Source: a virus
Virus record (IMG/VR): IMGVR_UViG_3300025141_000040
Span: 1 to 64,000 of that record
Length of the DNA stretch: 64,000 nucleotides
Reading direction: 5' to 3' (one strand)
A program made the translations under genes and the position numbers. The notes below the pieces were generated by a model. That model did no database searches. It was given only the letters and a program-made list of their open reading frames with translations, and had not been told where the DNA came from. Positions 1 to 64,000 of the stretch are shown here, piece by piece (the stretch's first letter is position 1; each line of letters begins with the position of its first letter).

Positions 1-64
1 TGGGCTCGGTGGGCTCGGTGGGCTCGGTGGGCTCGGTGGGCTCGGTGGGCTCGGTGGGCTCGGG
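1..64. repeat. Tandem 9-bp repeat (GGGCTCGGT x7), coding for (TEP)n on the minus strand
   Basis: Perfect copies from nt 2. Continues beyond the window edge. Confidence 0.9.
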
Positions 65-244
65 CTTGAACGCTTCCGCCCGTGCCAGTCCCGCGTTGAC
101 AAGGAAGTCGGACACGGACACGGATCGTCGGCCGGTGTGACGAGCCTCTGCGATAGCCCCGGCCTCCAACTCGCCCCACTCGTTGTTGGAGCAAGAGATC
201 GTTCGGGAGCGTCGTCGTTCGTCGGGAGTCTTTCGGGCGGACAT
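1..244 (-). CDS. Ribbon-helix-helix (MobC/CopG-like) DNA-binding protein followed by a (Thr-Glu-Pro)n repeat; C-terminal part runs off the left edge
   Basis: ATG at 244 with GGAAGGA about 10 nt upstream. Hand translation is MSARKTPDERRRSRTISCSNNEWGELEAGAIAEARHTGRRSVSVSDFLVNAGLARAEAFKPEP(TEP)n. The beta-strand (RTISCS), helix (EWGELEAGA) and GxSVSDFL layout matches RHH/MobC proteins. Not in the ORF track because there is no stop inside the window. Confidence 0.55.
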   Translation of the reverse strand, partial: MSARKTPDERRRSRTISCSNNEWGELEAGAIAEARHTGRRSVSVSDFLVNAGLARAEAFKPEPTEPTEPTEPTEPTEPTEP

Positions 245-282
245 AGAGGGCGGTTCCTTCCAGTGGGTGCGGGCGTGCCGCG

Positions 283-951
283 TCAGGCGATACCCGCCTT
301 GTGCAGCGTATCGAGCAGTCGGGATGCGAGCGTTTGGACGGTCTGCGTGTCTAGGGCCGCGCCGGTCAGCTTCAACGCGGCGGCGACTCCTCGGGCGTCC
401 CCCAAGGTCGCGCGCAGTCCGGCCATTTCGTTGCGGATCGCCAGCGCCTCGGCGCGGGCTGCGTCGGCCTCCGACACGGCGGCGGCTGTCTCAGCCTGCG
501 CGGCTGAGACGGCTGCATCGGCCTCGGCTCGGGCGTTGTCGGCCTCGGCTCGGGCAGCATCGGCGGACGCCTGCGCGTCCGCACGCTGCCGGTCGGCCTC
601 GGCTCGGGCTTCGCGTTGTACGTCGGCCTCCTTGCGGGCCTCGGCGGCGGCGTTGCCCGCGAGTCCAGCCCGCTCCTCTGCCGCTTTGCGCTCGGCAGCA
701 CGGCGCGCGTCGCGCGCACGCTTCGCGTTCGCGGCGTCAACCTCCCGCTGGTTCGGAGGCGGGCCGGTCGAACGGAAGGGGGCGGGGCCGTCCACGGCGA
801 TGATCTCGACCCGGTGGTCGTGATCCGTCCAGAAGTCTCCGTCCCCGCGCAGGAACCCCAAATGGATTCGGGGGCCGAAGGGCGCGTACTTGCTCTTGGC
901 ACGGCCCAAGACCTTGTACCGCTTGCCCTTATACGTCGCGTGCTCTGCCAC
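283..951 (-). CDS. Hypothetical protein: small globular N-domain plus about 150 aa of Ala/Glu/Arg-rich predicted coiled coil
   Basis: GTG start at 951 with AAGGAGA (959-965) 7 nt upstream. 222 aa. Heptad-like A/E/R-rich sequence. Confidence 0.75.
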   Translation of the reverse strand: MAEHATYKGKRYKVLGRAKSKYAPFGPRIHLGFLRGDGDFWTDHDHRVEIIAVDGPAPFRSTGPPPNQREVDAANAKRARDARRAAERKAAEERAGLAGNAAAEARKEADVQREARAEADRQRADAQASADAARAEADNARAEADAAVSAAQAETAAAVSEADAARAEALAIRNEMAGLRATLGDARGVAAALKLTGAALDTQTVQTLASRLLDTLHKAGIA

Positions 952-970
952 GGGGGTATCTCCTTACACA

Positions 971-999
971 ACGATAGTCTACACTTACCCAAGTGTCAA
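971..999 (-). promoter_or_regulatory. Sigma70-type promoter TTGACA-N17-TATCGT (a second TTGACA at 1008-1013 and an overlapping TAGACT at 976-981)
   Basis: Read on the minus strand upstream of GTG 951. The predicted start site falls close to the SD, so the register is uncertain. Confidence 0.35.
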
Positions 1000-1041
1000 T
1001 AGGGCAGTGTCAAGTTGATCCCCTCGTGGTAGAAGACCGTC

Positions 1042-1413
1042 ATGCTTGACCCCCTCCTCCTCGGCGGAATCGTCCTGCTCATTGCCCTGGTTGTCGCCGC
1101 GATCCTACTGCCGAAGCAGCGGAAGTGGTTGCTCGGCGGCGGGGGCGTTGTGCTCGCGGGAATACTTGCGCGAGTCCTCGATCTGGTGCTGCGCCGGAAG
1201 CCTGCGACCCTGCCCCCCAAGGTCACCCCGAAGGATCACCGGGAGGAGTCGAGCCGCAACGAGTACGCGGTGGACGACGCCCTGGCGGCGCAGGCAGATG
1301 CAGCGGACGCGGCCCAACCCCACGATGATCCCCCGGTGCTCTCCGATCTGGAAAGACGCGCACGCGAAGCTGCTGCTGCCCGCCGCGACCGGGGAGACAG
1401 CGACCCCGCCTGA
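1042..1413 (+). CDS. Two-TM membrane protein, class II holin-like topology
   Basis: Hydrophobic helices LLLGGIVLLIALVVAAILL and WLLGGGGVVLAGILARVLDLVL, followed by a charged C-tail. The stop overlaps the next start (TGATG). Confidence 0.7.
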   Translation: MLDPLLLGGIVLLIALVVAAILLPKQRKWLLGGGGVVLAGILARVLDLVLRRKPATLPPKVTPKDHREESSRNEYAVDDALAAQADAADAAQPHDDPPVLSDLERRAREAAAARRDRGDSDPA

Positions 1414-1787
1414 TGCCCCTCGACCTCGACAAGCTGCGGACGTGGGGCCGTGCGGCGGGGCGCGTGATGACAGTCGCCCACGTCGCTGACGTGGGAGCGT
1501 CCGCCACTGTGCTTGTGGCCGACCTCGCCACGCGGCCCGACCAGTACCGGAAGGACGGACAATTCGCGCGGAACCTGTATCGGGCCTGGATGGACGACGA
1601 CTGCGACTGCGAGGACGGCTGCGAGGACTGCACGGTCTACTGCGACGGCTGCGACGACGACGACTGCCCGGTCTGCGCCCCCTTGGAGGAGCACGTTCCC
1701 GAGGACGATCCTCCCGAGGCACCTTGCGGGCACTGTGGATGGGTCCACCAAGACGATGACCCCTGTATCATCGACCTCTCCACCTGA
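1413..1787 (+). CDS. Cys/Asp-rich hypothetical protein (putative metal-binding)
   Basis: Coupled to the upstream stop. Contains DDDCDCEDGCEDCTVYCDGCDDDDCPVC and CGHCG clusters. Confidence 0.7.
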   Translation: MPLDLDKLRTWGRAAGRVMTVAHVADVGASATVLVADLATRPDQYRKDGQFARNLYRAWMDDDCDCEDGCEDCTVYCDGCDDDDCPVCAPLEEHVPEDDPPEAPCGHCGWVHQDDDPCIIDLST

Positions 1788-1836
1788 CACCGACGATGCC
1801 GCGCGCATGGCCGCGAAGCTGCCGGGAGCCTGACCA

Positions 1837-2301
1837 GTGATCCGACTCCCCCCGATCCTCCCGATCCTCCTGGCCCTGCTCCTGGGCGGTTGCGTCACCA
1901 CCGGGACGACCGGCGTGCCCTGGCAGGGGCCGGTGCCTGACTACTCCGTGCCCCCCGCGCCGGAAGTCGCCCCCGACACCGTGGGAGCCTGCGCGCCGGG
2001 TGCCGAAGTCGTCTTGCGCCCCGGTGACGACGTGCCGTGCGTTGGGCTCTTGTCGAACCCGTCCGACTACCAGTTTCTCCTCGACACCGAGGCGCAGGCC
2101 CCGCCCCTGCGGACGTTGCTCGACGGTTGTTCCCTGGAAGTCCCGGCGTGCCGCGCGTGGGCGGACCAGCACTACGCCCGTGTCGTCGCGGAACGTGACA
2201 AGGCGAAGCGCCAGCGGTGGGAAGCGTTCGCCGTGGGCGGCGCGGTAGGAGGCGGGGTTGTCGGCGGCTTCGTCCTGGCAATCATCCTGGGCGGCTTGTA
2301 G
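1837..2301 (+). CDS. Lipoprotein with C-terminal transmembrane helix (unimolecular-spanin-like architecture)
   Basis: GTG start with GGGAG 8 nt upstream. Signal peptide ends in the lipobox L-G-G-C (Cys19). C-terminal TM is AFAVGGAVGGGVVGGFVLAIILGGL. Confidence 0.7.
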   Translation: MIRLPPILPILLALLLGGCVTTGTTGVPWQGPVPDYSVPPAPEVAPDTVGACAPGAEVVLRPGDDVPCVGLLSNPSDYQFLLDTEAQAPPLRTLLDGCSLEVPACRAWADQHYARVVAERDKAKRQRWEAFAVGGAVGGGVVGGFVLAIILGGL

Positions 2302-2313
2302 AAGGAGTACGGC

Positions 2314-2772
2314 ATGGGCGACTACGAACCCTTCGGGAACGGCATGTACGACGAGTACGACTACGCCGTGGGGGCCGTCCCCGACGACGAGCCCGAACCC
2401 GACGATGACCTTGGGTACGACGACGGCTACGACGACGGCAGGCACGACGCCCTCCGCGTGATCCACAACCGCATGGCCGCGTCCCGCAGGATGAAGCGAC
2501 GGCGACGGAACGGGAACCGGGGCCAGAAGCGCCGGGACGCCGTGCTGATCGGGCTGGTGCGGGAGGTCCGCGATCTCCGCAGGCAGATGGATCGGCAGCA
2601 GCCGCAGCCCGCTCGCCCGCAGATCATCGACGTTGGCGGGCAGTACCCGGCACGCATGGGGGCCGCGAACGTCCCCGCCACGCGCGACAACACGATGCTG
2701 CTCCTCGCTGGACTCGCCGTTGCAGTCGTTGTCCTCGGCGGCGTCGTCATCCTCACGCGAACGCCCGCGTAG
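2314..2772 (+). CDS. Tail-anchored membrane protein with acidic (DDDLGYDDGYDDG) then basic (RRMKRRRRNGNRGQKRR) N-region
   Basis: GAAGGAG 6 nt upstream of the ATG. C-terminal TM is MLLLAGLAVAVVVLGGVVIL. Confidence 0.75.
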   Translation: MGDYEPFGNGMYDEYDYAVGAVPDDEPEPDDDLGYDDGYDDGRHDALRVIHNRMAASRRMKRRRRNGNRGQKRRDAVLIGLVREVRDLRRQMDRQQPQPARPQIIDVGGQYPARMGAANVPATRDNTMLLLAGLAVAVVVLGGVVILTRTPA

Positions 2773-2831
2773 GGGTAGCCCCGGCGCACACCCCGGAGTA
2801 CCCTCGCCGCGCCTCTGAGGAGGGGCCGACC

Positions 2832-3029
2832 GTGCCCGTGATGATCTGCCGCCGCTGTCCCCAGGTCTACAAGACCACCAAGCTGACGTGCCCGACGTGC
2901 GGGTTCGTCATGGTCGGCGGGGTCATGGACGACGACGGTGAGGTTGCGCTGCGGTCGGCCCCTACCCCTCCTCCGACGATGCTCACTCCTTCTCGGAGTC
3001 CTCGCGGGTGTCCACCAGGGTCAGCTTGA
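2832..3029 (+). CDS. Small zinc-ribbon protein
   Basis: GAGGAGG 9 nt upstream of GTG 2832. Motif is CxxC-x13-CxxC (CRRC...CPTC). GC3 is high in the first ~40 codons. The 3' end overlaps the convergent gene by 47 nt. Confidence 0.5.
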   Translation: MPVMICRRCPQVYKTTKLTCPTCGFVMVGGVMDDDGEVALRSAPTPPPTMLTPSRSPRGCPPGSA

Positions 3030-3759
3030 TCCCTGGGAGCTTCCCCTCGCCGTCCTGCTCCAACTTGACCTCGGCCTTGATCGCGTGCTCGGGGTTCTCC
3101 GCGTACTGCTCGGACAGGACTTCTCGCAGGTACTTGCGGACGTTCGCGGGGCGGCGGAACCGCGCAAGGTCGAGCACCACGTCCTCCCCGTCCTCCTCGG
3201 CGTAGATGGTCAGGAGCCAAGGGTGCGTCTGCTCGGGTGGTGCGACGACCTCGGGTGACGCCGTGGCTTCGTCCCCGGCCTCGCGCGGGGGCTCATGCAG
3301 GCCCCGGTCGGTGAGCACCAGATCCGGGTGGTCGATCACAATCGCACCGTCGAGAACGTAGACCCGCGCCTCGGGGTGGAGGGGGTGGTAGTACGCCTCC
3401 GCGAGATCGGGGAGGTTGTAGCCAAGGACGGCCTGAGTCTCCCCGCCCCGGAGCTTCGTGAACGCCAGGAACACGGCCGGTCCCAACTCCACGGCGGGGC
3501 CGTCCAGGCTGACGTGAACCAGCCCGCACTCCTCCCGCTCGGTGTAGTCCTCGCAGACCTTGACCAGATTGAGCACCGTGCGCGACGGCTCGGACCCGCC
3601 CCCGGCGACCACCGGGTCGGCCAGGGCCTCGCACATGGCAACGAGATCCCCGGCCGGGATGCTGCACGTCATGGGCTCGTCAGGGTCCATCTGCGCGGCG
3701 GCGGCGTGTAGCTCGGTCAGGACCGCGAGGGGATCGAGGGGGGCGGTGTCGTCGGTCAT
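2983..3759 (-). CDS. Hypothetical acidic protein, last gene of the MoxR/VWA operon
   Basis: Internal ATG at 3759 (MTDDTAPLD...) lies after the stop of the VWA gene (3840). The 98-codon extension in track ORF 2983..4053 is Arg/Gly junk that overlaps the VWA gene. Confidence 0.7.
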   Translation of the reverse strand: MTDDTAPLDPLAVLTELHAAAAQMDPDEPMTCSIPAGDLVAMCEALADPVVAGGGSEPSRTVLNLVKVCEDYTEREECGLVHVSLDGPAVELGPAVFLAFTKLRGGETQAVLGYNLPDLAEAYYHPLHPEARVYVLDGAIVIDHPDLVLTDRGLHEPPREAGDEATASPEVVAPPEQTHPWLLTIYAEEDGEDVVLDLARFRRPANVRKYLREVLSEQYAENPEHAIKAEVKLEQDGEGKLPGIKLTLVDTREDSEKE

Positions 3760-3839
3760 GGGGCGGGCTCCGGTCAGGGGCAGCGATGGTGACGAGGATA
3801 CGGCATCCGGCCGGAGCACCGGGGGCAGACCGGCTCGGC

Positions 3840-5036
3840 CTAGTCGTCGTCCGCGCCGTAGGCAACCGTGGCGTCCCCCTCGGTGGCGACGATGATCGTG
3901 TGCTCGGGCACACCGGCCAGCGCCGCCTTGGTGTCCTCCACGGCCACGTCCATATCGGTCCAGTGACCGGGCAGCAGCACGACGACGACCTCCATATCCG
4001 CGAACGCCTCGGCGTCGGGCCACGAAATGTCGCCGTCCGTGAATACGACGCACACCGGGATGGGGGGCTGGCCCAAGTCCTGCCGCCCTTCGTCAATGCG
4101 AACGACCTCCTCGACCGCGCCGGACACGTCGGAGCCTCGGTCACCGATGAACAGGGGCAGCAGTCGCTCCTCTGCGGCCTGGGGACTCCCGTGGACCTCG
4201 GCCACCATGATCTCCTCGCAGGCGGTCGCGGCCCAATCGGAGGCGATGAACAGGACGCGGGCGATGTTCGGGTGGACGAGGAGCATCGCGGCCTCCTTCA
4301 AGGCCACGCCCAAGGACCGCTCGCGCACGCTCGCGGACGTGTCCACGATCAGGGCCACGTCCCACCCCTTCCGGTTCCCCTTGCGGGCGGGCTCCAACAC
4401 CTGCCCCACGGTGCCCCACAACCCGTAGGTCGCGCGTGAGAGGCGCGTCCACGACGGCCGACCACGGCGGGACAGCTTGGTGGTGGCGGCGTCCAGGGAC
4501 ACCCGCAGGATCTCCTCCCACTCGATCTCCGGGGGAGAGAGGACACGGGTGACGAGTCGCGCGGAGGCGTCGTCGTTGTTGCGAGACAGCGGCCCCGCGC
4601 GCAGCTTCTTCAGCTTGGCCTTCGACGCCTCGCGGATCTTCTCTTTCTGCGCCTCGGTCTTGGGGTTCGGGGCCTTCCCCCTGCGCCGGAGGTCACGAAC
4701 AATGTCCGCGATAAACTCGGGCTTCTTGCCCGCCGCGCCGCAGGTGTGCGTCTTGGGCGTCTTGCCGTCGTCGGGCGGGGGCTCGCCACGTCCACCACCG
4801 CCACCACCGGGCTTGGGGGGCTGCGGGGGCTGCGGGGGCTTCTTGCCGTCGTCGGGCGGCGGGGGCGGCGGGGGCTTCTTGTAGACGGGCGGGGGCCGAT
4901 TGGGATCGGGCGGCGGCGGGTTCGGGTCCGGCTTCCCGCCACCCTCCTGCACGGGTCGCAGGCGGGAGTAGGGAGCGGTGACCTGTTCGCCCACTCGGGC
5001 GGCAGAGACAGGGGCAGCAGGGGGTTTGGTTCGCAT
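3840..5036 (-). CDS. von Willebrand factor A (VWA, DUF2201-like) protein with Pro-rich N-terminal linker
   Basis: MIDAS motif D-x-S-x-S (ALIVDTSASV). Follows the metallopeptidase-domain gene, as in MoxR-associated DUF2201 proteins. ATG 5036 has GGAG upstream. Confidence 0.85.
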   Translation of the reverse strand: MRTKPPAAPVSAARVGEQVTAPYSRLRPVQEGGGKPDPNPPPPDPNRPPPVYKKPPPPPPPDDGKKPPQPPQPPKPGGGGGGRGEPPPDDGKTPKTHTCGAAGKKPEFIADIVRDLRRRGKAPNPKTEAQKEKIREASKAKLKKLRAGPLSRNNDDASARLVTRVLSPPEIEWEEILRVSLDAATTKLSRRGRPSWTRLSRATYGLWGTVGQVLEPARKGNRKGWDVALIVDTSASVRERSLGVALKEAAMLLVHPNIARVLFIASDWAATACEEIMVAEVHGSPQAAEERLLPLFIGDRGSDVSGAVEEVVRIDEGRQDLGQPPIPVCVVFTDGDISWPDAEAFADMEVVVVLLPGHWTDMDVAVEDTKAALAGVPEHTIIVATEGDATVAYGADDD

Positions 5037-5068
5037 CGGGGGTTACTCCGGGGTGCCAGTCTGCCCCA

Positions 5069-5096
5069 AGCATAACAACTGTTGTGTAAGAGTCAA
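5069..5096 (-). promoter_or_regulatory. Internal promoter TTGACT-N16-TATGCT upstream of the VWA gene; the spacer holds the palindrome ACAACAGTTGT
   Basis: Minus-strand read is TTGACTCTTACACAACAGTTGTTATGCT, lying in the 67-nt gap between genes 5104.. and ..5036. Confidence 0.5.
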
Positions 5097-5103
5097 GGCG
5101 TTT

Positions 5104-6228
5104 CTACTGCCCGTCCTCAATGTCAGAGAGCCAGGAGTCCACGTCCCAGGCGTCCTCGGCGCGCGGCGCTTCGGGCGTGGGTCGGGTGGTGGGCTCGGGT
5201 GCGTACACGGGCTCGGGCGGGCTCGCGGCCTCCTCTGCCTGCTTCGCCGCGTACTCGATCTTCGCGGCGCGGAGGCGACCGATGATCTCGGCGTCCTCGA
5301 TTGACCGGGACTCCTCCTCGATGCTGTTCGTGACGACGATCTCCACGTCGTCCTGCTCCCCGGTTGCTTCGTTCCAGGCACCGACCGCGACGACGATCCC
5401 CTCCTCGTCTGTCTCCGTGTCCACCACGCGCTGCCCCACGCTGTAGCCCTTCCAGGGCGGCGGGGGCGGCTTCGGCTTGTTCGGGTCCGGCTCCTCCTGC
5501 TCCTGGGTGAAGGGGTAGTAGTGCTCGGCGGTCAGGTTCCACGGCTGCGGCGGGTCCAGATCCTTGTCGGGGAACAGGAACCACTGAGGCATCGACACCG
5601 ACTCCTCGGGCCAGTCGTTCGTGGGGTACTTCGCGTCCTCCTGCCAGCCTTCCCATTCCTGGCGGGCGAGCCGCATCGCCTCCGTGTGGACCTCGGCCTT
5701 CGGGGAGGAGCGGAACCGCCAGTCCCGTTCGACCTCGGACACTTTCAGCACGGCCAGCTTCGCCAGGATCGGGTTGATCGGGACGATGTTCACCAGGGTC
5801 GAATTGATCTCGCAGTCGCCAGCGCAATTCCACCGGAAACCGTCCACGATCTGCGGGGGCGAGAGCTTGGACAGCACGCCCCTCTGGTACTCGCGCTCGC
5901 GCGGGAAGTGCTTGTAGAAGACGTGCAGGGACTCATGCAGGAACGTGATCCCAAACTCCCACAGCCCCATCCGGCCCTCGTACCGCGCGAAGAACATGGG
6001 GTTGTAGAGGAGGTACATATCCTCGGTCACCGCGAGGGTCGAGATCCGCTCCGTCTGGATCGGGGCGAACGCTCGCAGGAACACGCCCGTCCAGGGCAGC
6101 AGGTACTCGGCCCGCTGCCGCGCCGCACGGAAGTTGGCGGTCGCCGCGTCCGCGATCTCCTTGGGGATCGTTGTGGACGCGCGGCCCGCGTAGTCGGCGG
6201 CGGTCGGTCGGGGGGCAACGCTGCTCAT
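5104..6228 (-). CDS. Putative Zn metallopeptidase (DUF2201_N-like, HExxH) with Pro-rich linker and acidic C-terminal region
   Basis: HESLH in FGITFLHESLHVFYKH. GGAGA 7 nt upstream of ATG 6228. Gene context is MoxR ATPase plus VWA. Confidence 0.8.
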   Translation of the reverse strand: MSSVAPRPTAADYAGRASTTIPKEIADAATANFRAARQRAEYLLPWTGVFLRAFAPIQTERISTLAVTEDMYLLYNPMFFARYEGRMGLWEFGITFLHESLHVFYKHFPREREYQRGVLSKLSPPQIVDGFRWNCAGDCEINSTLVNIVPINPILAKLAVLKVSEVERDWRFRSSPKAEVHTEAMRLARQEWEGWQEDAKYPTNDWPEESVSMPQWFLFPDKDLDPPQPWNLTAEHYYPFTQEQEEPDPNKPKPPPPPWKGYSVGQRVVDTETDEEGIVVAVGAWNEATGEQDDVEIVVTNSIEEESRSIEDAEIIGRLRAAKIEYAAKQAEEAASPPEPVYAPEPTTRPTPEAPRAEDAWDVDSWLSDIEDGQ

Positions 6229-6270
6229 GGGGTGTCTCCGATAGGAAGGAACGAACGGGACGACTGTGGC

Positions 6271-6882
6271 TCAGTCAAGGTCAAGGCCCCAATCACCCAG
6301 GTCGTCCAACTCTGCCAGCAGCTTGTCCGCCTCCTCGTCCACCTGTGACAGACCGGGCTTCACGCGCAGCGTGGGTTCGTTCGCTGCCAGCAGAAGCTCG
6401 GTGCAGATCCTTCGCAGGATCTCCTGGGGGTACGGGTCGGGCGCATGGCCCCGGCCCTTCAGCACGCCCGTTGCCACGAAGTCCATCACGGTCGCCTCGG
6501 AGCGCAGGGCGTCCCGCACGTTGCCCGCGAACAGGGTGGACTCGGTGAGCACGTCACGGGCGGTCGGCAGAAACTCGATGCCGCTCTGCTTGAACGCGGC
6601 CTCCAGAAGCTCCGAGGCTTTCGCCTTGCCGCCCTGGACGGACATTGTGAGATCGCGGAACAGGACGCCGTAGGTGCTGTTGACGCGGAACACGAAGATC
6701 ACTTCGACGGGGATGCCGCGACGTGCGCGTGCCGCGAGGAAGGGCCGGGACATTGTGCCGTCCTTCACGGGGAGCGACCCGACACTGGCCCCGGCGAGCG
6801 GGCCTCCCTTGCGGTTGATGCGCCCCGACCCGCGCGTCGTTTCCGCCAGGAGCTTCCCGCCGTCTGCTTCGATGATCTTCAT
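6271..6882 (-). CDS. Hypothetical protein of the MoxR/VWA operon, ending in the acidic motif LDDLGDWGLDLD
   Basis: ATGA overlap with the ATPase stop (6879-6882). 203 aa with coding-like composition. Confidence 0.75.
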   Translation of the reverse strand: MKIIEADGGKLLAETTRGSGRINRKGGPLAGASVGSLPVKDGTMSRPFLAARARRGIPVEVIFVFRVNSTYGVLFRDLTMSVQGGKAKASELLEAAFKQSGIEFLPTARDVLTESTLFAGNVRDALRSEATVMDFVATGVLKGRGHAPDPYPQEILRRICTELLLAANEPTLRVKPGLSQVDEEADKLLAELDDLGDWGLDLD

Positions 6883-8381
6883 CGGTCCTGACCCTGCCTC
6901 GCGCCATGCAAGGCTTCGTCGCGCACCTTCTTGGTCAGGCTGATCAACTCAGCCATGACCAGCCGAATCAGCCCGATGACCTCCTGCCGGTTTCTCGGCG
7001 GCGCGGACCCGATGACGCGCTTCCCGCCGTCGTCGGAGCCCTGCCAATTCTTGTAGCCGAACAGGATGCCCTTCAGCATGGCCGAGTCCAGGGACGACTT
7101 CCCGAACGACTGAAGCGAGGCGCGCATCCCGTTCACCTGGGCCTGCATCTGCGTCAGGGGCAACTCGCGGTAGTAGTCGATGACGCTCTGCAACTGCGCG
7201 CCGCAGACTTCGGCCGGGGGGTTCGCCTTCAAGAACGCAGCCCGCGCCGTCGCGCTGGCGATGTAGTCGGCGGGCAGGACGGTCTGCGCTTCGATGGAGG
7301 CGTTGTGTGCGTTGAACGACGCACACGCCTCGGAGCCGATGGTGCCGCACACGATCTGGTCCGCGAGCTTGATCCGATCCACGTTCTCCACCCCTTCCAG
7401 GGAGAGTACGGCTGCGCGCCCACGCACGGCCAACTCCAAGGAGCGCGGCGACGGCCATGCGTACTGGTCGGTGAACAGGGTCGGCTGATCGACGCCCTTG
7501 GGCGTGCCCCGGTCGAGATCCGGGTTGTTCTTGTAGAACGTGCGGATCTTGGCGGCGGTCTTGGAGTCCGTCATCTTGAACAGGTATTGCCCGCCCTTTG
7601 CAGTGCGGACCCACGACGCCATTGCGTATGCGTACCGGCTGTACTGCCGGTAAAACTCGCCCATGTTCAACTTCGGCCACGCCTGCTTGTCGGCGGCGGT
7701 CGTACTCAGGGCCTCGGTGGCGCTGATCCAGTTGGCCCACTGATCCACGCTCGGCGGCTTCCAGAACAGGTGGATGAAGCGGTTGGCGACCGGCTCGGAG
7801 AGGTTCGACCCACCGGGGGCCATTGACGGCGGGTTCGCAGCGGCGACCACGACGACGTTGGGGGGCAGCGGGAGATCACCGACGACGCGCTCGTGGATCA
7901 CGCGGAGCATCGCGGCCTGCACGTCGTCCTGGGCGGTCGTAAACTCGTCAAAGAACACGGCCGCGCGAGGGCTGGTGGGATCGAGCGGCTTCCCGCCAAG
8001 GGCGCGGGCCTTGGCCTCAATCGCCCAATCCGGGGGCGCGAAGGACAGGACAGGGAACGCACCCTTGTCGGTCTTCTCGGCGGGGAGCGCCTTGTTCCCC
8101 TCGATCTTCATGTACGCGCCGGGAACCGGAATCCCCAGGAAGTCGGACGCACCGCGCACGGACGCGAGGACCGTGATCGGGTCTTCGCCCTTCGGCACGA
8201 ATCCCAGGGCCTTCAGCATCTTGTTGACCTGGGAGGTCTTGCCGACACCGGGCGCACCCCACAGCATGACCGGCAACCCGAGCACGGTCCCCTCGATACC
8301 GGGGGCCTGTAGCGCGGCGGCAACCATGAGCAGGATATTGTTGTTGTCCTTGTTCGACACGGCGAAGGGGGAAGTTGACAT
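6879..8381 (-). CDS. MoxR-like AAA+ ATPase (AAA_5 type)
   Basis: Walker A is GAPGVGKTS and Walker B is AVFFDEFT. Start chosen at ATG 8381 (MSTSPFAV...) with GAGGA upstream. Confidence 0.9.
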   Translation of the reverse strand: MSTSPFAVSNKDNNNILLMVAAALQAPGIEGTVLGLPVMLWGAPGVGKTSQVNKMLKALGFVPKGEDPITVLASVRGASDFLGIPVPGAYMKIEGNKALPAEKTDKGAFPVLSFAPPDWAIEAKARALGGKPLDPTSPRAAVFFDEFTTAQDDVQAAMLRVIHERVVGDLPLPPNVVVVAAANPPSMAPGGSNLSEPVANRFIHLFWKPPSVDQWANWISATEALSTTAADKQAWPKLNMGEFYRQYSRYAYAMASWVRTAKGGQYLFKMTDSKTAAKIRTFYKNNPDLDRGTPKGVDQPTLFTDQYAWPSPRSLELAVRGRAAVLSLEGVENVDRIKLADQIVCGTIGSEACASFNAHNASIEAQTVLPADYIASATARAAFLKANPPAEVCGAQLQSVIDYYRELPLTQMQAQVNGMRASLQSFGKSSLDSAMLKGILFGYKNWQGSDDGGKRVIGSAPPRNRQEVIGLIRLVMAELISLTKKVRDEALHGARQGQDR

Positions 8382-8476
8382 TCTGGTCCTCAATGAGCAG
8401 GGGGGACCAGCACGGCCCCTCTCACGCACGCGAGCGCGTGGGTGACGAAACGCCGTTATCCTACTGCATCCAGCCT

Positions 8477-8507
8477 GCGCGGGGGCACCCGACTTGCGCC
8501 CCCGCGC
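8477..8507 (-). terminator. GC-rich hairpin (10-bp perfect stem GCGCGGGGGC / GCCCCCGCGC) downstream of gene 8523..9608
   Basis: Stem read directly from the sequence. No U-tract follows. Confidence 0.35.
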
Positions 8508-8522
8508 GTGCGCGCGTGTTCC

Positions 8523-9608
8523 CTACGGGTCGTTGGGCTCGACCACGAAGGACACCGCAACCGGCTCCGTCTTGCGCGGCGTGTCGGACAGGCGAACCGT
8601 GCCGTTCGCCAGGAGCGTCAATCCGGTGATGTTCCACTCGCGCATCCACAGGGCGACAAACCCGATCTCATCGCGGACGGTGGCGGTCGGATCGTCGTCG
8701 GTCGGGACCGAAACCGGGGGCGTCCCGAAGTGCGCGGAGTAGGGGGGAAGTGGGAAGCGGGTGGGCTGGACGACGGCCTTGGGCCGGTGGTGCCAGCAAC
8801 TCTCGGCGTCGGCAGCGATCAAGCGGGCACACGGCTTGCCGTCCGTTCGATTCGGGGCCGCGCACCGCTTCCGGGGGGAGGGGGAAGGGGGGAGGTTGGC
8901 AGTACGGGCTGGTTCGTCCGGCAAGGCGAGGTCCACCACGGGCGCAAGCATCCCTGCCTTCAGTGCCTTCAGCGCCAGGAACGCGGCACGCCCCCGCTCC
9001 TGCGTTTCGTCCAGGGTGGGGGAGCCGTGGAAGGCGCGGTCGGCGCGGTCGAGCAGTCCGTACCGGCGTCCCAGGGACGCGGGGTAGCGGTTGACGACGC
9101 GGGTGTCCTTGGTGGTGGCGAAGCGTACCGCCTGCGCGGTGAGTCCGAGGCGCAGCGCAATCTCGCCGGGGAGCAGCGGCCCGTCCGCCAACGCGGCGTA
9201 GCAACGGGCAGCGAGGGTGCCGGAGGCAGGGACGTGCGTACCCCGCGTCTCAGGGACGCCGGGGACCGAGGCCAGGGGGAAGGTGTCCGCCACCTTGGGC
9301 GGCTCCGCTAGGAACCCTCGCGTGCGTAGCTCCTCGATCAGCTTCGTAGTCCCATTGCCCGAGATCAGCGTCCGGCCTTTCTGCTTCGACCACGCGGCGA
9401 GCGTGGGCTGCGACGTGTGGGACGCGCTCGCGGTGCGGTAGAGGATCACGTCCACCGTCACCGGGATCGACGTGGCCGCGCCGCCGAGCATGATTGGCTC
9501 GACCCCGGCTTTCCGCAGGGCAGCGACGAGCCCCTTCGCGTGCGCGGGTTTGGAAACGATCCCGATCCGAAGGGACGGGGGGACGGGGGCAAGGCGCAGA
9601 GCGGACAT
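8523..9608 (-). CDS. Hypothetical protein, DUF2325-like N-domain plus Cys/His cluster; possible regulator
   Basis: ATG 9608 with GGAGGA 5 nt upstream. The N-region IGIVSKP...VDVILYRTASASHTS...GRTLISGNG resembles DUF2325. A C-x12-C-x11-C-x-HH cluster lies in the C-terminal third (around residues 267-295 of 361). Confidence 0.7.
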   Translation of the reverse strand: MSALRLAPVPPSLRIGIVSKPAHAKGLVAALRKAGVEPIMLGGAATSIPVTVDVILYRTASASHTSQPTLAAWSKQKGRTLISGNGTTKLIEELRTRGFLAEPPKVADTFPLASVPGVPETRGTHVPASGTLAARCYAALADGPLLPGEIALRLGLTAQAVRFATTKDTRVVNRYPASLGRRYGLLDRADRAFHGSPTLDETQERGRAAFLALKALKAGMLAPVVDLALPDEPARTANLPPSPSPRKRCAAPNRTDGKPCARLIAADAESCWHHRPKAVVQPTRFPLPPYSAHFGTPPVSVPTDDDPTATVRDEIGFVALWMREWNITGLTLLANGTVRLSDTPRKTEPVAVSFVVEPNDP

Positions 9609-9648
9609 TGGAGTCCTCCGTGGGGTTGACGCATCAGTAAGCTCCGTC

Positions 9649-9677
9649 ACCCTAAGTCACCCTTGCCTAACTGTCAA
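9649..9677 (-). promoter_or_regulatory. Promoter TTGACA-N17-TAGGGT for gene 8523..9608
   Basis: Exact consensus -35 and a TAnnnT -10, about 40 nt upstream of ATG 9608. Confidence 0.5.
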
Positions 9678-9720
9678 GCCAAGCGATTCTATGCGCCTTT
9701 CCGCGCGTCCGCGCGTGCTG

Positions 9721-9770
9721 TTCGATGCCGTTCGATGCCGTTCGATGCCGTTCGATGCCGTTCGGTGCGG
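9721..9770. repeat. Tandem 10-bp repeat (TTCGATGCCG x4 plus degenerate TTCGGTGCGG), iteron/operator-like
   Basis: Four perfect copies. The array lies midway between the divergent promoters at 9649-9677 and 9814-9842. The period equals one helical turn. Confidence 0.8.
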
Positions 9771-9813
9771 CTCCGGGGGCGCACTTCGTTATCAGTATGT
9801 CCGCTTTCCATAT

Positions 9814-9842
9814 TTGCGTATCACAACGAGAGTCGGTAGTAT
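9814..9842 (+). promoter_or_regulatory. Promoter TTGCGT-N17-TAGTAT facing the cysteine desulfurase / giant ORF operon
   Basis: Lies in the only AT-richer stretch (9781-9860) of this intergenic region. Confidence 0.5.
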
Positions 9843-9957
9843 CCCCTCAGTAACTCCCCTCTCCGTGGGTGAGGCACCAGTCAGCCCGTCCGGCCCCGGT
9901 CCCTTCACAGGGTCGGGGTCGAGCCGGTTGTAGAGAGTCCCTTTGGGCTCGCTGCGG

Positions 9958-9963
9958 TAGACT
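9958..9963 (+). promoter_or_regulatory. TAGACT -10 box exactly 7 nt before GTG 9971 (candidate leaderless start)
   Basis: There is no SD in front of GTG 9971. The same TAGACT-N7-start geometry occurs at 18309 and 32921. Confidence 0.4.
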
Positions 9964-9970
9964 TGCGCGC

Positions 9971-11065
9971 GTGAAGCGCGTCTACCTCGATCACAACGCC
10001 ACCGCCCCTCTCCTCGCGTGCGCGCGAGAAGCTATGGCGCGGTGCTGCGATGGGAATCCTGACTCCGACCATGCCGAAGGCCGACGTGCGAAAGCGGCCG
10101 TGGAGGGGGCGCGCAGTCACGTCGCTCGCCTCATTGGTGCAGACCCCGGTGAGATCATCTTCACCAGCGGCGGAACGGAGGCGGACAACATGGCCCTGCT
10201 TGGAGTCGGCGGGACGCCGATGATCTCGGCGGTGGAGCACAAGGCCGTGCTCGTACCCGCGACCGACCTTGACGGGCGCGTCCTCCCGGTGGACAGCCTG
10301 GGGCGGTTGAACCTGGGCGAAGTCGAGCAGGCTGTTCGCAGACACCGCCCTGCCCTGGTCAGCGTCATGCAGGCGAACAACGAGATCGGGAATCTCTACC
10401 CGGTGGGACGCATCGCGCGCATCGCGCACGGCTACGGAGCCCTCTGCCACACCGACGCGGTGAACGCGCTCGGCAAGATCCCCGTCAACGTCCACGCCCT
10501 CGGGGTGGACCTCGCCAGCTTCAGCGCGCACAAGATCGGCGGTCCCAAGGGAGTCGGTGCGCTCTACGTTCGTGCGGGCCTCGACCTCCCGGCCTTGGTA
10601 CGCGGGGGCGGGCAGGAGTCCGGCCACCGGGCAGGGACGCCGAACGTCCCCGGCATCGTGGGCTTCGGTGCCGCCGCCTACTCGATGTGGCGGTTCCTGC
10701 GGCGGGACGGGTCCACCCTGCTCGGGCAGCATCGGGATGCGCTGGAACGCGGCGTCCTCCGGCACGTCCAGGGCTCTCAGGTTGTCGGGAACACGCGCGC
10801 AGGCGGGCGGCTCCCGAACACGACGACCATCGCGTTCGCCGGGGTCAAGCCCACCGACCTCGTACACGCGCTGGACCGACTCGGGGTCGCCGCGTCCTCG
10901 GGCTCGGCCTGCGGCTGCAAGAATCCCGGCCCGTCCCACGTTCTGAAGGCAATCGGCTGCACGGGGGCCGTCCGGTTCTCCTGCGGGCCGGGAACCACGC
11001 ACGGGGCCGTGAGATCCGCCGTGGGCGCAATCAGCGAATCCGTCGAAGGGCTACGCAGTCGATGA
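9971..11065 (+). CDS. Cysteine desulfurase (NifS/IscS family, class V aminotransferase)
   Basis: VYLDHNATAP N-terminus. PLP lysine lies in SFSAHKIGGPKG and the catalytic Cys in ASSGSACG. GC3 is low upstream of GTG 9971, so the 34-codon track extension is rejected. Confidence 0.9.
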   Translation: MKRVYLDHNATAPLLACAREAMARCCDGNPDSDHAEGRRAKAAVEGARSHVARLIGADPGEIIFTSGGTEADNMALLGVGGTPMISAVEHKAVLVPATDLDGRVLPVDSLGRLNLGEVEQAVRRHRPALVSVMQANNEIGNLYPVGRIARIAHGYGALCHTDAVNALGKIPVNVHALGVDLASFSAHKIGGPKGVGALYVRAGLDLPALVRGGGQESGHRAGTPNVPGIVGFGAAAYSMWRFLRRDGSTLLGQHRDALERGVLRHVQGSQVVGNTRAGGRLPNTTTIAFAGVKPTDLVHALDRLGVAASSGSACGCKNPGPSHVLKAIGCTGAVRFSCGPGTTHGAVRSAVGAISESVEGLRSR

Positions 11066-11067
11066 CC
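11040..11067 (+). repeat. 28-nt start-site cassette, copy 1 (CCGTCGAAGGGCTACGCAGTCGATGACC)
   Basis: Contains the nifS-like TGA and the giant-ORF ATG. Confidence 0.9.
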
Positions 11068-14000
11068 GCTTCCCCTCTACGGGTCGAGCATTCGGGCACC
11101 CAGGACTTCCCCGCGTGCCCCGCAGGTTGGACAACGGACGGCTGGCCGTTCTTTGAGGACTACGCCGACGACTGGGACGAGCCCTGGAACCACCCCGGCA
11201 TCTGGCACGTCACGACCGCCGCCGAGGAGGTAGCGCAGGACGGTCGCCTGCTCTCGCGCCGTGAGCTTGCCGCGAAGGGGATCACGACGGCGGGCTTGGG
11301 CGGTGGCACGGCAAACGTCGCCTCCAGCAAGATCAGCGTGACCACGAATCCGCACGCCGCGCAACGGGTCTACCGAACGATGCAGATCGCAGCCCTGGCC
11401 GCACAGAACCGGCTCCCTGCTTGGCGGGTCGCAGCCGAGGCACTGAAGTCCAGCAGGGTTGAGGATCTGCTCTACGAGGTCGCAGAACGTGACACCTACT
11501 TGTGGGAGGCGCAGGGTGACCGTGAGGATGATGCGGCGCGGCTCCGCGACGATCTAGCCAATCTGCTCGACGTTGGCACCGAGGATGCCGTCGCCACGCC
11601 CCAGGAGCTTCGTGCCGCTGCGAACGCGCTGGAACGGACCTTCTACAACGGAGAGGCCAAGTATGGCTTGCTCCAGTCCATCGAGGCTATCGGCACCGAG
11701 GCGCACCAGTACGTCATCGAGTCCAACGAGAGCGCGGTCGCCCCGGTCGGCTTCACGGAATCGTGGTCGAAGTGGGCAAAGGTCAACCCCCGGAACATTC
11801 GCCTCCTCCGGCTCGCCGCGTGCCCCGGTGCGCGCGTGAGGATTGAGCCTTCCGAGTCCGAGCTTCGGTTCGACCCCAAGGATCTGCGTGTCGTCGGCGT
11901 CGAGTCGTTGAAAGGACTCACGAACCTTACAGAAGCCCCCAAGAAGCTACGGCTGCGGAACCCCGCCCGTCGAAGGACTACGAAGTCGATGACCACAACT
12001 ACGCCAACCCCATCGACACTGCCGTCCGACTCGCTGCCGCCGACCAAGCCCCGTGAGATCCTCGCAGCGCACGGGATCGGGGTGGGCGACGTGGTGACAG
12101 CCGTGTTTCGGGGGGCGACCGTCTCCGGTGTTGTAAGGAAGATCAACCCAACGTCGGTCTTCGTTGGACAGCTTCAGTGGCCGGACAGCTACACCAACAA
12201 GCGGTGGGACAAGATTTCGATCCCGCCTCACGACATTGAGGGCATCGAGGCCCCGGACTACGAGGTCGATTTCCTGCGACACGCCCACCACTTCGGGCTG
12301 GCCGCAGGCGACCTGGGGCGGGAGTTTCCGATCCATAACACGACCTTCCGCGTCGTCGGGCTCAACATCGCTCTCAAAGATCCCGTCCTGATTCGTCAGG
12401 TAGGGGGGTCCACCGTCCAAGGCCCTGTCTTTCGTCACGGTGCCGCACAGATCGCGGCGGCGCTTTCAACCATCGACCGTCGAAGGACTACGAAGTCAAT
12501 GACCGACCCAAGACCCGTGCAGTCGTCAAGCGCCCCGCAGATCCCCGCCGAGTCCGACCTCACCTGGGTCGCAGGCAGGCACCGCAGGGGCTACAACCCG
12601 CACTACCCCGTGGATCGGGCCACCCTCCCGAACGGCGGCGAAGTCATGCGGGCAGGCAGCGCGGGTCGCCTCTACCCCCCGTACCAGATCAGCCGGTTCC
12701 CTGGCGTCGAGCGCAGGCGGTTCTCAGAGAGCACGTTCGCGGACGCCTACGCCGCAGCCCTGGCCGCGCAGGCAGCAGCCGCCCCCTCCAAGCCCCTCGC
12801 GGATCTCCCCGCCGATCTCTCGGCCGGTCTGAAGCGCGCGATCAAGGGCGCGTACCCGAAGTCGGCCAAGGAAGCGAAGCTGGTCCTGACGCACCTGGGC
12901 GTTGGCATCATCCCGTTCAAGCAGGGTCGGAAGTTGATGGGCTACGACCTCGCGCTCCCCGAGGGCGCGGGCCTGGGCTTCGACTACTACTCCCCCCGGT
13001 CCTCGCGCTCCCGTGGGATCGACAAGACCGCGCTGTGGGGGCAGGGCTACACGTCCGACCCGGAGGCGGAAGCCGCCCGCCTGATCTTCATGGAGTGGCT
13101 GAAGAACGCCGCCGCCGTGGCCTTGGGCGGCGACGTTGCCGAGAAGCTGGCGCGCAAGGCGCAGGGACTCCCGATGGAGGCCCGGAGCGCCGACCCGGCC
13201 GTGCGGACGTGCGGCGCGTGCTGGCGGGACATAAAGGCGACTGCGACGAAGTTTCAAGGCGGGCGTGACCCCGCAGGGCACCGCCACGGCACCAACCTCT
13301 ACCTCGTAGATCACGGCTACACGATCAAGTGGGGCCGCACGGGATCGTGCCCCGGAGTGGCGACCCTCCCTTGGGAGGAGTCCGACGAAGCCGCACGGTT
13401 GGAGATCACCGCGCTCCTGTCGGTCAGCACCCACGTCACCGCCGAATGGCGGAAGTGGACGGGCTTTGTCGAGCAGTACGACGCCGGGAACACCAAGGGC
13501 CTCCCCGGTATCCCGAAGCGGGGCGACCGCACTTCGCCCTACGGCGTCAAGCCCGTCGAGTACGAGGAGATCATCCTGCGCCCCACGGGCGACACCAAGT
13601 ACGAGTGGCGGGACAAGGCCGCGTATGCCGAGGCCGACGCCCTCCGTTTCCTGCGGGACAAGCTCTGGTCAAAGCACTTCGGGTCCATCCCCTACATGCG
13701 CGCAGCCCTGCGTGAGTGGGAGCCGCAAGCCGCCGACGTGGTTCCGGCCAAGGGTCCGCCCTGGATCAAGGCGTTCCAGCCCGAGGACTTCGCCGGGAAC
13801 CCGTTGGCTGGCGACGACGACCCGAGCGCCCCCGAGCCGGAGCCCGAGCCGGAGCCCGAGCCGACGCCCGAGCCCCTGCCCGCCCCGGCCCCCACGCCTG
13901 CCCCGGCCCCGCCCCCGCCCGAAGGAACCCCGCTCCAACTGCGGCTCGCGGTGCTGTGGCGCGGCGCGAAGCCCCCCGAGAAGATGCCCCGGTGGATCAC

Positions 14001-17000
14001 CAACCTCCGAGGGAAGGGGCCGAAGCGCGCGTTCCGCGATCTGAAGATGGACGTGCTGATGCCCTACGCGGACGCCGTTCAACTGTTCACCCCGGAAGGG
14101 CTGACGGATCTGAGCGACAAGGTGGACGCCCGCATCGCCACCGAAGCTGCGAAGCTCAAATGGGACCGTGGCTACCTCCTGCGCGCCACGGTGTCCGTGC
14201 CGAACCTGATCCACAATGACACCGGACGCAGGCGAGCCCTGTTCACCCGCGACTACTGGCACGACAAGATCAGCGCCGATCTGAAGCGGGGCGGGTGGAT
14301 CGTGGGCCGAACGGCCCTGGGTCGGCCGCTCTACGAGTTTGTGTTGCAGGATCACGCCACGGCCGAGCCCACACCCCCTACACCGCCTGCTCCTGCCCCG
14401 GCAGTCGAGGAGCCCCCCACTATGCCCGCCACCGCCTCGTTCGACTACCCCATCGATCCCACGGAAACGTCCCGCACCGAGGCGTGGTTCCGTGCGTTGT
14501 TCAACGCCTACGACGGGCAGCTTGACCAGCCGTTCCTGGCGACCGCGATGAAGTCGCAGTTTCCGCGCCTGGGGAAGCCGAACGTGCTCGCCACGTTCAC
14601 GCAGCTTCGCGGGTCGAACCAGATCGTGAAGGGTGAGGGAGCCGCGTGGATCTGGCCGGACCTCCTCCCGGCCGCGCAGGACGACAAGCTGCTGGCCGAC
14701 CTGGGCGTGGCGACCGGGGGCGGAAACAACGAAGACCTCGCCGCGCTGGACGTGGATGACCCCGAGCACCCCGAGCTTCCCGAGCTTCCCGAGCCCGTGA
14801 CCCCCGCGCCCTCTGGCCCACGGCCTGCTCCGGCTCCCCCGGATGAAGGCTTGACCGAGCACCCCGACCCGACCGCAGCGCCCGCGCTCCCCATGCCGTT
14901 CACCCCGCTCCCCGGCGTGACGTGGGTGGACCCCGCGCTCTACGGCTGGACGTGGCTGGAAGGGCCGCACAACACCAGCCTGACGCTGCGTCCGTGGGGC
15001 AACGCGCCCGACTCTTTCATGGTGGTCGAATCGCTCGCGGGCGAGGACGTGGGGCAGTCCTACTTCACCAAGAACGGCGTGCAGGGATCGGCCCCTGGTG
15101 GCAAGGCAGCGGCCTACGCTCACATGGAGGAGTTGGCTCGCAGCCTCGCGGCCGTGACCCCCGCGCACACGGGCTCCGCGACCCCGACCCCCGCCCGTCC
15201 GGCCGTGCCCTTCGCCAACAACGAGATACCGGACGTGGTGTCGATGGCGAAGGGAAAAGTGGGCGACGGCTGGCCCTTCCCGATCAGTGCGGACGTGTCC
15301 GGCATCGTCAGCAAGGTCGGGCGCAGGCAATGGCTGGTGAAGCCGATCAAGGAACAACCGTACGAGATCCCACGCATCGGAGGCACCGCCACGGGCGCAA
15401 AGACCGCGAACAGTGCCTCCGATGCGTGGGATCTCGTACAGGAGTTGATCACGCACGGCGGCGTGTGGGCCTCCGGGTGGACGCCCCAGGTGTCCGGCGA
15501 TCCCCACCGTACCGAGTGGCAGAACGCGGCGGGCTCCGAGGACGTGTGGGTCGAGCCCTGGACCGATTCGTGGATCGGGGTGGAAACCGGCACGCCGGGG
15601 TCGCAGTACCCCGACGCCTGGACGGTCGGCCACAACCCTCGCTACCAGACCGACTCCACGACGAAGTGGTACTTCAACGAGAACGGGAAGGGGGTCGCCC
15701 CCGGTTCCATGATGGGCCACAGCAACGGGGACCGCAGCACGACGCCGCGCTCCGGTGGCGCGCAAGCCGCCGCCGACTTCCTGATGCAGACGTGGAGGAT
15801 CGCCTGGACGCCCGGTGCGTACCCGCAGCCCGCGCCCCCGACTCCGGCCCCGCCGCAGCCCACGCCGCCGACTCCCGCGAAGCCGGGACGACCGACGACG
15901 CAGGCCGAGCTTCTGCGCCGGATGGTGGTGTTCCTGACGGACACCGCCGACAAGATGGAGGACGGCACCGTCACCGCCGCCCGAATGAAGGGGCTGGAAC
16001 GCCTGCTCGACGGTGCGTGGGACGCGCTGATGAAGCTGCCCCCCGCCGCCCCGCGCAAGGGGAACCGCAGGCGGAACCCCGGCCCCCGCAGGCGGAACCC
16101 GTCGTCGCCCGAGGGCGAGCCGTGGCAATGGGACGCCCGCCGCCGCGTGGAGGCCGCGTTCAAGGCGAAGTACGGAGTGGACCCGCTGCCCGCAGGTGAC
16201 CCCCGGATCAGCCAGTACACCGCGCCCTGGTTCCCGGTGTTCCACCTTCCGCGCCACCTGTTCCGGGCGCAGTATTACGACAAGCCCCTGTCGCGGACCC
16301 TCGGCAAGCTGTCGCTCCACAAGGAGGACTTGCCCGACAAGAGCTTCCTGCTCACCGCCGTCTTCCGGTCGCCATTCCCGGCGTTCCCTCCCGGTCGGCT
16401 GATCACGCTCGACGGTCGCGTGGGGTTCATCCAGAGGCAACCGGAGATCCGGCACTCCACCCACTACGGCAAGGACGGCAAGGGCGTGGCCGTCGAGACA
16501 TTCGACAACTTCTATCACGTCGGTTGGGACACGGGCATCGACTACAAGGTGCCGCCCGAGGCCCTGGCCGGGGCGACCTTGGTGCCCCTCGCGGACGCCT
16601 CCGACTTCGTTCCGGGCAAGGTGGTCTGGTCATTTGGAGGCCCGCAGCGCATCGAGCGCGTGAACACGACCCGGTACAACGGCTTGAAGAACGTGGAGAC
16701 TCCCGACCCCGAGGACTGGACGCTCTACTTCGTCGGCGGCGGTAGCTCCCTGGTTGGCCGTGATGGGCCGTCGAAGGTTCCTGCCGGAACCACCGTCACG
16801 CTGCTCCCCTCAAACGACCAGATCGTGCGCGTGATCTCCGGCCCCCACACCGGGTTGGTCGGCATCGTGAAGGCGGCGTCCGCCGCCTCCCTGACGCTCC
16901 GACTGCGCCCCTCGTACAGCCTGCGCCCGGTGCTCTCCCAGGTGGACGTGACCCTGACGGCCCCGGCGAACGGCGACTGGTGGACCGTGGTGGAACCGCT

Positions 17001-17256
17001 CACCGCCACCGAGTACCCGGAGTTGCACGCGGAAGTCCTGTCATGGACGAACGTGTACGAGAACGGCCAGTGGTTCATCGGGACCGTGACGGACAACGAC
17101 GCCGAGGGCAGCGACGACGACCGTGCGTACCGGGACGCGCACCTGATCGTGGAGGCTGCGGACGACCGCCGCCGCCGCTGGTTGGTGCAGCGGGTGTACC
17201 CGATCACCCGAGCCGAGTACAACACGACGCTGGCCTACATCGACCAGCACGGCTGA
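11062..17256 (+). CDS. Giant multidomain ORFan (2064 aa) with Pro/Ala/Thr linkers, translationally coupled to the cysteine desulfurase
   Basis: ATG 11062 overlaps the nifS-like TGA (ATGA). Open frame of 6.2 kb. PEPEPEPEPTPEP and PAPAP linkers separate the modules. I recognised no catalytic motif. Confidence 0.85.
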   Translation: MTASPLRVEHSGTQDFPACPAGWTTDGWPFFEDYADDWDEPWNHPGIWHVTTAAEEVAQDGRLLSRRELAAKGITTAGLGGGTANVASSKISVTTNPHAAQRVYRTMQIAALAAQNRLPAWRVAAEALKSSRVEDLLYEVAERDTYLWEAQGDREDDAARLRDDLANLLDVGTEDAVATPQELRAAANALERTFYNGEAKYGLLQSIEAIGTEAHQYVIESNESAVAPVGFTESWSKWAKVNPRNIRLLRLAACPGARVRIEPSESELRFDPKDLRVVGVESLKGLTNLTEAPKKLRLRNPARRRTTKSMTTTTPTPSTLPSDSLPPTKPREILAAHGIGVGDVVTAVFRGATVSGVVRKINPTSVFVGQLQWPDSYTNKRWDKISIPPHDIEGIEAPDYEVDFLRHAHHFGLAAGDLGREFPIHNTTFRVVGLNIALKDPVLIRQVGGSTVQGPVFRHGAAQIAAALSTIDRRRTTKSMTDPRPVQSSSAPQIPAESDLTWVAGRHRRGYNPHYPVDRATLPNGGEVMRAGSAGRLYPPYQISRFPGVERRRFSESTFADAYAAALAAQAAAAPSKPLADLPADLSAGLKRAIKGAYPKSAKEAKLVLTHLGVGIIPFKQGRKLMGYDLALPEGAGLGFDYYSPRSSRSRGIDKTALWGQGYTSDPEAEAARLIFMEWLKNAAAVALGGDVAEKLARKAQGLPMEARSADPAVRTCGACWRDIKATATKFQGGRDPAGHRHGTNLYLVDHGYTIKWGRTGSCPGVATLPWEESDEAARLEITALLSVSTHVTAEWRKWTGFVEQYDAGNTKGLPGIPKRGDRTSPYGVKPVEYEEIILRPTGDTKYEWRDKAAYAEADALRFLRDKLWSKHFGSIPYMRAALREWEPQAADVVPAKGPPWIKAFQPEDFAGNPLAGDDDPSAPEPEPEPEPEPTPEPLPAPAPTPAPAPPPPEGTPLQLRLAVLWRGAKPPEKMPRWITNLRGKGPKRAFRDLKMDVLMPYADAVQLFTPEGLTDLSDKVDARIATEAAKLKWDRGYLLRATVSVPNLIHNDTGRRRALFTRDYWHDKISADLKRGGWIVGRTALGRPLYEFVLQDHATAEPTPPTPPAPAPAVEEPPTMPATASFDYPIDPTETSRTEAWFRALFNAYDGQLDQPFLATAMKSQFPRLGKPNVLATFTQLRGSNQIVKGEGAAWIWPDLLPAAQDDKLLADLGVATGGGNNEDLAALDVDDPEHPELPELPEPVTPAPSGPRPAPAPPDEGLTEHPDPTAAPALPMPFTPLPGVTWVDPALYGWTWLEGPHNTSLTLRPWGNAPDSFMVVESLAGEDVGQSYFTKNGVQGSAPGGKAAAYAHMEELARSLAAVTPAHTGSATPTPARPAVPFANNEIPDVVSMAKGKVGDGWPFPISADVSGIVSKVGRRQWLVKPIKEQPYEIPRIGGTATGAKTANSASDAWDLVQELITHGGVWASGWTPQVSGDPHRTEWQNAAGSEDVWVEPWTDSWIGVETGTPGSQYPDAWTVGHNPRYQTDSTTKWYFNENGKGVAPGSMMGHSNGDRSTTPRSGGAQAAADFLMQTWRIAWTPGAYPQPAPPTPAPPQPTPPTPAKPGRPTTQAELLRRMVVFLTDTADKMEDGTVTAARMKGLERLLDGAWDALMKLPPAAPRKGNRRRNPGPRRRNPSSPEGEPWQWDARRRVEAAFKAKYGVDPLPAGDPRISQYTAPWFPVFHLPRHLFRAQYYDKPLSRTLGKLSLHKEDLPDKSFLLTAVFRSPFPAFPPGRLITLDGRVGFIQRQPEIRHSTHYGKDGKGVAVETFDNFYHVGWDTGIDYKVPPEALAGATLVPLADASDFVPGKVVWSFGGPQRIERVNTTRYNGLKNVETPDPEDWTLYFVGGGSSLVGRDGPSKVPAGTTVTLLPSNDQIVRVISGPHTGLVGIVKAASAASLTLRLRPSYSLRPVLSQVDVTLTAPANGDWWTVVEPLTATEYPELHAEVLSWTNVYENGQWFIGTVTDNDAEGSDDDRAYRDAHLIVEAADDRRRRWLVQRVYPITRAEYNTTLAYIDQHG
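11967..11994 (+). repeat. 28-nt start-site cassette, copy 2 (CCGTCGAAGGACTACGAAGTCGATGACC)
   Basis: In frame inside the giant ORF (RRRTTKSMT). Confidence 0.9.
12477..12504 (+). repeat. 28-nt start-site cassette, copy 3 (CCGTCGAAGGACTACGAAGTCAATGACC)
   Basis: In frame inside the giant ORF (RRRTTKSMT). Confidence 0.9.
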
Positions 17257-17259
17257 TCC

Positions 17260-17667
17260 TCAGACCCGGCGCAGGATCTCCGGCAGGCCCCGATGGAGTC
17301 GGTCGGAGGTCAACGCCTCCTCCGGCGTGATCCAGGCCCACCCGGAGGACTCCCACTGGATCGTGGGAATCCGCACCTGGGGCACGGTCACGATGACGGT
17401 GGTGTAGCAGGACTCCCGGCCGGACCTCTTGGTTCGGCAGCGCCGCATCCGGCCGACGATCTGCCCCTCCCACGCCAGGAGATCGGCTCCGGCCTCCTCG
17501 CGGGCTTCCCGCAGGGCCGCGTCCACGGGTGTCTCGCCCGGATCGACCCGGCCTCCCGGCAGGTTCCACAGTCCAGGGTGCTTGACCCGTTCGGAACGCT
17601 GAAGCAGGAGGACTTGCCTCCCAGGCGCAACGAACAGGACGCCTGCGACCTCGCGGGGCCGCGTCAC
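17260..17667 (-). CDS. Nudix hydrolase
   Basis: Complete Nudix box: GRVDPGE-TPVDAAL-REAREEAGA (Gx5Ex7REUxEExGU). Confidence 0.9.
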   Translation of the reverse strand: MTRPREVAGVLFVAPGRQVLLLQRSERVKHPGLWNLPGGRVDPGETPVDAALREAREEAGADLLAWEGQIVGRMRRCRTKRSGRESCYTTVIVTVPQVRIPTIQWESSGWAWITPEEALTSDRLHRGLPEILRRV

Positions 17668-17709
17668 GCGCTCTTTCTGGTCACCGCGAACCTCGCAGTC
17701 TCAGAGTGC

Positions 17710-18309
17710 TCACGACGCGGGCGGCACGGGTTTCACGGGTGCGGGGCGCTTCGCCTTCCGGCGTCGTCCCATCTTGGGGCGCTGCCCGAGCGCGGCGACC
17801 CCCGAGGCCGGGACGACCCATCCGGGGAGCACGCGGTTCCGCAGGGGGCCGAGAGGGACAAGGATCGTCCAGCCTTCGACGGCGAGGAGCCCGGTACGGT
17901 CGGGGTGCGGGTCGAAGATCAGCCGTCCGTTGCTGTAGACGACCGCGTGGTAGTAGCCGCGCCCCGACTTGCCCGAGGCGATCCAGAACAGCGGCACGCC
18001 GCCCTTGCGGAGCATGACACCGGGCGGGTGCGGCCCGTCCCCGCTGATCGCGGTCAGGCCGAAGTCCTCCGCGAGCCAGTCGAGGATCGCCGGGTCGCGC
18101 AGCGGGAGCGCATCGGTGGCGCAGACCGCATCCTTGCCCTGGCAGCGGTTCCGGGGGTCCGGCACCGTGTCGAGGTCAACGCCGAGAACGGTTGCGTAGG
18201 CCGCTTCCAGGCAGTTGCCCCAGGGGAAGCCCAAGCGGTCCTGCGTCTGCGCTCCCATGAGCAGCAGGCGTTCGGCAAACTCGCGGGTGATGTGGCGCTT
18301 GCGTGGCAC
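17710..18309 (-). CDS. Putative papain-like (C39-like) cysteine peptidase with basic C-tail
   Basis: Candidate triad: GNCLEAA (Cys), GYYHAVVY (His), FDPHPD (Asp). GTG 18309 has no SD but has TAGACT exactly 7 nt upstream. Confidence 0.6.
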   Translation of the reverse strand: MPRKRHITREFAERLLLMGAQTQDRLGFPWGNCLEAAYATVLGVDLDTVPDPRNRCQGKDAVCATDALPLRDPAILDWLAEDFGLTAISGDGPHPPGVMLRKGGVPLFWIASGKSGRGYYHAVVYSNGRLIFDPHPDRTGLLAVEGWTILVPLGPLRNRVLPGWVVPASGVAALGQRPKMGRRRKAKRPAPVKPVPPAS

Positions 18310-18316
18310 GGCGGGA

Positions 18317-18322
18317 AGTCTA
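18317..18322 (-). promoter_or_regulatory. TAGACT -10 box exactly 7 nt before GTG 18309 (candidate leaderless start)
   Basis: Minus-strand read is TAGACT-TCCCGCC-GTG. TTCCGG lies 18 nt further upstream. Confidence 0.4.
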
Positions 18323-18357
18323 CCACCAGGGTCCGCTGCCCCGGAACCGTCTATGTC

Positions 18358-18927
18358 CTACGCATCCCCGACGTAGACGTAGAGGCCGTGCCAAAGCTCC
18401 CCCTCGTCCTGCGCGTCAAGCGCCTCCCCCTGGGCGTGAAGTACCTCGGCCACGCGACCGGAGCAAATGTCGCAGTCGCAGTCGGCGGCGTCCTCCCCGA
18501 AGTCCTCCCCGAAGTCCTCCACGTCGATGAGGTCGCTGTCACCCCGCGCCCACCAGCCGAAGTGGGACAGGTTGCCTCCCAGGCCGGGGAGCAGGCTCCC
18601 CGCCACGTCAGGGTGATTGAGCAGGCTCCGGCCACCGGGCGCGGTGATCAGGTGGTGCAGGAGATCCCCGCGAGGCACGTCCCGTCGCAGGTAGACCGCG
18701 TAGAGGCAGGTGTTGGACGGCATTTCCTCGGCCACCGCGTCGATTAGGTCCAACGTCAGGGCCGCAGCTTCGGTCTGCGACTGGACGGGCTGAAGCTCCG
18801 GCTGCGCGGAAACAACAAAGACACCGCCTTCGCTCACCATGACGACGGCGATCCACAAGCTCTTGGGGGAGGGGGCCGCTACGACACCCACGGGCAAGGT
18901 GCCGTCGTTGCTCTCGGTCGCGCGCAT
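18358..18927 (-). CDS. Hypothetical protein with EDFGEDFGED and DCDCDIC motifs
   Basis: ATG 18927 with GGAGG 6 nt upstream, directly after the stop of the nuclease gene (18930). Confidence 0.7.
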   Translation of the reverse strand: MRATESNDGTLPVGVVAAPSPKSLWIAVVMVSEGGVFVVSAQPELQPVQSQTEAAALTLDLIDAVAEEMPSNTCLYAVYLRRDVPRGDLLHHLITAPGGRSLLNHPDVAGSLLPGLGGNLSHFGWWARGDSDLIDVEDFGEDFGEDAADCDCDICSGRVAEVLHAQGEALDAQDEGELWHGLYVYVGDA

Positions 18928-18929
18928 GG

Positions 18930-19868
18930 TCAACCTCCGAACCGACACTCCTGGGCGAAGTCACAGGACTTGCACCAGTAGCCGGACTTGGGGGTCCAGT
19001 CACGCGCGGACTGCGCGGCCCGGTCCCACAGATTGATCATGCCCGCTGTCATCCAGATCGTGCGAGGGAAGTCTTCGACCATGTGAGGCGCAGCGGCCGG
19101 ACGCTCGCGCTTGAACAGCAGCTTGTCCTTGGTCTGGAAGAAATTGAGGATCACGCCTTGAAACTCGTCGGGCCAGAAGTGCCGCCCGATGTGTTCCATG
19201 CCGTGCATCTGCCCCGTCATGCCGTAGTTGAGGTTGGTGGACCTCCACCACTTCTGCGTCGTCTTGTGGTCGGGAATCCAGACGCCCCGGTGGTCGCGGA
19301 TCACAAGGTCCAGGCGGGACGTGAACAGGGCCGACCCTGGCGTAGCGGCGTCCACGACTCGCGGCACCCCGGCTGCGTCGGGGAGGACGCCGATGCGAAA
19401 CTCCTGCTCGACCGCGAGCGGCTTCCACGTTTCGTTGGCGTGCTCGGCCGTGTAGACCCGGAACCGCTGGTACACGTCAGCGGCCCACTCCAACATATCC
19501 GGCCGGGTGAGGCCGGACTCATGGGCGATCTTCGACACGTCCGCCTGCGTCAGATCCCGAGGGTTCTTGTTGTGGCCGGGGTCCAGCTTCCACAGGTACA
19601 GGAGCGCGAGGAGCGCGTGCGCGAACGTCCCCACGGCGGGGACGTTGTTACCGGGGGGCCGGGGGGCCGGAGTGTCCGCGTAGTGCAGCCGGTTCTCGTA
19701 GGCAAACTTCCGGGGGCACTCCAAGAAGCACCCGTAGTAGGACCACCCGCGCGTGGAGCGCGTGGACTGCCCGGTGGTTCCCGCCTGCCCCGGCTTCCCG
19801 ATCTGGACGACCGGGGGAGGCGGCAGCGTGGGCGCAGCCAGGGCGAAGTCGAAGGTCAAGTCGGCCAC
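18930..19868 (-). CDS. PD-(D/E)xK nuclease, Cas4/RecB-like, with 4-Cys (Fe-S type) cluster
   Basis: N-terminal CPRKFAY. RLDLVIRD...IPDHKT forms the D...D-x-K motif. C-terminal CKSCDFAQEC. Confidence 0.8.
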   Translation of the reverse strand: MADLTFDFALAAPTLPPPPVVQIGKPGQAGTTGQSTRSTRGWSYYGCFLECPRKFAYENRLHYADTPAPRPPGNNVPAVGTFAHALLALLYLWKLDPGHNKNPRDLTQADVSKIAHESGLTRPDMLEWAADVYQRFRVYTAEHANETWKPLAVEQEFRIGVLPDAAGVPRVVDAATPGSALFTSRLDLVIRDHRGVWIPDHKTTQKWWRSTNLNYGMTGQMHGMEHIGRHFWPDEFQGVILNFFQTKDKLLFKRERPAAAPHMVEDFPRTIWMTAGMINLWDRAAQSARDWTPKSGYWCKSCDFAQECRFGG

Positions 19869-19877
19869 GGTGCTCCT

Positions 19878-20465
19878 TCAGCGGGGGGCTACGGCTTGTT
19901 GCCGCAGCGCGATGGTCAACTTGGCGACCCGTACCGCGTTCGCCTCCGACCGCAAGACGACTTCCGGGGGAGCCGCCACGTCGTATCCGAGGTCAGCCGC
20001 CCAGGTGAGTGACGCAGGCAGCGAACAGTACCTCGCCGCCTTGCCACTCCGCAAGACCTTCACCCACGGCGCGGCCTCCACCATCACACAGTCCCCCCAG
20101 GCGGACAGGTTCCAGGGGGCGGAAGCGAGGACGCCGCTCAGAAACTTGACCCCGAAGCCGCGCAGCGGGCGACCGCCGAGGGCCTGCTGAAGCTGTGCTG
20201 CCACGGCACCCTCGCGGGGGTTCTCCGGCCGGTAGATCGACTCGCGGCTCAGTCCGTTCGCGCGGAACGCGCCGTAACACCGCGCGTCGTTGACGATCTC
20301 CGGGGGCTGGTAGACCAGCGAGCCCGTGTGGAACACCACCGCATCGTCCACCACGAACGCGACTCCGAAGCCGATGACCTTGGGCTCCCATCCGGGGATC
20401 TTCCCCGGCAGGCCCGTGGTGTCCACGGCGATGAACGCCCCGGAGGGCACACCGAAGGCGCTCAC
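19878..20465 (-). CDS. DEDD (DnaQ)-exonuclease-like protein with degenerate catalytic motifs
   Basis: FIAVDTTGLPG resembles Exo I (DxETTG) but lacks the Glu. GFGVKFLSGVL sits where HNxxFDxxFL is expected. GTG start with GGAAGGG upstream. Confidence 0.45.
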   Translation of the reverse strand: MSAFGVPSGAFIAVDTTGLPGKIPGWEPKVIGFGVAFVVDDAVVFHTGSLVYQPPEIVNDARCYGAFRANGLSRESIYRPENPREGAVAAQLQQALGGRPLRGFGVKFLSGVLASAPWNLSAWGDCVMVEAAPWVKVLRSGKAARYCSLPASLTWAADLGYDVAAPPEVVLRSEANAVRVAKLTIALRQQAVAPR

Positions 20466-20469
20466 CGAG

Positions 20470-20745
20470 TCAGCCCTTCCGCTGCGCGCGGGTCTTCTGG
20501 ATCAGGCGGTGGACCCACTGAAGCTCCGGGGCCGTCGCAACGACGTGCGCCAACTGCGCGCCCGCCTTTTTGAACGACTCGGCCTGCACGGCGAGGAGGT
20601 CCACGATTCGCAGGCGCGCGTGGTCCTTGGGGGCAAGGTCCACCTGGGCTGCGGAGTAGATCCCCGCGCGTGTGACGGTGGGCGGGTCTTGCGTCACGTC
20701 GATGAAGATCAGGACGTGCGCCTCGGCGGGCGGTTGGGCGGGCAT
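20470..20745 (-). CDS. Hypothetical protein (91 aa)
   Basis: ATG 20745 with GAGGAG 7 nt upstream. Tight spacing to both neighbours. Confidence 0.65.
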   Translation of the reverse strand: MPAQPPAEAHVLIFIDVTQDPPTVTRAGIYSAAQVDLAPKDHARLRIVDLLAVQAESFKKAGAQLAHVVATAPELQWVHRLIQKTRAQRKG

Positions 20746-20755
20746 GGCGGGCTCC

Positions 20756-21187
20756 TCAGTGCAGCAAGGCGGGCGCGGCCCACCCCGGCAGGGTTCGGTG
20801 TTCTACGGGTCGCCCCTCGGCGTCCGCTCGCTCAATGCCGTACTGCATCCCCTTGGAGATCCCCAAGTCGGTGTAGACGACGGTTCGATCAGCGGCACGG
20901 CCCCAGGCAAGCCCCGCCTCGATCCCGCGAGCCCGCTCCACGGGAACGTCGTCGCGGAGGACACCGGGCTGCGTGTAGAGCCCGTGGCTGGCGAACGGGG
21001 CTTCTCCCCGTGCGAGGCAGTCGGCCATTGCAGCGCGGAGGTAGCGCAGGTGCTCCATCAGGCGCGCATGGTCCCACCGGGCCTTGTCCGTACCCTCGGG
21101 GCACGGCCCCGGCGCGTAGGGGGACTCCACGATCACGCGGGGCATCCGGGTGCCTCGGGCCAGCCTGCGGAGGATGCGACGGATCAT
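20756..21187 (-). CDS. Nucleoside 2-deoxyribosyltransferase-like (DUF4406-like) protein
   Basis: PRVIVESPYAPG ... DLGISKGMQYGIERADAEGRPV matches the Rossmann-like DUF4406 pattern (xSxGxxxExxxAxxxGxPV). GC3 is 18/20 in a sampled 60-nt stretch (20821-20880) of this frame and falls to about 62% upstream of 21187. ATGA coupling at 21184-21187. Confidence 0.55.
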   Translation of the reverse strand: MIRRILRRLARGTRMPRVIVESPYAPGPCPEGTDKARWDHARLMEHLRYLRAAMADCLARGEAPFASHGLYTQPGVLRDDVPVERARGIEAGLAWGRAADRTVVYTDLGISKGMQYGIERADAEGRPVEHRTLPGWAAPALLH

Positions 21188-21276
21188 CGCTTCGTTCCCT
21201 TCGTCCCCGGTGCGGCCTGCTGCAAGCCGGTGGGCTTCGTTCGGCGCTTCACGCCCTCGGCAATCGCGGCCCGCAT
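21184..21276 (-). CDS. Basic 30-aa micro-ORF (MRAAIAEGVKRRTKPTGLQQAAPGTKGTKR)
   Basis: Hand GC3 count is about 89% in this frame versus about 62% in the other two. GAAGGGGGA lies 4-5 nt upstream of ATG 21276. Its TGA overlaps the next ATG. Too short for the ORF track. Confidence 0.3.
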   Translation of the reverse strand: MRAAIAEGVKRRTKPTGLQQAAPGTKGTKR

Positions 21277-21302
21277 GGGCTCCCCCTTCGTAGTGGCCTC
21301 CT

Positions 21303-21719
21303 TTACCCGGCATCGTCCTGACTCGGTTCGTCGTTCGCGCTCGCGGCGTCCTCTGCGGCCAGGGCCTCGCCCGCTTCGTGGTCCTCTCCGAGCAGCATGG
21401 CGAACGCCGGGTGCGCCTGTACGGCTTCCATGCCCGTACCGAGCAGGGTGGACAACTCCGCGTCGGCCAGCCGCCGCTTGAATACCAAGCCCTCGGTCCT
21501 GCCCTCGGGGTTGGCCTCGCGCAACTGCTTCGCGTGCGTGGCGACCTCTGCGACGGCCTGCCGCAGCGTGATCCGCTTCTGGTAGGGGCGCACGTCAAGC
21601 GCATTCCCCGACAGCCGGAGGACGACGAGCCAGTACGTCTTTTCCAAGTCGATGTTGGGGGCGGGACGGCGGGAGCACGCGGAGCGCGTGCGGGAGTGGT
21701 TCGGGGGGCGGCGGGTCAT
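21303..21719 (-). CDS. Hypothetical protein (138 aa), acidic C-tail
   Basis: ATGA overlap with the Dam stop (21716-21719). Coding-like composition. Confidence 0.7.
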   Translation of the reverse strand: MTRRPPNHSRTRSACSRRPAPNIDLEKTYWLVVLRLSGNALDVRPYQKRITLRQAVAEVATHAKQLREANPEGRTEGLVFKRRLADAELSTLLGTGMEAVQAHPAFAMLLGEDHEAGEALAAEDAASANDEPSQDDAG

Positions 21720-22702
21720 GTTGCGTACTCCGGGGCTTCCTTGACGGTGTAGTGGATGGTGCGGGCCGGGAAGCCTACGGCGAGCAGCGTCGGCACGGGG
21801 CCGCGCCTCTTGCCGTTCGCGTTGACGGAACGGCGTTCGGAGCCGCGCAGGATGATCAGCCCCGCGTGCGCGTAGGCCGCAACGGTGTCCACGTCGGCCT
21901 CGTTGGCGAGGATGACCAGGGCTCCGGCGTCCCGTGCCTGCGTGGTGCGGTCGAGCAGCATCCGGTGATCGTCCGGCCCGAAGCCCCCAGGCGTGTAACC
22001 CACGAACCCCTTGACGGTGCGGACCTCACCGGGGGCAACCTCGGACGTGTCCGGCCCGATGGGGGTGTAGGGCGGGTCTGCGAACAGCACGTCCGCCGAT
22101 GACACCAGGGGCAAGACCTCGCGGAAGTCCGCGCAGCGGATCTCGACACCTTGAAGCGCGGCGGACACGGCCCGGATGACTCCCGGCTGGAACCCGGCGA
22201 CCCGCTTGGCCTTCCCCACCGGCTTTTTGACGCCGCCCCAGGGCACGTTGAACGTCCCGTCCGCGTTGACGCGGTACAGCCCGTTGAACCCCAGGCGATT
22301 GAGCAGGAGCGTGCGCGCGGGCAGGAGCGCCGCGTGGTCCGGCGTCAGGGTGGCGAAGTCGTCGCGGAGCAGCCCGTAGGCCCGTTTCTGCTCGGCCTTC
22401 GACTGCGCGACGTACTTCGTCAGGTAGTCCGCGACCACGCTGATCAACTCCTCGGGGTCGTCACGCACCATCGTCCAGAGAGCGATCAACTCGGCGTTGG
22501 TGTCGGACAGGACGGCCCGCCCCTTGAACCCGCGTTCGCGCAGGGCAAGGAACAGGGAGCCGCCGCCCAGGAACGGCTCGTAGTAGACGGTGCTCGACGG
22601 CCAGTGCGCGGGGTCCGACAAGCAGGCCATGATCTCCGTGATCTTCTCGGTCTTGCCGCCGACCCACTTCACGAACGGCCGGAGCTTCGGGGACTTCGGC
22701 AC
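21716..22702 (-). CDS. dam: Dam-type (D12 class) N6-adenine DNA methyltransferase
   Basis: Motifs FVKWVGGK, EPFLGGGS and FADPPY. Start is GTG 22702, 2 nt after the upstream stop. The 49-codon track extension is Arg/Gly junk. Confidence 0.9.
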   Translation of the reverse strand: MPKSPKLRPFVKWVGGKTEKITEIMACLSDPAHWPSSTVYYEPFLGGGSLFLALRERGFKGRAVLSDTNAELIALWTMVRDDPEELISVVADYLTKYVAQSKAEQKRAYGLLRDDFATLTPDHAALLPARTLLLNRLGFNGLYRVNADGTFNVPWGGVKKPVGKAKRVAGFQPGVIRAVSAALQGVEIRCADFREVLPLVSSADVLFADPPYTPIGPDTSEVAPGEVRTVKGFVGYTPGGFGPDDHRMLLDRTTQARDAGALVILANEADVDTVAAYAHAGLIILRGSERRSVNANGKRRGPVPTLLAVGFPARTIHYTVKEAPEYAT

Positions 22703-22704
22703 GG

Positions 22705-22992
22705 TCAGCCCGCCTCTACTGTTTCCGGGTTGAAGGCGGGGGCCTTGTCTCCTGCGTCTGCGAACACGAACCCGGCCATTGCAATCGAGAGGATGCCGAC
22801 CACCTTGCCTGCCTCCATATCCTCCGCGAGATCCATGACGGGCACCCACACCGGATCACCCAGGCCGTTGACAATCTGGCGTTCGATGATGTGGCAGATT
22901 CCCGTTTCGGGGTCGATGATCTCGTCGGCTACCACCACGCGGTAGCGGGCTCCGGGCTCCCACTCGACCGCTCCGAGCACCTTCGTTTCCAT
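22705..22992 (-). CDS. Hypothetical protein (95 aa)
   Basis: ATG 22992 with GGAG 6 nt upstream. Coding-like composition. Confidence 0.65.
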   Translation of the reverse strand: METKVLGAVEWEPGARYRVVVADEIIDPETGICHIIERQIVNGLGDPVWVPVMDLAEDMEAGKVVGILSIAMAGFVFADAGDKAPAFNPETVEAG

Positions 22993-23005
22993 CGAGACTC
23001 CAAGG

Positions 23006-23076
23006 GCGACCGGGGCGGTTCAAGCCCCCACGCGCTCTTGCGGTAGAGCGTGTGGGGCCGTAGGTGCCCCGGTCGC
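23006..23076 (-). terminator. Nested double hairpin downstream of nrdJ
   Basis: Outer stem is GCGACCGGGG / CCCCGGTCGC (23006-23015 / 23067-23076). Inner 13-bp stem is 23026-23038 / 23045-23057, with one G-T pair. Confidence 0.35.
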
Positions 23077-23136
23077 CGTCAAGACGGTACTACGAGCTTG
23101 CTGATTCCACAAGTCGCAAGCGCCTCGCGGGCGCGA

Positions 23137-25479
23137 TCACGCGCGGGCGTCTGCCCTGGACAACGCGATGCCCTCCTCCTGGCCGACCGGAACGATCTCG
23201 CACTCGCCTCCGGGGCAGTCGGCGGTGAGCACCTGCATCGGCTTCGACTTGTCGCGGTAGACCGTCGTACCAGGGACGCCCAACTCCCAGGCCAGCCGGT
23301 AGGCCCCGGCCACGTCCTCGACGGTCGCGCTGTTCGGGAGGTTCACGGTCTTGCTCACGCTCATGCAGCAGAACGCCGCGAGCGCCGCCTGCATCTGGAC
23401 GTGCTCCTCGGGCGGAACATCGGCGGCGGTGACGTGCCAGGACTCCCACGCGGCGCGGTTGAAGGGGAACAGGTCGTGCAGCACCTTGACCGTGCCGCTG
23501 TTGTCCTTGCGGGTGTGCCCCGCCGCGAACGCCGGTTCGGGGCCGGAGGTCACCGCGATCTCGGGGACGTGCCCGTTGGTCAGGGCGCGGCTCATAGTCC
23601 AGCCCGCCACCTGCGCGATGGTCCCCGTGGGGGCGATGCTGGTGACGCAGGTGTTCGTGGCGTACTCGCATCGGCCCGCCCGCGCCGCAAGGATCTGCCA
23701 CCGCTTCTGGTGCGCCTCGGGAAGCTCGTACTCGACGGCGTTCGTGGCGCGGGCCGTGAAGATCCACACCATGCGTTCGCGGTTCCAGGCGGCGGGCTTC
23801 TTTCGCCCCTCGCACATTGCCTGCCGGAACGACGTTTCCCATGCGGTCAGCGCGATCTCGGATTCCAGCAGGGCCGCGAATCGCACGGCCTCCTCGGAGC
23901 CGTAGCGAAGCTCGGAGAGGATGCACGCCTCCGCGAGCCCCATCATCCCGACGCCGATGGTCCGGTAGACCTCATGCGAGTGGTAGTCGATGGACGCCAC
24001 CGGGGCGACGTTGTGCTCCAAGGCGTCGTTCATGTACCGCGTCAGGCGTGCGGCCTGCTTGCCAACGACGTGCAGGATCTCAGCCTCCCCCGTTCCGGTG
24101 GACCCCCACCCCCGCTGCGCCTGCTCGACGCACCAGCGCAGGTTGATCGACGCGAGGTTGCAGGAGCCGTCCTTCGTGTTGACGTACTCGCTGCACGGGT
24201 TGGCGTAGCGGAAGCCGTAGACCGTGCTGTCCACCGGGGAGTACCGCTCATAGGTGTCGGGGAACACGATGCCGGGGTCGGCGTGGTTGTGCGCCGCCTT
24301 GTAGATCAGGCCCATCAGGTCGCGGGCCATGATCGGGCCGCTGTACTTGGCGAGCCAGGGCACCAGCACGTTCCGGTGGAACGCCGCGTACTCCTGATCC
24401 TTCCAGTTGTTCGGGTTCGGCTGGAGGTTCGCCTTCACAGCTTCCCAGGTCGTCAGGATGACGCCGTAGCGGCGCAGCGTCCCGGTCGTGTTCGGGAGCA
24501 CCTGCACGTTGCCGTCGTCGGTGTAGAGGACCGTCGTGGGGTCCACGTCCTCGCCGTCAAGGATCGTGTTCGGGGCCTCGCCCTCCTTCGGGGCTTCGTC
24601 GGAGAACCACGAGAGCACCCAGGGCAGATCCCGCTCGGCCGCGCGCATGAGGGCGTCGGGGACGCGGACGCTCATGTTGCAATTCTGGAGGGGCACGCGG
24701 TACTGCGCGCGAGCGTCGATGTGGACAGCCTCCTGCACGAAGAAGTAAAGCGCGCGAATCTCAGCACGGCTCCCCGCGTCCTCCTGATCAGTCACGCGAT
24801 GCAATCTGCGGAAGGCTTCACGGAGGGCGTCCCCGTCCGCGAGGCGCACGGGCACCTTCGCCAGCACAAACTCGATCACGTCGGGGTGGGACGCGGACAA
24901 CTGGCCCATCATCGCGCCGCGTTCGCGCCCACCGTTGGTGATGTAGCCCGTCCGGCTTTCCAGGCGACGGAGGGGACCACCGTGTCCCATGACGCCGACA
25001 CACGCGGAGATCGACCGGCGCACGCGGCACCCTCGGGGCCGGATGCCGTCGAACAGGAACCCCGCGCCCCCGGAGGAGACAAAGATCGTCGTGGCGTCGT
25101 GGTCGGCCTTCTCAAAGGCCGCGAGCGAGTCCTCGATTGCCACCGTGTAGCAGGACGATCCGGCGCGCGGGTACGGGCGCGTGCTTCCGTAATTCCACTG
25201 TTGAGGGCTCGACGGCAGGGCCGCTCCGCTGGTCATCATGCGGTAGTAGGTGTCGGCGCGGCGGTCGTACTCCCGGTCGGCGTAGCCGGGGAGCGACGGC
25301 TCGATCCCTTCGTCGGTGGCAACCCCGGCTGCGGCGACGGCGTGGGCGACCTTGTTCCAGCGATCCTCCCAGGTCAACTCCTCGGGGGTGTCCCGGTAGC
25401 GGTTGGCGAACAGGTCGGCTTCGTACTCGCTTGTGAAGTAGGCGAGCGTGTCGGGGACAGCGGCAATGTCGAGGGGCAT
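23137..25479 (-). CDS. nrdJ: Ribonucleotide reductase, class II (adenosylcobalamin-dependent)
   Basis: Motifs NPCSEY...GSCNLASINL, SIAPTGTIAQVAG and TVNLPNSATVEDV...VYRD. ATG 25479 with AAGGAA 8 nt upstream. Confidence 0.9.
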   Translation of the reverse strand: MPLDIAAVPDTLAYFTSEYEADLFANRYRDTPEELTWEDRWNKVAHAVAAAGVATDEGIEPSLPGYADREYDRRADTYYRMMTSGAALPSSPQQWNYGSTRPYPRAGSSCYTVAIEDSLAAFEKADHDATTIFVSSGGAGFLFDGIRPRGCRVRRSISACVGVMGHGGPLRRLESRTGYITNGGRERGAMMGQLSASHPDVIEFVLAKVPVRLADGDALREAFRRLHRVTDQEDAGSRAEIRALYFFVQEAVHIDARAQYRVPLQNCNMSVRVPDALMRAAERDLPWVLSWFSDEAPKEGEAPNTILDGEDVDPTTVLYTDDGNVQVLPNTTGTLRRYGVILTTWEAVKANLQPNPNNWKDQEYAAFHRNVLVPWLAKYSGPIMARDLMGLIYKAAHNHADPGIVFPDTYERYSPVDSTVYGFRYANPCSEYVNTKDGSCNLASINLRWCVEQAQRGWGSTGTGEAEILHVVGKQAARLTRYMNDALEHNVAPVASIDYHSHEVYRTIGVGMMGLAEACILSELRYGSEEAVRFAALLESEIALTAWETSFRQAMCEGRKKPAAWNRERMVWIFTARATNAVEYELPEAHQKRWQILAARAGRCEYATNTCVTSIAPTGTIAQVAGWTMSRALTNGHVPEIAVTSGPEPAFAAGHTRKDNSGTVKVLHDLFPFNRAAWESWHVTAADVPPEEHVQMQAALAAFCCMSVSKTVNLPNSATVEDVAGAYRLAWELGVPGTTVYRDKSKPMQVLTADCPGGECEIVPVGQEEGIALSRADARA

Positions 25480-25534
25480 TTGGGGGGTTCCTTGGTGTAG
25501 CAATTCAGCCAGCAGGCGGGGTCAGAGGATAGCG

Positions 25535-25564
25535 GGGACCGGCCCCCAGGTGGAGGCCGATCCC
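25535..25564 (-). terminator. Hairpin (9 of 10 bp paired) between gene 25595..25873 and nrdJ
   Basis: GGGACCGGCC-N10-GGCCGATCCC. No U-tract. Confidence 0.25.
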
Positions 25565-25594
25565 AGGGTTGGAAACGATGGACGGCGGCGCGGA

Positions 25595-25873
25595 CTACCC
25601 GGAAGACTCGGAGGGATCGGGGAGAGCGGCTGCGAGAGCATCGAAGCCGTGCTCAATGACTGACGTGACCGCCCCGATGTGCTCGGGAAGATCCATGTAC
25701 AACTTCTCTCCGATGCCGGGGGTGGACGAATCTCCGAAGCCGAGATCGGCGTGGGCGCGGGCGAGTGCGGCATGTGCCGTGGCGACGTTGTTGAGAGCGT
25801 CCGCCAAGCAGAAGATCCCACGGGCGAGGTTGTCCTGGGGGTCGCCGTTGGGGACGTACTCGGGCGTGCTCAT
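25595..25873 (-). CDS. Hypothetical protein (92 aa)
   Basis: GGAGG 6 nt upstream. TGATG overlap with the upstream gene. Confidence 0.65.
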   Translation of the reverse strand: MSTPEYVPNGDPQDNLARGIFCLADALNNVATAHAALARAHADLGFGDSSTPGIGEKLYMDLPEHIGAVTSVIEHGFDALAAALPDPSESSG

Positions 25874-26802
25874 CAGAGCCTCCGAACGGGCAGGCTGCGG
25901 AGCCAGGGTTCACGGTGCTGGACAGCCGCCATGATCGCCAGAGTCTCCTCCTCGGGCGGCACACGGTCGTCCCACACGCAGACCTCATGGCCGGACTTGA
26001 CCTCTCGCAGCACCGTGCTCATGCCACGGCGCGCGGCAACGTCCCGGTGGAACAGGTCGTAGCTCCGACCGGACGTTCCGCCGATGACACGCATCCGACC
26101 CTCGCGGTCCCAGGTCCGCATCTGCGAGGCGGTGCTGAAAGCCCGCAACACCTGGGAAGCACGGCGCTCGCAGGCGGTCGGCGCGGGGCAACCCTGCCGG
26201 GGGGCCTTGATCGTGGCGGCGGCGGTGACCGTGCTGGCGACGACGGCGATGGGGAGGTTCTGGACGCGCCCCTTGTGCGCCTTCCGCAGATCCTTGCCGG
26301 ACTTCGACCGGAGATCGGTGCAGGCCACGGCCTTCGACGCGGAGCACTTGCGGCACGTCCCGTAGTAGGCCCACGGGTTCTCGGCCAGGACGGCGGCGGT
26401 GTCCACAGGCTTGTCCACAGGTGCAGCGTCCACGTCGGGCGCGGCCTCGGGCTTGCCCACAGTCGGGAGCCCGTCGTCCAGCGTCACCGTGCCGTCCTTG
26501 TGCCGGAGGATCGTCCACACGTCACCCTCGGGGTGGACCTCCTTGGCGACGTAGGGGGCGACCACGCCCATCGGCGCGGTCAGGGGCAGAACGGAGACAC
26601 CCTTGGGCTGGATTCCCAGGCTCGGGGCGATCCAACCGCGCGTGCGGGCGACGGAGAGCACGTCGGCCAGGATCTCGTAGTCCGCCGCCGTGGGATCTTC
26701 CACGGTCAGGACGCAGGTGTTCGGGTTGTCCTTCGCCGCTTCCAGGCGGAAGTCGCCGGACCAGCAGGGGAAGAACCAGTGGGTGTGGGTGGGGACGGTC
26801 AT
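25873..26802 (-). CDS. Hypothetical protein (309 aa)
   Basis: ATG 26802 (MTVPTHTHWFF...) forms an ATGA overlap with the upstream stop at 26799. Confidence 0.7.
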   Translation of the reverse strand: MTVPTHTHWFFPCWSGDFRLEAAKDNPNTCVLTVEDPTAADYEILADVLSVARTRGWIAPSLGIQPKGVSVLPLTAPMGVVAPYVAKEVHPEGDVWTILRHKDGTVTLDDGLPTVGKPEAAPDVDAAPVDKPVDTAAVLAENPWAYYGTCRKCSASKAVACTDLRSKSGKDLRKAHKGRVQNLPIAVVASTVTAAATIKAPRQGCPAPTACERRASQVLRAFSTASQMRTWDREGRMRVIGGTSGRSYDLFHRDVAARRGMSTVLREVKSGHEVCVWDDRVPPEEETLAIMAAVQHREPWLRSLPVRRL

Positions 26803-27611
26803 GCGGGGACTCCGGGGGCAGGGGTGGGTTCGGGGGTTCGGGCGGCTACGCACGGCGCACCGTCGCAGCCGTCCAGGGGATCATCGCGTTCGCAGACGTG
26901 CTCGGCGGCTTCGCCGTGAATGTGGCCGGTCTTGTCGGGGCACACGTCTGCGAGGGTGCGGGGCTCGCTGTCCACGTCGTCGGGATCGGTGGCGTCCAGC
27001 AGGGCCGTCAACCGACTTTGGAGGCGAACGATCAGGGCGTCCTCTGCGACGGTGGGCGCGCGAGCGTCCGCCTTCCGGGCGTCGAGGCGCATCTGCTTCG
27101 CGTCCCCCAAGGCGTTCGTGAGGGCGCGGATCTTGTCCTCCGTCTTCCCTTCCATCGCAGCGTCAGCCTGCTTCTGGAGCGCGGGCATTATCTGGCGAAA
27201 CTCCTCGTTGCCGTGGGCCATGCGACGGAGCCGACCCGCCCCGGCGTAGAGCCCCCCACGGGCCGCGCGACGGATACCGACTCGGCGGTGTCCGTAGTCC
27301 CGGCCTGCGTTGCCGCCGTACTCGTAGTCACCATCTTCGTTGTCGTCGCGGTTCGTCTCGGCGTCGGCGTCCAACTCCGCGAAGTGCTGCCGCGCCATAC
27401 GAGCTTCGTTCTCGATCAGGTACAGCCCGCGCACGGGGCTGACCCGCTGCTCCCGCAGGGCGTCGAGCACGGAACCGATCACGCCGAAGGTGTGGCTGCG
27501 CTGCGCGTCCAGCAGCACCGCTTCGATGTACTCGGGGTCGTCCTCGATGGGCTCGGGCAGGGGCGCGGCTTCGTAGACGCGCTCGTATTCAGTGTCGGCG
27601 GGGTCAGGCAT
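26799..27611 (-). CDS. Hypothetical acidic protein (270 aa)
   Basis: AAGGA 7 nt upstream of ATG 27611. Confidence 0.7.
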   Translation of the reverse strand: MPDPADTEYERVYEAAPLPEPIEDDPEYIEAVLLDAQRSHTFGVIGSVLDALREQRVSPVRGLYLIENEARMARQHFAELDADAETNRDDNEDGDYEYGGNAGRDYGHRRVGIRRAARGGLYAGAGRLRRMAHGNEEFRQIMPALQKQADAAMEGKTEDKIRALTNALGDAKQMRLDARKADARAPTVAEDALIVRLQSRLTALLDATDPDDVDSEPRTLADVCPDKTGHIHGEAAEHVCERDDPLDGCDGAPCVAARTPEPTPAPGVPA

Positions 27612-27614
27612 GGT

Positions 27615-27968
27615 TCAGTCCTTGTCGTTGGTGGGCTCGGCAATTCCACAGACAGCGCAGAGGTAGCCCGTCGCGGCCCCGGCCCACCAGACGGCAGGAC
27701 GCCCGCAGTTGTCCGCGCAGCGGATCGGGGCGTGGTTGCAGTCGGTGGGCTCGCCCACAACCAGAACCCAGGGGAAGCCCTCGGCTTGCTGCAAGGCTCG
27801 CGCACAGTGCTGGCAACGGGGAGCCCCCGCCTCGGGGGACGGACTTGCCGGGGCCTGCATCGGCTTCGCGTGAGGGAACACGCTCTCCACGGCCAACGCA
27901 GCCTCCATGAAGAAGGAACGGCGGCGGCGGGGGCGGCGGAACACCGGAATGTCAAAGTCGTCGGCCAC
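27615..27968 (-). CDS. Cys-rich (zinc-finger-like) small protein
   Basis: GTG 27968 with GGAAG upstream. Cys residues at CQHC, C-N-H, CADNC and CAVC. Confidence 0.65.
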   Translation of the reverse strand: MADDFDIPVFRRPRRRRSFFMEAALAVESVFPHAKPMQAPASPSPEAGAPRCQHCARALQQAEGFPWVLVVGEPTDCNHAPIRCADNCGRPAVWWAGAATGYLCAVCGIAEPTNDKD

Positions 27969-27970
27969 GA

Positions 27971-28477
27971 TCAGACTTCCAGCCAGCCGAAGACCACGAA
28001 CACGGCGGCGTCACCGAGCTTGGCGTCGGCACCCGTGAGCGACTCACCGAGCTTGTCCTTGAAGACCGTGACGACTTCGCGGACGGCCCCATCGAACCCG
28101 CCGTTCGCCGTCAGCGCGTGGGCTTCGTGGATTACTCGCGCGCCCTGCGCCCGAAGCCGCTGCCGGAGCCACGGCAACCCCGTGCGGGACGCCAGGGCGA
28201 TCCACAGGTGCTCCGTGCCCGGTGCGCCGCGCCCACTCGGGCTCGTCCACGGCTTCGTGTCGTAGGTCAGGAGTCGTCCGCCCGCCTGCGCGGCCCAGGC
28301 TGCGAAGTCCGGCATATCGGCCGGACGCTTACTCGGCATGACGCGAGCGCGCGTAGCAACAGGCGTGCCACCCGCACCGTTCGCGGGTGATCCCTGCTTC
28401 CGCGCCGCCGCTTCCGCCGCCGTGGGGGCAGTCGTCTTCAACGCCGTCAACTGCTCCTTCGTCGCTTCGTCCAGCAC
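27971..28477 (-). CDS. Hypothetical protein (168 aa)
   Basis: GTG 28477 with AAGGAGA 6 nt upstream, placed just after the SNF2 stop (28491). Confidence 0.65.
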   Translation of the reverse strand: MLDEATKEQLTALKTTAPTAAEAAARKQGSPANGAGGTPVATRARVMPSKRPADMPDFAAWAAQAGGRLLTYDTKPWTSPSGRGAPGTEHLWIALASRTGLPWLRQRLRAQGARVIHEAHALTANGGFDGAVREVVTVFKDKLGESLTGADAKLGDAAVFVVFGWLEV

Positions 28478-28490
28478 CGTCGTTCTCCTT

Positions 28491-30206
28491 CTAGTCCGCG
28501 AACATGCGGTCAAGCATCCTGTCTAATAGCTCGTCGTCCGATCCACCCTGTACGGCTTCGCGGACCCCGATGACCTGGGGGTCGGGCAACAACTCCTCGG
28601 TGACGCCGAGCTTCGCCAGCACGATTGCCAGCACTCGCGCGTCGAGGGCGTCGTTGATCAGGTACTCGATGACCAGGGACCGTGTGCGCCCCAGGCGGTC
28701 GGCGCGGCCTTCCCGCTGCCGGATACCCCGCCAATTCCAGGGGATCACGACGTTGATCAGCCGGTCGGTGTCTTGAAGGTTCTGCGACTCCCCGAAGCTG
28801 TCCCCGGTCGCTACGAGCAGGCCCGGTCCCCGGTGGGCCATGTACTCGTCCCGAATGTCCTCGCGCTTGTCCGGCGCGATGGACCCGTCCGCCGCCCACA
28901 CCTTCCAGTCCGCGCCCGTGCCGGTCGAATCGGGGGGCCACAGCTTCCCCATGATCTTGCGAATGTCTTTCTCGATACGCCAAACATCGACCCGCAGGCC
29001 GGTGAACACGACGATCTTCTGGCCTGCCCCCAGGTACTCGGGCAGCGCCGTCCGCAGGTGCTTCCGCTTCATGGACGCGGAGCGATTGAGCCGTGCCCGA
29101 ACGAACCCCTCGGAGCCGTGACGATCTTCCAGCCCCGTGCCGCCCCCGGCGAGCTTCGCCGCCACCTTGACGGCCTTGTTTGCCTCGGCGCTGGCCCGGT
29201 TCATATCCTCGGGGGACAGGTACGTCGTCACCCGGCGCATCGGCGGTAGGAATTGGTTGACTTCATCGGAGCGGACGACGTGGGTGCGGTACTTCAGGAA
29301 CGCGCCAAGCTCCGCGAGGTTCGTCGCGCCCTTGTCGTCCCACCCGAACACGTCCTCGCGCGCCCCCGTGTGCTTCTGCGCCCAATCCCAATACTTGCCG
29401 CAGCACCCCGGCTCCACAATGTCCAACTGCGCCCACAAGTCGCGGATACGGTCGGGGATCGGGGTCGCCGTCAGGGCGAGCCGCCGCTTGCACTTCGGGG
29501 CCAGGAACCCGGCTCGGGCCGCGACGGTGTTGCGGGGGGTGAACCGCATCTTGCCGTCCGGCTGCGCCTGGGGGCTCCAACGCTTGTGGTCTTTGGCACA
29601 GTGGGCTTCGTCCCACACAATCGAGAGCCCGATCAACTCGGGGTGCTTCACGGTCGTTGTGGAACGGATCTTCTTTCCGGCCTTTTGGTAGACAGACGAG
29701 CCGGAGAGCGCGGCGTAGGTCACGTTGTCCTGCAAGGCGTTCCAGCCCAGGATCAGGAACGGACGCCGCACACGCGCGAGGTACGAGGCCAGCGTTTCGT
29801 CCCCCGCACGGCGGTCGCCTACGGGCTTGACCACGAACGGCTCGATGGTGCTGAAGCGGCGAACCTCGCTCGCCCACTGGCGGCGGGCGCTCGCGCGGCA
29901 GACCACGGTTACCGGGCCGTCCTCGGCCAGCGCCCACATGATCGCCGCGACGGTCTTGCCCGCACCGCAGCCCCACCACAGCGAGGCGTTCCGCCGTCCT
30001 ACAGCGAAGGAGATCCCCGTCTTTTGGTAGGGGGTCAGACCCGGCCAGCCGATCTCCTCGGCACCGTTCCACACCCACGGCCGGATCTCCGGCAGCACCG
30101 GGACCAGCGAAAGCTCCGCGCCGTTGCGCGGGGGTTCCTGCTGATCAAGGGGGAAATCGTTGTGCGGCGGGCCAGTCAACCCCACCGCTTCAGCGCAGCC
30201 AGTCAT
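28491..30206 (-). CDS. SNF2/RAD54-family helicase
   Basis: Walker A GCGAGKT. DEAH box VWDEAHCAK. Motif VI is QREGRADRLGR. Confidence 0.9.
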   Translation of the reverse strand: MTGCAEAVGLTGPPHNDFPLDQQEPPRNGAELSLVPVLPEIRPWVWNGAEEIGWPGLTPYQKTGISFAVGRRNASLWWGCGAGKTVAAIMWALAEDGPVTVVCRASARRQWASEVRRFSTIEPFVVKPVGDRRAGDETLASYLARVRRPFLILGWNALQDNVTYAALSGSSVYQKAGKKIRSTTTVKHPELIGLSIVWDEAHCAKDHKRWSPQAQPDGKMRFTPRNTVAARAGFLAPKCKRRLALTATPIPDRIRDLWAQLDIVEPGCCGKYWDWAQKHTGAREDVFGWDDKGATNLAELGAFLKYRTHVVRSDEVNQFLPPMRRVTTYLSPEDMNRASAEANKAVKVAAKLAGGGTGLEDRHGSEGFVRARLNRSASMKRKHLRTALPEYLGAGQKIVVFTGLRVDVWRIEKDIRKIMGKLWPPDSTGTGADWKVWAADGSIAPDKREDIRDEYMAHRGPGLLVATGDSFGESQNLQDTDRLINVVIPWNWRGIRQREGRADRLGRTRSLVIEYLINDALDARVLAIVLAKLGVTEELLPDPQVIGVREAVQGGSDDELLDRMLDRMFAD

Positions 30207-30212
30207 GGGCGG

Positions 30213-30242
30213 ACACTACCATCGCGCCTTGACGTTTCGCAA
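30213..30242 (-). promoter_or_regulatory. Promoter TTGCGA-N18-TAGTGT, with the -10 box 6 nt before ATG 30206 (SNF2 gene, no SD)
   Basis: Minus-strand read. Its -35 overlaps the -35 of the divergent plus-strand promoter. Confidence 0.4.
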
Positions 30243-30258
30243 GCTCGGCCTGTAGAGT
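30229..30258 (+). promoter_or_regulatory. Promoter TTGACG-N18-TAGAGT for the DUF3987-like gene
   Basis: Lies in the 94-nt divergent intergenic region. The SD GGAGAGGG follows. Confidence 0.5.
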
Positions 30259-30300
30259 TTCGGCGCTGGTTGAGTCGCCCACACGGAGAGGGAACGTCGC

Positions 30301-31896
30301 GTGGAATTGCCGTGGTCTGTAGAAGCTGATGTTTCCGCCGTAGTAGCGAAGCTGCCTTCCAGCTTCATCACGGGCTACGTCGGGTGGGCGGTCACTCAAA
30401 CTGACGCGCCGTTGCTCTATCACCTGCCCTGCGTCCTCGGGCTCCTCGCCACGGTCGCCCCGATAGACCTGATCCTTCGGGAAGGACCGGGCGGTCCCGT
30501 GATCGCCAACTTCTTCGGCATCGTCGTCGGGCGACAGGGTTACGAACGGAAGTCCACCGCGACCGGGCTCGCTGCCCGCCTCCTCGCGGAAACGCTGCCG
30601 ACTCGGCTCGGGGATGATCCCGGCTCCGGTGAGGGACTGGTGGCATCGCTCGCAGAGCAGGCGCAGCAGCTTGTGGATCTCAGCGAGTTTGGCGACTTCC
30701 TGGCCCGCACCAAGTCCCGCTCGGGCGGCAACTACCAGAACGACTTGAAGCCCAAGATGATGAACGCCTGGGACGGTCGGCCAATGTCCCGGCGTCTTGC
30801 TCGGAGGTCGGTTCGCTGCGACACGCCCCGGCTCAATATCATGGCAGCGGTGAACCCGGCGTTGATCGCGGAGCACTCCGATCACCACGACTTCTCCGGG
30901 GGCTTGTACTCCCGCTTCTGCTTCGCCTACGCCCACCGAATCCGCCGCCAGGGGCGGGCCATTCGCAACGAGGCGGTCGAGGACGGGTTGCGTGAATGGC
31001 TGGCCCGCGCTGCCGGAACGGCACCCGGCGCGTTCGGGCCGTGTACCGGCCTGACGGCCGCAGCGGAGGAGTTGTGGGAGGAGTTTGCCTACGCCGTTGA
31101 GGAGTCCGGCCTGCTCCTGCCCGATGATCGGTTTGTCGGCATCCACGCCCGCTCGCCGGTCCATGCGCTGAAGATCGCCCTGCTTCTCTGCTTCGGCTGC
31201 GGCATGGGGCACCCGACCGCCAACGGGAAGGGGGCGGACTGGCTGATCCCGGTGAAGATCATGGAGGTCGCCATTGACCTCGCCACGCGCTTCTACCAGG
31301 GCGCGGTCGCCGTGTTCGCGGACGTGGAGGGCACCCCCGATATGCTCGCGCGTCGAGCCTGCCTGGACGCCATTGACGACGATTGGACCCCGCTCGGCAC
31401 CGTCACCCGGAAGGCGAAGATGCTGGTGAAGCGGGCCACGCCAGTCCTCTCCACGCTGATCGCGGAGGGCTACATCGAGGAGTTGTGCGAGGTTGGTGCG
31501 GCGGACGGTATCAGCCGGAACAACACGAAACGCGCGTTCCGCACGGTGTTCGGAGCGCCGCGCACGTCAGGCATCCAGGCGGCGATTGACGTGAAAGCCG
31601 CCGTGGACAAGGCGTTGGTTCTAGTGCGTGCCCGTGGGGGTTTCCGAGGAGGGCAGTACATTCAGCCCTTCACCGCGCCCCCCGGCACCCTCGCCTCCGC
31701 GAGCCCCGTTGTCCTCACGACTCCCGCCACCGCCCCCTTCATCCCCGCGCCTGCCCCCGTCGAGGTCGAACCGCCCCCCGGCACCCTCGTCATCGACTTC
31801 GCCCCCATCGCCGTTACAATCGGCGGGCGCACCCTGGTTGACACGGGCCAGATCGCGGATCTTGGTGATGCGTTCGCGCAGATGGACGAGCGGTAG
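30301..31896 (+). CDS. DUF3987-like (primase-associated helicase/ATPase-like) replication protein
   Basis: N-region FITGYVGWAVTQTDAPLLYHLPCVLGLLATVAP and VVGRQGYERKST resemble the DUF3987 layout. GGAGAGGG lies upstream of GTG 30301. GC3 is 18/20 in the 3' tail. Confidence 0.65.
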   Translation: MELPWSVEADVSAVVAKLPSSFITGYVGWAVTQTDAPLLYHLPCVLGLLATVAPIDLILREGPGGPVIANFFGIVVGRQGYERKSTATGLAARLLAETLPTRLGDDPGSGEGLVASLAEQAQQLVDLSEFGDFLARTKSRSGGNYQNDLKPKMMNAWDGRPMSRRLARRSVRCDTPRLNIMAAVNPALIAEHSDHHDFSGGLYSRFCFAYAHRIRRQGRAIRNEAVEDGLREWLARAAGTAPGAFGPCTGLTAAAEELWEEFAYAVEESGLLLPDDRFVGIHARSPVHALKIALLLCFGCGMGHPTANGKGADWLIPVKIMEVAIDLATRFYQGAVAVFADVEGTPDMLARRACLDAIDDDWTPLGTVTRKAKMLVKRATPVLSTLIAEGYIEELCEVGAADGISRNNTKRAFRTVFGAPRTSGIQAAIDVKAAVDKALVLVRARGGFRGGQYIQPFTAPPGTLASASPVVLTTPATAPFIPAPAPVEVEPPPGTLVIDFAPIAVTIGGRTLVDTGQIADLGDAFAQMDER

Positions 31897-32541
31897 AGCG
31901 GTTGATCCGCAGGGCGCGGCCGGGATGATCGGCCCCGTCGCCAGCTTCTCTGACCCTCGCGCGTAGTCCCACAGCACCTTCAACGCCTCGCCGCCCGCGC
32001 AGTCGAACGGCACGCGGACCCACCGACCGGGCCGCTTGCCGGGGAACAGGGAGGAGCCGTCGTCCACCCGCAAGTCCTTCCACCGCGTCCGCAGCAGGCG
32101 CACCATCGAAAGCTCCCCCCACGGGAACCAGTCCAGCAGCGCGTTCGCTGCCAGGAACACGGCCTCGGGAGGCAGGGGACGGCGAGGGCGACCGGGCGAG
32201 CCCTTGCGGCGACCCCGCTTCCCGCACGGGAGGATCGGGAACGTGTGGCCGTTCCGCATGGCCCACTCACGGAAGCGTCGGTACGCCGTCCGTACCTGCG
32301 CGGCCCTGGACTTGGCGTAGATGGAGTCCGTGTGCGCCACCGCCGCCGTCAACGCCTCCTCCGTGAACCAGCCCAAGGGACTCTTGGCGTGATCCAGCAG
32401 GAGCGCCCGCAGCGTCCCGCCGTAGATAGTCAGGGTCGAGTGTTCCAGGGCTTCGACGGTTGCAGGGTCGGACAGGAAAGCCGCGAGTGCCTGCTCCATC
32501 GGCATAGCAGGAGTGAGCATAAGGAATAGTCGCACGGTCAA
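31621..32541 (-). CDS. Tyrosine-recombinase-like protein, apparently truncated before the HxxR/Tyr catalytic motifs (possible gene remnant)
   Basis: SAM-like N-domain (LEHSTLTIYGGTLRALL). Catalytic-domain start is LSMVRLLRTRWKDLRVDDG...GKRPGRWVRVPF. Homology stops near residue 215. The last 91 codons are Gly/Asp/Glu junk antisense to gene 30301..31896. The start codon is uncertain (TTG 32541, ATG 32520/32505/32499). Confidence 0.5.
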   Translation of the reverse strand: MTVRLFLMLTPAMPMEQALAAFLSDPATVEALEHSTLTIYGGTLRALLLDHAKSPLGWFTEEALTAAVAHTDSIYAKSRAAQVRTAYRRFREWAMRNGHTFPILPCGKRGRRKGSPGRPRRPLPPEAVFLAANALLDWFPWGELSMVRLLRTRWKDLRVDDGSSLFPGKRPGRWVRVPFDCAGGEALKVLWDYARGSEKLATGPIIPAAPCGSTALPLVHLRERITKIRDLARVNQGAPADCNGDGGEVDDEGAGGRFDLDGGRRGDEGGGGGSREDNGARGGEGAGGRGEGLNVLPSSETPTGTH

Positions 32542-32920
32542 GGTAAGTAGTAAAGGGGGCGGTCAGGATACAGAAATAGGGTAGCAGCTTGTTGAACAGT
32601 AAGTGAACCGTAGGGAGAGTGATATGGAAATAAGGCTTTCGACTTCACCCCCTTTCACCCCATAGGGGCGTGTAGCAGATATGATAAGCCTTATCTAAAT
32701 TGTTACGCCCCCCCCCAAAGGTAGACCCTCTACCCTGTATAGCTTATTTGCTTATCAGCACTTTTTCTACGCCGACCGGAAGGCCGGTTCGTATTGTTGG
32801 TAGTTGGTCACCGTACACTTACTGCATAGTGGCCCTCGGCCCGCTTCAAAAACGATAAGCCAATGAACCCCCATTTGATCACCGTTCCACCCCACCCTCC
32901 ACTCCGGTAGACTTCGCCGC
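32542..32920. promoter_or_regulatory. AT-rich (about 49% GC) non-coding island with GATAAGC/GCTTATC motifs, a 13-bp palindrome and a C9 tract
   Basis: Hand count gives 175 G+C in 360 nt (32521-32880). Features: GATAAGCCTTATC at 32683-32695, GCTTATC at 32750-32756, GATAAGCC at 32854-32861, C9 at 32708-32716, and TTCACCCC x2 at 32644-32660. Confidence 0.7.
32885..32913 (+). promoter_or_regulatory. TTCCAC-N17-TAGACT, with the -10 box 7 nt before ATG 32921 (candidate leaderless endolysin transcript)
   Basis: There is no SD before ATG 32921. Geometry is identical to 9958 and 18317. Confidence 0.4.
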
Positions 32921-33586
32921 ATGGATCTCCGCGCCTACGCCACACCCCGGAACATCGCCATTGCTCTCAGCGCGGTGGTCATCGGCACGGCCATTGTTCG
33001 GCGTGGGAAGGGCGGGAGCCGCAGGGTCACGGGCACGCGCAGGCGCGTCCTCCCTGGTGGGAGCAAGCCGGTCGTCAGCCGAAGCATCAAGACCCTGCAC
33101 CCGACGTTCCAGCGGTCCATCCAGACGCTCATGGACCGGATGCGGGCTCGGGGCTTCCAGCCCGCTATCGGCACGTCCTGGCGGAACCTCGCATGGCAGC
33201 GGGAGGCCGTGGACGACGGCCGCTCCAAGGTTCTGTTCTCCATGCACAACGTGACCGATATGGAGTCCGGCGCACCGGCCGCGCTCGCCGTGGATCTCGT
33301 AGACAAGCGGTGGAGGTGGGGCGGGACGGAGGCGAACCCGGCCAGCGCCACGAACCCGCAGACCATCAACGCGGCCACGTTCTTCAAGGTGCTCGGTCAG
33401 GAGGCCGCAAGGCTCAGGCTCGGGTGGGGCGGCAACTACTCGCGCAAGGGCGTGTGGAGCAACTTCGGCATGGGGTGGGACGTGGCGCACGTTTCATGGA
33501 AGCCGGAGACACGATCCCTCCTGGCGTCCCTGGAACGGGGCCAGTGGCCCGCAGGGCTCGGCCCGGTCGAGTCCGTCACGGTCTAG
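32921..33586 (+). CDS. Peptidase M15 (VanY / L-Ala-D-Glu peptidase-like) endolysin with N-terminal signal-anchor
   Basis: N-terminal TM NIAIALSAVVIGTAIV. Motifs SWRNLAWQ, SMH...ALAVDL and GWGGNY...WDVAHV (His/Asp/His Zn ligand pattern). No SD, but TAGACT lies 7 nt upstream of the ATG. Confidence 0.75.
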   Translation: MDLRAYATPRNIAIALSAVVIGTAIVRRGKGGSRRVTGTRRRVLPGGSKPVVSRSIKTLHPTFQRSIQTLMDRMRARGFQPAIGTSWRNLAWQREAVDDGRSKVLFSMHNVTDMESGAPAALAVDLVDKRWRWGGTEANPASATNPQTINAATFFKVLGQEAARLRLGWGGNYSRKGVWSNFGMGWDVAHVSWKPETRSLLASLERGQWPAGLGPVESVTV

Positions 33587-33588
33587 CC

Positions 33589-33819
33589 GTGCTCCTCACA
33601 GACGACGAGATCCAGCCGTACCTCGACCGACTGCATCCAGGCTGGACCTGGGACGCGCCGGAGCGGACGCTGCGGAACAGCGCCCCGGAAGCTGTGATCA
33701 GGTTCGTGAGGCTCGGGAGCATCCCGTTGATCCCCGGCCTGATCGACGCGCAGATCCAAATGGCGCGGGTCACCGAGGCGGTCCACGCCAGCGCCCCCGT
33801 GCGTGAAGGCGAGGCGTAG
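33589..33819 (+). CDS. Hypothetical small protein (76 aa)
   Basis: GTG 33589 follows the endolysin stop by 2 nt, in frame with the tail of track ORF 33193..33819. No clear SD. Confidence 0.4.
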   Translation: MLLTDDEIQPYLDRLHPGWTWDAPERTLRNSAPEAVIRFVRLGSIPLIPGLIDAQIQMARVTEAVHASAPVREGEA

Positions 33820-33855
33820 ACCGGGGCGGCGTCAGGCGGTGAAGGTGCCGGTGGG

Positions 33856-34584
33856 CTACTCGTCGTCGTCCGGCTCGCAGCGTCGGCCCTGCCAGCGGGG
33901 AACATCGTGGGGGGCGAGTCGGCCCTGATCGTCCAGCACCAGATCCTTCGTCCCACACTCGACGCAATCGGAGAGGACCGGGCCGTCCGCGTCCACCAGG
34001 GCAACGAGATCCCGCGCGTCGTCCAGGGTCAAGGTCGCCTTGGCCGTGGTCTGTGCGGAGGGGCGTCCGATTTGCAGGCCCATGCGGCGCAGCCGGGGCA
34101 TGAGCATCGCCCAGGCTTCCCGGTTGTTGGCCTGCCGCATCTTCGCCGCCTTTCGCTCACCTGCGCGGCGGTCCCGCTCCTCGGCGTAAAATGTCCAAGG
34201 GCCATGCAGCCAGCGGGCCTCGACGTAGTACCCGGTCCACTCGCCGGAGGCGTCGTGCCCGTCCGCGTGTGGATGCTCCTCGACGGTCTTGCCGATCCAG
34301 ATCGCATCGGACGGCCGCAGGTGGGTCGGTTCGCCCGTGTCGGGGTTGATCCGCTCGACGCGAACCAGCGTCATGCCCTTCCGGTCGTAGCCACGTCGCC
34401 TCGGGACTACATCGCTGTCCAGGGGCTTGAAGCCCGCAGGACCGCCGTTGTAGGAGCGGGAGCCGGTGCCCTTGACGATCCCGATCACGCGCACGCGGGC
34501 GAGCGACTTGTAGGTCGAGAACACGTTGTCGGTGGTCTTGGCGTGAACGTAGTCGGTGCCGGGGTGTACCTCCGCGATCCTCAT
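33856..34584 (-). CDS. Hypothetical protein (242 aa)
   Basis: AAGGAGG 7 nt upstream of ATG 34584. ATGA overlap with the upstream stop. Confidence 0.75.
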   Translation of the reverse strand: MRIAEVHPGTDYVHAKTTDNVFSTYKSLARVRVIGIVKGTGSRSYNGGPAGFKPLDSDVVPRRRGYDRKGMTLVRVERINPDTGEPTHLRPSDAIWIGKTVEEHPHADGHDASGEWTGYYVEARWLHGPWTFYAEERDRRAGERKAAKMRQANNREAWAMLMPRLRRMGLQIGRPSAQTTAKATLTLDDARDLVALVDADGPVLSDCVECGTKDLVLDDQGRLAPHDVPRWQGRRCEPDDDE

Positions 34585-35180
34585 GGCGTACCTCCTTCGC
34601 GGAGCGCCGCGAGCGTGTCGATGGTGAACAGGGCAGTCTCGGGCCAGTCGTCCACGGCGGCGCGACCGGGGCGATCCCCGATCATGCGGCCCTGCTCGGC
34701 CAGCACGTCACACACGGTCTGGTAGATCCGATCCAGGCGGGCCTTGCGTGCGGCCTTGGCGGCGGACACCTGCTCGTACAGGAACAGGGAGGACTCGTAC
34801 CCCTGCGAGACAGCCCAATCCCGCATCGTGTCCAGGGCGGTGCGCCAGCGGCCTGCGGGCTCGGAGGTTGCGATCTCCTCGCGGTGCCCTTGGATCAGGT
34901 AGTAGGCCGTCGCGGTGTGGGACGATCCCCCGCAGCCCCAATAGGCGTGGCCGGGAGCCTTGTAGACCCGCACGGGCGGCTCGCCTCCGGCGAGGTTGTG
35001 GCCCTTGGGGTGCCGGAACACGCCCACGAGGACCAACCCATCCGGTCCGTAGTCCACGCCGGGGGTGCTCGCGCACGCGCCCAAGGCGTCCCCCTTCGGG
35101 GGGTAGACGGGGCCGTAGGTACGTCGGAGGCGACCGGGCGGTCGGAAGCTGACCAGGGGCGGGTTCATGCGTGCTGTCAT
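34581..35180 (-). CDS. Hypothetical protein (199 aa)
   Basis: ATG 35180 (MTARMNPP...) forms an ATGA overlap with the stop of gene 35177..35509. The track extension to 35561 lies in the wrong region. Confidence 0.65.
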   Translation of the reverse strand: MTARMNPPLVSFRPPGRLRRTYGPVYPPKGDALGACASTPGVDYGPDGLVLVGVFRHPKGHNLAGGEPPVRVYKAPGHAYWGCGGSSHTATAYYLIQGHREEIATSEPAGRWRTALDTMRDWAVSQGYESSLFLYEQVSAAKAARKARLDRIYQTVCDVLAEQGRMIGDRPGRAAVDDWPETALFTIDTLAALREGGTP

Positions 35181-35509
35181 GGCAGGGGGCTCTCCAGGCA
35201 GAGCGTGAGCGCGGCCTGCCATTCGGGGGTGCCGGGGTCGGCGTGCTTGTCGGCACACTCGACGGCGGCGTGGTGGAGGTTGTCGTTCATGCGGACCATC
35301 GCGCCCCACATGAGCAGGACGACGACGGTGAACAGAACCAGGGAGAGCGCGGTGCGAACCTGCTGTCCGCTCCACCCGGTCGCAGCCGACCGGAAGTGAA
35401 CCCGCGTGGCTCCGCAGGTATCGCAGGTGTAGGTGCGCCAACCCAGGCTCTCGCGCGTGAGCGTGACCTTGCGGTGCCCGCAGGCGAGGGTTCCAAGGGG
35501 GCCGGTCAC
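35177..35509 (-). CDS. Zinc-ribbon membrane protein (110 aa)
   Basis: GTG 35509 with GAGGAGG 5 nt upstream and a GTGA overlap. Contains C-x-H...CDTCG plus the TM helix ALSLVLFTVVVLLMWGAMV. Confidence 0.65.
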   Translation of the reverse strand: MTGPLGTLACGHRKVTLTRESLGWRTYTCDTCGATRVHFRSAATGWSGQQVRTALSLVLFTVVVLLMWGAMVRMNDNLHHAAVECADKHADPGTPEWQAALTLCLESPLP

Positions 35510-36321
35510 GCAACCTCCTCGACCTTGATCGGGTTGGTTGCGGAGCGGGGGAACCGGGCACCCGTGCCGGAGCGGCGGGCCTCCTCGACCAGTCGTGCTT
35601 TTACGGCGCGAACGATCCGGGGGTCGATGGGCCGGGGCTTGCCCTCGGCGTCGGGAGCCCAAACCCACTCGTCGGGGTCAGCGGAGTCGATGATCGCCTT
35701 GGCCTGCACGCCGCACTCCTCGGCGTACTCGGCGCGGAGCGCGGCGAGCCGCTGCTCGTACCGGACGATCCCGCGCGCCTTCTCCCTGGCCTGTGCCACG
35801 GTCTGCGCGAGGACGTGGTTCGCCTGCTCGGTGCGGTGCTCGGCCGCGTAGCCAACCTCGTAGGCCGCGACGGCGGCGTTGGCGGCTTCGCGGACAGCCT
35901 CGACAACGCCTGCACCGTGGATGACGCCTTCGGCCTCCTCGGCGGTCGGGATGCGTGAGGGGCGCTCCGCGACCAGGGTGACGGTGATCCAGAACGACAG
36001 GCCGTAGCCGCCCATAACTGGGGCACCGCTTTGATCGGTGCCCCAGTCATGGGCGGACACCCGCACGCGCGCATCGACCGGGGTGATCGCGTGCTTGCGG
36101 GTGAAGGCCAGCCGCTTGCCCGCCAGCGCAGCCTTGACCGCTTCGGTCAGGAGGGGGACCGGGCTGAAGTGCCGTTCGCCCCGTTCCTCCCACTGGTCCT
36201 TGCGGAAGATGACCCGGATGGACACGTCGCGCGAGTACACCTTGTCCCTGCGATTGTCGGTACGGTTGTCGGACCCGTGGACGACGATGGATTCGGGGGC
36301 GTCGGGGAAGCTGTAGGTCAT
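35506..36321 (-). CDS. Hypothetical protein (271 aa)
   Basis: GAGGAG 8 nt upstream of ATG 36321. Confidence 0.75.
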   Translation of the reverse strand: MTYSFPDAPESIVVHGSDNRTDNRRDKVYSRDVSIRVIFRKDQWEERGERHFSPVPLLTEAVKAALAGKRLAFTRKHAITPVDARVRVSAHDWGTDQSGAPVMGGYGLSFWITVTLVAERPSRIPTAEEAEGVIHGAGVVEAVREAANAAVAAYEVGYAAEHRTEQANHVLAQTVAQAREKARGIVRYEQRLAALRAEYAEECGVQAKAIIDSADPDEWVWAPDAEGKPRPIDPRIVRAVKARLVEEARRSGTGARFPRSATNPIKVEEVA

Positions 36322-36325
36322 GGTC

Positions 36326-36886
36326 TTACTCCTCGTCGGCGGCGGTGTCGGTGTCGGTGTCGGCGGTGATGCCGCGCTCGGTCAACTCGGCCTCGGTCAA
36401 CTCGGTCCAGCAGAGCCCGCAGATTCCATCCTCCACGGCGTCGGCCGGGTGGTCGCACTCGTCGGGGTTGTCGGAGTCGGGGGCGGCGTCGGCCTTGCCG
36501 CAGTCGGGGCACTCGCCGTCATCGTTGACGTGCTCGATGCTCACGGATGCCCCGCACTTGGAGCACTCGACCGTTTCGGTGTCGTCGGCCGGAACCGCGT
36601 CGGCCGGGGCGTCGTCGGCCGTGTCCCACTCACCGGAGTCGTCGTCGGAGTCGGGGGACTCCCACTCGATCTCGATTGCCTCCACCAGCAACACCCCGCA
36701 ACCCTCGTAGCCGCAGCCGCAGTCGAACCAGACGGTGAAGGCGTCGTTCGTCCAGGCGATTCGCTCGACGGTCACGTCCTTGTCGGAGTCACACGCGCCG
36801 CAGGAGGTATCGAGTCGGTCCCCGATGAAGCGCCGGGTCGCCTCGTCGGCACTCAGGCTGTCAAGGTGGGAGAGGTCTTCACGCAT
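36326..36886 (-). CDS. Acidic multi-CxxC protein (186 aa)
   Basis: ATG 36886 (MREDLSHLD...) with GGAG upstream. Cys clusters at CGAC, CGCGYEGCG, CSKCG, CPDCG and CGLC. First gene downstream of promoter 36945-36973. Confidence 0.65.
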   Translation of the reverse strand: MREDLSHLDSLSADEATRRFIGDRLDTSCGACDSDKDVTVERIAWTNDAFTVWFDCGCGYEGCGVLLVEAIEIEWESPDSDDDSGEWDTADDAPADAVPADDTETVECSKCGASVSIEHVNDDGECPDCGKADAAPDSDNPDECDHPADAVEDGICGLCWTELTEAELTERGITADTDTDTAADEE

Positions 36887-36944
36887 GGTCTGTGCTCCGT
36901 TTGCCGCCTCGGTGGGCGACCCTGTTGTCTCTAACGCTAAGGGC

Positions 36945-36973
36945 ACTCTAACCTACTGTTGCACAAGAGTCAA
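36945..36973 (-). promoter_or_regulatory. Promoter TTGACT-N17-TAGAGT, near-identical to the one at 5069-5096
   Basis: Minus-strand read is TTGACTCTTGTGCAACAGTAGGTTAGAGT. It shares TTGACTCTT and CAACAGT in the same register. Confidence 0.5.
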
Positions 36974-37004
36974 CAACTATCTCACGGCGGGGCGAGATAG
37001 TTGT
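36973..37004. promoter_or_regulatory. 11-bp perfect inverted repeat ACAACTATCTC-N10-GAGATAGTTGT (operator candidate)
   Basis: Abuts the -35 of promoter 36945-36973. A related AGATAACTGTTGACA overlaps the -35 at 37106. Confidence 0.4.
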
Positions 37005-37105
37005 CAGGGCCACTCGACGGCGTGCTCGGGGGCATGTGGCCCGTCGTCAACGCCTACATCCCCGGCGGACCCGGCAACTATTTTACCCGTAACGGTAGAT
37101 AACTG

Positions 37106-37134
37106 TTGACAACCCTTCCCCACGGGTGTACTCG
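37106..37134 (+). promoter_or_regulatory. Weak promoter TTGACA-N17-TACTCG (alternative -10 TAGACT at 37182-37187) for gene 37211..37777
   Basis: Consensus -35 but a poor -10. Confidence 0.3.
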
Positions 37135-37210
37135 CGTGTGCGTGCGCGCGTCTATCCTATGAACAGGCCGTGCTCGGGGCGTAGACTGCCGGGAGATCGG
37201 AGCCCGCATC

Positions 37211-37777
37211 ATGGAACGCACAGTCGAGTACGCAGAGGGTGAGGTTGTTGACGGCCCCGGCCCGATCACGCTTCACTTTGAGGAGCAACCGGAGCCGGAG
37301 GAGGTCGGCCCCTGGTATCCCATGTGGGCACCGTGGCTGCTGTGGATCGTCGTGGTCGCTGCGCTCGTCATGGCCCTGGCGGAATGGCCGAAGCGGCTGT
37401 GGTTCAAGCCCGCCCCCGGCGAGCCTCCGACAACGGGGCTTCAGAAAATGTGGAAGGCCGCGCGTGGGGAGAAAGCGAAGATCGGATTGCTCGCTCCGCT
37501 GCTCGCGTTGCTCGGCGCAGGCATCGGCGGTCCTGCGTATCACGCGGCGGGCCTGATGGAGTCGTGGTTCCTGTGCCTCCTGCTCGGAGCCGGGACCGGC
37601 ATCCTGTCCGCGCCGATCTACGATCACGTCGTCCTGCCGCTGCTCGACCTCCCGGCGAAGCTGCTCGGGAAGGGTGCTGCCGCTGCCGCCCCGGAGCCAG
37701 AGCCGGAGATCGCAGACACGCAGGACGTTCCCGCCGTGGAACCCCCGGAGGGGTTCGGCGGGGGTCCGTTGGACTGA
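37211..37777 (+). CDS. Membrane protein with about 3 TM helices
   Basis: Helices WAPWLLWIVVVAALVMAL, IGLLAPLLALLGAGIGG and WFLCLLLGAGTGILSAPIY. GGAG upstream. Confidence 0.7.
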   Translation: MERTVEYAEGEVVDGPGPITLHFEEQPEPEEVGPWYPMWAPWLLWIVVVAALVMALAEWPKRLWFKPAPGEPPTTGLQKMWKAARGEKAKIGLLAPLLALLGAGIGGPAYHAAGLMESWFLCLLLGAGTGILSAPIYDHVVLPLLDLPAKLLGKGAAAAAPEPEPEIADTQDVPAVEPPEGFGGGPLD

Positions 37778-37844
37778 ATCGGGCGGGGGCTGGGATCAGC
37801 CTTTCCCCAACCACCCCTCTTACCTGCTGCGGACCCGGCTGAAG

Positions 37845-38582
37845 CTACGCGGGCGGGCCGACCGGGTTGCCGTCCGCGTCGATGACCTCGGTGGGCGTGA
37901 CCGGCTTGCCCGCGCCGTTGTCCGACGTGGAGGAGGCGCGGCGCTTCGCGGCCTTGCGCTTCGCGGGGGCCTTGCGCTTCGCGGGGGCCTTGCGCTTGCG
38001 CTTCGGTCGCGCCTCCTGCGGCTCCGACTCCGTGCTGGGGGCCTCGATCACCTGCTCGCCAGCCTCCATGCGGTCGAACAACTCGTGCGGGTCTGCGCCA
38101 CCGAGATCCGCGCCGGGTTCCGCGTCGAAGTCGAAGTCCGCTTCCGCGTCGTCCTCCTCGTCATCGTCCACGAAGTCACCGAAGTCGTCGTCGTCCACGA
38201 AGTCATCGTCCACGAAGCGGTCATCCCCGTTGAACGCGGCGGCGTCCGCGAAGGCCACGGGGGGGTTGGCGTTCAACGCCTTCAACTCCTCCACGGTGAG
38301 CCGGGTGCCCGTGCGGACGGAACCCAAGTGGTCCTCGATCCGGGCCAGGAGGCGGCGCTGCGCGTCCCCCAGGATCAAGGCGTTGTAGGCCATGCGGTCG
38401 CGCAGGTACTCCTTGACCCCGCCGTCCAGGGCTTCCCACTGATCCACGGCCTCGTTGAGTCCTTCCGTGTCGCGGGCGTTCGCTTCCAGCAACGCCAGCG
38501 GTGCGAGCGCACGAACCTGCGTGAGTGCCGGGTGGTCGATCTTCCAGGCGGGCATGTTCGGTCGTCGGGTCTTGCGAGCCAT
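37845..38582 (-). CDS. Hypothetical protein with acidic DDDFVDDDDFGDFVDDDEEDD block and KRKAPAKRKAPAKRK basic repeat
   Basis: TAATG stop/start overlap with the upstream gene. 245 aa. Confidence 0.75.
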   Translation of the reverse strand: MARKTRRPNMPAWKIDHPALTQVRALAPLALLEANARDTEGLNEAVDQWEALDGGVKEYLRDRMAYNALILGDAQRRLLARIEDHLGSVRTGTRLTVEELKALNANPPVAFADAAAFNGDDRFVDDDFVDDDDFGDFVDDDEEDDAEADFDFDAEPGADLGGADPHELFDRMEAGEQVIEAPSTESEPQEARPKRKRKAPAKRKAPAKRKAAKRRASSTSDNGAGKPVTPTEVIDADGNPVGPPA

Positions 38583-40435
38583 TAGTCAGTCTCCTCTCCG
38601 GGGTCACCGGAAGTCGGGGGGGTCGGGGCGTCAGCCTCAGTGGGGGGTTCGGACGCGAGCGGGATTGCTGCTTCCAGGGGATCGGGTCCAGTAACGATGC
38701 CGCCCGTGGCGACCATCATTTCTGCAAGGCCGACTACCTGCTCCACGTTCCCCGATTCGCGGAGGTAGGCACGAACGGCCGGGTTGTTCAAGGCCGCTGC
38801 GAGGTCGGGGCGATTCTCTACCCATGCGGCGACGGATTCTACCGCCTGTGGGTCTACCGTCGAGATTGGCTGCTGCTGCCCTCCGTTGGCGGGGGCCTCG
38901 ACGTAGGGGCGAGGGTGTGGGACGTCGGCGGTGCGCCCACGCGGCTCCGCGTAGTCGTCGGGCTCGTACTCCCACACCTGTTCGCGTCCGCCACCGTTGC
39001 CGTTGTTGTAGCCGTCATCGGCCTCCTCGGCTCCGGCTTCTCCGACGAGGTTCTGGCCCCGCGTCAACAGGACACGCGCGAGGAGCCCACCCTGCTCAAT
39101 GGCGGTCTTGCCGAGCACGGCGCGGGTGGAGGTCTTGTCCTGATTGTTCGCAGCCTCGACCGCCTTTTCGGCTTCCATGAGTCGGAGCCCCTGGATCGTT
39201 TCGACCAACTCGCCCTCACGGATGCGGGCGTCCCCGAGCATCCCGGCGACCTGATTCATCGCCTCCGCGCTCATTTTGTTGATCGACTTCGCCGTGTTGA
39301 GGACGTGGGCGGCGAAGGCGCGGTGGAGCCCGTGCAGATGCAGGATCGTGCGAACCTCGTAGGGAGGAGCCCCGCGTGGCCCGCCCTTACGCTGCGCGTT
39401 GCGCTTCACCTTGTCCGCCTCACGCACCACCAGATCGGTTGTGCGCTTGCCGGGGTTCCTGACGACTTCGTTGAGATCGTCCTGCTCCTCCGGGGTCAAC
39501 CCGAAGTCTTCGGGACCGTCCAGATCGTCCAGATCGATCTCCATCCCCAGGTCATCGTTGTGTCCAGTCATCAAAAGCTCCGCAATGGCATTCTCGTCGT
39601 CGTCAAGATCGCCCCAGGACAGGTGCGGGGCCGAGGGGTCACTGACGGCGGCGTCATTAAAGTCGTCGTCGGCGTGCGGCGGCGAAGGGGTAGAGGGGAT
39701 GGAAGGGGGGACAGGTTGCGGGTTGACGCCGCTTCGGTACGTCGGCCGTGGGGGCGGGGACGCCTGCGAGGCGTAGGGAAGGATCACGCTCCACAACTGT
39801 GTGGCCCCGGTGGGCTGGTAGACGCGCAACCGGAAGGTCGCGCGCTCCCCGAGCGGCGTGTTGTCCTCCAAAGTCTTCAGCAACCAGCCCCGAATGGCCG
39901 CGAGGCAGTCGTCGGTGGAGATCGTCGGCTCCGTCGCGGCCGGAACAACAGGTACGGCGGCGGGCACGGGCGCTTCTACGTCGTCATCGCCTGCGTCGTC
40001 ATCGTCTACGCCTTCGTCGTCCGTGTCGGCGTCGTCATCACCGTCGTCGTCGGTGTCGTCGTCCACACCCTCTGCGTCGTTACCGTCCGCATCGGCGGCG
40101 TCGAGATCGTCCTCGTCTGGATCGTCCTCGTCTGGATCGTTGTCCACCGGGAGCGCGAGTGCCGGGGCGAAGTCATCATCGTCGGGAGCAGCGGCCGGGG
40201 TGGGCTGTGACAGCTTGGCGATGGTCTGCCGGTAGCGATCCTCACCGACTGGATCGGCGGGGCCGTTCTCCAACCAGTACGCGACCATGCGGGGCGTGAC
40301 GTTGAACCGCCCGATCTGCGCCCCGGTGCGATCCTTGTAGTAGCTCTGAAGGGTCAGGTAGCCGATCTGGTCCGCGAGGGACGCAAGCATGTGCCGGATG
40401 GTCGGCCACTTGCTGATCGGATCGGGGTTGCTCAT
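38582..40435 (-). CDS. Large acidic hypothetical protein (617 aa)
   Basis: Open 1.85-kb frame. Long D/E-rich tracts (DPDEDDPDEDD) sit between ordered segments. The opposite-strand ORF 38525..40210 is a shadow. Confidence 0.8.
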   Translation of the reverse strand: MSNPDPISKWPTIRHMLASLADQIGYLTLQSYYKDRTGAQIGRFNVTPRMVAYWLENGPADPVGEDRYRQTIAKLSQPTPAAAPDDDDFAPALALPVDNDPDEDDPDEDDLDAADADGNDAEGVDDDTDDDGDDDADTDDEGVDDDDAGDDDVEAPVPAAVPVVPAATEPTISTDDCLAAIRGWLLKTLEDNTPLGERATFRLRVYQPTGATQLWSVILPYASQASPPPRPTYRSGVNPQPVPPSIPSTPSPPHADDDFNDAAVSDPSAPHLSWGDLDDDENAIAELLMTGHNDDLGMEIDLDDLDGPEDFGLTPEEQDDLNEVVRNPGKRTTDLVVREADKVKRNAQRKGGPRGAPPYEVRTILHLHGLHRAFAAHVLNTAKSINKMSAEAMNQVAGMLGDARIREGELVETIQGLRLMEAEKAVEAANNQDKTSTRAVLGKTAIEQGGLLARVLLTRGQNLVGEAGAEEADDGYNNGNGGGREQVWEYEPDDYAEPRGRTADVPHPRPYVEAPANGGQQQPISTVDPQAVESVAAWVENRPDLAAALNNPAVRAYLRESGNVEQVVGLAEMMVATGGIVTGPDPLEAAIPLASEPPTEADAPTPPTSGDPGEETD

Positions 40436-40440
40436 GCGCG

Positions 40441-40728
40441 TCAGCCCCGGTTGTCGTTGTCGGAGTCGCCGTCGTCACCCCGGAACAGGCTCCCGAGCAG
40501 ATCGCCCAGGTCATTCCCGAGGTCTTCAGCCAATTCGGTCAGCGGTGTAGCCGCTTTCAGCCCGAGCGCGACCGTTCCGGCCCCGATTGCCTGCGAAATG
40601 TTGTGCGCGGCGTCCCTTGTAGCCTGCGAAGCGGCCCCCGCCATATCCTCCTGCATCTTGCGGAGAGCCTTTTGACGATCTTCCGCCGTGTGAACACGTC
40701 GCGTTTTCTGGCCGTCGTCGTCGTTCAT
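40441..40728 (-). CDS. Hypothetical protein (95 aa)
   Basis: GGAGA 4 nt upstream of ATG 40728. First gene of the leftward module, next to the 410-bp control region. Confidence 0.65.
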   Translation of the reverse strand: MNDDDGQKTRRVHTAEDRQKALRKMQEDMAGAASQATRDAAHNISQAIGAGTVALGLKAATPLTELAEDLGNDLGDLLGSLFRGDDGDSDNDNRG

Positions 40729-41138
40729 GCGTTCTCCGGGTTACGCCGGGGAGAAATCTGCCAGATCCGGGGGTTGAACGCCAGCTTACAGCTTACGACA
40801 AGGCCCAAAAACTCAGTAAGTCGCCCGCAAAGTGTGAAAAAACGTAGTTGGCACGGGGGAGTAAGCAGCGTGAACAGGTTTTCGCTTCATTTACGGGCGG
40901 GTTTTCCTGCGCGGTGCAAATCGGCGCAAGCGGTAGTCGCTTTACAGGGCATGTAAGTCGTTTACCGCGTGCAGGTGAGGGGCCATTCTTTCTGCGACCC
41001 GCGCCGCAGAAGGTGTGAACGGCCAGTGGCCGACGCCCCGTGACCACCCGGATTTCCCTGGGACCATGAGGCACAACGCGAAAGCGAGCCCCGCGAGGGG
41101 CAGGGACAGAGCCCCCAGGGGCCGAAGGAACGAATCTC
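40729..41138. promoter_or_regulatory. 410-bp divergent control region between the leftward module and the rightward late block
   Basis: No credible ORF. Lower GC with A-runs. GTAAGTCG at 40816-40823 and 40953-40960, GTAAGC at 40861, and TTACAG x2. I could not place a consensus sigma70 promoter. Confidence 0.45.
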
Positions 41139-41711
41139 ATGGCCGGTGCCCTTTCTGTTGCCAAGACCTCGGGAAGCTCCACGCGGGGCAAGACCTCGAC
41201 CCGTGGACGCAAGACCACCACGCGCGGCAAGTCCAGCCCCGCCGCCAACTACGAGCGGCTGCGGAACCGGATCGCCAAGGCGTCCTCGCAGTACAAGGAG
41301 GGCGTGTCGCAGACCGTCCACGTCGCGGAAACGCAGGGCTCCCTGGCGCTGGCCGCGTTCGCGGCGGGCTACCTCGGCCCCGCCAAGATGCGGATCTTCA
41401 ACTCGCCCCTCGGTGACGTGCGCCTCCTCGCGGGTGCGGGCCTCCTCGGCTTCGGGCTGATGAACGCATTTGACGGCTCCGTCAAGGGCGGCATGGCCGC
41501 GAACCACATGCTCGCGCTCGGCTCCGGCCTGCTCGGTGCGGTGGTCTACGAGCACGCCCACAACGCGGGCGTCGAGCTTGCCGCCAAGAAGGGCAAGTCC
41601 GCCACCGCCACCAAGGGCTTCTCGGGACGCCGCCCGGTGCTGGTGTCCGGCCACGACTACGACAACTTCGGCAACGGCCAGCGCGTCGGAGCCCGCCTCC
41701 GCGCCCGCTAG
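41139..41711 (+). CDS. Membrane protein (about 3 TM) with Ser/Thr/Arg/Lys-rich N-tail; first gene of the rightward late block
   Basis: GAAGGAA 8 nt upstream. Helices LALAAFAAGYLG, LLAGAGLLGFGLMNAF and MLALGSGLLGAVVY. Confidence 0.75.
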   Translation: MAGALSVAKTSGSSTRGKTSTRGRKTTTRGKSSPAANYERLRNRIAKASSQYKEGVSQTVHVAETQGSLALAAFAAGYLGPAKMRIFNSPLGDVRLLAGAGLLGFGLMNAFDGSVKGGMAANHMLALGSGLLGAVVYEHAHNAGVELAAKKGKSATATKGFSGRRPVLVSGHDYDNFGNGQRVGARLRAR

Positions 41712-41747
41712 GGCCGGAAGCGACTTCGACCCACTAGGGAGACACGA

Positions 41748-43439
41748 ATGAGTCCGACCCCCCGCGCACCTGACGGCTACCACTACCTCGGTGTGGCACC
41801 CGTTGAGATCGACGCGGGGGGTCGCGCCCATGTTTCCCGAGAAAACCTCCGGTTCGCACCGGAGTTTGGCGGCGCAGCCGCCACGAAAGGCTCTGGCGTT
41901 ATGGGAATCATCGGCAATGCACTCGGGGGAACCCTCGACTTCCTTTCTGGAAACCCGGATGCTGACGCGGACGGCGATCTGGCCGACGATTTCGGCGGGG
42001 ACAACGCCAGCGTGGTCCGTGCCTGGATGAAGGGCAAGTACGCGCAGTCCGGCACGATGCGGACGGACGGCACGAACCTCTGGTCCTACGCGCTGCTGAT
42101 CGGCACGACGGACGGCAGCGGCGGGAAGGTGGTCTACAACCACCGTTCCAGTCAGACCACCAACCGCCACATCAACCTCGCTCGGCAGTACGCCCACGCG
42201 ACCCTGCCCGCACCGTTCGGCGGCAACCCCGATGCTGACGCGGACGGCGATCTCGCGGACGACTTCGGGGACGAGCACTACGAAGACTTCGGCAAGCGGA
42301 AGCGGCGGAAGCGGCGGAAGCGGAAGCGCGGCAAGCGGCGAGCGCCCAAGGCCCTGTCCCCCAAGGTGGTCAAGCAGAAGCTCGGTAAGCACCTTAAAGG
42401 CAAGAAGTGGACGAAGGGCGACAAGCTCTACATCACCTTCGCCGCCAGCCTAAACAAGAAGCAAGCCGCCAAGGTCGCGGGCAGGAGGCTGAAGAAGAAG
42501 GGGATCAAGTACGAGGGCGGGATCTCCCTGTACCTGTACGGCGTGTTCCCCGCGCCCCCCTTCTTCCCCCTCCCTCCCCTTACCCCCATTGGCCTCTGGC
42601 GAGCCCAGGTCGGGCGACCGGGTTCCACGGCGAAGGCCGTCCAGTCGGCCAAGGCCAGCAAGGGCGGCGGCAAGGGCGACAGCATCGTGCCGGAGCCCGC
42701 GCAGGGTGCGCTGAAGTCGATCCCCGGCCGGGAAGGCGGCAACGTCACCCCCGATTGGGCGCAGGACCACCTCACCCCCGATGCGGGTGGTGGTGGCGGC
42801 GGTGGCGGCGAGGACGCTGCGGTCGAGGCGCGGTATCAGTCCGCGATCCAGCGGCTCCTGGCCGACGAGTTTGGCCTCGCGTTCGTGGACCTCTCGGGAG
42901 ACGGACAAATGGACGACTACGACGACTTCGGTGACGACGACTACGACGACTTCGGTGACGACGACTACGACGACTTCGGCAGCGATGACGAGTACATCGA
43001 CCTCGGCAGCGATGACGATTTCGATGACTTCAGCCGCAAGATGCTGACGAAGCCGCAGGGTGGCGGTCGGAAGCGGCGCAGCAGCGGTCGGAAGCGGCGC
43101 AGCAGCGGTCGGAAGCGGCGCAGCAGCGGTCGGAAGCGACCTACATCGCGCCCGCGTGCGTGCCTCCGGTTCAAGCGGAGTCCCGCCCGCCGACTGCTCG
43201 GCGCGATCCACCGTGCGTGGCGGGCGGAAGCGGGCGTCGGACGCGGAAAACTGAGCCAACGACACAAGGCGGCGTGGATCTCCTACATGGTGAGCTACAC
43301 GCCACAGAGCAAGGACGAGGAGCGCATGAAGCGTGGATTCCTCCGCTGCCAGAAGGCGCTCGGGAACCTCCCGAGTACGAGTACGGGTGGTGACCCCTAC
43401 GCCAGCTACCTCGGTGGCGGCTGCGGGTGCGGCCGGTAG
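41748..43439 (+). CDS. Repeat-rich ORFan (563 aa) with alternating acidic and poly-Arg/Lys blocks
   Basis: GGGAGA 5 nt upstream. Repeats: GNPDADADGDLADDFG x2, KRKRRKRRKRKRGKRR, DDYDDFGD x3, GRKRRSS x3.5. Confidence 0.8.
   Translation: MSPTPRAPDGYHYLGVAPVEIDAGGRAHVSRENLRFAPEFGGAAATKGSGVMGIIGNALGGTLDFLSGNPDADADGDLADDFGGDNASVVRAWMKGKYAQSGTMRTDGTNLWSYALLIGTTDGSGGKVVYNHRSSQTTNRHINLARQYAHATLPAPFGGNPDADADGDLADDFGDEHYEDFGKRKRRKRRKRKRGKRRAPKALSPKVVKQKLGKHLKGKKWTKGDKLYITFAASLNKKQAAKVAGRRLKKKGIKYEGGISLYLYGVFPAPPFFPLPPLTPIGLWRAQVGRPGSTAKAVQSAKASKGGGKGDSIVPEPAQGALKSIPGREGGNVTPDWAQDHLTPDAGGGGGGGGEDAAVEARYQSAIQRLLADEFGLAFVDLSGDGQMDDYDDFGDDDYDDFGDDDYDDFGSDDEYIDLGSDDDFDDFSRKMLTKPQGGGRKRRSSGRKRRSSGRKRRSSGRKRPTSRPRACLRFKRSPARRLLGAIHRAWRAEAGVGRGKLSQRHKAAWISYMVSYTPQSKDEERMKRGFLRCQKALGNLPSTSTGGDPYASYLGGGCGCGR
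42912..42983 (+). repeat. Tandem 24-bp coding repeat x3 (DDYDDFGD)
   Basis: GACGACTACGACGACTTCGGTGAC repeated. The third copy ends GGCAGC. Confidence 0.9.
43065..43139 (+). repeat. Tandem 21-bp coding repeat x3.5 (GRKRRSS)
   Basis: GGTCGGAAGCGGCGCAGCAGC in three perfect copies plus a partial fourth. Confidence 0.9.
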
Positions 43440-43456
43440 AACAACGAGAGAACCCG

Positions 43457-43473
43457 AGGCGGGTGGTCCGCCT
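43457..43473 (+). terminator. Hairpin AGGCGG-GTGGT-CCGCCT after gene 41748..43439
   Basis: 6-bp stem located 18 nt after the stop. Confidence 0.3.
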
Positions 43474-43625
43474 TCGGGGCGCGCGAACAGCGGCCTGCGT
43501 GGCTGCGAAAAGGAACCCGAACCGTGGCTGAAGCGTACAGGCGAATCTACTCCAATTCGGAGGGATACCTGCACATCGGAAGCCCCGCTTTCGGGGGAAA
43601 CACCGCAATCGCGGGAGGCAGACAA

Positions 43626-44291
43626 ATGGACTACGACGACTACGACGACTTCGGACTGGATCTGGTGGACGACGATCTCGGCTACGACGACTTCGACGGC
43701 GACTACGAAGATTTTGAGGACGACGACTTCCTGGGCGAGATGGACTACGCCTCCCTCGGCGCGATGGACTACGCCTCCCTGGGCGACGACGACGACGACG
43801 ACGACGAGGACGACCTCGGGCGTCGGCGGCGACGGCGGCGACGGCGCGGTCGGAAGCGGCGCAGGACACGCGGTCGGAAGCGGCGTCGTCCCTCCAAGCG
43901 GCGGGCGCGTCCCGCGAAGGCAAAGGCCCAGGTGGTTCAGAAGACGATCCTCACCGGCAACGTGCTCCTCGACAACACGGCGGGCACGATCACGATCCGC
44001 CCGCAGTTTGACTTCGTGGCCGAGGACGTGACGTTCATCGCGGTCACGGCGGCTCAGTGGACGGTCACCGGCATCCAGTTTGGAGATCGCATCGTGTTCT
44101 CCAACCCCACCGGAGTCCCCATCGCGGTGTTCGCCGTCGCGGGCTTCATGCGCGGACTCGTCAAGGGTGCGGCAATCGCGGCTGGCCTGGACATTCAGTT
44201 GTCCGTCGTCACGACCACGACCGAAACCCTCACGGCGGTCTTCACCGGGCTGAAGCGCGGAACGACCGGCTGCGGGCCGGGAGCCGTCTAG
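43626..44291 (+). CDS. Acidic-arm / poly-Arg-arm / beta-rich C-domain protein, paralogue 1
   Basis: GGGAGG 7 nt upstream of ATG 43626. The track extension from 43524 has only about 65% GC3 and rare codons. The C-domain is shared with gene 44435..45118 and ends in the same GLKRGTTGCGPGAV. Confidence 0.8.
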   Translation: MDYDDYDDFGLDLVDDDLGYDDFDGDYEDFEDDDFLGEMDYASLGAMDYASLGDDDDDDDEDDLGRRRRRRRRRGRKRRRTRGRKRRRPSKRRARPAKAKAQVVQKTILTGNVLLDNTAGTITIRPQFDFVAEDVTFIAVTAAQWTVTGIQFGDRIVFSNPTGVPIAVFAVAGFMRGLVKGAAIAAGLDIQLSVVTTTTETLTAVFTGLKRGTTGCGPGAV

Positions 44292-44297
44292 CCACCA

Positions 44298-44375
44298 AGG
44301 CGGTCGCCACGCCCCTTCGGGGGTAGATCGCCTGCCAGAATCGGAAAGCGCGGGGTCGAATGGTCGGCCCCGCGC
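44298..44375 (+). terminator. Two hairpins after paralogue 1: a CCCC-TTC-GGGG core (44312-44323) inside an imperfect longer stem, then GCGCGGGG-N12-CCCCGCGC (44348-44375)
   Basis: Stems read directly. No U-tract. Confidence 0.35.
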
Positions 44376-44434
44376 GCTCCGCAACCCCCCCACGGGACGC
44401 GAGCCGTCCCCCTGACGCTCTGAAGGAGCACACA

Positions 44435-45118
44435 ATGGACGACTTTGGCCTCGATCTCGTGGACGATGACCTCGGCGCGATGGACTACGCCAGCCTCGGC
44501 GGCTACATCGACTTCGGTGATGACGACGACGACGACGATGACTTCGGCATCGACTACTACGACTTCGGTGATGATGACGACGACGACGACGACGACGACC
44601 TCGGACGCCGCCGCCGCCGCCGCGCCAAGCGGGGACGCCGCCGTCGCCGCCGGGGAGGCGGTTCCCGTCGCCGCGCCAAGCGGCCCTCCAAGCGGCCCGC
44701 CGCCAAGAAGGCCCAGGTGGTGCAGAAGACCATGCTCGTCGGCACGACCGGCCCGCAGATCCTCGGCGCGTGGAACATCACGATCCGCCCACAGTTTGAC
44801 TTCGTGGCAGAGGATCTGACCTTCTCGGGTTCGATCATGGGCTCCAACGCGGGCGGTGTTCCGGGCGTGTGGTCGATCACGGGCATCCAGTTTGGCGACC
44901 GGATCGTCTTCAGCAACCCGGTCGGCGTCCCGGTTGCGATCTTCGTGGTCGGCGGGTTCATGCGTGGGCTGGTGAAGGGCGCGGCCATTGCGGCCGGACT
45001 CGACATTATGATCAACGCGGTCCTGACCAACGCGAACGCGACGACCCCCGGCACGCTGACCGCCACGTTCTCCGGGCTGAAGCGCGGCACCACGGGCTGC
45101 GGCCCCGGCGCGGTCTAG
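44435..45118 (+). CDS. Acidic-arm / poly-Arg-arm / beta-rich C-domain protein, paralogue 2
   Basis: GAAGGAG 6 nt upstream of ATG 44435. MDDFGLDLVDDDLG...GRRRRRRAKRGRRRRRR..., then ITIRPQFDFVAED...GIQFGDRIVFSNP...GFMRGLVKGAAIAAGLDI. Confidence 0.8.
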   Translation: MDDFGLDLVDDDLGAMDYASLGGYIDFGDDDDDDDDFGIDYYDFGDDDDDDDDDDLGRRRRRRAKRGRRRRRRGGGSRRRAKRPSKRPAAKKAQVVQKTMLVGTTGPQILGAWNITIRPQFDFVAEDLTFSGSIMGSNAGGVPGVWSITGIQFGDRIVFSNPVGVPVAIFVVGGFMRGLVKGAAIAAGLDIMINAVLTNANATTPGTLTATFSGLKRGTTGCGPGAV

Positions 45119-45122
45119 GCCA

Positions 45123-45145
45123 CCCCTTCGGGGCGGCTTCGGCTG
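45123..45145 (+). terminator. CCCC-TTC-GGGG and CGGC-TTCG-GCTG mini-hairpins after paralogue 2
   Basis: Same CTTCGG core as the hairpin after paralogue 1. The stems are short. Confidence 0.25.
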
Positions 45146-45161
45146 TCCTGACAAGCGCGTG

Positions 45162-45211
45162 AGTCTCGGGGCTGCGGGTTCGCCTATTATGGGCGTGCTC
45201 GCAGTCTCGGG
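45162..45211 (+). promoter_or_regulatory. Direct repeats AGTCTCGGG (45162-45170, 45203-45211) flanking the hairpin CGCC-TATTATG-GGCG (45181-45195) upstream of gene 45268
   Basis: TATTAT is the only -10-like hexamer in this GC-rich spacer. No -35 was found. Confidence 0.25.
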
Positions 45212-45267
45212 CTCGCAAGCGGGGGCCTCCGGCTACCGGGAACCCTCGCACTCACCCGGAGGTCGGC

Positions 45268-46017
45268 ATGGCTGGACGCGGCAACAGGTATCCGACCTTT
45301 GACGACCGTGAGGCGTTCTCTCGCGGTGCGCGCAAGCCTTCGGCGGTCCCTCGGGATCTCGCGGGCGTCCCCCTGCCCGCGAAGCTCTCCAACTACTACG
45401 CCCGCGACCAGATCGCCGCGAACCCGACGCAGGTGACCCCGGTGTGGTCCCCGACCAACCCGGCCACGCACAACTACACCAACTTCCTTCAAGGCGAAGC
45501 GCAGTTGACGTGGCCGCGCGTCATCAACATTTTCACGCAGCAGAACCGCCCCTTCGACGCCCGGATCGTGTGGACGGGTGGCGGCGGCACGTCCGGCATC
45601 GTGTTCGTGACCGGCTCGGGCGGTGGGCTTCAGTTGTTCGTCCGCTGCAAGACGATCCGCATCGATCTCGCCAACTGGTTGAACGTCGCGCAGGCCGTGA
45701 CCGTCGCCATTGAGGACGGGTTCGGGCAGACCCAGGAGCTTCACCGCATCATGCGCGGGCAGGCGCTTGCTGCCGGTACGTTCACGGAGGTCGATGTTCC
45801 AGCCTACGCCCGCGAGGTCCGCGTGGCTTCCGACGTGCCGGGACAGGCTCCATTGATCTTCGTGGGTCAGGTGGACGACGGCCCGACGATTATGTCGAGC
45901 TACACCGCCGACGAGGGCTTCGTCCCTGTAGGTGCTGCCTCGCGCCTGCGCGTGACCAACAACAACCCCGGAGCCCTGGCGAATTACGTCATTGACTACC
46001 GGCTCGGTTACCAATAG
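45268..46017 (+). CDS. Beta-rich hypothetical (possible virion) protein, 249 aa
   Basis: GGAGG 6 nt upstream. Composition rich in V/T/G/N strands. No motif recognised. Confidence 0.75.
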   Translation: MAGRGNRYPTFDDREAFSRGARKPSAVPRDLAGVPLPAKLSNYYARDQIAANPTQVTPVWSPTNPATHNYTNFLQGEAQLTWPRVINIFTQQNRPFDARIVWTGGGGTSGIVFVTGSGGGLQLFVRCKTIRIDLANWLNVAQAVTVAIEDGFGQTQELHRIMRGQALAAGTFTEVDVPAYAREVRVASDVPGQAPLIFVGQVDDGPTIMSSYTADEGFVPVGAASRLRVTNNNPGALANYVIDYRLGYQ

Positions 46018-46036
46018 CCAGGAGGCCAGGAGAACC

Positions 46037-46633
46037 ATGAGCAAGACCCATGACCGCCAGGATGCGATGATCGCCTTCGGGCGCTCCCTGCTCGGAGCGG
46101 GCGGCTTCGGTGACGACTTCTTCGATGATGCCGCCGACCGGGGCGCTGCCGACTTTGAGCGCCTTGGCGACTCCGGCTTCTTCCACGACGCTGCCGACCG
46201 GGGCGCTGCCGACTTTGAGGTCGCCAACCCCGAGTGGGCCGACGACTACGGCGACGACCTCGACGCGATCACCGACGACGACCTCCACGATGCCTTCCAC
46301 AGCATGATGGGTGGATTCGGCGCGGATCGCTGGCCCCTGGCCCTCTGGCAAAAGTGGGGCACGCGCGACTGGCCCAACGGGCAGCGCGGCTACGGCTACA
46401 CCGTCCGAGGTTCCTACGGCCTCACCTGGGCGATTGTCCCGGCTGGCGGCAGGCGGTGGAACCTCAACGTCACGAACAAGCACGGTTTCCGCAAGACCTG
46501 GGGGCCGTTCAAGAACCCCACGGCGGCGACGGAGGCCAAGCGGAAGATGCTCGCTGGCGGCATGGCCGAGCGCCTGCGTTCCGTGGGTCGGTACACGGAC
46601 CCGCGCACGGTCTGGGCGCGGTGGTCCCGATGA
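46037..46633 (+). CDS. Hypothetical protein carrying two AADRGAADFE modules
   Basis: AGGAGG...GGAGA upstream of ATG 46037. The stop overlaps the next ATG (ATGA). Confidence 0.75.
   Translation: MSKTHDRQDAMIAFGRSLLGAGGFGDDFFDDAADRGAADFERLGDSGFFHDAADRGAADFEVANPEWADDYGDDLDAITDDDLHDAFHSMMGGFGADRWPLALWQKWGTRDWPNGQRGYGYTVRGSYGLTWAIVPAGGRRWNLNVTNKHGFRKTWGPFKNPTAATEAKRKMLAGGMAERLRSVGRYTDPRTVWARWSR
46133..46258 (+). repeat. 27-nt direct repeat (46133-46159 and 46193-46219), and a 46-nt segment (46213-46258) repeated exactly at 47418-47463
   Basis: Encodes AADRGAADFE and FEVANPEWADDYGDD. Confidence 0.85.
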
Positions 46634-48780
46634 ACAACGTCCACGCCCGACAGCGAGCCGCCGACAGCATGGGCGCGGCCCTCGTCGCCGCCGATGCCTA
46701 CGGCAAGGACTCCGGCGAGCAGATGGAAGTCAACACCCGACGTGGCGGCGTGCGGTGGGGACCGCAGCGTCCGGTCCACGACGACTTCGGAGCCGAGATC
46801 GACGTGGACCTGTGGGATCTCCGCGAGGCCGTGGAGAACGCGATGGAGTCCGCCTCGGCCAAGGCGTACAGCTTCGCTACTCGACCCGCTGCTGCGCGGG
46901 AAGTAGCGGCAGCAGACTTCCGCGCCGTCGTCGCGCAGATCGCCATTCGGTACGACACGACGCAGGCGTTCGTGAAGCAGCACGTCGCACCGCTCTCGGT
47001 GTGGGAGTCGATGTACGTTCGCGCGGTCAAGCAGTCCTTGGCGAAGCGGGGCTGGTCGCGCAAGGAGATCGCGGAGCAGGGCTTCGGCGTCCGAGTAATG
47101 GACAACCGCACGCGACGGGCGTTCAGCAAGCGGAAGTACGGGGGGCTCTCCGGCCCGCAGCTTCTCCGGCTCCGGTCGATCATCAACGCTGGCCCGCGCG
47201 TGTTCCTGTCCCGTGAGCCCAACCGCACGGAACAGGCGTTGATCTCCAAGGGTGTCCTCCGGCACGACTTCAAGGACGGCGGCTCCTGGCTCGCCGTCAC
47301 CGGCAAGGGCATGAAGGTGTGGGGCGACGGGATCCTGGCCGCGCGAAGCCACGGCTACGCCGACTACTTCGGCGCGGACGGACCCTGGACCGACGCTGCC
47401 GACCGTGGTGCGCGGGCCTTTGAGGTCGCCAACCCCGAGTGGGCCGACGACTACGGCGACGACGACAACGATCTGCACGCAGCCTTCCACGCGCAGATGC
47501 AGGATCAGGGCATCGAAGGCTGCGGTTGTCACGCGGTCGGCGGTGGGTGCTGCGACGGCTTCGGCGGCGCGGACAAGGAAGCGTTCTTCAACATGGGTCG
47601 AACGGCCTTCCGTGCCACCGGCAAGAAGGTCGCCACGATGAACGACCTTGACCGGGCGCTGAAGCGGTCGAGATTGGACGAGGGCTCCTGGCAACGCAAC
47701 GCCTTCAAGGAGGGATTCGACTACGCCCACGCCCACGCCAACGGCGATGTGTATGAAATTGCGGATATTGAAAACCGAATGTGGTCTAAGGGCCACTTCG
47801 TGCCGAGTGCCTTCGGCGGCGGCTCCGCGCAGTCGGTGGCGCTGGCCGAAACGCTCGACAACGCCGGAGCCTGGAAGCGGCAGCAGATCAAGCTCTCCGC
47901 AGGGCTCCGCAACGTGCAGCGGCGGTACAACGCCGCGAAGGCTATCGGCAACGACCGGGACGCTCGCGCGCTCGCGCAGCAGGCCCGTGTCCTGGCAGGC
48001 CACGTCCAAGCGGCGTCCGCTGCCTACACCGAGTTGACGACGGGCGCGCGGAAGCTCGCCAAGCGCCACGGCGTCCGCCTGGGCGCGCGGGACTGGCCGT
48101 ACTCCCCGCCCATCGCCCCTCCGGGGCAACCTCAAGGTCTGAGTCCTGGGATGCACCAGCCCTTGCCGGGACACAAAGGGACCGGCGCGGGTAGGGGCAC
48201 CTTCTCGCTTCGGGACCGCTTCGGGAAGCCGCTCGGCTTCGACCAGCGCAAGCAGGCTGTGGACGTGATCTACCGCTCCGGGTTCCTGGGTGGCAGCACG
48301 CACGTCAAGGAGGCCGGAAGCCCCGAAGCCGCAATCGAGCAGGCCGTCTACGCGATGTATGCGGGTGGCGCGCGGCGGTTCTCGACGTGGAACAACGGCC
48401 GTCGAGTCTCCTACAACTACAAGACCGGCACGGTCCCCGGTCAGTTGCCGTCCGGCACCTTCCGTGTCGGCCAGCGGGCGCGGACCCGCCACGGCGTCAC
48501 CCTGGGCGGCTTCGCAGGCTCACTGGCGAAGGAGGTTCGCGCCATGAACCCCGAATTGTCCGTCACCGTAGAGCGCAAGGCGAAGCGTGCCGCGCTGCTT
48601 TTCTACTCCGGCAAGGTCCAGCCGCGCGAGGGTGCGGTCCCTGTGTGGATGACGTGGCGCGAGGTCTGGATCAAGAAGCCTTCCGACTCGTCCTACCAGC
48701 CTTTCTTCACCGCGAACACGCCGGAGGCGGCGCAGTTGGTCTACGACGGGATGCGTTCGCACCGTTGGTACGGAGAGTAG
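46630..48780 (+). CDS. Large hypothetical protein (716 aa) sharing the AADRGA-FEVANPEWADDYGDD module
   Basis: ATG 46630 is coupled to the upstream stop. The track extension from 46234 lies in the frame of the preceding region only by chance. Contains the GCGCHAVGGGCCDGFGG Cys cluster. Confidence 0.8.
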   Translation: MNNVHARQRAADSMGAALVAADAYGKDSGEQMEVNTRRGGVRWGPQRPVHDDFGAEIDVDLWDLREAVENAMESASAKAYSFATRPAAAREVAAADFRAVVAQIAIRYDTTQAFVKQHVAPLSVWESMYVRAVKQSLAKRGWSRKEIAEQGFGVRVMDNRTRRAFSKRKYGGLSGPQLLRLRSIINAGPRVFLSREPNRTEQALISKGVLRHDFKDGGSWLAVTGKGMKVWGDGILAARSHGYADYFGADGPWTDAADRGARAFEVANPEWADDYGDDDNDLHAAFHAQMQDQGIEGCGCHAVGGGCCDGFGGADKEAFFNMGRTAFRATGKKVATMNDLDRALKRSRLDEGSWQRNAFKEGFDYAHAHANGDVYEIADIENRMWSKGHFVPSAFGGGSAQSVALAETLDNAGAWKRQQIKLSAGLRNVQRRYNAAKAIGNDRDARALAQQARVLAGHVQAASAAYTELTTGARKLAKRHGVRLGARDWPYSPPIAPPGQPQGLSPGMHQPLPGHKGTGAGRGTFSLRDRFGKPLGFDQRKQAVDVIYRSGFLGGSTHVKEAGSPEAAIEQAVYAMYAGGARRFSTWNNGRRVSYNYKTGTVPGQLPSGTFRVGQRARTRHGVTLGGFAGSLAKEVRAMNPELSVTVERKAKRAALLFYSGKVQPREGAVPVWMTWREVWIKKPSDSSYQPFFTANTPEAAQLVYDGMRSHRWYGE
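47418..47463 (+). repeat. 46-nt exact copy of 46213-46258 inside the next gene
   Basis: CTTTGAGGTCGCCAACCCCGAGTGGGCCGACGACTACGGCGACGAC at both loci. Confidence 0.85.
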
Positions 48781-48786
48781 TCGCGC

Positions 48787-49434
48787 ATGGACATAACCGT
48801 CGCCCTGGCGTTTCAAGAGAAAGGCGCACTCCGACTGCTGAATTGGCTGGCCGGTGAGAACGCGCTGATCTTCCGCGCCTACGACAAGCGCGCGAAGCGC
48901 AAGGGCGAGGCGAAGCTGCCGGGGCTCTACCAGTCCGGCATCCGGTACGAAACGGAGGAGGTCGAAACGTGGTCCGACTACCTCAACACGCTGATCCAGG
49001 GTCACGAGGACTGCGATGCGCTCGCAGCGATCCGTGCCGGTGAGCTTCGTGCCCGAGGCTGGAAGGCCATGCGGCCCCGCGACGAGCGCGACCCGGTTCG
49101 CTACCCCGGCGACGAGGGCTACGGGCTCGCTCGACGGCTCCGAGTGAAGTCGATCCCGGCCGAGGTCATCCTGACGACGCGGACGGAGCCCGGTCGCCCC
49201 GGCCTCTACCACTGTGTCGTGAAGTACCGCCTCCCCGGCAACCCCAAGGTCTTCTACGACGATCCCTCCGCACGCCTGGGGATGCTCGGCAACCCCGACG
49301 CCCCCGAGGTTAGGGACAAGCTCTCCGATCCCCGGAAGATCCTGGGGCAGAACGGCGTGCGATCCATCGTCCTGACCGCCAACGAGGGCGGGCTGATTGT
49401 CGGTCGCCGCCGACGCAAGCGGAGGCGCACATGA
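48787..49434 (+). CDS. Transglutaminase-like / papain-fold cysteine protease candidate with poly-Arg C-tail
   Basis: GHEDCDALAAIRAGELRARG (Cys), GLYHCVVKY (His) and FYDDPS (Asp) occur in the order typical of transglutaminase-like proteases. Ends in GRRRRKRRRT. Confidence 0.6.
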   Translation: MDITVALAFQEKGALRLLNWLAGENALIFRAYDKRAKRKGEAKLPGLYQSGIRYETEEVETWSDYLNTLIQGHEDCDALAAIRAGELRARGWKAMRPRDERDPVRYPGDEGYGLARRLRVKSIPAEVILTTRTEPGRPGLYHCVVKYRLPGNPKVFYDDPSARLGMLGNPDAPEVRDKLSDPRKILGQNGVRSIVLTANEGGLIVGRRRRKRRRT

Positions 49435-51191
49435 GCAGCGTGTTCGGCAGACGGAAGGCTCCCAAGGTCGCGGACAGCGTGGCGCAGGCTCCCAAGGTCG
49501 CGGAGCGCCCGCACAACGCGACGTTCCCGCTCCTCGCGTCCGGCTGGACGACGTTCGGCGTCGAGCCCGGTGACGACAACGGCACCGAGGAGGTCGAGCG
49601 CGGCATGGGCGGTGACCCCTGGGACACCGAGTACGACTGGAACGACCCCGACCGGCCGGACAACCCCAACTACGGTCCCGCGTTCGGGGCCGAGGGGAAC
49701 CTCACCGGCCAGGGCACGGCGCGACTGCACGCCCGCCGGACCATGCCCGCGCTCACCATCGAGAACGTCCGCCAGCAGATCGCGGGCCTGACCCGTTCCA
49801 TCGCCAACCGCCGCACGGGGCTTCGGGAGGACGGCGACAGCCTCGCGGCGTTGATCAGGAAGCGCGGGAAGCTCGTAAGGCTGCTCGCCGTGTTGCGGGC
49901 GCAGGCCGGGGGCACGAGCTTCGGGTCGAGCTTCCGCACAAAGGCCCCCTTCGTCGTGCGCGGGATCACGTTCCCGACCGGAACCGCCTTCACGCTCGTC
50001 AAGCGCGTGCGGGACGGCCGGACGGTGTGGGACTACCAGACGCCGGACGGTGGAAGCGGACAGACCGTGCTTCCGAAGGGCGCGAAGATCCCGAGCTTCG
50101 GGTCGAGCTTCCCCGCCGTGGACGAACCCCTCACCGACGCGATCCTCGACTACTCGCGTGCGTGGCAGGACGAGGCGATGCAGCCGCCTCCGACCGACGT
50201 GGCCGACGAGGACGCCGAGCAGGCCGAGGACGCGATCATCGCCCTGTCCGACGCAATCGTCGCGTTGCAGTCGGCAGCGGCGCAGTTGGCGACCGTTCAA
50301 CCCGGCACCGACCAGGGCGGGCGTTACCGGCACCAGCGGCTCGTTGACGCCGCCGCGCAGTTGAACGACCAGTTTTTCTACGGCGTGAAGGACGGCGACG
50401 GTTCCGAGTTGGACTGGACGGCGATCATGCCCGAGCTTCCCGGCACGTCCGGTGGCGGCGTGGCGGTGTTCGGCGGCGCGTCCCGCGTGTTCGGCGCGTC
50501 CTCCGGCTGGCAGCGGGGTGGCGGCGGCTACGCCAAGATCGTCAAGGGCGGCAAGCTCCGCGTGTGGGGCGGACAGCGCCGCTGGCACTTGGACTTCATG
50601 CCGGACGGCTCCTGGGGCTACACCGATGCGATGCCCTTGGGGCGCTTCCGGTCGGCGTCCGCCGCGATGAAGTCCCCCGCCGCGCAGCGCACCGCGTTCG
50701 GCGCGGTGAAGCCGAAGCCGACCCGGAAGGTCGCGCCGAAGCGACTCACGCACGTTCCGGTCGAAGCCGGGGACGCCGGGACGATCCTCCTCTCGGTTGC
50801 GTCGGTCCTCACCGCCGCCGATGTGCTCGATCTCGCCGCGTCCATCGCGGAAGCCGCCGCGAGCATCCAGCAGCGGGCGTTTGAGTGGGAGTCGCGCCGT
50901 CAGGGGCTCCCGCAGCTTCCCGGCCAGGAGATCATGAAGCAGTTGGCGTCGAACGATCTCGTACAGCCCGGTGGCGGCGGGTTCAAGTGGGGCGGCGTCG
51001 AGGGTGATGCGACATTCGGCGGACTGGAAACGGACGCGCTAGAAGCCAGCGTTTCTGGACAGGATTTGCGGTACGCTTCGCGTGCGCGCGTCGGGCTCGA
51101 CAACGATCAGAAGTGGGCCGAGGGCCAGGGTCGGTGGGGTGACGCGAACGAAAACATCAAGGTCGGGGCGCTGCTCCGGCGCGGAGACTGA
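49431..51191 (+). CDS. Hypothetical protein (586 aa)
   Basis: ATGA overlap with the upstream gene. Internal duplication: (G/P)SFGSSF at two sites. Confidence 0.8.
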   Translation: MSSVFGRRKAPKVADSVAQAPKVAERPHNATFPLLASGWTTFGVEPGDDNGTEEVERGMGGDPWDTEYDWNDPDRPDNPNYGPAFGAEGNLTGQGTARLHARRTMPALTIENVRQQIAGLTRSIANRRTGLREDGDSLAALIRKRGKLVRLLAVLRAQAGGTSFGSSFRTKAPFVVRGITFPTGTAFTLVKRVRDGRTVWDYQTPDGGSGQTVLPKGAKIPSFGSSFPAVDEPLTDAILDYSRAWQDEAMQPPPTDVADEDAEQAEDAIIALSDAIVALQSAAAQLATVQPGTDQGGRYRHQRLVDAAAQLNDQFFYGVKDGDGSELDWTAIMPELPGTSGGGVAVFGGASRVFGASSGWQRGGGGYAKIVKGGKLRVWGGQRRWHLDFMPDGSWGYTDAMPLGRFRSASAAMKSPAAQRTAFGAVKPKPTRKVAPKRLTHVPVEAGDAGTILLSVASVLTAADVLDLAASIAEAAASIQQRAFEWESRRQGLPQLPGQEIMKQLASNDLVQPGGGGFKWGGVEGDATFGGLETDALEASVSGQDLRYASRARVGLDNDQKWAEGQGRWGDANENIKVGALLRRGD

Positions 51192-51194
51192 CCG

Positions 51195-52073
51195 ATGCTC
51201 TGGCTCCTCCCCGTCGCTGCTGGTGCAGCCTGGGTCTACAAGCTCTCCAAAAAGACCGCCCCTGCGGGCGTGCCTGGAAACCGGATTCGGATGCGCGACG
51301 GTTCCACCGTGCGGCGTCCCCCCGGCCTCTCCGATGCTGCCTGGGCCGCAATCGCGGAAGGCCAGGGCTCGATCCGGGGCCTGCTCCCCGCGCCCATCGG
51401 TTCCGTGTCCTCCGAGGACGGCCATGAGGACTGGTTCGTCGCCCGCACGAAGTCCGGCTGGCCGAATGAAATGAACCGCTTTGGCGGCGGCAACGACGTG
51501 ATCGACCCGAGCATCATCGTCGGCCTCAACGAGCGCGAGCGCGAGTTGTGGGTGATGAACGACGAAGGGCTCTACAACGACTGGCGCGCGTGGAAGCGCC
51601 GCCAGCGCAGTCGCGGGGCCTCCACGGCGACCCGGAAGTACCTGCGCGAGAACCGCGAGGAGATCGACGCCGCGATCAACCGCGCCCTCGGACGGGGCTT
51701 CGGGGCCTGGGCCGCAGACACCGACGATCAGGCGGACACGGACTCCGCGTTCGGCAAGGCCGTCCAGCACATGAGCGCGAGCGAGCTTCGGGCACACCGT
51801 GACAACCTGATCCGTCAGTACCGGGCCGTCCTCGGTCGGCGCACGAAGCTGACGAGGCGCTGGCGCATGAACGTGAAGGACTGGAAGGCCGGTCATCGCG
51901 GCGCGAAGGCGCGGCTAAACTTCACCCGCCAGATCGGCCGACGAAACGAGAAGCATCTTGGGCTCCTGTGGGTCCGCATCGCGCAGATCCAGAAGATCCT
52001 CCGCAACACCAGCCACCCGTTCGTTCCGCCCCGGCAGACGCGCTCGGCCGCTGCCTTCCTGGGGGCTTGGTAG
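51195..52073 (+). CDS. N-terminally membrane-anchored protein with the RRPxGxSDAAWxAxxxGxG module
   Basis: GGAGA 7 nt upstream. TM helix LWLLPVAAGAAWVY. The module is shared with micro-gene 53783..53959. Confidence 0.75.
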   Translation: MLWLLPVAAGAAWVYKLSKKTAPAGVPGNRIRMRDGSTVRRPPGLSDAAWAAIAEGQGSIRGLLPAPIGSVSSEDGHEDWFVARTKSGWPNEMNRFGGGNDVIDPSIIVGLNERERELWVMNDEGLYNDWRAWKRRQRSRGASTATRKYLRENREEIDAAINRALGRGFGAWAADTDDQADTDSAFGKAVQHMSASELRAHRDNLIRQYRAVLGRRTKLTRRWRMNVKDWKAGHRGAKARLNFTRQIGRRNEKHLGLLWVRIAQIQKILRNTSHPFVPPRQTRSAAAFLGAW

Positions 52074-52078
52074 TCATC

Positions 52079-52897
52079 ATGCACCCCGGTCTGGTCATCG
52101 CCGCACTCGGAGCCGCCTGGGCGAATCGCCTGCGTGGCCCCGATCCGTCGATGGACGACCCGACGTTGACCGACTTCAGCGGGCCGGAGGACGACCGGCA
52201 TTCCATGACGCAGGACCGGCAGTACCCCCCGGCCAACCCGTTCGACAAGCCCAAGGCCCCGGCCCCCCGGCCCTCTCCCGGTGGATCACCTTCCCCGCGC
52301 ATCAGCCCGAATCCGGGGGTCGCCCCGGCCAAGCCCGTCACCCCGGCCAAGCCCAAAAAGGGTGCGCTCAAAAAGGGCGCGGTCATCGACCCCACTCGTT
52401 GTCCTCGATCACAACAGTGGCCCGCGCAGGGGTGCCAGAATACGAGCGACTGGCGTTCCACGGGGCGCGGCGGTGCCTCTCAATTCAAGCGTTCGTACTT
52501 CGGCAAGGAGCCACCCATGAGCCAGCACATCGACCTCGGCAGCAGCCACTACTCCCACTTGGGCGGCGTTGCCGCGTTCGGCAGGCGTCCTTCGACCGTG
52601 ATCCTGCCCGGTGGTCGGGAAATGTTCATGGACAACCCGAAGGAGGGGAAGAAGAAGCGGCAGCGTGGCAAGGTGTCCGTCAACGTCGCCTTCAAGAAGG
52701 GCGGCTGGAAGAAGATGGAGCAGCGGGCCGCGAAGCGCGCGATCAAGGTGTTGGAGGCCGAGGGCTACGACGTGAACCGGGTTCTCCGCACCACGCTGGT
52801 CATCATCCCGGCCACGCCCATCGGCCCCGTACCGTTTCTCTACAAGGGGTGGGCCGTCGCCAAGGTGGTCGCCAAGGCGACGTATTACGAGGATTAG
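52079..52897 (+). CDS. Hypothetical protein with hydrophobic N-terminus and Pro-rich linker
   Basis: ATG 52079 lies 5 nt after the upstream TAG. N-terminus is MHPGLVIAALGAAWA. Confidence 0.65.
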   Translation: MHPGLVIAALGAAWANRLRGPDPSMDDPTLTDFSGPEDDRHSMTQDRQYPPANPFDKPKAPAPRPSPGGSPSPRISPNPGVAPAKPVTPAKPKKGALKKGAVIDPTRCPRSQQWPAQGCQNTSDWRSTGRGGASQFKRSYFGKEPPMSQHIDLGSSHYSHLGGVAAFGRRPSTVILPGGREMFMDNPKEGKKKRQRGKVSVNVAFKKGGWKKMEQRAAKRAIKVLEAEGYDVNRVLRTTLVIIPATPIGPVPFLYKGWAVAKVVAKATYYED

Positions 52898-52900
52898 TCC

Positions 52901-53761
52901 ATGAGCTACGACAACTATCAGCATGACGACGGCGGGGCCTACGAAGGCGACTTCGGTCGGAAGGGTGGCGACCCGGAGCAGGCCAAGTCAACCTTCACGA
53001 CTGTCTTGCGTGAGGGTTCCGCCGCCGTGAACAACCCGAACAAGTCGCAGGACAAGGGCCAGGACGCCCTCTGGTCCTGGGCGACCAAGAAGACCGGGAT
53101 CAACCTGACCAACCTGCCGAAGCTGCGGATCTCCACGAAGCCGGGGAAGTGGGCGGACAGCAAGAAGTGGAAGACGAAGGCACTCCGTCGCATCGCCCGC
53201 AAGGCGAAGTCCGAAGCGCCCAAGGTAGTGTTCGCCCCCGCGAAGTACCACCCCGCCGTCAAGTCGATGCTCTCCAACATCAAGGCCGCGAAGCGTGCGC
53301 TCGACGCCGCGAAGCCCCTGGCCGAAGCACAGGGCGGCGCGGCGGCAGCGACCTACCAGAAGCTCTCGCTGCGCTGGTACGAAGCCGCGTCCGGCCTCCT
53401 GCGGAACGCCGTGGTGAAAAAGACGGGGCAGGGGGTCAACATGGGCCTGCGGCTCAATATCTACACCAACATTCACCGGGGCGTGTCGTTCACGGCCTGG
53501 AACGCCGCCTTCGCCAAGATGGGCGGTGCGAGGTACGCCAGGGCGCTCAACAAGGACGCCCGCGCGTTCCTGGCAACGCTGAAGACCAAGAAGGCCAAGG
53601 TCCAGCGTGGTGCTCGGTCGGTCCAGCGTAGTGCCGAGTCGGCGCAGCGTGCGGTGGTGACCTCGGTGGACACCGTGCAGTCCTCTCCCGGCATGGGCCT
53701 CCTCCTCGGAGCGGGCGTCGTCCTCCTCGGAGCCGTCGCTATCAAACGACTGCGTGCTTGA
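52901..53761 (+). CDS. Lys-rich protein with C-terminal TM anchor
   Basis: GAGGA 7 nt upstream. C-terminal helix GMGLLLGAGVVLLGAVAI. Confidence 0.75.
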   Translation: MSYDNYQHDDGGAYEGDFGRKGGDPEQAKSTFTTVLREGSAAVNNPNKSQDKGQDALWSWATKKTGINLTNLPKLRISTKPGKWADSKKWKTKALRRIARKAKSEAPKVVFAPAKYHPAVKSMLSNIKAAKRALDAAKPLAEAQGGAAAATYQKLSLRWYEAASGLLRNAVVKKTGQGVNMGLRLNIYTNIHRGVSFTAWNAAFAKMGGARYARALNKDARAFLATLKTKKAKVQRGARSVQRSAESAQRAVVTSVDTVQSSPGMGLLLGAGVVLLGAVAIKRLRA

Positions 53762-53782
53762 GCACGCTTAAAAGGCAAACCA

Positions 53783-53959
53783 ATGAAGAAGCCCGCGATC
53801 CTCCTGTCTCTCCTCGGCCTCGCCGTCGTCGGCGGCGTGCTCGTCGCTGACCGGAAGAACAAAGTCGTGACGACGCGCAGCGGAAAGCAGCTTCGACGGC
53901 CCAAGGGTATGTCCGACGCTGCGTGGCTCGCTGTTCGCCAGGGGGAGGGCCGCGCGTAG
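53783..53959 (+). CDS. 58-aa membrane-anchored micro-protein, paralogous to the N-terminus of gene 51195..52073
   Basis: Hand translation is MKKPAILLSLLGLAVVGGVLVADRKNKVVTTRSGKQLRRPKGMSDAAWLAVRQGEGRA. Matches RDGSTVRRPPGLSDAAWAAIAEGQG of the other gene. High GC3. Below the track length cut-off. Confidence 0.55.
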   Translation: MKKPAILLSLLGLAVVGGVLVADRKNKVVTTRSGKQLRRPKGMSDAAWLAVRQGEGRA

Positions 53960-53962
53960 CCC

Positions 53963-54727
53963 ATGACCGCCCGCCGCCCCAACCCCACTCGACTCTCCGG
54001 CACGCCCGCGCGTGGCCGTGGCGTCCGCATGGTCAACGGTGAGCCCGTGACCGTGGCCGTGGGGCAGCGTGGGGGTGGGGGTGGGACGTTCCTGTCCGTC
54101 GTCAACAAGCTGTTCCGGCACGTCGGCGCGGAGATCAACGCGCCGAAGTCCCGGTCGGACTGGAACCGGAACACCTACGAGCGCGAGCGCAAGGCACTGA
54201 AGCGCAAACTCACGAAGATCGCCCGGAGCATGGCGAAGCTGAAGCTGCGGGTGAAGCGGGCCGAGGGTTCCGTGGCCGTCGCCAAGGCGGACGCCGAGCG
54301 CGTGAAGGAGGACTCGACCGCCGAGGTCCGCGTGCTCCGCACCGAGAAGCAGTCAATGGCCGCGCAGCTTCAGACGATGCAGTTGCAGTTGCAGTTGGCG
54401 ACCCAGGTGCGACCCGCCGCCGCAGCCCCGGCAGCGAAGCCGAAGCCGAAGGGTCCAGTGACGAAGGCGGCGCGGCCCGATGATCTCGGCGGCTACCAGC
54501 AGCCGATCCGAGCCGCGCTCTCCTCGCGCGTTGTGATCGAATCGCACCTGGGAGGCCGCGCCGTAGTTGTGCCCCTGGAAGGCACGGGCGTCTACCTGAT
54601 CACCGAGGCCGACGTGGAAACCCTGCGGACGGCTGGCCCCGAGAAAGTAGGCCGCGCGATGCAGATCGCCGCCAACTTGGCGCTCTCCGGTGACGAATCT
54701 CCGGCAGACTGGCGAGAGAATCTGTGA
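53963..54727 (+). CDS. Coiled-coil hypothetical protein (254 aa)
   Basis: Open frame directly after the micro-gene. Heptad-like region KALKRKLTKIARSMAKLKLRVKRAEG...QLQTMQLQLQLA. Confidence 0.7.
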   Translation: MTARRPNPTRLSGTPARGRGVRMVNGEPVTVAVGQRGGGGGTFLSVVNKLFRHVGAEINAPKSRSDWNRNTYERERKALKRKLTKIARSMAKLKLRVKRAEGSVAVAKADAERVKEDSTAEVRVLRTEKQSMAAQLQTMQLQLQLATQVRPAAAAPAAKPKPKGPVTKAARPDDLGGYQQPIRAALSSRVVIESHLGGRAVVVPLEGTGVYLITEADVETLRTAGPEKVGRAMQIAANLALSGDESPADWRENL

Positions 54728-55560
54728 CGACCCGACTTGCCAGCCGCCCGACACCCGCGCCGTGTCCCCGAGTTTCGGGGCCGATGCAGGGCTTCGTGCG
54801 TCCAGCGAGCAGAATCGTGGGCTTCGGAGAGGTTGACCTGATCGCGGGGACCGACCTGTTCCCGACACGGGAGCCGCCGTCCTACTGGCGATCCGTGTTG
54901 GAAGCCCGGTGCGACGATCCGATCTCCGGCTACCAGCACCTTCCCGCCGAGATCAAGCCCGTCACTGACAGCCTCGCCGCCCTGGTCGAGTCCGCCTCGT
55001 CCAACGCCGTGATCACGCGCTGGTACAAGGACGACGCGCCCGCGCGTGAGGCAACCATCGCGGACGCCCGCCGCACGCTGCACGCCCTGGCGGATCTCCG
55101 CGTACTGCTCGATTCGATGCGGGCGCGAGGGGCGGTGACGGACACGTTCGTTCGCCTGTCCGCCGTCTACGCGCGCCTCGCTGCGACGGTCTACGGCAAC
55201 GCCTTCCCGGTGGATGCGAGGACGCGGAACCCGGTCCTCCCGAACGGGATGGAATCCGCGATTGTCAACGTGGACGGACTCACCGGGTTCCTTGTGGGTA
55301 CCTACGAAGGGACGACGGCTGACGGCGTTTCCCTCGGTGCGGCGCTCTCCGAGTACATGGAAGATGACTTCGGCACCACACCGCTCGTCGTTGTTATCAT
55401 CGGCATCGCCGCACTTGGGCTCGCAGGACTCCAACTCGCGGCGGCTCAGTGGAAGCAGGCCGAGACAGCCGCGCGTGCGGCCGATACAGAAGCAAGAATC
55501 GTCGCGTTGTCCGTGGTGGACGACACCAACTACTACGACAAGGCGCAGATCCGCGTATAA
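54724..55560 (+). CDS. Hypothetical protein with C-terminal TM anchor
   Basis: GTGA overlap with the upstream stop. TM helix TPLVVVIIGIAALGLAGLQLAAA. Confidence 0.7.
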   Translation: MTTRLASRPTPAPCPRVSGPMQGFVRPASRIVGFGEVDLIAGTDLFPTREPPSYWRSVLEARCDDPISGYQHLPAEIKPVTDSLAALVESASSNAVITRWYKDDAPAREATIADARRTLHALADLRVLLDSMRARGAVTDTFVRLSAVYARLAATVYGNAFPVDARTRNPVLPNGMESAIVNVDGLTGFLVGTYEGTTADGVSLGAALSEYMEDDFGTTPLVVVIIGIAALGLAGLQLAAAQWKQAETAARAADTEARIVALSVVDDTNYYDKAQIRV

Positions 55561-55596
55561 TCTCGCCCGAAACGGGATCACTCCCAGGAGATCACA

Positions 55597-57375
55597 ATGG
55601 CCGCGAGCAAGACCGACTACCGCAAGACGGAGAACCGTACCATCCGTCTGACCGTTCTCGGGGCAACCGAGAATCTTCCGCTGGCGCTCTCCGGCTACGG
55701 GAAAGACTGCAACGGCGGCGACGGCTACTACGCCTACGTCGCTGCCCCGCAGCGGGCCAAGGGCCTGATGATCCACGAGGTTCCCGGTCCCGAAGGCAAG
55801 GTGTTCCACGCCTGGAAGTCGGGGTCGAAGGACAACCCGCCCAACCTGTCCGTGCTCGACAAGCTGAAGGTGGTCAGCGCGCAGGCGGCGCAGAACGCGA
55901 TCAACGGGTTGCAGAAGCTCGGCACGACCCGTCCGGTCGGCAGCGGCACGGCCGCGCAGTCGGTCCTCCGGGGTCGGTGGAAGGGGTACATCGAGTGCCA
56001 CCCGGCCGGTCCCCGCGTCGTCCTGACCCGCGACGTGGCGGCGTACACGTCCCTCGCGCTGGTGTCGGTCCCCGGCAAGGGGTGGGACTACGCGATCCAC
56101 GTCAAGGATCTCGCCTCGACCCGCTGGTTCACGGGCGGGAGCAGCAAGGCCGTCCGCAACAAGGGCGGGATCAAGTCGAAGTCCCTCACGGGCAAGACGA
56201 AGGGCACGATGAAGTCCGCGTTCAACGCCGCGATCCGCGACCTGTTCGGGCTCGTCGCGCAGGCGTGCTCCATCCGTGACACGCACCGGCCCGCCGCGCT
56301 CTCCTCGGCGCAGCAGGCCAAGTCGAACAGGCAGTCCGCCGCCCGCGCCGCCAAGAAGGGCAAGTCGTCCGCGCGCACCGCTCCCCTGACGGGTGGTGAG
56401 GCCAAGGCGTACCGGGCCGCGCGAAGGAAGCTGGCGAAGATGACCCCCGCCGAGAAGCGCATCGCCGCCCAGGTGAAGCGCGACAAGGGACCGGCAGCGC
56501 GGCCCGTCCCCGCTAGCATCGCGGCGCTGAAGTCCACCTACCGCAAGATCACCGAGGGCGAGAACGAAGGCAGCGCCGGAACCGTCCTGTCCGTGAAGCG
56601 CGACGACGAGGGCTACCTGCTCACCTTCCGCATCAAGGGCAAGACGATCCGCGTGCCGAAGACCTCGACCCGCGCCGCGAAGAAGGCGACCGGACGCAGC
56701 GCCACCACCCACGTCCGGTCGGAGCCCGTCGCCCGCCAGAAGAAGCTCGCCAATCGGTTCGCCACGTTGAACGACAACGCGGGCGGGTTGAAGGGCAAGC
56801 CGATCTTCATCAAGTCGGTCGGCCCGAACAAGAAGGGCACCTACGACCCGCGCCACGGCGGCGCACTCCTGACCGTCCTGATTCCCACCAAGTCCTCAAT
56901 CAGCGAGCGGACGATCAACCAGTACAAGCGGACCTCGGAAGGCCCCGAGGGCGTCCTCTCCCTGTCGGGCGGCAAGGCCGCGTTCAAGGCCGCGTTCAAG
57001 GACATTGGCTACAACAAGAACGACGCGGGCAAGACGACGTGGACCGACAAGTCCATGATCCGCATGGCCGACGCGCTCAACGCCAACGGCGTGCTCGCCA
57101 ACGCGGGGATCACGCTCGGCGTGAACGACAAGAAGCGGGTGGCGAAGGCCAGGGCCGCGATCAAGGCCAAGGCCGATGCCAAGGCCGAGGGCAAGTCCGC
57201 CGCGCCCAAGAAGCGCAAGCGCAAGGTGAAGCCGCAGGTGTCCGGCCCCGCCACGTCCGCGCCCACCGACGCCGAGTTGGATCTCCTCATGGAAGACCCC
57301 GGTGCGGCGTTGGGGATGGACGATCTCCTGCTCGGTGGTGACGACGACGATCTGGAAGCGGTGTTCGGCCTGTAG
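55597..57375 (+). CDS. Lys-rich basic protein (592 aa), possible nucleic-acid-binding virion/internal protein
   Basis: AGGAGA 6 nt upstream. Lys clearly outnumbers Arg, unlike the rest of the window. Contains PKKRKRKV (57205-57228) and an acidic C-terminus DDLLLGGDDDDLEAVFGL. Confidence 0.8.
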   Translation: MAASKTDYRKTENRTIRLTVLGATENLPLALSGYGKDCNGGDGYYAYVAAPQRAKGLMIHEVPGPEGKVFHAWKSGSKDNPPNLSVLDKLKVVSAQAAQNAINGLQKLGTTRPVGSGTAAQSVLRGRWKGYIECHPAGPRVVLTRDVAAYTSLALVSVPGKGWDYAIHVKDLASTRWFTGGSSKAVRNKGGIKSKSLTGKTKGTMKSAFNAAIRDLFGLVAQACSIRDTHRPAALSSAQQAKSNRQSAARAAKKGKSSARTAPLTGGEAKAYRAARRKLAKMTPAEKRIAAQVKRDKGPAARPVPASIAALKSTYRKITEGENEGSAGTVLSVKRDDEGYLLTFRIKGKTIRVPKTSTRAAKKATGRSATTHVRSEPVARQKKLANRFATLNDNAGGLKGKPIFIKSVGPNKKGTYDPRHGGALLTVLIPTKSSISERTINQYKRTSEGPEGVLSLSGGKAAFKAAFKDIGYNKNDAGKTTWTDKSMIRMADALNANGVLANAGITLGVNDKKRVAKARAAIKAKADAKAEGKSAAPKKRKRKVKPQVSGPATSAPTDAELDLLMEDPGAALGMDDLLLGGDDDDLEAVFGL

Positions 57376-57475
57376 AGGGCCGGGGCTCTCTCTCCCTGGC
57401 ACGCGGAGTCTCCTGCCTGGAACCGGGGAGTCGGTGTAGGCTTGACGCGCCCGCGTGCGGGGTAGGAGTGTTCCA

Positions 57476-60400
57476 ATGGCAGACGGCCCACAGGGCGACT
57501 TCAGACGGTTGGTGAGCGCGGTCGGTTTCCTTCGGAAACTGCGGAAGTCGCCACTGTTTACCCTGCTCCCCGTGAAGTCCCAGGACGTGATCGGGAAGCT
57601 GGTTGCGGCCATGACCAACGAGGCGCTCACGGCGCTGCGTCCCGACCCGGCCGCTGTAGCCGTGCGGGTCGCCGCGTTGGAGCCTCGGGCTGCGGCGTTC
57701 AAGGCGGCAGTCGTCAAGGCCACGGATCGCCTGCGAGCGGCCGGGTGGAACCTCGCAGACCCCTCCGAGCAGGCCACGTTGCGACGGGCGACCCGTCCGG
57801 CCCTGATCACCATCTACACGGACAACCTCGGCCCGGAGCAGGTGTCGATCTCTCCGAGCGGCGAGCTTCGCCGCATCGGGACCGTCGCACCGCCCGCGCC
57901 CCCGGTCACCCCCGGCAAGATCGTCCCCGCTGCCAACGAAGGCACGGCGCTCGCGTTCCTTCGGGGTGTGTCGCACGCGCTGAAGCAGGAGGAGTTGAGC
58001 TACAGCGCCGATCAGGCCGACGAGATCATCGAACGCCTGGGCGACGACTACTACGACACGGAGGACGAGCTTCGGATCATCGTGCAGGAGGGGGTCACCG
58101 ACTCGGTGGCAGACTCGGCCGGTGACTTGGTGGCGGAAGCTGACGAGTGGACCGACGTTGCGGACCTCCCCGGCTCTGAGCGCCAGCACGCGCTTGACGA
58201 AGCGAGCAAGCTCGTTGCGGACGCCGCCCGGATTCGCCCCCTTGGGCGCGGCTTCTACGAGAACGCCTTGGTGGTGTACCGCGCCGTCAAGGCCCGAAAC
58301 CGGCTGTCCACCGCCCCCCTGACAATGACGGCCCTGGCGGCTGCGAACGAGGCCCTGGCCGACGCGCGTTGCACGGGCGAGGAGCGGGATCACGCTCGCG
58401 CCATGCTCGGTGCCGCCGAGAGCCGACTGCGCGCCGCGCTCCTGGCCGGTGACTTCTCGCCCACGGGCGGCGACGGCGACCACGCCCACTACGAGGACGA
58501 GGACGACTACGGCGACCCCCGGAACGTCGAGGAGGAGTTGCAGGACGCCGACCCGCACCTGCGGATCGCCGTGACCAACGCCATTTCCATCGCGGAATCC
58601 TGCGGAGCCGGACAGACCGGCCTGTTCACGGAGCGGGTCAGGGAGGAGATCACGCGCACGCGCGCAAGGTTCCCCGCCGACCTCCCCGAACGGATCAACG
58701 ACGCGGCCGGAGGGCTCACGACCCTGGCGGAATCCGTCAACCTCGGTGCGGTGGTCCGGCTGGAAGCGGCGGCGCACTACGCCAACGTCCAGGGCGGTCC
58801 CCGCGTGGCGCAGGGGCTCTTGAAGCTGGCGAACGCGCAGAGCTTCGTGCTGGACCCGGCGTACAAGGACACCGCCGCAGCTTCGGCGGCGCTGGTGAAA
58901 GCGGCCAAGGACGACGGGCTCGGTGCCCCCGAACAGCGCAAGCTCGCGCAGGACTTCGCCACGGCGCTCCCGGCGACCACGATCAAGGCGGCGACCGACT
59001 TGCGCCGCGTGGTCGAGCAGATCACGACCGACTGCGGCGCGGCCGTGGATCTGGAAGCCCCGAAGGTGCCGCTTCGCGCGGCCCTGCACGCCTACATCGC
59101 CCGTGACGACAAGACGGCCCGGTTGAACGTCCGCAAGGCCGTGGATCTCATGGTCGCGCAGCTTCTCACGGCGGTTCGCGTCAGCGGGCTCCCGGCCCCC
59201 TACTTCGCGCTGCCGACCGATCTCACCGACACCGACGTTGCGGACCTCCCCGCAGGCATCGTGGATCTGCCGCCGTCACCGGCTGCGATCCAGGCCGAGT
59301 CGGAGCGGATCGAGCGCGAGGACGTGCCGCCGCAGCCCACCCCGCAGCCCACGGACCCCGGAACCGAGCCCGCACCGCCCGAGCCCACGCCCACCGTGGC
59401 GGCGGTTGTGCCGACCCTCTCCGATCTGAAGACGTACATCGAAACGGCCGGAGGCAACGAGGCCGAGGCGAAGCGCATGGTCATGGCGGCGTTCTCCGGC
59501 TGGTGGAACAGCAGCGAGTTTCACGCGGCCGTGCAGTCGTACATTCGGGATCTCGTCAGCGCCCCGAGTGCCGTGTTCTCGATCTACCGGACGCAGGCCC
59601 CGGCGAGCGCCGACTTCAGCGACGGCGTGCTCACGGACCAGACCCACGACCTCTCCGGTGCCCCCGACACGAATCAGCCTCCGGGTACGGACCAGTGGCG
59701 GCGGGTCGCTATCCCCACGAACCGGGTGAACGATCAGGTGACGGCCTACACGCGCGCAGGTGGGCGCACGCTGTCTGCGGACCAGTACCTCATGCAGCAC
59801 GGCGGGGCGGCGGGTCGCCCGCCCGAGCCGCTGTCGAGCGAAGGACGCCCCCCGAGCGGCGAACCGGCCGAAGGGCTCTACTTCATCGAGGACGTGGACG
59901 ACGGCTACAGCGTGTCCATCGACTCGGAAGCCTACGGCGCACTCCTGTACGGCGGGGGGACGTTGCTCCTCTCGGCGGGGCGCGACGAGGACACCGTGAC
60001 CAACGACTTCGGCACGGTCTACCTCCGGCACGACATTGACGCCGACCGCTACCTCGTTTCGGACGACCGCGACTTCGCCGCCGTCCAGACGATTCCGCCC
60101 CAGGTGACCGGGTTCCTGGCCGAGTTGGAGCGGCAGCGCATCGCAGACTGCGCGACGAGCGTGTGCGTCAGCACGATCATCGGGGTCGAAGGTGAGGAGG
60201 GTGGCGTCACCCTTCGGATGATCGAGCAGGGCTTGATCGCCAATCTCGACACCTGGGCCGATGACCTGGGTGTGGCCCTTCAGACCGTGTTCACCAACGT
60301 CGGCGTCGGGATCACGGATACCGAGGCGACCGCCCGGTTCGTGGAGGACGGCTCGGCCGCAGGTGACGCGACCGTCACGGGCTCGGTCAACCACACGGAA

Positions 60401-60772
60401 GCAGGCACCGTCGCCTACCGCTTCACCTACGCGAGCGAGATCACGGGCCTGTCGATGGAGATCACCGGGGCGCTCCCCCTGGCCGACTTCATCCGGGGCG
60501 GGTCGGTGTCCGAAGCCGTGATGGACAAGGCCGAGGACGAAGGCTGGTTCGCCACGCCGGAGTTGTCCGTCGAGGAGGTCGAGGCGGTCGAGGCGGTCGA
60601 GGGCACGCTGGACGAGGACTGGTTCCAGGGGATGCTGGCCGATATGGTCAAGTCCACGAAAGACGAGCTTCGCAAGACGATCTCTGCGGGCACCCTCATG
60701 GGGACCGAAGACGGTGCGAAGAAAAAGAAGAAGCGCAAGACGGCCAAGCCCGTCCCCGAGGTTCACGCATGA
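57476..60772 (+). CDS. Large ORFan (1098 aa), helical Ala/Leu/Glu-rich N-half
   Basis: AGGAG 8 nt upstream of ATG 57476. Ends in KKKKKRKTAKP. The stop overlaps the next ATG. Confidence 0.85.
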   Translation: MADGPQGDFRRLVSAVGFLRKLRKSPLFTLLPVKSQDVIGKLVAAMTNEALTALRPDPAAVAVRVAALEPRAAAFKAAVVKATDRLRAAGWNLADPSEQATLRRATRPALITIYTDNLGPEQVSISPSGELRRIGTVAPPAPPVTPGKIVPAANEGTALAFLRGVSHALKQEELSYSADQADEIIERLGDDYYDTEDELRIIVQEGVTDSVADSAGDLVAEADEWTDVADLPGSERQHALDEASKLVADAARIRPLGRGFYENALVVYRAVKARNRLSTAPLTMTALAAANEALADARCTGEERDHARAMLGAAESRLRAALLAGDFSPTGGDGDHAHYEDEDDYGDPRNVEEELQDADPHLRIAVTNAISIAESCGAGQTGLFTERVREEITRTRARFPADLPERINDAAGGLTTLAESVNLGAVVRLEAAAHYANVQGGPRVAQGLLKLANAQSFVLDPAYKDTAAASAALVKAAKDDGLGAPEQRKLAQDFATALPATTIKAATDLRRVVEQITTDCGAAVDLEAPKVPLRAALHAYIARDDKTARLNVRKAVDLMVAQLLTAVRVSGLPAPYFALPTDLTDTDVADLPAGIVDLPPSPAAIQAESERIEREDVPPQPTPQPTDPGTEPAPPEPTPTVAAVVPTLSDLKTYIETAGGNEAEAKRMVMAAFSGWWNSSEFHAAVQSYIRDLVSAPSAVFSIYRTQAPASADFSDGVLTDQTHDLSGAPDTNQPPGTDQWRRVAIPTNRVNDQVTAYTRAGGRTLSADQYLMQHGGAAGRPPEPLSSEGRPPSGEPAEGLYFIEDVDDGYSVSIDSEAYGALLYGGGTLLLSAGRDEDTVTNDFGTVYLRHDIDADRYLVSDDRDFAAVQTIPPQVTGFLAELERQRIADCATSVCVSTIIGVEGEEGGVTLRMIEQGLIANLDTWADDLGVALQTVFTNVGVGITDTEATARFVEDGSAAGDATVTGSVNHTEAGTVAYRFTYASEITGLSMEITGALPLADFIRGGSVSEAVMDKAEDEGWFATPELSVEEVEAVEAVEGTLDEDWFQGMLADMVKSTKDELRKTISAGTLMGTEDGAKKKKKRKTAKPVPEVHA

Positions 60773-63700
60773 GCACCACCCCCGCGACAACAGCGTCCTT
60801 CCGAGATCCCTGGCTCGCCCAGGAGGCAAAGAAGGTGGTGGACAGCTACCTCGCGGACGTTTCGACCGCGCCCCCGCAGTTTTCCGCGCTCCCCCTGGCG
60901 CAGCGGGACCAGTACATCGCGGACTTCCGGGCCGCGCTCTTGGCCGACAAGGGGTTGAACGCCTACTGCAAGGACCAGCGAATCCGGCGCTTCGATCAGT
61001 TGCAGGCCGCGCTGCGCCCCTACCAGCCGTTCCTGCCCCACGTCCAGCCTCCGGCGCTTCAGGCGCTCCTGGGGGGCCTCCTCAACGCCACCGCCGCCAC
61101 GTTGACCCACGCGGATCTGGTGACCGGGATCATGCGGCTTCGCGCGGGCGAGAAGTACCTGCGTCGGGCGAAGTCCGCCGCGTCCCAGGCCGAGCGGGTG
61201 GAAGCCCAGGAGCAGGGGAAGGCTGCGAAGCAGACCACCACCCTGCTTCAGCGGCTTCAGCAGGCAGAACGCAACTTCGACAAGTACGGCTACGCGCGGG
61301 CTATCGGGCGGCGCATCGCCGCGTACCTCCGAGCGATCCGCACGAACACCCCCGAGTCGATCACGCGCGCCCGTTACCTCTGGAACGAGTTGCAGGGTTC
61401 GTTGTACGGCTGGCAGGCCGCGAACGGTTCCAAGGAGATCCACAGCCTGCGGAAGCGCGTGGTGCCGGGGAAGGACAAGGCGTTGCACCTGTTCTTGTCT
61501 CAGGGCTACGAGCCGACCACCGGGTCGGGCGGCATCTACCCTCCGGCGCAGACGTGGACCGAAGCGCCCGCAGTCCTGCGAACGTGGAACACCAACTGGC
61601 AGGGCGGCGTCCTGGCAGCGGCCATGTGGCTGTACGAAGCCAACAACCGCGCGCTGTCCCTGGCCGACTTCCTGGCGATCATGGGGGCGGGCGGCTACGC
61701 CGACGACGACACCCTGACGGCGCTGTTCGGACAGTCGGACATTCCGGCGACGTGGTGCGTGACCGGGGACAACCTCGACACGCTGACGCCCGCTGCGACC
61801 TTCACGAAGTCCGGCAACCTGTTCCGGCACCACGCCTCCCTGACCAAGCACTACGGGGCCTACGACCGCAAGGTGGCGAGCACGCTCGCTGCGCGCGACG
61901 AGGCGGCGACCCCCGCCGAGGCGGCGGCGCTGGAAGCGACCATCGATCCCGCCCACCTGCGCGTGCGGAAGATCGCGGCGGCGACACAGCAGCTTTCCGC
62001 GATGAAGTCGTTGCTGAAGAACGTCGGCACCGAATGGAGCGATCTCGCGGCTGAGTTGACTCCGCGTGACCCGTGGGTGCCCCTCGCGGTGCTCTCGGCC
62101 TATGTCTCCAACCGCTGCCAGTTTCCCTGGCCGGTGTGGAACCGGCTCTACCGTCACCCCGACTCGACCGTCCACGGAGCCTTCTCCGGCCACCGCCAGG
62201 GTCGGAGTCGGTCCCCCGATGTGTCCCTTGGCGGTGAGTCCCCCGGAGATACGCCCTGGTTCTACCCGGCGCACTTGGCCCCGCCGTCGCGGTATGACTA
62301 CAGCAACCGGGAGCCGGGACGCTTCGACCCGGAACAATTCGTCACCAGCTACCCGGATCAGTCGCGGCTCGACTACCCGCTCGGAGCCTACGATCCCACG
62401 GAGCGCCGCATCGAGGGCGGTCAGGTCTGGTCGGATCGGGTGCAGTACAAGTACGGCCAGGGCAACAACGACTACCGGGGCGGCGCTCAGTGGACGCGCC
62501 TGACCGACCTCACGCAGGTTCGGGGCTTCACACCCTGGCGGCTGGAAGTCGTGCGGCTGTCCGACGAGTCGGGGAACCTGAGTGGGATCTTCGCCTACCG
62601 GACCTTCGACTGGTACAACCACGAAGTCGAGCCCGGTGAGGACTACGCGGCGATCCGCGACCTCTACAAGCTCCCCACCGAGACAGAGGCCCGGTTCAAG
62701 GACCGACTGATCGCGCACAACGGCCCCTGCAATCTGACCGCCGACGAGGAGGGGGCCTGGGCCACCAGGGACGAACGGTTCCGGTGCGAGGGTGACTACC
62801 AGAACCCGATCCACACGCTGCTCGCGGGTGACAGCATCGAAGGCGCGATGATCCGCGTGCCCCGGATCATCCCGAACGACCTGTTCCGGCGCGCGGGCGG
62901 CGGACGCGGCAAGGTGGACAAGAAGGGCAAGCTGAAGCTGCCGTCCTTCGGCTACAAGACCCCGATCCAGACGGCCCCCGCCGTTGAAATCGGTGTCTCC
63001 CCGATCTCGATGCTGTTCCTGGCCTACATCAACAACGACTACAGCACCGTCCCTCGGGGAATCACCCGGCCGTTCTTCAACCGGAAGGTGCTCTACCGGC
63101 TTATGACGGGACGCTCGGCCGGTGAGCCGTCCCTCCCAAGCGCGCCGCGAACCGTCCCGATCATGGCGGCGCACTACGCCGCCGTAGATGCCGTGCGTGC
63201 GCGGATCATCGGGGCGCTGTACGACGAGCCCTGGCGGAACGCCGATGGGTACTTCAGCAACATGGAGCCCCCGGCCAACGCGATTGAAGCCGCCGAGGCG
63301 GCGACAAAGGAGTACACGGGCACGGAGGTCGAGGTCGAAGTCAAGACCATCGATCCCGTGACCGGCGCGGTAACGACCACGATGGAACAGACCACCGTGC
63401 AGCGGAACCCCGGTTTGATCCCGCGCAATTCCACCGCTGCGGACGAGTTTTTCGGCCACGGCAACTACCGCTTCAGCCTCGGCCTCCTGACCCGCATCTG
63501 CGCCTCCAAGGGTGACGTGGTGCTGGAACGTGACCCGGAGGACAACAGCATCATCAGCCAGCAGATCGGCACGCGGCTGTGGAAGGCCGAGATCGATGTG
63601 GGGGTTCCCGACCCCCTCACGGGCGGTGTCGGCGGTCAGGTGGTGCGAGTCGCCAGGGAGTTGAAGGGTCGGCTGAAGCAGCGGAGGATCGAGGAGTTTT

Positions 63701-64000
63701 CGTCCCTGTTCGTGAAGGACTTTCTGGCCTACCTCGCCAAGCCCACGGCCACGGACACGCCGGACAAGCGGGCGACCTTCCGCGCGGCCGTCGAGGACAA
63801 CTACAACGCGGTCTGGTCGGGGTACTTCGACGCCTCGCAGTACCACCCGGATCTCTACGATCCCTGGAAGCAGCTTCCCGATCCCGAGCGTGTGGACCGT
63901 GAGGGCGACCCCATGCCGCCCGCCCTGTCCGACCACGTTGTTCGGTGGGGCCGGGACGCGGTTGAAGGAGAGGCCGAGCCCCCGGCCGTCCTCTCGGCAC
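60769..64000 (+). CDS. Very large ORFan (more than 1077 aa), 3' end beyond the window
   Basis: ATGA coupling at 60769-60772. I read all 54 sequence lines in frame 1 and found no stop. GC3 is 18/20 in the sampled line at 63001. Missing from the ORF track because it lacks a stop. Minus-strand ORF 60763..63936 is its antisense shadow. Confidence 0.85.
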   Translation, partial: MSTTPATTASFRDPWLAQEAKKVVDSYLADVSTAPPQFSALPLAQRDQYIADFRAALLADKGLNAYCKDQRIRRFDQLQAALRPYQPFLPHVQPPALQALLGGLLNATAATLTHADLVTGIMRLRAGEKYLRRAKSAASQAERVEAQEQGKAAKQTTTLLQRLQQAERNFDKYGYARAIGRRIAAYLRAIRTNTPESITRARYLWNELQGSLYGWQAANGSKEIHSLRKRVVPGKDKALHLFLSQGYEPTTGSGGIYPPAQTWTEAPAVLRTWNTNWQGGVLAAAMWLYEANNRALSLADFLAIMGAGGYADDDTLTALFGQSDIPATWCVTGDNLDTLTPAATFTKSGNLFRHHASLTKHYGAYDRKVASTLAARDEAATPAEAAALEATIDPAHLRVRKIAAATQQLSAMKSLLKNVGTEWSDLAAELTPRDPWVPLAVLSAYVSNRCQFPWPVWNRLYRHPDSTVHGAFSGHRQGRSRSPDVSLGGESPGDTPWFYPAHLAPPSRYDYSNREPGRFDPEQFVTSYPDQSRLDYPLGAYDPTERRIEGGQVWSDRVQYKYGQGNNDYRGGAQWTRLTDLTQVRGFTPWRLEVVRLSDESGNLSGIFAYRTFDWYNHEVEPGEDYAAIRDLYKLPTETEARFKDRLIAHNGPCNLTADEEGAWATRDERFRCEGDYQNPIHTLLAGDSIEGAMIRVPRIIPNDLFRRAGGGRGKVDKKGKLKLPSFGYKTPIQTAPAVEIGVSPISMLFLAYINNDYSTVPRGITRPFFNRKVLYRLMTGRSAGEPSLPSAPRTVPIMAAHYAAVDAVRARIIGALYDEPWRNADGYFSNMEPPANAIEAAEAATKEYTGTEVEVEVKTIDPVTGAVTTTMEQTTVQRNPGLIPRNSTAADEFFGHGNYRFSLGLLTRICASKGDVVLERDPEDNSIISQQIGTRLWKAEIDVGVPDPLTGGVGGQVVRVARELKGRLKQRRIEEFSSLFVKDFLAYLAKPTATDTPDKRATFRAAVEDNYNAVWSGYFDASQYHPDLYDPWKQLPDPERVDREGDPMPPALSDHVVRWGRDAVEGEAEPPAVLSA

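Follow-up and report, generated by a model that had tools for sequence, protein, structure and literature searches.

Nested in-frame genes such as lambda C/Nu3 and T7 4A/4B have internal starts that are conserved and have been shown experimentally, and in the polymorphic toxins the VENN peptide of CdiA, which is widespread, conserved and read in one frame, marks the boundary at which cassettes are exchanged. An old question concerning the joints of phage mosaics is whether they arise by homologous exchange at boundary sequences that are short and conserved, or by illegitimate recombination (PMC3029335). One published case is mycobacteriophage Island3: it carries a gene that Brujita lacks, and the end of this insert repeats about 50 bp from the 3′ end of the gene upstream (PMC3029335). 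Another short sequence is known from the Cluster K mycobacteriophages, in which the 13 bp SAS is present in 11–19 copies over the non-structural half of the genome, 3–7 bp from the start, is conserved across subclusters and stands before unrelated genes (PMC3203893). Duplicated start junctions serving as joints are not described in the literature on polyvalent proteins consulted here (PMC5512222).

The locus considered here is a neat variation on the mosaicism known from phages. It lies in a stretch of 64,000 nucleotides (the window; positions 1 to 64,000 of IMG/VR virus record IMGVR_UViG_3300025141_000040), where a cysteine desulfurase gene is followed by an open reading frame (ORF) of 2064 codons (11062–17256) and a 28-nt junction repeat, hereafter J (CCGTCGAAGGRCTACGMAGTCRATGACC), is found at the start of that ORF and twice inside it (Table 1). 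With the VENN peptide of CdiA, J shares the property of being a short conserved sequence at the boundary between constant and interchangeable parts, where it can serve as homology for swapping; unlike VENN, it is shared at the nucleotide level, is read in two frames and occurs in one lineage only. The closer parallel is with gp67/gp68 of Island3 when compared with Brujita, where the 3′ end of the upstream gene is likewise repeated at the end of the insert, a close relative has neither the insert nor the second copy, and recombination over tens of bp was inferred, with insertion and deletion being indistinguishable (PMC3029335). J differs from the Island3 repeat in being 28 nt long, in including the start codon of the next gene and in occurring three times in a row, and its extra copies lie in the other frame, with the stop codon lost and the genes fused, whereas the inserted genes of Island3 stay separate. 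It also resembles SAS and ESAS, which are asymmetric, lie directly upstream of an ATG, overlap the Shine–Dalgarno sequence and sometimes hold the upstream stop codon (PMC3203893), but unlike SAS it has three copies at one locus, two of them inside an ORF, and is not conserved in relatives. The ORF itself is reminiscent of the polyvalent proteins (PMC5512222), as it specifies a very large phage protein of gene-sized domains that are also found alone, shares the domain of its first module with an ART-PolyVal protein (P0146), and displays extensive mosaicism between close relatives. Sequence searches of Pfam, PHROGs and PDB, however, identified no domain of known activity in it.

Table 1. Features of the desulfurase and giant ORF locus (window coordinates).
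Feature	Position	Strand	Description
Cysteine desulfurase gene (Aminotran_5)	9971..11065	+	probable start GTG 9971; ORF open from 9869
J copy 1	11040..11067	+	taken as native; desulfurase 3′ end (VEGLRSR-stop), ATGA overlap, ATGACC of the next gene
Module 1	11062..11988	+	309 codons; uncharacterised domain family, whose members mostly stand alone as genes of ~260-300 aa and have an Arg-rich C-terminal tail
J copy 2	11967..11994	+	taken as ectopic; frame 0 reading (A)RRRTTKS-MT; TGA out of frame
Module 2	11989..12498	+	170 codons; no detectable homologue; GC3 0.76
J copy 3	12477..12504	+	taken as ectopic; reads (D)RRRTTKS-MT; right flank runs into sequence homologous to the start of the L007 module 3 gene
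Module 3	12499..17256	+	1585 codons and stop; ortholog of the free-standing 1602-aa P0006 (L007, L008)
Arg-rich RRRNPGPRRRNP linker in module 3	16066..16107	+	DNA tandem CGCAGGCGGAACCC x2; not a copy of J
NUDIX gene	17260..17700	-	right-hand syntenic anchor common to all three related phages

J is composed of the final 22 nt of the desulfurase gene and the ATGACC of the gene that follows. The upstream gene matches Pfam Aminotran_5 (E = 1.9e-64) and has a VYLDHNAT motif just after the GTG at 9971, and its TGA (11063–11065) overlaps the ATG at 11062 to give the ATGA overlap that the first-pass annotation had placed at this junction. In the desulfurase frame J reads VEGLRSR-stop, which is homologous to the VERLRS helix of cellular cysteine desulfurases; the C-terminus ...ESVEGLRSR-stop aligns with ...VVERLRS... 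in the cellular enzymes and with ...AVAGLRR-stop and ...GELRRG-stop in the only two related phages. Since J in the upstream frame encodes this conserved C-terminal helix, copy 1 can be taken as native coding sequence, and copies 2 and 3 as ectopic duplicates of the gene junction. Copies 1 and 2 differ by GGG to GGA and CGC to CGA, both of which fall on third positions of the desulfurase frame and are synonymous there.

The three copies are real and none is predicted by chance. The pattern has exact matches on the + strand at 11040, 11967 and 12477, as had been reported, and gave none in 100 dinucleotide-preserving shuffles even with three mismatches allowed. Five independent assemblies, made from different samples, all carry the three-copy array without any difference, on which ground an assembly artefact was rejected, and no deletion variants of it were found among those five. 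All copies are in direct orientation within 1.5 kb, with pairwise identities of 26/28 (copies 1 and 2), 27/28 (copies 2 and 3) and 25/28 (copies 1 and 3). Their left and right boundaries are sharp and the same in all three: between every pair of copies the flanks on both sides are unrelated (z < 2), and similarity ends sharply at the 28-mer. No extra copies with up to eight mismatches were seen in ~84 kb of the genome (the window, L002 and L005), nor was any match returned by pattern scans of viral, metagenome and genome collections, by megablast against GenBank phages or by a degenerate search for the conserved 3′ region of the desulfurase gene. A genome-wide start signal was rejected, as there are only three copies of J in ~84 kb and other genes use GGAG sites 4–8 nt upstream, their starts showing nothing that resembles J. 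J gave no consistent or significant RNA fold, no match to Rfam, no promoter or terminator match, and neither internal dyad symmetry nor flanking inverted repeats. Likewise, neither module 1 nor module 2 is bounded by inverted repeats, and a transposon or MPME-like small mobile element was rejected for want of such terminal repeats.

The ATGs of the three copies lie at 11062, 11989 and 12499, the latter two in frame 0 inside the ORF, and they divide it into modules of 309, 170 and 1585 aa; the first-pass annotation had the first two lengths right and gave 1586 for the third. Copies 2 and 3 are one base off the desulfurase frame, and the TGA is therefore skipped and the modules fused. The internal copies had also been described as using rare codons, and CGT, CGA and AGG do account for 11%, 10% and 4% of Arg codons and ACT for 4% of Thr codons, although GC3, put near 90%, was measured as 0.83 over the ORF. 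It had been argued that the nucleotide string looks constrained, but with J being the native 3′ end of the desulfurase gene copied into another frame, rare codons arise automatically, and both they and the apparent nucleotide-level constraint are better explained by descent, as the outcome of history, with no need for a selected signal. GC3 is 0.80 in module 1 and 0.76 in module 2, compared with 0.87 in the desulfurase gene and 0.86–0.91 in module 3, and the lower values of modules 1 and 2 are consistent with later acquisition.

The relative L007 has ~85% nucleotide identity to the window (82–87% in the blocks flanking the locus), and in both L007 and L008 the gene order is desulfurase, ATGA overlap, 1602-aa P0006 and NUDIX, with modules 1 and 2 absent and no internal J. 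The single junction of L007 (GGTCGCGGGGCTGCGGCGATGAAG) matches J at 18 of 28 bases with a 3-nt indel. In blastn, homology between the window and L007 stops at 11028 and resumes at 12540, and it is the left flank of copy 1 (z = 26) and the right flank of copy 3 (z = 7) that correspond to L007. The locus has the marks of a mosaic insertion or deletion, namely bounding direct repeats, a single-junction relative with matching outer flanks, and no similarity beyond the repeat. In P0002 the mosaic breakpoint falls at the same junction, after module 1, and the fusion is likewise in frame; it reads RKRNPAPM where the window reads RRRTTKSM, with a Met in both, while the second P0002 junction, RKRNPAPD, is without one. 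By the measure that the first-pass annotation set, conservation of the 28-mer at the equivalent sites of related genomes, the cassette does not hold up, the junctions of L007 and P0002 being divergent. Because the copies of J are 25–27/28 alike, against 18/28 and an indel to L007, the duplications must be young relative to the split between the two phages.

Homologues of module 1 stand alone as genes in >100 representative sequences; most of the homologues are separate proteins of 260–300 aa (~290 aa), among them P0008, P0009, P0010 and P0012, with standalone contexts in L009 and L010, and their Arg-rich tail ends at the position where copy 2 starts. Module 1 is 67% identical to residues 11–311 of P0002, and its domain aligns to residues 1777–1871 of P0146, a 3858-aa protein with ART-PolyVal (E = 7e-58), KTSC and NUDIX domains. 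An alignment-based AlphaFold2 model of module 1 reached a pLDDT of 90 with a low-confidence tail, which is probably disordered, whereas a single-sequence AlphaFold model of residues 1–533 (pLDDT 32) was unusable. Module 1 had no Pfam match and no significant match in PDB or BFVD, the best BFVD match to the model being a MuF-domain protein at a non-significant E = 0.07, and protein-based locus searches with it gave no matches. Conserved R, S and ExE residues had suggested an R-S-ExE ADP-ribosyltransferase, but nothing confirmed that identity and it was rejected.

Module 3 is 78% identical to P0006 (query 479–938 to 10–473) and consists of gene-sized domains joined by Pro-rich linkers, with residues 572–915 found elsewhere as separate proteins of 300–430 aa. 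P0002 ends just before the point of its Arg-rich linker listed in Table 1. An Arg-rich peptide of the R[RK]xNP type, different from the J peptide, recurs at module boundaries in all three phages. For module 2, none of the 150 matches listed out of 168 (E up to 0.001) had its best stretch in residues 310–479, and no Pfam or PHROG family was found; it was presumably once an independent gene. Among the explanations put forward in the first-pass annotation, the fusion of a three-gene operon comes closest to the evidence, as modules 1 and 3 are indeed separate genes in homologues, although module 2 has no detectable homologue.

The data show where J comes from, that a relative lacks the insert and that modules 1 and 3 stand alone elsewhere. 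From them we infer which way the event ran, how the recombination took place and what the products are, and consider it probable that recombination at a short junction repeat stacked two modules before module 3. The ancestral arrangement was likely that of L007, in which the desulfurase gene is joined by an ATGA overlap to a separate module 3 gene. Recombination in the lineage of the window would have placed two gene-sized modules between the two and have left, or used, J at each new boundary, giving J–module 1–J–module 2–J–module 3. The first internal J would require one illegitimate event, perhaps aided by microhomology between CGTCGAAGG of J and the CGN-CGN-AGG codons of the Arg-rich tail of module 1, and the second could have come from unequal homologous exchange within the 28-nt repeat, which would produce exactly the same boundaries. 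With the internal copies one base out of the desulfurase frame, J would be translated as RRRTTKS-M-T and a single 2064-codon ORF would result. Several considerations weigh against this account. Had copies 1 and 3 recombined in a window-like ancestor, the outcome would be the very arrangement of L007, and the identical left boundary of copies 2 and 3 is not expected from two independent illegitimate events; since they share it, a homology-driven or site-directed step must be assumed. The chance that the two internal junctions would both fall in frame is ~1/9, and the in-frame junctions, including that of the P0002 fusion, hint at selection for fusion or read-through over pure accident. The lack of a homologue for module 2 and the start-like features of the internal ATGs, described below, also count against it.

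It is possible, if rather doubtful, that copies 2 and 3 have been kept as ribosome binding sites, the fusion being made together with nested C-coterminal products, of which one from M310 would comprise modules 2 and 3 and one from M480 module 3. Such internal initiation is mechanistically feasible, although none of the data require it; it is compatible with the historical account given above and differs from it only in claiming a present function. As in lambda C/Nu3 and T7 4A/4B, an in-frame ATG with a Shine–Dalgarno-like element lies within a longer ORF and could give C-coterminal products; unlike in those genes, the internal starts are putative, young duplicates with sub-optimal spacing. GAAGG(G/A) is found 12 nt before each of the three ATGs, covering the Shine–Dalgarno position and agreeing with the 11–12 nt first proposed. 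The whole ORF has copy 1 as its only available initiation region, to which copies 2 and 3 are 25–26/28 identical over −22 to +6. Pairing of J with the anti-Shine–Dalgarno sequence amounts to −6.2 to −7.1 kcal/mol, where the median of 50 annotated starts is −7.45, and the mRNA at the internal ATGs is weakly folded (−11.2 and −8.9 kcal/mol, as opposed to −21.1 ± 4.9 at internal positions, or 2.0 and 2.5 SD weaker at copies 2 and 3, respectively). In addition, A/T-ending rare codons are over-represented among codons 2–12 downstream of the internal ATGs (8/22, p = 0.004), and the junction Met after module 1 is common to the window and P0002. However, the spacing from Shine–Dalgarno to start is 10–12 nt in J and 4–8 nt typically in this genome, between 19 and 30% of internal decoy ATG/GTG codons have equal or better pairing, the second P0002 junction carries no Met, and the 28-mer is unconserved in relatives. 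Initiation at copy 1 is probably aided by termination–reinitiation at the ATGA, which is impossible at copies 2 and 3 with the TGA out of frame, and start-like features are to be expected regardless if these copies were recently true gene starts.

There is a small chance that J is instead a dedicated recombination site, a “module socket” for a phage recombinase or single-strand annealing protein at which modules are inserted, stacked and excised. The identical sharp 28-nt boundaries of the three copies, the J–module–J–module–J layout in direct orientation throughout, the regeneration of the exact L007 arrangement by recombination between copies 1 and 3, and the coincidence of the mosaic breakpoints against both relatives with J all argue for such a site, but J is confined to a single locus in ~84 kb and absent from three public collections, no recombinase or integrase was found adjacent, J has neither the internal dyad symmetry nor the flanking inverted repeats that recombinase sites usually show, and all five assemblies show the full array. 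It is similarly improbable that J is an active portable socket, combining a translation start region with recombination homology, from which modules are made both in fusion and from internal starts. The first-pass annotation had also raised a repeated polyprotein processing site, with a phage or host protease acting at RRRTTKS/MT to release the modules. Arg-rich peptides of the R[RK]xNP type at module boundaries in all three phages, the proteolytic processing to which large multidomain phage proteins can be subject (PMC5512222) and the low-confidence, probably disordered tail in the module 1 model would suit a processing site, yet it is very unlikely: RRRTTKS is frame-shifted desulfurase coding sequence, in whose place P0002 has RKRNPAP, free-standing module 1 proteins naturally end in an Arg-rich tail, which makes the RRR part of module 1 and not of a site, and searches of the ORF revealed no protease domain. 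The cassette lends this idea no support, the J peptide being a by-product of frame. Hardly any credence can be given to recoding, in which a +1 shift in J would bring the TGA into frame, modules 1 and 2 would end in ...VEGLRS(R/Q)-stop and the next would restart at the overlapping ATG. The +1 frame of every copy does end in a TGA overlapping the ATG, and J holds the rare codons CGA and AGG, but it has no slippery sequence for re-pairing of the P-site tRNA and no stimulatory structure, its fold being neither significant nor consistent, and homology to P0002 shows that frame 0 is read into J to at least R305.

If J were an active portable socket, it would let the phage stack, swap and drop effector genes before a large injected protein, and it would be a concrete mechanism for the assembly and diversification of polyvalent proteins. 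For the question of how mosaic joints arise, the locus is an unusually clean natural case, in that a boundary repeat of known origin is present three times, a sister genome has a single ancestral-type junction, and the inserted module 1 occurs in other sequences as a gene of its own. Where an ATGA junction is duplicated with a frame offset of one base, an inserted gene becomes a fused one, and giant multi-module phage proteins may plausibly grow in this way.

The 28-mer CCGTCGAAGGRCTACGMAGTCRATGACC, a junction repeat termed J, occurs three times in the window, once at a gene junction and twice in frame within a large ORF, just as the first-pass annotation had described. No match was obtained in 100 shuffled sequences with three mismatches tolerated (0/100), and the same three copies were present in five independent assemblies from different samples. 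The likeness of the copies breaks off sharply at the 28-nt edges, and J is restricted to this one locus, as no further copies with up to eight mismatches were found in the ~84 kb of genome scanned, nor were any found in three public collections. Copies 2 and 3 read in frame 0 as RRRTTKS-MT, using codons that are indeed rare (CGT 11%, CGA 10% and AGG 4% of Arg; ACT 4% of Thr). GC3, put earlier at about 0.90, was measured at 0.83 for the ORF, and the last of the three modules into which the copies divide the ORF is 1585 aa long, a small correction to the earlier figure.

The origin of J lies in the upstream gene, a cysteine desulfurase. In its frame, each of the three copies codes for VEGLRS(R/Q) and then a TGA. 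The enzyme ends in ...AISESVEGLRSR* in the window and in ...AVTRAVAGLRR* and ...AVREAVGELRRG* in two related phages, three variants having been found in all (100%, 89% and 78% identity), while the C-terminal region of cellular IscS/NifS-type homologues reads ...VVERLRS..., ...IVGRLRS... or ...TVERLRS.... Because VEGLRSR parallels these C-termini, copy 1 is native sequence, coding for the enzyme's conserved terminal helix and including the ATGA overlap. Copies 1 and 2 differ at two positions (GGG to GGA and CGC to CGA), both synonymous in the desulfurase frame. Copies 2 and 3 are hence duplicates of the gene junction set in another frame, which accounts for both the rare codons and the sharing of nucleotides without shared peptides. 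That sharing had been recognized in the first-pass annotation; a constrained nucleotide string had been proposed as its cause, but a frame-displaced duplication suffices as an explanation, and the RRRTTKS peptide is, on this reading of the codons, an accident of frame. Another Arg-rich motif, R[RK]xNP, recurs at module boundaries or gene starts of all three related phages; its possible roles are those of linker, nucleic-acid-binding tail and processing site.

An exhaustive profile search with ORF residues 1-1200 showed that the modules exist apart from one another, as had been suggested for checking, in the case of modules 1 and 3. The counterpart of module 3 is a 1602-aa protein, P0006, which is 78% identical, with its residues 10-473 aligned to 479-938 of the query. 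It is encoded on two contigs of a related phage, L007 and L008, where the gene order is desulfurase, ATGA overlap, P0006 and NUDIX; modules 1 and 2 are missing and no internal repeat was found at the locus. Nucleotide homology between the window and L007 (82-87% in the flanking blocks) ends at 11028 and restarts at 12540. Matches to L007 were seen for copy 1 on its left flank (z = 26) and for copy 3 on its right flank (z = 7), and the remaining flanks match nothing. More than 100 representative homologues of module 1 were found, most of them free-standing proteins of 260-300 aa that close, where copy 2 begins, with an Arg-rich tail (...RLRLGRRRQAR*, ...RLHLGRVNRRR*). In two instances the standalone gene sits in an ordinary, tightly packed operon, and the domain is also found within giant proteins, one with an ART-PolyVal domain. 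In P0002, a 1158-aa protein of a third related phage (JGI 3300072015), the module 1 part is 67% identical up to ...LRLRNPTRKRNPAPM and is followed by an unrelated kinase-like module, which places the mosaic breakpoint at copy 2 of J; its C-terminal region is 38% identical to window residues 1142-1664. No homologue of module 2 was detected by the same search.

Module 1 belongs to a large uncharacterised family, mostly standalone but in some cases part of polyvalent-type giants. Its AlphaFold model is confident (pLDDT 90), no match was found in Pfam, PDB or BFVD, and the conserved residues (H49, R66, GLGGG(78-82), S92, Y201 and E265-x-E267) suggest an enzyme. Module 3, too, is a mosaic when the window and L007 are compared, with one segment found only in the window and one only in L007, each corresponding to an extra domain inside the ORF; its domains are parted by Pro/Glu-rich low-complexity linkers, for which the DNA consists of 12-nt tandem repeats. 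Beside NUDIX, L007 has a Muramidase-domain gene that is missing at the equivalent place in the window, a further indel.

Coordinates of features at the J locus, elsewhere in the window and in related phages
Feature	Position	Strand	Remarks
J copy 1	11040	+	ATG at 11062
J copy 2	11967	+	ATG at 11989
J copy 3	12477	+	ATG at 12499
Cysteine desulfurase (class-V aminotransferase)	9971-11065	+	TGA 11063-11065 overlaps first ATG; Pfam E = 1.9e-64
Large ORF	11062-17256		2064 codons
Module 1	11062-11988
AAA_5/DUF2201 block	5104-8522	-
Tandem 10-nt repeat TGCCGTTCGA	9716-9773		~5 copies
Gene beside the 10-nt array	ends 9656	-
LRLRNPARRR	11950-11976		R[RK]xNP type
Linkers (PEPEPEPEPEPTPEPLPAPAP)	13831-13907		module 3
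Window-only segment	15168-15473		~300 nt, module 3
Arg-rich RRRNPGPRRRNP	16066-16107		encoded by 14-nt tandem CGCAGGCGGAACCC x2
21-nt tandem array	43049-43144
Paralogous pair	43440-44291, 44327-45118		adjacent
Second giant gene	from 60769	+	leaves window at 64000; L005 15173-21779
M15 peptidase	immediately beyond window edge
MKRNPKPP	L007 10001-10025
L007-only segment	L007 11412-11690		~280 nt, module 3
Muramidase-domain gene	L007 15214-15990
RKRNPAP, twice	P0002 residues 300-311, 520-535

The simplest account is that gene modules accrete at the junction repeat. From a starting arrangement of desulfurase-J-module 3, a single illegitimate join, perhaps steered by the microhomology that CGTCGAAGG shares with the CGN-CGN-AGG codons in the RRR tail of module 1, would have made the first internal J, and unequal homologous exchange inside the 28 nt would then have added another module that has exactly the same boundaries. 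The internal copies sit one base away from the desulfurase frame, with the result that reading passes over the TGA and the modules become fused. The direction may also have been the reverse, since recombination of copy 1 with copy 3 in an ancestor resembling the window would give the L007 arrangement; insertion is favoured by the lower GC3 of modules 1 and 2 (0.80 and 0.76) against their neighbours (0.86-0.91). It is also favoured by the copies being 25-27/28 identical mutually as against 18/28 with an indel for the L007 junction, GGTCGCGGGGCTGCGGCGATGAAG, a comparison that goes against the conservation of the 28-mer in relatives raised in the first-pass annotation. A published parallel is mycobacteriophage Island3, in which ~50 bp of a gene 3' end is found again where an inserted gene, absent from Brujita, ends (PMC3029335). 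J is a duplicated desulfurase/next-gene junction of traceable origin. It marks the stacking of two extra modules on a large phage gene, by which separate genes became a single ORF, and it probably mediated that stacking.

It is possible that internal copies 2 and 3, at M310 (MTTTTP...) and M480 (MTDPRP...), still act as translation starts. Their anti-Shine-Dalgarno pairing is close to the median of real starts, local folding is weak (-11.2 and -8.9 kcal/mol, against -21.1 +/- 4.9 at internal positions) and A/T-ending codons are over-represented directly downstream (p = 0.004), but every start-like feature is expected anyway of recently captured gene starts. Moreover, a 10-12 nt spacing exceeds what is usual in this genome, pairing is equal or better at 19-30% of decoy codons, termination-reinitiation at the ATGA is open to copy 1 and not to the internal copies, and relatives do not conserve the 28-mer. 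No RNA structure, Rfam family, promoter/terminator or terminal inverted repeats were found, and a slippery site for frameshifting is absent. A genome-wide start signal of the Cluster K mycobacteriophage kind was rejected, because J lies at a single locus and the start codons of other genes follow GGAG-type sites at a distance of 4-8 nt.

The window belongs to a phage-like genome of ~105.7 kb known from metagenomes only, with no similar phage in GenBank and no PHROGs matches for most genes. Recognisable genes include ribonucleotide reductase, Dam methylase, PD-(D/E)XK nuclease, SNF2 helicase, primase, NUDIX and an AAA_5 ATPase. The last, MoxR-like, lies with a DUF2201 metallopeptidase-like gene near the desulfurase, an unusual auxiliary gene set that is syntenic in 3/3 relatives. 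The TGCCGTTCGA repeats occupy the divergent intergenic region between a minus-strand gene and the desulfurase gene, and are possibly an array with a regulatory or protein-binding role. A second giant gene, called at 3569 aa in L005, a further assembly of this genome, has a weak Helicase_C match and, within the part covered, neither RRNP motifs nor junction repeats resembling J. The adjacent paralogous genes share blocks that are ~73-86% identical and carry long acidic Asp-rich repeats.

The locus is a variety of known phage mosaicism and not a new kind of element. It offers a clean model both for recombination at boundary sequences and for how giant phage proteins made of many modules grow.

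Follow-up and report, generated by a model that had tools for sequence, protein, structure and literature searches.

A putatively functional NifS/IscS-class cysteine desulfurase precedes a mosaic giant ORF in an uncultured phage-like element

A cysteine desulfurase gene and the giant ORF directly behind it were analysed in a 64,000-nt stretch of a virus record (hereafter, the window). The explanation that we somewhat favour is that the desulfurase is a captured and functional enzyme for auxiliary sulfur supply and that the giant ORF is a mosaic, not a dedicated sulfur partner. The lineage would have captured a bacterial NifS/IscS-class desulfurase and kept it functional at the head of a rightward unit of two genes. 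As indicated by the comparison of its parts with those of relatives, about ten modules are fused in frame in the giant ORF. The traceable ones (M1 and C) would have come from genes which in other phages mostly stand alone or belong to other giant effector proteins.

The desulfurase (9971..11065, plus strand), a group-I (NifS/IscS-like) enzyme of 364 aa, is read from a GTG at 9971, and the resulting N-terminus, MKRVYLDHNATAP, aligns with residue 1 of NifS/IscS proteins. The later ATG at 10034, used by gene callers elsewhere, was rejected as the start because it would cut off conserved residues. A class-V aminotransferase (PLP fold type I) domain is predicted over the full length of the protein, with the Pfam model Aminotran_5 (PF00266) matched at residues 4-344 (E = 1.3e-64), PHROG 12787 at E = 1.5e-88 and PDB desulfurases at up to E = 1.7e-65. 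The PLP-lysine motif SAHKIGGPKG (K188; 10523..10552, plus strand) aligns with SAHKMYGPKG of solved desulfurases, and the catalytic cysteine loop SSGSACG (C314) is located at 10895..10915 on the same strand. K188 and C314 are invariant in the desulfurase alignment (A3), and H90, D162, K188, C314 and R335 are all conserved. H90, D162 and R335 are the counterparts of His104, Asp180 and Arg354 in the active site of IscS, whose Gln183 is replaced by Asn in the phage enzyme. The enzyme looks catalytically competent from these residues, and the first-pass annotation was borne out in placing here a desulfurase with intact PLP-lysine and catalytic-Cys motifs.

The class-V aminotransferase fold, the PLP-lysine, the catalytic Cys in a long mobile loop and the His, Asp and Arg active-site residues are shared with NifS, IscS and NFS1 (the viral copies of PHROG 12787 included), whereas the phage enzyme differs by three clade-specific deletions, by Asn at the position of Gln183 in all three phage desulfurases (TDAVNALG versus TDAVQS), by the absence of the C-terminal tail of cellular NifS/IscS and by extra cysteines in the loop (ACGCKNPG). 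It also falls under every NCBIfam equivalog cut-off, with 320 bits for the best model, NifS TIGR03402 (cut-off 530.75), and 224.8 bits for IscS TIGR02006 (cut-off 643.2), and the identity of the phage clade to the cellular NifS proteins found is at most 49%. By these scores, the enzyme would be classed as a member of group I and as the equivalog of neither NifS nor IscS. With the tail missing and Asn in place of Gln183, it may not dock the standard host acceptors.

The dN/dS value of the desulfurase against L001, the relative at 84% DNA identity, is 0.15 (0.37-0.55 for the modules of the giant ORF), and the gene is under strong purifying selection. Its earlier description as unusual phage cargo was correct in so far as such genes are uncommon and no relative above 40% identity was found in isolated phages, but it was overstated, since PHROG 12787 and metagenome surveys already record such enzymes. 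Most of the 56 GenBank 'phage' matches are unannotated fragments resembling host DNA. Viral cysteine desulfurases have been reported as auxiliary genes in metagenome surveys, and viral Fe-S auxiliary genes were reported earlier too (PMC12911398, PMC7785012).

The carrier is a rare, uncultured, high-GC phage-like element of a small lineage. Four independent assemblies (L005-L008) show the same locus arrangement at 99.9-100% identity, by which an assembly artefact is ruled out. A viral nature is suggested by the replication-type genes of the window (ribonucleotide reductase, DUF3987 primase, SNF2 helicase, D12 methylase, Nudix and PD-(D/E)XK); the label 'virus-borne' is provisional, with no capsid, portal or terminase recognised within the window. 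The genome amounts to about 106 kb in total, of which about 41 kb lie beyond the window, and no scaffold or sulfur-acceptor gene was seen within the window. A divergent upstream block (3840..8429, minus strand), syntenic in all relatives, contains a MoxR-type AAA_5 ATPase (6879-8429, minus strand), a 203-aa ORF and two DUF2201-like proteins. A Cas4-like PD-(D/E)XK nuclease (18930..19868, minus strand; PDDEXK_1 E = 2e-16), likewise syntenic in all relatives, carries a 4-Cys signature consisting of N-terminal Cys47 and Cys51 and a C-terminal C-x2-C-x5-C, as had been noticed before, and is predicted to be the only Fe-S client in the window. The proposed set of clients (small Cys-rich proteins and this one nuclease) is ordinary phage content.

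The giant ORF (11062..17256, plus strand), a mosaic of 2,064 aa which may be called 'polyvalent-type', is coded in a single frame with a third-position GC of 0.73-0.94 along its entire length. The TGA stop of the desulfurase (11063-11065) overlaps the ATG at 11062 in 'cgATGAcc', so that the fusion of the stop to a 6.2-kb ORF had been read correctly, and the 4-nt ATGA overlap is also present in L001. NTGA overlaps with the start of the next gene occur at no fewer than 8 of the approximately 52 gene ends in the window; the ATGA is an ordinary compact gene junction of this genome, not a special one. The pair of desulfurase and large ORF is kept in two close relatives, in which the large ORF encodes 1,602 aa (L001) and 1,158 aa (P0002), respectively, and only subsets of the modules are common. 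The desulfurase is adjoined by M1 both in the window and in the JGI relative but by C0/C in L001, and the DNA homology to L001 ends at 11028 and restarts at 12540. The ends of the stand-alone M1 and C homologue genes coincide with the module ends. Judged from these comparisons, module content turns over fast between close relatives.

The name 'giant ORFan' holds in part: the giant ORF matched nothing in Pfam, NCBIfam, PHROG, PADLOC or the PDB sequences apart from a sub-threshold KOW motif, but 168 homologues were retrieved for residues 1-1200 by an exhaustive HMMER search. Five cysteines are present in the whole protein, none of them past residue 763. No Cys occurs in the modules which all three relatives have in common (aa 1142-1664), and no conserved persulfide acceptor is therefore available in the giant protein.

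The modules and linkers, all on the plus strand, are arranged as follows. M1 (aa 1-309; 11062..11988) belongs to a widespread family with more than 100 homologues by HMMER, mostly stand-alone proteins of 250-300 aa, and is followed by M2 (aa 310-479; 11989..12498), for which the homologue search found none and which is missing from both L001 and P0002. C0 and C (aa 480-936; 12499..13869) are 78% identical to L001; homologues of C are stand-alone proteins of 300-430 aa, and many metagenomic homologues, mostly stand-alone genes, exist for the M1 and C families alike. The cluster C717-x2-C720...H...C763 of module C (13210..13350), invariant in alignment A5, holds the sole cysteines of the giant ORF outside M1 and is probably a metal site. 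A Pro/Glu/Ala-rich linker (13810..13926), at the position of which L001 has an extra module of about 90 aa, leads to module D (aa 956-1093; 13927..14340), which is common to L001 and has the homologue P0172. Modules E and F (aa 1121-1375; 14422..15186) are common to all three relatives, each starting with Met and neither containing Cys. Module G (aa 1380-1475; 15199..15486) is specific to the lineage of the window: L001 lacks it, and P0002 has other sequence in its place. Modules H and I (aa 1476-1664; 15487..16053; alignment A1) are again common to all three and free of Cys. The basic linker RKGNRRRNPGPRRRNPSS (16054..16113) precedes module J (aa 1685-2064; 16114..17253), which has a weak KOW-like motif and is common to L001 and missing from P0002; linkers of the R-R-N-P type recur at the module borders of the relatives.

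In the M1 family, R66, S92, E265 and E267 are invariant and H49-V-T51 is near-invariant (alignment A4). The M1 domain is also embedded in P0266, P0213 and P0231, and its profile matches P0266 at 1774-1998 with E = 5e-48. P0266 is a protein of 3,858 aa with five ART-PolyVal stretches together with KTSC, GNAT and NUDIX domains. The concept of polyvalent proteins, which occur in phages and conjugative elements, is described by Iyer, Burroughs, Anand, de Souza & Aravind 2017 (PMC5512222). The giant ORF resembles them in its very long polypeptide, many unrelated modules, low-complexity linkers, an architecture which shifts quickly (three relatives with different module sets) and the shared M1 domain of P0266, whereas the hallmark domains MuF, ART-PolyVal, metallopeptidase, methylase-helicase and ParB were undetected in the giant ORF and the gene is located among replication-type genes, not beside recognised virion genes. 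The label 'polyvalent-type' is accordingly based on architecture and one shared domain family. Because M1 occurs in phage polyvalent proteins, it is a candidate anti-host effector. An ADP-ribosyltransferase fold is a lead for module M1 only: the AF2 model (pLDDT 88.6) has a split beta core, with the conserved H-x-T, Ser and E-x-E placed on strands, which may correspond to the core of DarT and ART-PolyVal, and a helical insert of about 140 residues without counterpart. The fold search gave no significant match, the Foldseek match of best probability (0.44) being DarT1 with NAD+ (8baq; 49 columns, rmsd 2.4, non-significant at E = 2.7). The hhalign probability against an ART-PolyVal segment was 1%, and the Pfam ART models matched none of 40 M1 family members. 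The AF2 model of module C (pLDDT 80) had no fold match either. M1 and C are thus sizeable families with confident predicted folds matching nothing solved, and their invariant residues look catalytic or metal-binding.

As for what the desulfurase would do during infection, it probably supplements, as an auxiliary enzyme, the sulfur supply of Fe-S or thio-cofactor pathways of the host. Sulfur would be drawn from L-cysteine to form an enzyme persulfide on C314 and would then be passed to host acceptors of the IscU/SufU/TusA/ThiI type, by which the supply of Fe-S or thio-cofactors would be raised, for example for the Cas4-like Fe-S nuclease of the phage; the identity of the acceptor and the benefit to the phage are the parts of this scheme which we infer. 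A phage desulfurase beside a huge unknown gene is not evidence of a new sulfur-relay system. The viral NifS-like clade, well defined, maintained by selection and with its docking tail truncated, could be used for probing the fit between viral desulfurases and the host Fe-S machinery. The locus also illustrates clearly how, in nature, independent phage genes are joined in frame into a giant protein. The adjacency of desulfurase and large ORF, kept in all three relatives, speaks against this auxiliary-supply explanation, and a functional link between the two is possible.

The ATGA coupling had previously been taken to imply stoichiometric co-expression, and any partner in sulfur transfer was expected to be of a new type. 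The coupling does not point to such a partner, because the make-up of the giant ORF is mosaic and variable, the adjoining module changes between relatives, the common modules lack Cys, NTGA overlaps are frequent in the window and no class-V aminotransferase gene was found near the M1 or C homologues in the six contexts examined. That the desulfurase nevertheless works physically with the giant protein, with the coupling serving co-assembly (for example, for sulfur or Fe-S loading onto the CxxC...H...C of module C, or for regulation by a conserved module), is unlikely. Such a partnership would fit the pair kept in three relatives, the 4-nt overlap in both the window and L001 and the invariant three-Cys-plus-His site of module C, which in L001 lies directly 3' of the desulfurase, but P0002 keeps the pair without module C, and L014 has a different large ORF which opens with module C and has no upstream desulfurase. 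A role outside sulfur trafficking, such as cysteine depletion, generation of sulfide or persulfide or selenocysteine lyase activity, by which the host redox state would be manipulated or a defence system countered, is very unlikely: the truncated tail, the clade deletions and the change of Gln183 to Asn suggest altered partner docking, and selenocysteine lyases are detectable relatives, yet in its catalytic loop and substrate-binding Arg the enzyme is an ordinary desulfurase.

DNA phosphorothioation, in which a DndA/SspA-like enzyme would feed Dnd/Ssp proteins of the host or ones encoded beyond the window and the phage DNA so marked would escape phosphorothioate-dependent restriction, appears highly improbable. 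The enzyme class is the same, the PADLOC matches are strong (SspA 1.5e-99 and DndA 1.9e-96), the NCBIfam DndA model is matched at 8.5e-71 and the solved DndA and SspA structures match the desulfurase. The SspA and DndA models, however, match any group-I desulfurase, and NifS outscores DndA (320 versus 239.1 bits; the cut-off of DndA TIGR03235 is 480). The PADLOC scan, which covered ten neighbouring proteins, identified neither DndB-E nor SspB-D, and Pfam detected no PAPS-reductase, SMC-like, ThiI, MnmA, TusA or radical-SAM domain in those window ORFs that were scanned. Group-I desulfurases such as IscS supply the sulfur for tRNA thiolation, and the phage enzyme, intact by sequence, might be used for boosting s2U or s4U on host tRNAs and thereby for tuning the decoding or frameshifting of the phage's own genes. 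This use has the same very low probability as phosphorothioation, the window containing neither a tRNA gene nor, as mentioned, a ThiI, MnmA or TusA-like domain.

Apart from the question of sulfur, a repeat of 27-28 nt consisting of the desulfurase 3' end and ATGACC is present in three copies in the window (0 expected by chance), all on the plus strand. Copy 1 (11041..11067) comprises the last desulfurase codons, the ATGA overlap and ACC, and the two further copies are in frame inside the giant ORF at the M1/M2 boundary (copy 2, 11968..11994) and the M2/M3 boundary (copy 3, 12478..12504), each ending in an in-frame ATG ACC. The copies bound exactly the block missing from one relative, and the DNA homology to L001 restarts just 3' of copy 3, at 12540. 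The repeated junctions mark the most recent module additions. Our tentative and rather speculative suggestion is that the repeat is a functional cassette junction, at which recombination between copies stacks or drops effector modules in frame right after the desulfurase, and that the copies might also start translation and give nested effectors; if so, recombination between copies 1 and 3 would restore an organisation like that of L001, preserving both the frame and the ATGA overlap. A reading in which the giant ORF is made as nested products (M1-to-J, M2-to-J and M3-to-J isoforms, or mostly separate pieces), with the internal copies as initiation sites having the same SD-like AAGGA, 11-nt spacer and ATG ACC, is possible but doubtful. 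It is favoured by the near identity of the three 27-nt copies, the first of which is the genuine start region of the ORF, by AAGGA-N10-ATG ahead of C0 being kept in L001 despite diverged flanking DNA, by Met at the start of modules M2, C0, E and F and by two of the three junctions folding less stably than shuffled controls. On the other hand, an SD-like 5-mer lies 5' of 3 of the 24 internal ATGs (about 2 expected by chance), the 11-nt spacing exceeds the 5-9 nt at other genes, and start 1 may need termination-reinitiation, which is impossible at copies 2 and 3. Production of nested products is compatible with the explanation by a mosaic ORF and an auxiliary desulfurase.

The desulfurase ORF begins with a GTG start at position 9971 on the plus strand, ends at 11065 and encodes 364 amino acids, and its N-terminus, MKRVYLDHNATAP, aligns with residue 1 of the NifS/IscS proteins. 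The motifs SAHKIGGPKG and SSGSACG were located within it on the same strand at nt 10523-10552 and 10895-10915, respectively. Its TGA stop (11063-11065) overlaps the ATG at 11062, from which an ORF of 2,064 aa (hereafter the giant ORF) runs to 17256. Third-position GC in the frame of the giant ORF stays at 0.73-0.94 along its entire length, so this ORF is a single coding frame; the G+C content of the window is 66-70% throughout. The region was reproduced in four independent assemblies at 99.9-100% identity. On the basis of the motifs, the overlap, the single frame and the four assemblies, the features were regarded as real, and the observation of the first-pass annotation, a desulfurase with both motifs whose stop overlaps the start of a 6.2-kb ORF, was thereby confirmed; its interpretation was supported in part, the proposal of a sulfur-transfer partner not being borne out. 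No Rfam match was obtained across 8400-17800, and the scan for sigma-70 promoters and terminators was uninformative.

The desulfurase was matched by Pfam Aminotran_5 (E = 1.3e-64), and its top NCBIfam model was NifS with 320 bits, under the cut-off of 530.75 for that model, with DndA and IscS scoring lower. It also matched PHROG 12787 (E = 1.5e-88), and therefore a viral desulfurase family already exists. By alignment with solved and cellular enzymes, H90, D162, K188, C314 and R335 are all present. The closest cellular proteins are 49% identical to it, and its two phage relatives 89% and 77%. Compared with cellular NifS/IscS, the phage clade has three short deletions and extra cysteines in the loop, carries Asn in place of the Gln adjoining the PLP-binding Asp, and stops right after the '...LR' motif, whereas the cellular proteins run 5-25 residues further. 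The dN/dS value against the desulfurase of L001, the ENA contig with the 89% relative, was 0.15, which indicates that the gene is being kept. Viral auxiliary genes of this kind are already on record, and the desulfurase is a new and divergent one among them.

The searches brought up two related contigs: L001 (49 kb) and, from JGI, a 52-kb contig compared from its gene list alone. In both, the desulfurase is followed by a large ORF and then by convergent genes for a Nudix protein and a Cas4-like PD-(D/E)XK nuclease, and both share the upstream divergent block, which in the window (3840-8429, minus strand) encodes two DUF2201-like proteins, putative metallopeptidases, together with an AAA_5 ATPase of the MoxR type, and whose synteny extends to all relatives. 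In other systems, MoxR/VWA pairs act as chaperones for cofactor insertion, and by analogy a link between this block and the desulfurase is conceivable. L001 carries a Muramidase (PF11860) gene at 16239-17015, flanked by the Nudix gene and by the conserved gene that follows, and the window has at this position a different ORF of 199 aa (17710-18309), which is a further example of local gene replacement. The window also encodes a 377-aa D12 adenine methylase at 21716-22849, and the syntenic position in JGI 3300072015 is occupied by a 968-aa fusion of N6_N4_Mtase and MethyltransfD12.

The giant ORF is a mosaic that varies the polyvalent-protein theme in a new way, with uncharacterised module families and an unusual repeated in-frame junction. 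The large proteins of the window, L001 and the JGI relative (P0002) are 2,064, 1,602 and 1,158 aa long, respectively. In that of L001, residues 1-479 (modules M1 and M2) and module G are missing, and the Pro/Glu linker is the site of an additional module of ~90 aa; P0002 consists of M1 (67% identity), unrelated sequence and then E, F, H and I (38% identity), and is without modules C, D and J. By exhaustive HMMER search, 168 homologues of residues 1-1200 were obtained. Those of M1 (>100) are mostly stand-alone proteins of 250-300 aa with ends matching the module ends, those of C (~20) are stand-alone proteins of 300-430 aa, and module D has one; on the metagenomic contigs L010, L011 and L015, M1 and C homologues are ordinary small genes in tightly packed arrays. 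M1 was also found within very large proteins, namely P0266 (3,858 aa, with five ART-PolyVal stretches and KTSC, GNAT and NUDIX domains), P0213 (ParB_N, PARP-like and GNAT domains) and P0231 (GNAT domains), whose architecture is that described for phage 'polyvalent proteins' (PMC5512222). Modules M2, C0, E and F of the window start with Met, as would be the case if they had once been independent genes. The dN/dS values of the modules (0.37-0.55) are far more relaxed than that of the desulfurase.

Basic R-[KR]-R-N-P linkers are present at module borders in all three relatives (window 16054-16113; P0002 296-310 and 515-535; L001 11026-11076) and could be cleaved by a protease or bind nucleic acid. 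For the middle module of P0002 (IGKGTFATVY), a 'kinase-like' assignment received no support from Pfam or the PDB sequence search.

The modules of the giant ORF gave no match in Pfam, NCBIfam, PHROGs, PADLOC or PDB sequences. M1 was modelled confidently by AF2 (pLDDT 88.6, pTM 0.86), the predicted fold being a split beta core with a helical insert of ~140 residues; within the family R66, S92, E265 and E267 are invariant and an H-V-T strand is near-invariant. Foldseek searches of this model against PDB and BFVD gave nothing significant, the PDB match of highest probability being a local one to DarT1 with NAD+ (0.44) and the top BFVD match a MuF-domain protein (probability 0.80, E = 0.15). The PDB profile search with the M1 alignment returned only noise, and a relationship to ART-PolyVal was rejected by hhalign against an ART-PolyVal segment (probability 1%). 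Since no Foldseek match was significant and hhalign was negative, an ADP-ribosyltransferase-like activity of M1 is only a lead. Module C has an invariant C-x2-C...H...C site, which probably binds metal, and its model (pLDDT 80) had no fold match by Foldseek against PDB.

The repeat CGTCGAAGG(A/G)CTACG(A/C)AGTC(G/A)ATGACC occurs in three copies in the whole window, against 0 expected by chance, and its exact form is absent from IMG/VR and GTDB genomes. Copy 1 (11041-11067) covers the desulfurase 3' end and the ATGA overlap, and copies 2 (11968-11994) and 3 (12478-12504) are internal to the giant ORF, at the borders M1/M2 and M2/C0, respectively; all three are on the plus strand. The start-to-start spacings, 927 and 510 nt, are both divisible by three, so that every copy gives an in-frame ATG ACC. 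DNA homology with L001 is interrupted between 11028 and 12540, and thus the three copies bound exactly the block missing from L001. As the desulfurase end of L001 is a diverged homologue of the repeat, copies 2 and 3 appear to have arisen by duplication of the desulfurase/ORF junction. Modules would be gained or lost by recombination between copies, with frame and overlap unbroken. Copies 2 and 3 may also start translation: L001 keeps AAGGA-N10-ATG ahead of module C0, but SD-like motifs are not enriched upstream of internal ATGs (3/24, ~2 expected), and the 11-nt spacing at the repeat copies is long compared with 5-9 nt at other genes. The three junctions were also examined for a common RNA fold, and none was found. 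A further possible internal start lies at 14401-14424, where module E opens with an in-frame ATG (residue 1121) that has GAGGAG 9 nt ahead of it; the Met is also present in L001.

The first-pass annotation had taken the ATGA overlap to imply stoichiometric co-expression and had reasoned that any sulfur-transfer partner would be of a new type. A persulfide acceptor requires a conserved cysteine. The cysteines of the giant protein number five (19, 254, 717, 720 and 763), with none in the last 1,300 residues and none in the part common to all three relatives (aa 1142-1664). The module adjoining the desulfurase varies among the relatives, no class-V aminotransferase gene was found in six contexts of M1 or C homologues, and the 3.7-kb contig L014 has module C at the start of a different large ORF that no desulfurase precedes. 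NTGA overlaps are common, being present at at least 8 of ~52 gene ends in the window. For these reasons it is quite improbable that the giant protein receives sulfur by a stoichiometric relay; the sole remaining route would be the Cys site of module C, against which stands P0002, where that module is missing. The module-C homologue of L014 shifts frame midway (1187-1217), with two tblastn segments in different frames and the ORF split there by the gene caller, owing to an assembly error or a real frameshift.

In the most economical reading, the desulfurase would be an auxiliary enzyme that, during infection, passes persulfide sulfur to host acceptors, an interpretation also given to viral desulfurase and Fe-S genes from metagenomes (PMC12911398, PMC7785012). 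This assessment covers the window, ~41 kb of the genome lying outside it. No Dnd/Ssp, PAPS-reductase, ThiI, TusA, IscU, SufE or radical-SAM protein was detected by Pfam among the other ORFs of the window or by PADLOC among ten neighbours, and the window has no tRNA genes. Given its truncated tail and the Gln-to-Asn change, the desulfurase could dock in a non-standard way or put its chemistry to another use. As for the clients suggested earlier, the four-Cys Cas4-like nuclease (Cys47, Cys51, C-x2-C-x5-C) was recovered, is syntenic and is the only predicted Fe-S client in the window. Several of the Cys-cluster mini-proteins are also present, as small proteins with CxxC pairs at 1413-1787, 27615-27968, 35177-35668 and 36326-36946; none has a Pfam match, and they resemble the usual zinc-ribbon proteins of phages more than specific Fe-S clients.

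Nothing similar to the locus was found in GenBank phages, PLSDB plasmids or IMG/VR, the giant ORF had no match among GenBank phages and plasmids in nucleotide and protein searches, and scans of IMG/VR (with the desulfurase, M1, the shared core and the M1 alignment) and of GTDB genomes (with M1) gave no relatives. A single metagenome scan gave only the 13-kb contig Ga0080013_1004786, whose end (1-169) is 99.4% identical to window 15869-16037 and whose remainder has no similarity; a chimeric assembly is the probable cause, a recombinant the alternative. The primase of the window shows just 23-32% identity to its counterparts in a few actinophages and one cyanophage. As no virion gene was recognised in the window (Pfam, PHROGs and PDB sequence searches), we infer 'phage' status from the replication-type genes. 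A block of ~22 kb at 38582-60772 contains large ORFs (563, 848, 586, 592 and 1,105 aa among others) with no Pfam or PHROGs match, and PDB sequence searches with three of them were also negative. Should this block hold the virion genes, their sequences have diverged beyond recognition, and the element may represent a virus lineage not yet described. Two adjacent paralogous genes, at 43524-44291 and 44360-45118, each encode an extremely acidic N-terminal stretch (D runs), followed by an Arg/Lys-rich stretch and a conserved C-terminal domain (QFDFVAED...FGDRIVFSNP...GLKRGTTGCGPGAV).

Follow-up and report, generated by a model that had tools for sequence, protein, structure and literature searches.

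A textbook device of very small viruses for holding on to their nucleic acid is a basic arm attached to a jelly-roll capsid protein. In adenovirus, which has a double-jelly-roll capsid, proteins pVII and pVI have a propeptide that lies N-terminal to an Arg-rich, DNA-condensing segment and that is removed by the cysteine protease adenain at maturation; the C-terminal peptide of pVI uses a Cys. Phage T7 gp2.5, bacterial SSB, and HMGB1 have acidic tails that mask their own basic DNA-binding surfaces. Penton-type proteins from viruses such as PRD1, PM2, or STIV are not known to have a long arm with acidic and then Arg-rich blocks. The penton base of PRD1 is a mixed pentamer built from two proteins whose N-terminal domains are related (PMC9719478). 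Viruses of the PRD1/PM2/STIV type also carry an FtsK/HerA packaging ATPase (PMC5894146). This ATPase is absent from the Odin and FLiP groups, for which assembly around the genome was proposed (Yutin et al. 2018; PMC5894146). In the Odin group, whose genomes are 7-11 kb, a conserved gene of unknown function invariably lies before the capsid gene, and the protein that it encodes is described as small and lacking conserved polar residues (PMC5894146).

We analyzed a 64-kb stretch of viral DNA (64,000 nucleotides; "the window"). An initial annotation had described two tandem paralogues, each with an acidic arm, then an Arg/Lys-rich arm, and then a beta-rich domain. This layout was confirmed: gene A (43626-44291) and gene B (44435-45118) are both open reading frames on the + strand with ATG starts. 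The two proteins are 56% identical over their full length (BLASTP E = 3e-57) and 72% identical in their C-domains, and they share the C-terminal end GLKRGTTGCGPGAV. In gene A, an acidic block of 65 amino acids, 32 of them D or E (43626-43820), includes DDFG, DDLG, and two copies of MDYASLG, as well as a 24-bp tandem repeat (43718-43799). It is followed by a basic block of 36 amino acids with 26 K/R (43821-43928) and by a putative jelly-roll-like C-domain of 120 amino acids (43929-44288, with the stop codon extending to 44291; HMM E = 3e-56). The corresponding parts of gene B are an acidic block of 57 amino acids with 28 D/E (44435-44605), a basic block of 36 amino acids with 23 K/R (44606-44713), and a putative jelly-roll-like C-domain of 134 amino acids (44714-45115, with the stop codon extending to 45118). 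No additional copies of the C-domain were found within the window.

Gene A most likely begins at a GTG at 43524 rather than at the ATG at 43626, because the 34 in-frame codons that precede the ATG (43524-43625, + strand) would encode an N-terminal module of about 30 amino acids, AYRRIYSNSEGYLHIGSPAFGG, that is conserved in homologues. Most homologues keep this module, and in two loci (L007 and L008) it lies in frame 5' of the called ATG. Gene B does not contain it.

The SD sites that had been claimed for both genes are present (GGGAGG for A and AAGGAG for B), and RNAfold confirmed that each gene is followed by G+C-rich hairpins. Between A and B (44292-44434, + strand), there are hairpins at 44298-44333, a 12-bp stem at 44348-44375, and the SD site of gene B; RNAfold gave a z score of -2.6 for 44289-44434. 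The region between gene B and the next gene (45119-45267, + strand) is strongly structured: the folding energy of 45116-45260 is -85 kcal/mol (z = -5.3), and 0 of 200 shuffled sequences folded equally well. The hairpins after A and B lack a U tract, so they are not canonical terminators. Judging solely from the SD sites and the hairpins, the two genes may be highly expressed. Across the whole window, we found no matches to Rfam families and no tRNAs.

The charges in the arms of A and B are highly segregated. Their sequence charge decoration is 20-24 standard deviations below that of shuffled arms with the same residues, and 0 of 2,000 shuffles reached their scores. The acidic arm had been described as almost pure Asp, Phe, Gly, Tyr, and Leu. 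It is indeed acidic, but instead of being plain low-complexity sequence, it consists of successive [DE]-hydrophobic-Gly units: across the arms of the family, [DE][FYLMWIV]G occurs 282 times, versus 72.5 +/- 7.4 times in shuffled arms. The proposal that the acidic block is matched in charge to the Arg block holds across the family. Among 33 close homologues, the acidic and basic charges are correlated at r = 0.94. Among 114 representatives that are pairwise less than 50% identical, and controlling for arm length, the partial correlation is 0.59 (p = 3e-12), although common ancestry inflates the correlation in part. The acidic residues are N-terminal to the basic residues in 131 of 144 arms, and a basic arm is present in most of the 114 representatives; in A and B it lies directly before the domain (23-26 K/R per 36 amino acids). 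In family members with a weak acidic block, the linker is rich in Gln and Pro instead of Arg. The mean net charge of the arms is -6, so an uncleaved arm would yield zero net neutralization. At the junctions of the acidic and basic blocks, a hydrophobic-Gly pair is followed by Ala, Arg, Lys, or Gln; by eye, these junctions do not fit the cleavage consensus of adenain.

As the initial annotation had suggested, we examined the fold of the C-domain by structure prediction and Foldseek. In the AlphaFold2 model of protein B, residues 1-90 have pLDDT values of about 50, so the arm is predicted to be disordered, and residues 96-217 have values of about 90. The C-domain is modeled, with confidence, as a beta-sandwich with seven clear strands, where a jelly roll has eight, and short helices between strands. 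Its structural neighbors are viral jelly rolls, but all of the matches are weak (E of at least 0.01 in the PDB and at least 3e-4 in the viral library, with TM-scores of 0.25-0.48). The neighbors in the PDB are capsid proteins of HHIV-2, SH1, and SPV1, the cement protein of KHP30/KHP40, and the coat proteins of potato leafroll virus and satellite tobacco necrosis virus; in the viral library, they are capsid proteins of CRESS-DNA viruses, circoviruses, and luteo-like viruses. The C-domain is likely to be jelly-roll-like, judging from the model, with no specific homologue.

The A/B family includes at least 163 cluster representatives (E ≤ 1e-3) and has no Pfam model. The C-domain is almost always C-terminal, after an arm of 90-180 amino acids, and most family members have a Cys at the C-terminal end. 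Pfam and PHROGs searches with A and B gave only compositional matches (to YL1, CDC45, and the acidic end of gp2.5-like proteins), and the same searches with about 45 other proteins from the window and its relatives gave nothing informative. Profile searches of the PDB with the A/B family, the capsid candidate, and the enzyme-like protein (both described below) found nothing significant.

The next gene downstream (45268-46017, + strand) encodes a protein of 249 amino acids that is a candidate major capsid protein. Its AlphaFold2 model (pLDDT 87.5) appears to be a minimal double jelly roll, a call that comes from a single Foldseek search with low TM-scores (around 0.33). The best match is the major capsid protein of PhiCjT23 (7zzz_A, E = 2e-5); capsid proteins of FLiP, PM2, and STIV come next, and then cellular two-barrel proteins. 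In small proviruses, the homologues of this protein have just 200-205 amino acids. We also considered whether the C-domain of A and B is related to one barrel of the neighboring protein, but dropped the idea (hhalign probability of 0.2%).

The order of these genes is conserved. When we scanned species-representative genomes, the alignment of the A/B family, used with patterns that were too strict, matched nothing, while the alignment of an enzyme-like protein encoded downstream identified 140 loci. From species-representative genomes, 57 loci had enough upstream DNA for the analysis of synteny. All 57 contain a capsid-like gene and 56 contain an A/B-like gene; in all 56 of these, the order is A/B-like, capsid-like, and then enzyme-like. 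A median of 96 bp separates the end of the match to the A/B C-domain from the beginning of the capsid-like match, and the two genes are probably cotranscribed. The same order is found in two small proviruses (L016 and L017) and in three large relatives (L005, L006, and L007). Most relatives have a single A/B copy. Because an A/B-like gene is directly 5' of a double-jelly-roll-like gene in essentially every relative, A and B are likely to have a role in the virion. The initial annotation had likened them to the Arg-armed capsid proteins of small icosahedral viruses. The predicted beta-sandwich behind a basic arm fits this comparison, but A and B are not the sole capsid protein of such a virus, given the 64-kb window, the related contigs of up to 105 kb, and the separate capsid candidate next door.

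The enzyme-like protein (215 amino acids; 48787-49434, + strand) has invariant residues at E74-D75-C76-D77, H142-C143, and D158-D159. Its family, with at least 384 homologues, lacks a Pfam model, and the gene is always 3' of the capsid candidate. Based on the pattern of conserved residues, we consider it a candidate maturation protease. It was one of two cysteine protease candidates that had been noted nearby. As one of the module's core genes, encoding Cys, His, and Asp residues that never vary, it remains a plausible candidate, but neither of the two has a match to a known family or structure: 48787-49434 has no sequence match in Pfam or the PDB, even at E = 10, and in particular no match to Peptidase_C5 (the adenain family). 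The other candidate (17710-18309) sits in the replication block and does not belong to the conserved module.

Other genes of the module also encode proteins of unusual composition. The first gene of the module (41139-41711, + strand), which is present in all relatives, encodes 190 amino acids with a basic N-terminus, a Gly-rich hydrophobic core, and DYDNFG at the C-terminal end. The gene between it and gene A (41748-43439, + strand) encodes 563 amino acids, among them two acid-then-basic modules and, at the C-terminal end, the Cys motif GCGCGR. Its N-terminus is homologous to the N-terminal module of gene A (hhalign probability of 89%, E = 2e-6), and it contains perfect, fresh tandem repeats that encode DDYDDFGD (2.8 copies, acidic) and GRKRRSS (3.6 copies, basic). 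Further downstream (55597-57375, + strand) is a very basic protein of 592 amino acids, with a net charge of +56 and a Lys/Ala-rich tail, which is kept in the module even in the small proviruses. Most of the other proteins of the module are strongly basic as well (net charges of +13 to +56), which fits a nucleoprotein core.

These genes appear to define a lineage of tailless viruses that has not been described before and that occurs mainly in Myxococcota assemblies, with the A/B family among its core genes. The smallest relatives are proviruses of about 15-20 kb, and the largest contigs reach 105 kb. In IMG/VR, the A/B family matched one contig, and two related contigs are listed as viral. When we compared the A/B region, a provirus homologue, and the capsid candidate to 50,697 phage genomes (with blastn and tblastn), there were no matches. 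One relative in IMG/VR is 77 kb; the roughly 51 kb of it that we read encode an integrase, a resolvase, and sugar- and methyltransferases.

We searched for the genes that tailed phages or double-jelly-roll viruses use to package DNA. Neither Pfam nor PHROGs detected a terminase, portal, HK97-fold capsid protein, or FtsK/HerA ATPase among the window genes that were scanned, and Pfam detected none in the relatives. There is no Walker A motif in or near the morphogenetic module, and the only one inside a likely gene of the window belongs to a MoxR-like AAA_5 protein (6879-8429). Among the small proviruses, the L016 locus has no Walker A motif and L017 has only an off-frame match. No packaging motor was found in the roughly 51 of 77 kb of the IMG/VR relative.

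Our preferred explanation is that A and B are attached to the capsid, that their Arg blocks bind a packaged polyanion, and that the acidic blocks mask the Arg blocks until assembly; we give this a probability of about 0.45. A and B would be capsid-associated single-jelly-roll proteins that act beside a double-jelly-roll-like capsid protein. The jelly-roll domain would anchor them in the shell, either at the vertices or alongside the capsomers, and the disordered N-terminal arm (about 90-135 amino acids) would be a self-neutralized electrostatic device. The Arg/Lys block would bind a polyanion in the particle, most likely the DNA genome, and would tether the genome to the shell. In this lineage, for which no ATP-driven packaging motor was found, such tethering could help to condense the genome and to encapsidate it. 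Before assembly, the acidic repeats would keep the Arg block away from the host's nucleic acids or prevent it from aggregating. At assembly, DNA or basic partner proteins might displace the acidic block, or the Cys-His-Asp enzyme might cut it off. We infer the presence of A and B in the virion, the inward direction of the arm, DNA binding, masking, and cleavage.

Several observations weigh against this explanation. First, the structural matches of the C-domain are too weak to prove its fold class, and the double-jelly-roll call for the neighbor has low TM-scores, with short homologues in the proviruses. Second, if the particle has an internal membrane, as in PRD1, PM2, and PhiCjT23, then proteins of the shell would not contact the DNA. 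Third, if A and B are present in 60 copies (a penton role), then their Arg blocks would neutralize no more than about 1% of the phosphates in a genome of 64-105 kb. Fourth, there is no defined cleavage site, and no protease fold is recognized in the enzyme. Fifth, the arms are net negative on average, so that an uncleaved arm would not neutralize the genome, and common ancestry accounts for part of the charge correlation. Overall, the interpretation in the initial annotation is partly supported.

A bolder version of this explanation is that double-stranded DNA is packaged without a motor: the masked poly-Arg arm would be released, possibly by a new type of Cys-His-Asp protease, and would condense the genome onto the inner face of the shell, together with the basic core proteins. 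We consider this version unlikely.

Alternatively, A and B could bridge the shell and an internal membrane, with the Arg block bound to anionic lipids and the acidic repeats bound to basic membrane-associated proteins; the arm would then be a structural tether or ruler instead of a DNA binder. Several proteins of the module have hydrophobic, transmembrane-like segments (52901-53761, 53783-53959, and 54784-55560), and the L016 and L017 proviruses encode proteins with two such segments. The closest structural matches of the neighboring protein are from viruses that contain membranes (PhiCjT23, FLiP, and PM2; PMC9719478), and the top PDB match for A and B is from HHIV-2, which has an internal membrane. 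Also, the C-domain is hydrophobic in its best-conserved stretch (FxRGLVKGAAIAAGLDI). However, the membrane is deduced from hydrophobic segments alone, a tether would not obviously require 23-39 Arg or an acidic block of matching charge, and the lineage has no recognizable packaging ATPase to fill a vesicle. A membrane bridge seems somewhat unlikely.

A and B could also form a vertex or entry device. In this scenario, the paralogues would make up a penton base, which might be mixed, and the arms would point outward, with the poly-Arg block as a peptide for cell penetration or adhesion that loses its mask at the surface of the host. Single-jelly-roll genes that adjoin a double-jelly-roll capsid gene typically encode penton proteins (PMC5894146), and a mixed penton base like that of PRD1 (PMC9719478) would explain why there are two paralogues. 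The layout of an acid-masked poly-Arg is also similar to that of engineered activatable cell-penetrating peptides. Yet most relatives have just one copy of the gene, and the small proviruses encode another small beta-rich protein, 3' of the capsid gene, which could be the penton. We therefore view an entry device as quite unlikely.

Similarly, it is improbable that the arms act as an assembly scaffold or form a condensate. Under this explanation, the block polyampholyte arms of the 563-amino-acid protein, A, B, and others would associate or coacervate, which would concentrate the capsid parts and the DNA at the assembly site, and the arms might leave the virion. The extreme segregation of charge would favor such behavior. 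Five genes of the window have acid-then-basic blocks, and the motif D-Y-x-[DS]-[LF]-G is limited to four adjacent genes (41.6-44.6 kb); the N-terminal module that gene A shares with the upstream gene also fits. On the other hand, the arm is covalently joined to a conserved folded domain that ends in Cys, which suggests that it has a fixed place in a structure.

It is very unlikely that A and B are not virion proteins at all but are instead nucleoid-associated, regulatory, or antidefense proteins of a mobile element that happen to lie beside beta-sandwich genes. The elements are present in several copies per genome in Myxococcota assemblies, they carry recombinases, and the structural matches are weak. 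But the order with the double-jelly-roll-like gene is invariant, the genes are close together and probably cotranscribed, the nearest structural neighbors are viral capsid proteins, and there are the two related contigs in IMG/VR.

Finally, we rejected the idea that A and B decorate the HK97-type head of a tailed virus in the manner of the cement protein, itself a jelly roll, of Helicobacter phages KHP30/KHP40: Foldseek does match that protein (7dou_4 and 7dn2_1, with probabilities of 0.90-0.99 and E of about 0.01-0.02), but the neighboring gene is double-jelly-roll-like and no genes for an HK97-fold capsid, portal, terminase, or tail were detected in the regions scanned (the window genes scanned, about 51 of 77 kb of the relative, and two provirus loci), so a role as head cement is extremely unlikely.

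Of the known systems, the capsid proteins of circoviruses and other CRESS-DNA viruses, luteoviruses, sobemoviruses, nodaviruses, and satellite tobacco necrosis virus likewise combine a disordered basic N-terminal arm with a small beta-sandwich. In contrast to these, the A/B family adds an acidic block of equal charge and, in most members, an N-terminal module. Also, A and B are not the sole capsid protein, the genome is of a size typical of double-stranded DNA, and there is no detectable sequence relationship. A small jelly roll within a double-jelly-roll capsid module is also seen in P31 and the N-domain of P5 from PRD1, the N-domain of P1 from PM2, and A223 from STIV, and the two related domains within one penton of PRD1 are a precedent for the A/B pair. 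However, the FtsK/HerA ATPase of those viruses was not found in the module of this lineage. In that respect the lineage resembles the Odin group, which likewise has a conserved gene before the capsid gene and lacks a packaging ATPase. The Odin group differs in its genome size and in the description of the protein encoded by that preceding gene.

Adenovirus offers another parallel, but we found no match to adenain (Peptidase_C5) or to pVII, and A and B carry their Arg block on a jelly-roll-like domain. In gp2.5, SSB, and HMGB1, and in engineered acid-masked poly-Arg peptides, an acidic stretch with aromatic residues also acts as an intramolecular mask. Unlike gp2.5, SSB, and HMGB1, the mask proposed here is in an N-terminal arm on a capsid-type domain, and the acidic block is an array of [DE]-hydrophobic-Gly units.

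What is new relative to the textbook arms is a built-in acidic counter-arm whose charge tracks that of the basic arm across more than 100 diverged lineages, and the device occurs in double-stranded DNA elements as large as about 100 kb, for which our searches turned up no packaging motor. If our preferred explanation is correct, it bears on how double-jelly-roll viruses that lack the ATPase get their DNA into the capsid. If packaging without a motor also proved true, this would be a prokaryotic counterpart of the core-maturation logic of adenovirus and would tie elements of bacteria to Polinton-like viruses through the capsid, penton, and protease module of the latter. The module marks a lineage of viruses that is almost invisible to current tools, and because there are proviruses in sequenced genomes that are assigned to Myxococcota, the proposal is open to experiment.

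The window is 65-70% G+C throughout, so we called genes by third-position G+C. Two open reading frames lie on the plus strand exactly where the initial annotation had placed them: gene A (ATG at 43626, to 44291) and gene B (ATG at 44435, to 45118). As it proposed, each encodes an acidic block, then a basic block, then a C-terminal domain (C-domain), and both proteins end in GLKRGTTGCGPGAV. In gene A, these parts are 65 amino acids (32 D/E), 36 amino acids (26 K/R), and 120 amino acids; in gene B, they are 57 amino acids (28 D/E), 36 amino acids (23 K/R), and 134 amino acids. Over their full length, the two proteins share 56% identity (E = 3e-57), which rises to 72% within the C-domain. Their charge separation far exceeds chance: the sequence charge decoration score is 20-24 standard deviations below that of shuffles of the same residues. 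Good Shine-Dalgarno sites (GGGAGG and AAGGAG) precede both ATGs and G+C-rich hairpins follow both genes (RNAfold z of -2.6 and -5.3), again as claimed, but the hairpins have no U tracts. The stretch between gene B and the next gene, a capsid-protein candidate (45119-45267, plus strand), has an unusually stable predicted fold (-85 kcal/mol, z of -5.3) and no family match in Rfam; the ratio of the two flanking products could be set there.

The true start of gene A is most likely GTG 43524. The 34 in-frame codons between this GTG and the ATG encode AYRRIYSNSEGYLHIGSPAFGG, a module that recurs at the N-terminus of most homologues and that is also in frame 5' of the called start in two relatives. 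Gene B does not contain this module.

With the C-domain as query, a word-indexed search found 41 metagenomic proteins, 190-237 amino acids long and without any Pfam domain, and an exhaustive profile search against 1.84 billion cluster representatives found 163 proteins at E ≤ 1e-3, including 115 at E ≤ 1e-10. None of 44 sampled family members matched a Pfam family beyond composition. The C-domain is C-terminal in nearly all members, behind an arm of 90-180 amino acids. From reading the sequences, the usual layout is an N-terminal module of about 30 amino acids (for example, LTPLGHARVYRDxxGELVxDTDSLRR), acidic repeats, an Arg/Lys-rich stretch, the domain, and the C-terminus, where cysteine is the final residue in 59 of 114 proteins and among the last six residues in 82 of them. 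One 290-aa member (P0137) lacks a charged arm and carries the jelly-roll domain twice in tandem; it is a natural fusion of two single jelly rolls.

The arm is predicted to be disordered: in the AlphaFold2 model of gene B, built from a 36-sequence alignment, pLDDT is about 50 over residues 1-90 but reaches about 90 over residues 96-217. Its two charges vary together. The net charges of the acidic and basic blocks are correlated across 33 close homologues (r = 0.94), and so are the counts of D+E and K+R in the arms of 114 representatives with mutual identity below 50% (r = 0.74; partial r = 0.59 when controlling for arm length, p = 3e-12). Shared ancestry somewhat inflates these correlations, yet the trend persists over deep branches. 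In 131 of 144 arms, the acidic residues are N-terminal to the basic ones, and members with a weak acidic block have linkers that are rich in Gln and Pro, not in Arg. The acidic block is built as an array of a short motif: the arms contain [DE][FYLMWIV]G 282 times, compared to 72.5 ± 7.4 times in shuffles. Within the window, a stricter form, D-Y-x-[DS]-[LF]-G, is restricted to four adjacent genes at 41.6-44.6 kb. Gene A contains a 24-bp tandem repeat, and the arms grow by tandem repetition of the DNA.

Upstream of gene A, 41748-43439 (plus strand) encodes a 563-aa protein with a gene A-type N-terminal module, two acidic-then-basic modules, and a C-terminal cysteine motif (GCGCGR). Its N-terminal module is homologous to that of the A/B family (hhalign probability 89%, E = 2e-6), and some distant family members have this gene's module type fused to the jelly roll. 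Given the shared module, the charge blocks, and these fusions, the three consecutive genes are made from common parts. The 563-aa gene contains perfect 24-bp and 21-bp tandem repeats, which encode DDYDDFGD (2.8 copies) and GRKRRSS (3.6 copies), so both the acidic and the basic unit expanded recently. The gene appears to be disrupted in a near-identical contig (L003), and its repeats may be unstable or misassembled. As for the pair itself, a neighbor-joining tree of C-domains places A with P0010 and B with P0002, P0003, and P0006, all within one highly charged subclade, and one related contig likewise has two adjacent copies; the duplication is thus specific to the subclade and older than the window's virus. 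Two other proteins in the window have an acidic and then a basic block (2314-2772, plus strand, which has a membrane-like segment at its end, and 37845-38582, minus strand), so the charge-block design reaches beyond these genes and their conserved neighbors.

The C-domain is modeled (AlphaFold2) as a beta-sandwich with seven clear strands and short helices between two of them. Foldseek did not find a close relative. The initial annotation had suggested a jelly roll, and the best matches are indeed viral jelly rolls, but at E values of just 0.01-0.1 in the PDB (capsid proteins of HHIV-2, SH1, and SPV1, the KHP30/KHP40 cement protein, and coat proteins of potato leafroll virus and satellite tobacco necrosis virus) and 3e-4 to 1e-2 in a library of viral structures (CRESS-DNA, circovirus, and luteo-like capsid proteins, as well as jelly-roll domains of tail fibers). 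The fold class is likely to be jelly roll, on weak evidence that does not name a specific homologue.

The strongest evidence for the role of these proteins is synteny. Three large relatives (L005, L006, and L007) have the same gene order as the window, with the A/B gene in single copy. Homologues of a 215-aa protein encoded downstream led us to small elements that are integrated in the chromosomes of Myxococcota-type assemblies. In order, they encode a hydrophobic protein with a basic tail; an A/B-like protein in which the N-terminal module, DDFG repeats, and an Arg block precede the domain (E = 1e-40 to 1e-46) and a Cys lies at the C-terminus; a capsid-like protein of 200-205 amino acids (E = 5e-23 and 2e-18); a small protein rich in beta structure; a protein of the 215-aa type; one whose end is rich in Cys; one that contains two membrane-like segments; and a homologue of the very basic 592-aa protein in the window. 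When we scanned species-representative genomes, we found 140 loci, the majority of them in assemblies labeled Myxococcota or Deltaproteobacteria, often with several per genome. Upstream DNA was sufficient at 57 loci; the capsid-like gene is present in all 57 and the A/B-like gene in 56. The order of A/B-like, capsid-like, and 215-aa-type genes holds in 56 of 56 loci, and the median gap between the C-domain match and the capsid-like match is 96 bp. Thus, the A/B gene belongs to the core of a conserved morphogenetic module. Integrated elements with the module and recombinases include L020/L016, L021/L017, L024, L038, and the approximately 140 species-representative loci; chromosome OZ245034.1 has at least three copies of the module. 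A few assemblies labeled Enterobacterales, Rickettsiales, or Klebsiella look mislabeled.

The gene immediately 3' of gene B (45268-46017, plus strand) encodes a 249-aa protein that is modeled as all-beta, with about 16 strands (pLDDT 87.5), in the shape of a minimal double jelly roll. In Foldseek, it is matched best by the capsid protein of PhiCjT23, a lipid-containing phage, which is itself a minimal double jelly roll (7zzz_A, E = 2e-5). It also matches capsid proteins of FLiP, PM2, and STIV, as well as cellular proteins with two barrels (for example, GH172 enzymes and bicupins), while no related sequence was found in Pfam, PHROGs, the PDB, or deposited phage genomes. Because the TM-scores are low (about 0.33), we consider it a candidate for the element's major capsid protein, not a proven one.

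The initial annotation also proposed two cysteine proteases. The 215-aa protein (48787-49434, plus strand) is a core module gene and remains a candidate maturation protease: its family has at least 384 homologues, is highly conserved (50-70% identity), and has the invariant residues E74-D75-C76-D77, H142-C143, and D158-D159. But it has no match in Pfam or the PDB, so "protease" is a reading of the residue pattern. The other (17710-18309, minus strand) has the pattern N-C ... Y-H ... D and, like A and B, a DFGL motif, but it has no family match and sits among replication and nuclease genes, outside the module. Most module proteins are strongly basic (net charge +13 to +56). The most basic, the 592-aa protein (55597-57375, plus strand, net charge +56), has a Lys/Ala-rich tail resembling histone H1, is kept in the large relatives and the small proviruses, and is possibly a DNA-condensing core protein.

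The window has a viral look, with genes for a ribonucleotide reductase, an SNF2 helicase, a DUF3987 primase-helicase-like protein, a D12 methyltransferase, a PD-(D/E)XK nuclease, a MoxR-like AAA_5 protein, and a DUF2201 protein. The plus-strand genes scanned from 41 to 61 kb have no significant match in Pfam or PHROGs. We did not find a terminase, portal, HK97-fold capsid protein, tail gene, or FtsK/HerA ATPase in the window genes scanned, in the roughly 51 kb read of a 77-kb IMG/VR relative (L014), or in the provirus loci. Among the window's likely genes, the sole Walker A motif belongs to the MoxR-like protein (6879-8429); the L016 provirus has none, and L017 has an off-frame match only. In a lineage without a detectable packaging ATPase, an SNF2-type DNA translocase is worth considering as a candidate motor; it might also be an injected anti-restriction protein. 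The window has two giant open reading frames on the plus strand, 10687-17256 (2189 aa) and another from about 60769, which continues in contig L009 (3569 aa, with a helicase C-terminal domain), and in small proviruses a 1637-aa methyltransferase/Eco57I/SNF2 protein adjoins the module. After the giant open reading frame, L014 (IMGVR_UViG_3300007512_001412, 70-9457) encodes a tyrosine integrase, a serine resolvase, a GT2 glycosyltransferase with TPR repeats, a methyltransferase, a sulfotransferase, and an oxidoreductase, which could reflect a temperate lifestyle with glycan-modifying cargo or an edge of host DNA.

In the best-supported reading, the jelly roll would be fixed within the shell, beside the capsid protein, and the disordered arm would be a self-neutralized electrostatic device. 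The acidic repeats would hold the Arg block inert until assembly and would later be displaced or cleaved, perhaps by the 215-aa protein; the Arg block would then bind a polyanion inside the particle and tether it to the shell. What we observed is the architecture, the modeled disorder of the arm, the likely fold class, the covarying charges, the conserved gene order, and no detectable motor; we infer the location in the particle, the binding, and the cleavage. The polyanion would most likely be DNA, because no motor was detected and many module proteins are very basic. In the main rival reading, the Arg block would bind an internal membrane instead; several module proteins have hydrophobic, membrane-like segments. 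We give less weight to an outward-facing vertex or entry device, to a scaffold that forms condensates, or to a role outside the virion. A cement protein of an HK97-type head is contradicted by the gene content: no HK97-fold capsid, portal, terminase, or tail gene was found in the regions scanned.

The shell-fixed protein with a self-neutralized arm would play the part that Arg-arm jelly-roll capsid proteins play in small viruses, but it is not a member of that family and would not be the sole capsid protein. It would also work like the core precursors of adenoviruses, but again it is not a family member, and an adenain-family protease is absent here. Its gene context fits that of penton proteins, but no FtsK/HerA ATPase was found in the regions scanned, and a fivefold location is a candidate placement. 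To our knowledge, there is no counterpart to the charge-matched acidic pre-arm of [DE]-hydrophobic-Gly repeats, to the conserved N-terminal module, or to the terminal Cys. The protein appears to sit inside an undescribed virus lineage: we found no description of either in the literature. Prokaryotic double-jelly-roll viruses have genomes of 7-18 kb; among them, the ATPase is lacking in the Odin and FLiP groups, whose particles may form around the genome, and Odin capsid genes are always preceded by a small conserved gene (Yutin et al. 2018, PMC5894146). The arrangement in the Odin group resembles that of the present lineage, which extends to much greater sizes (64 kb in the window and 105,769 bp in one contig).
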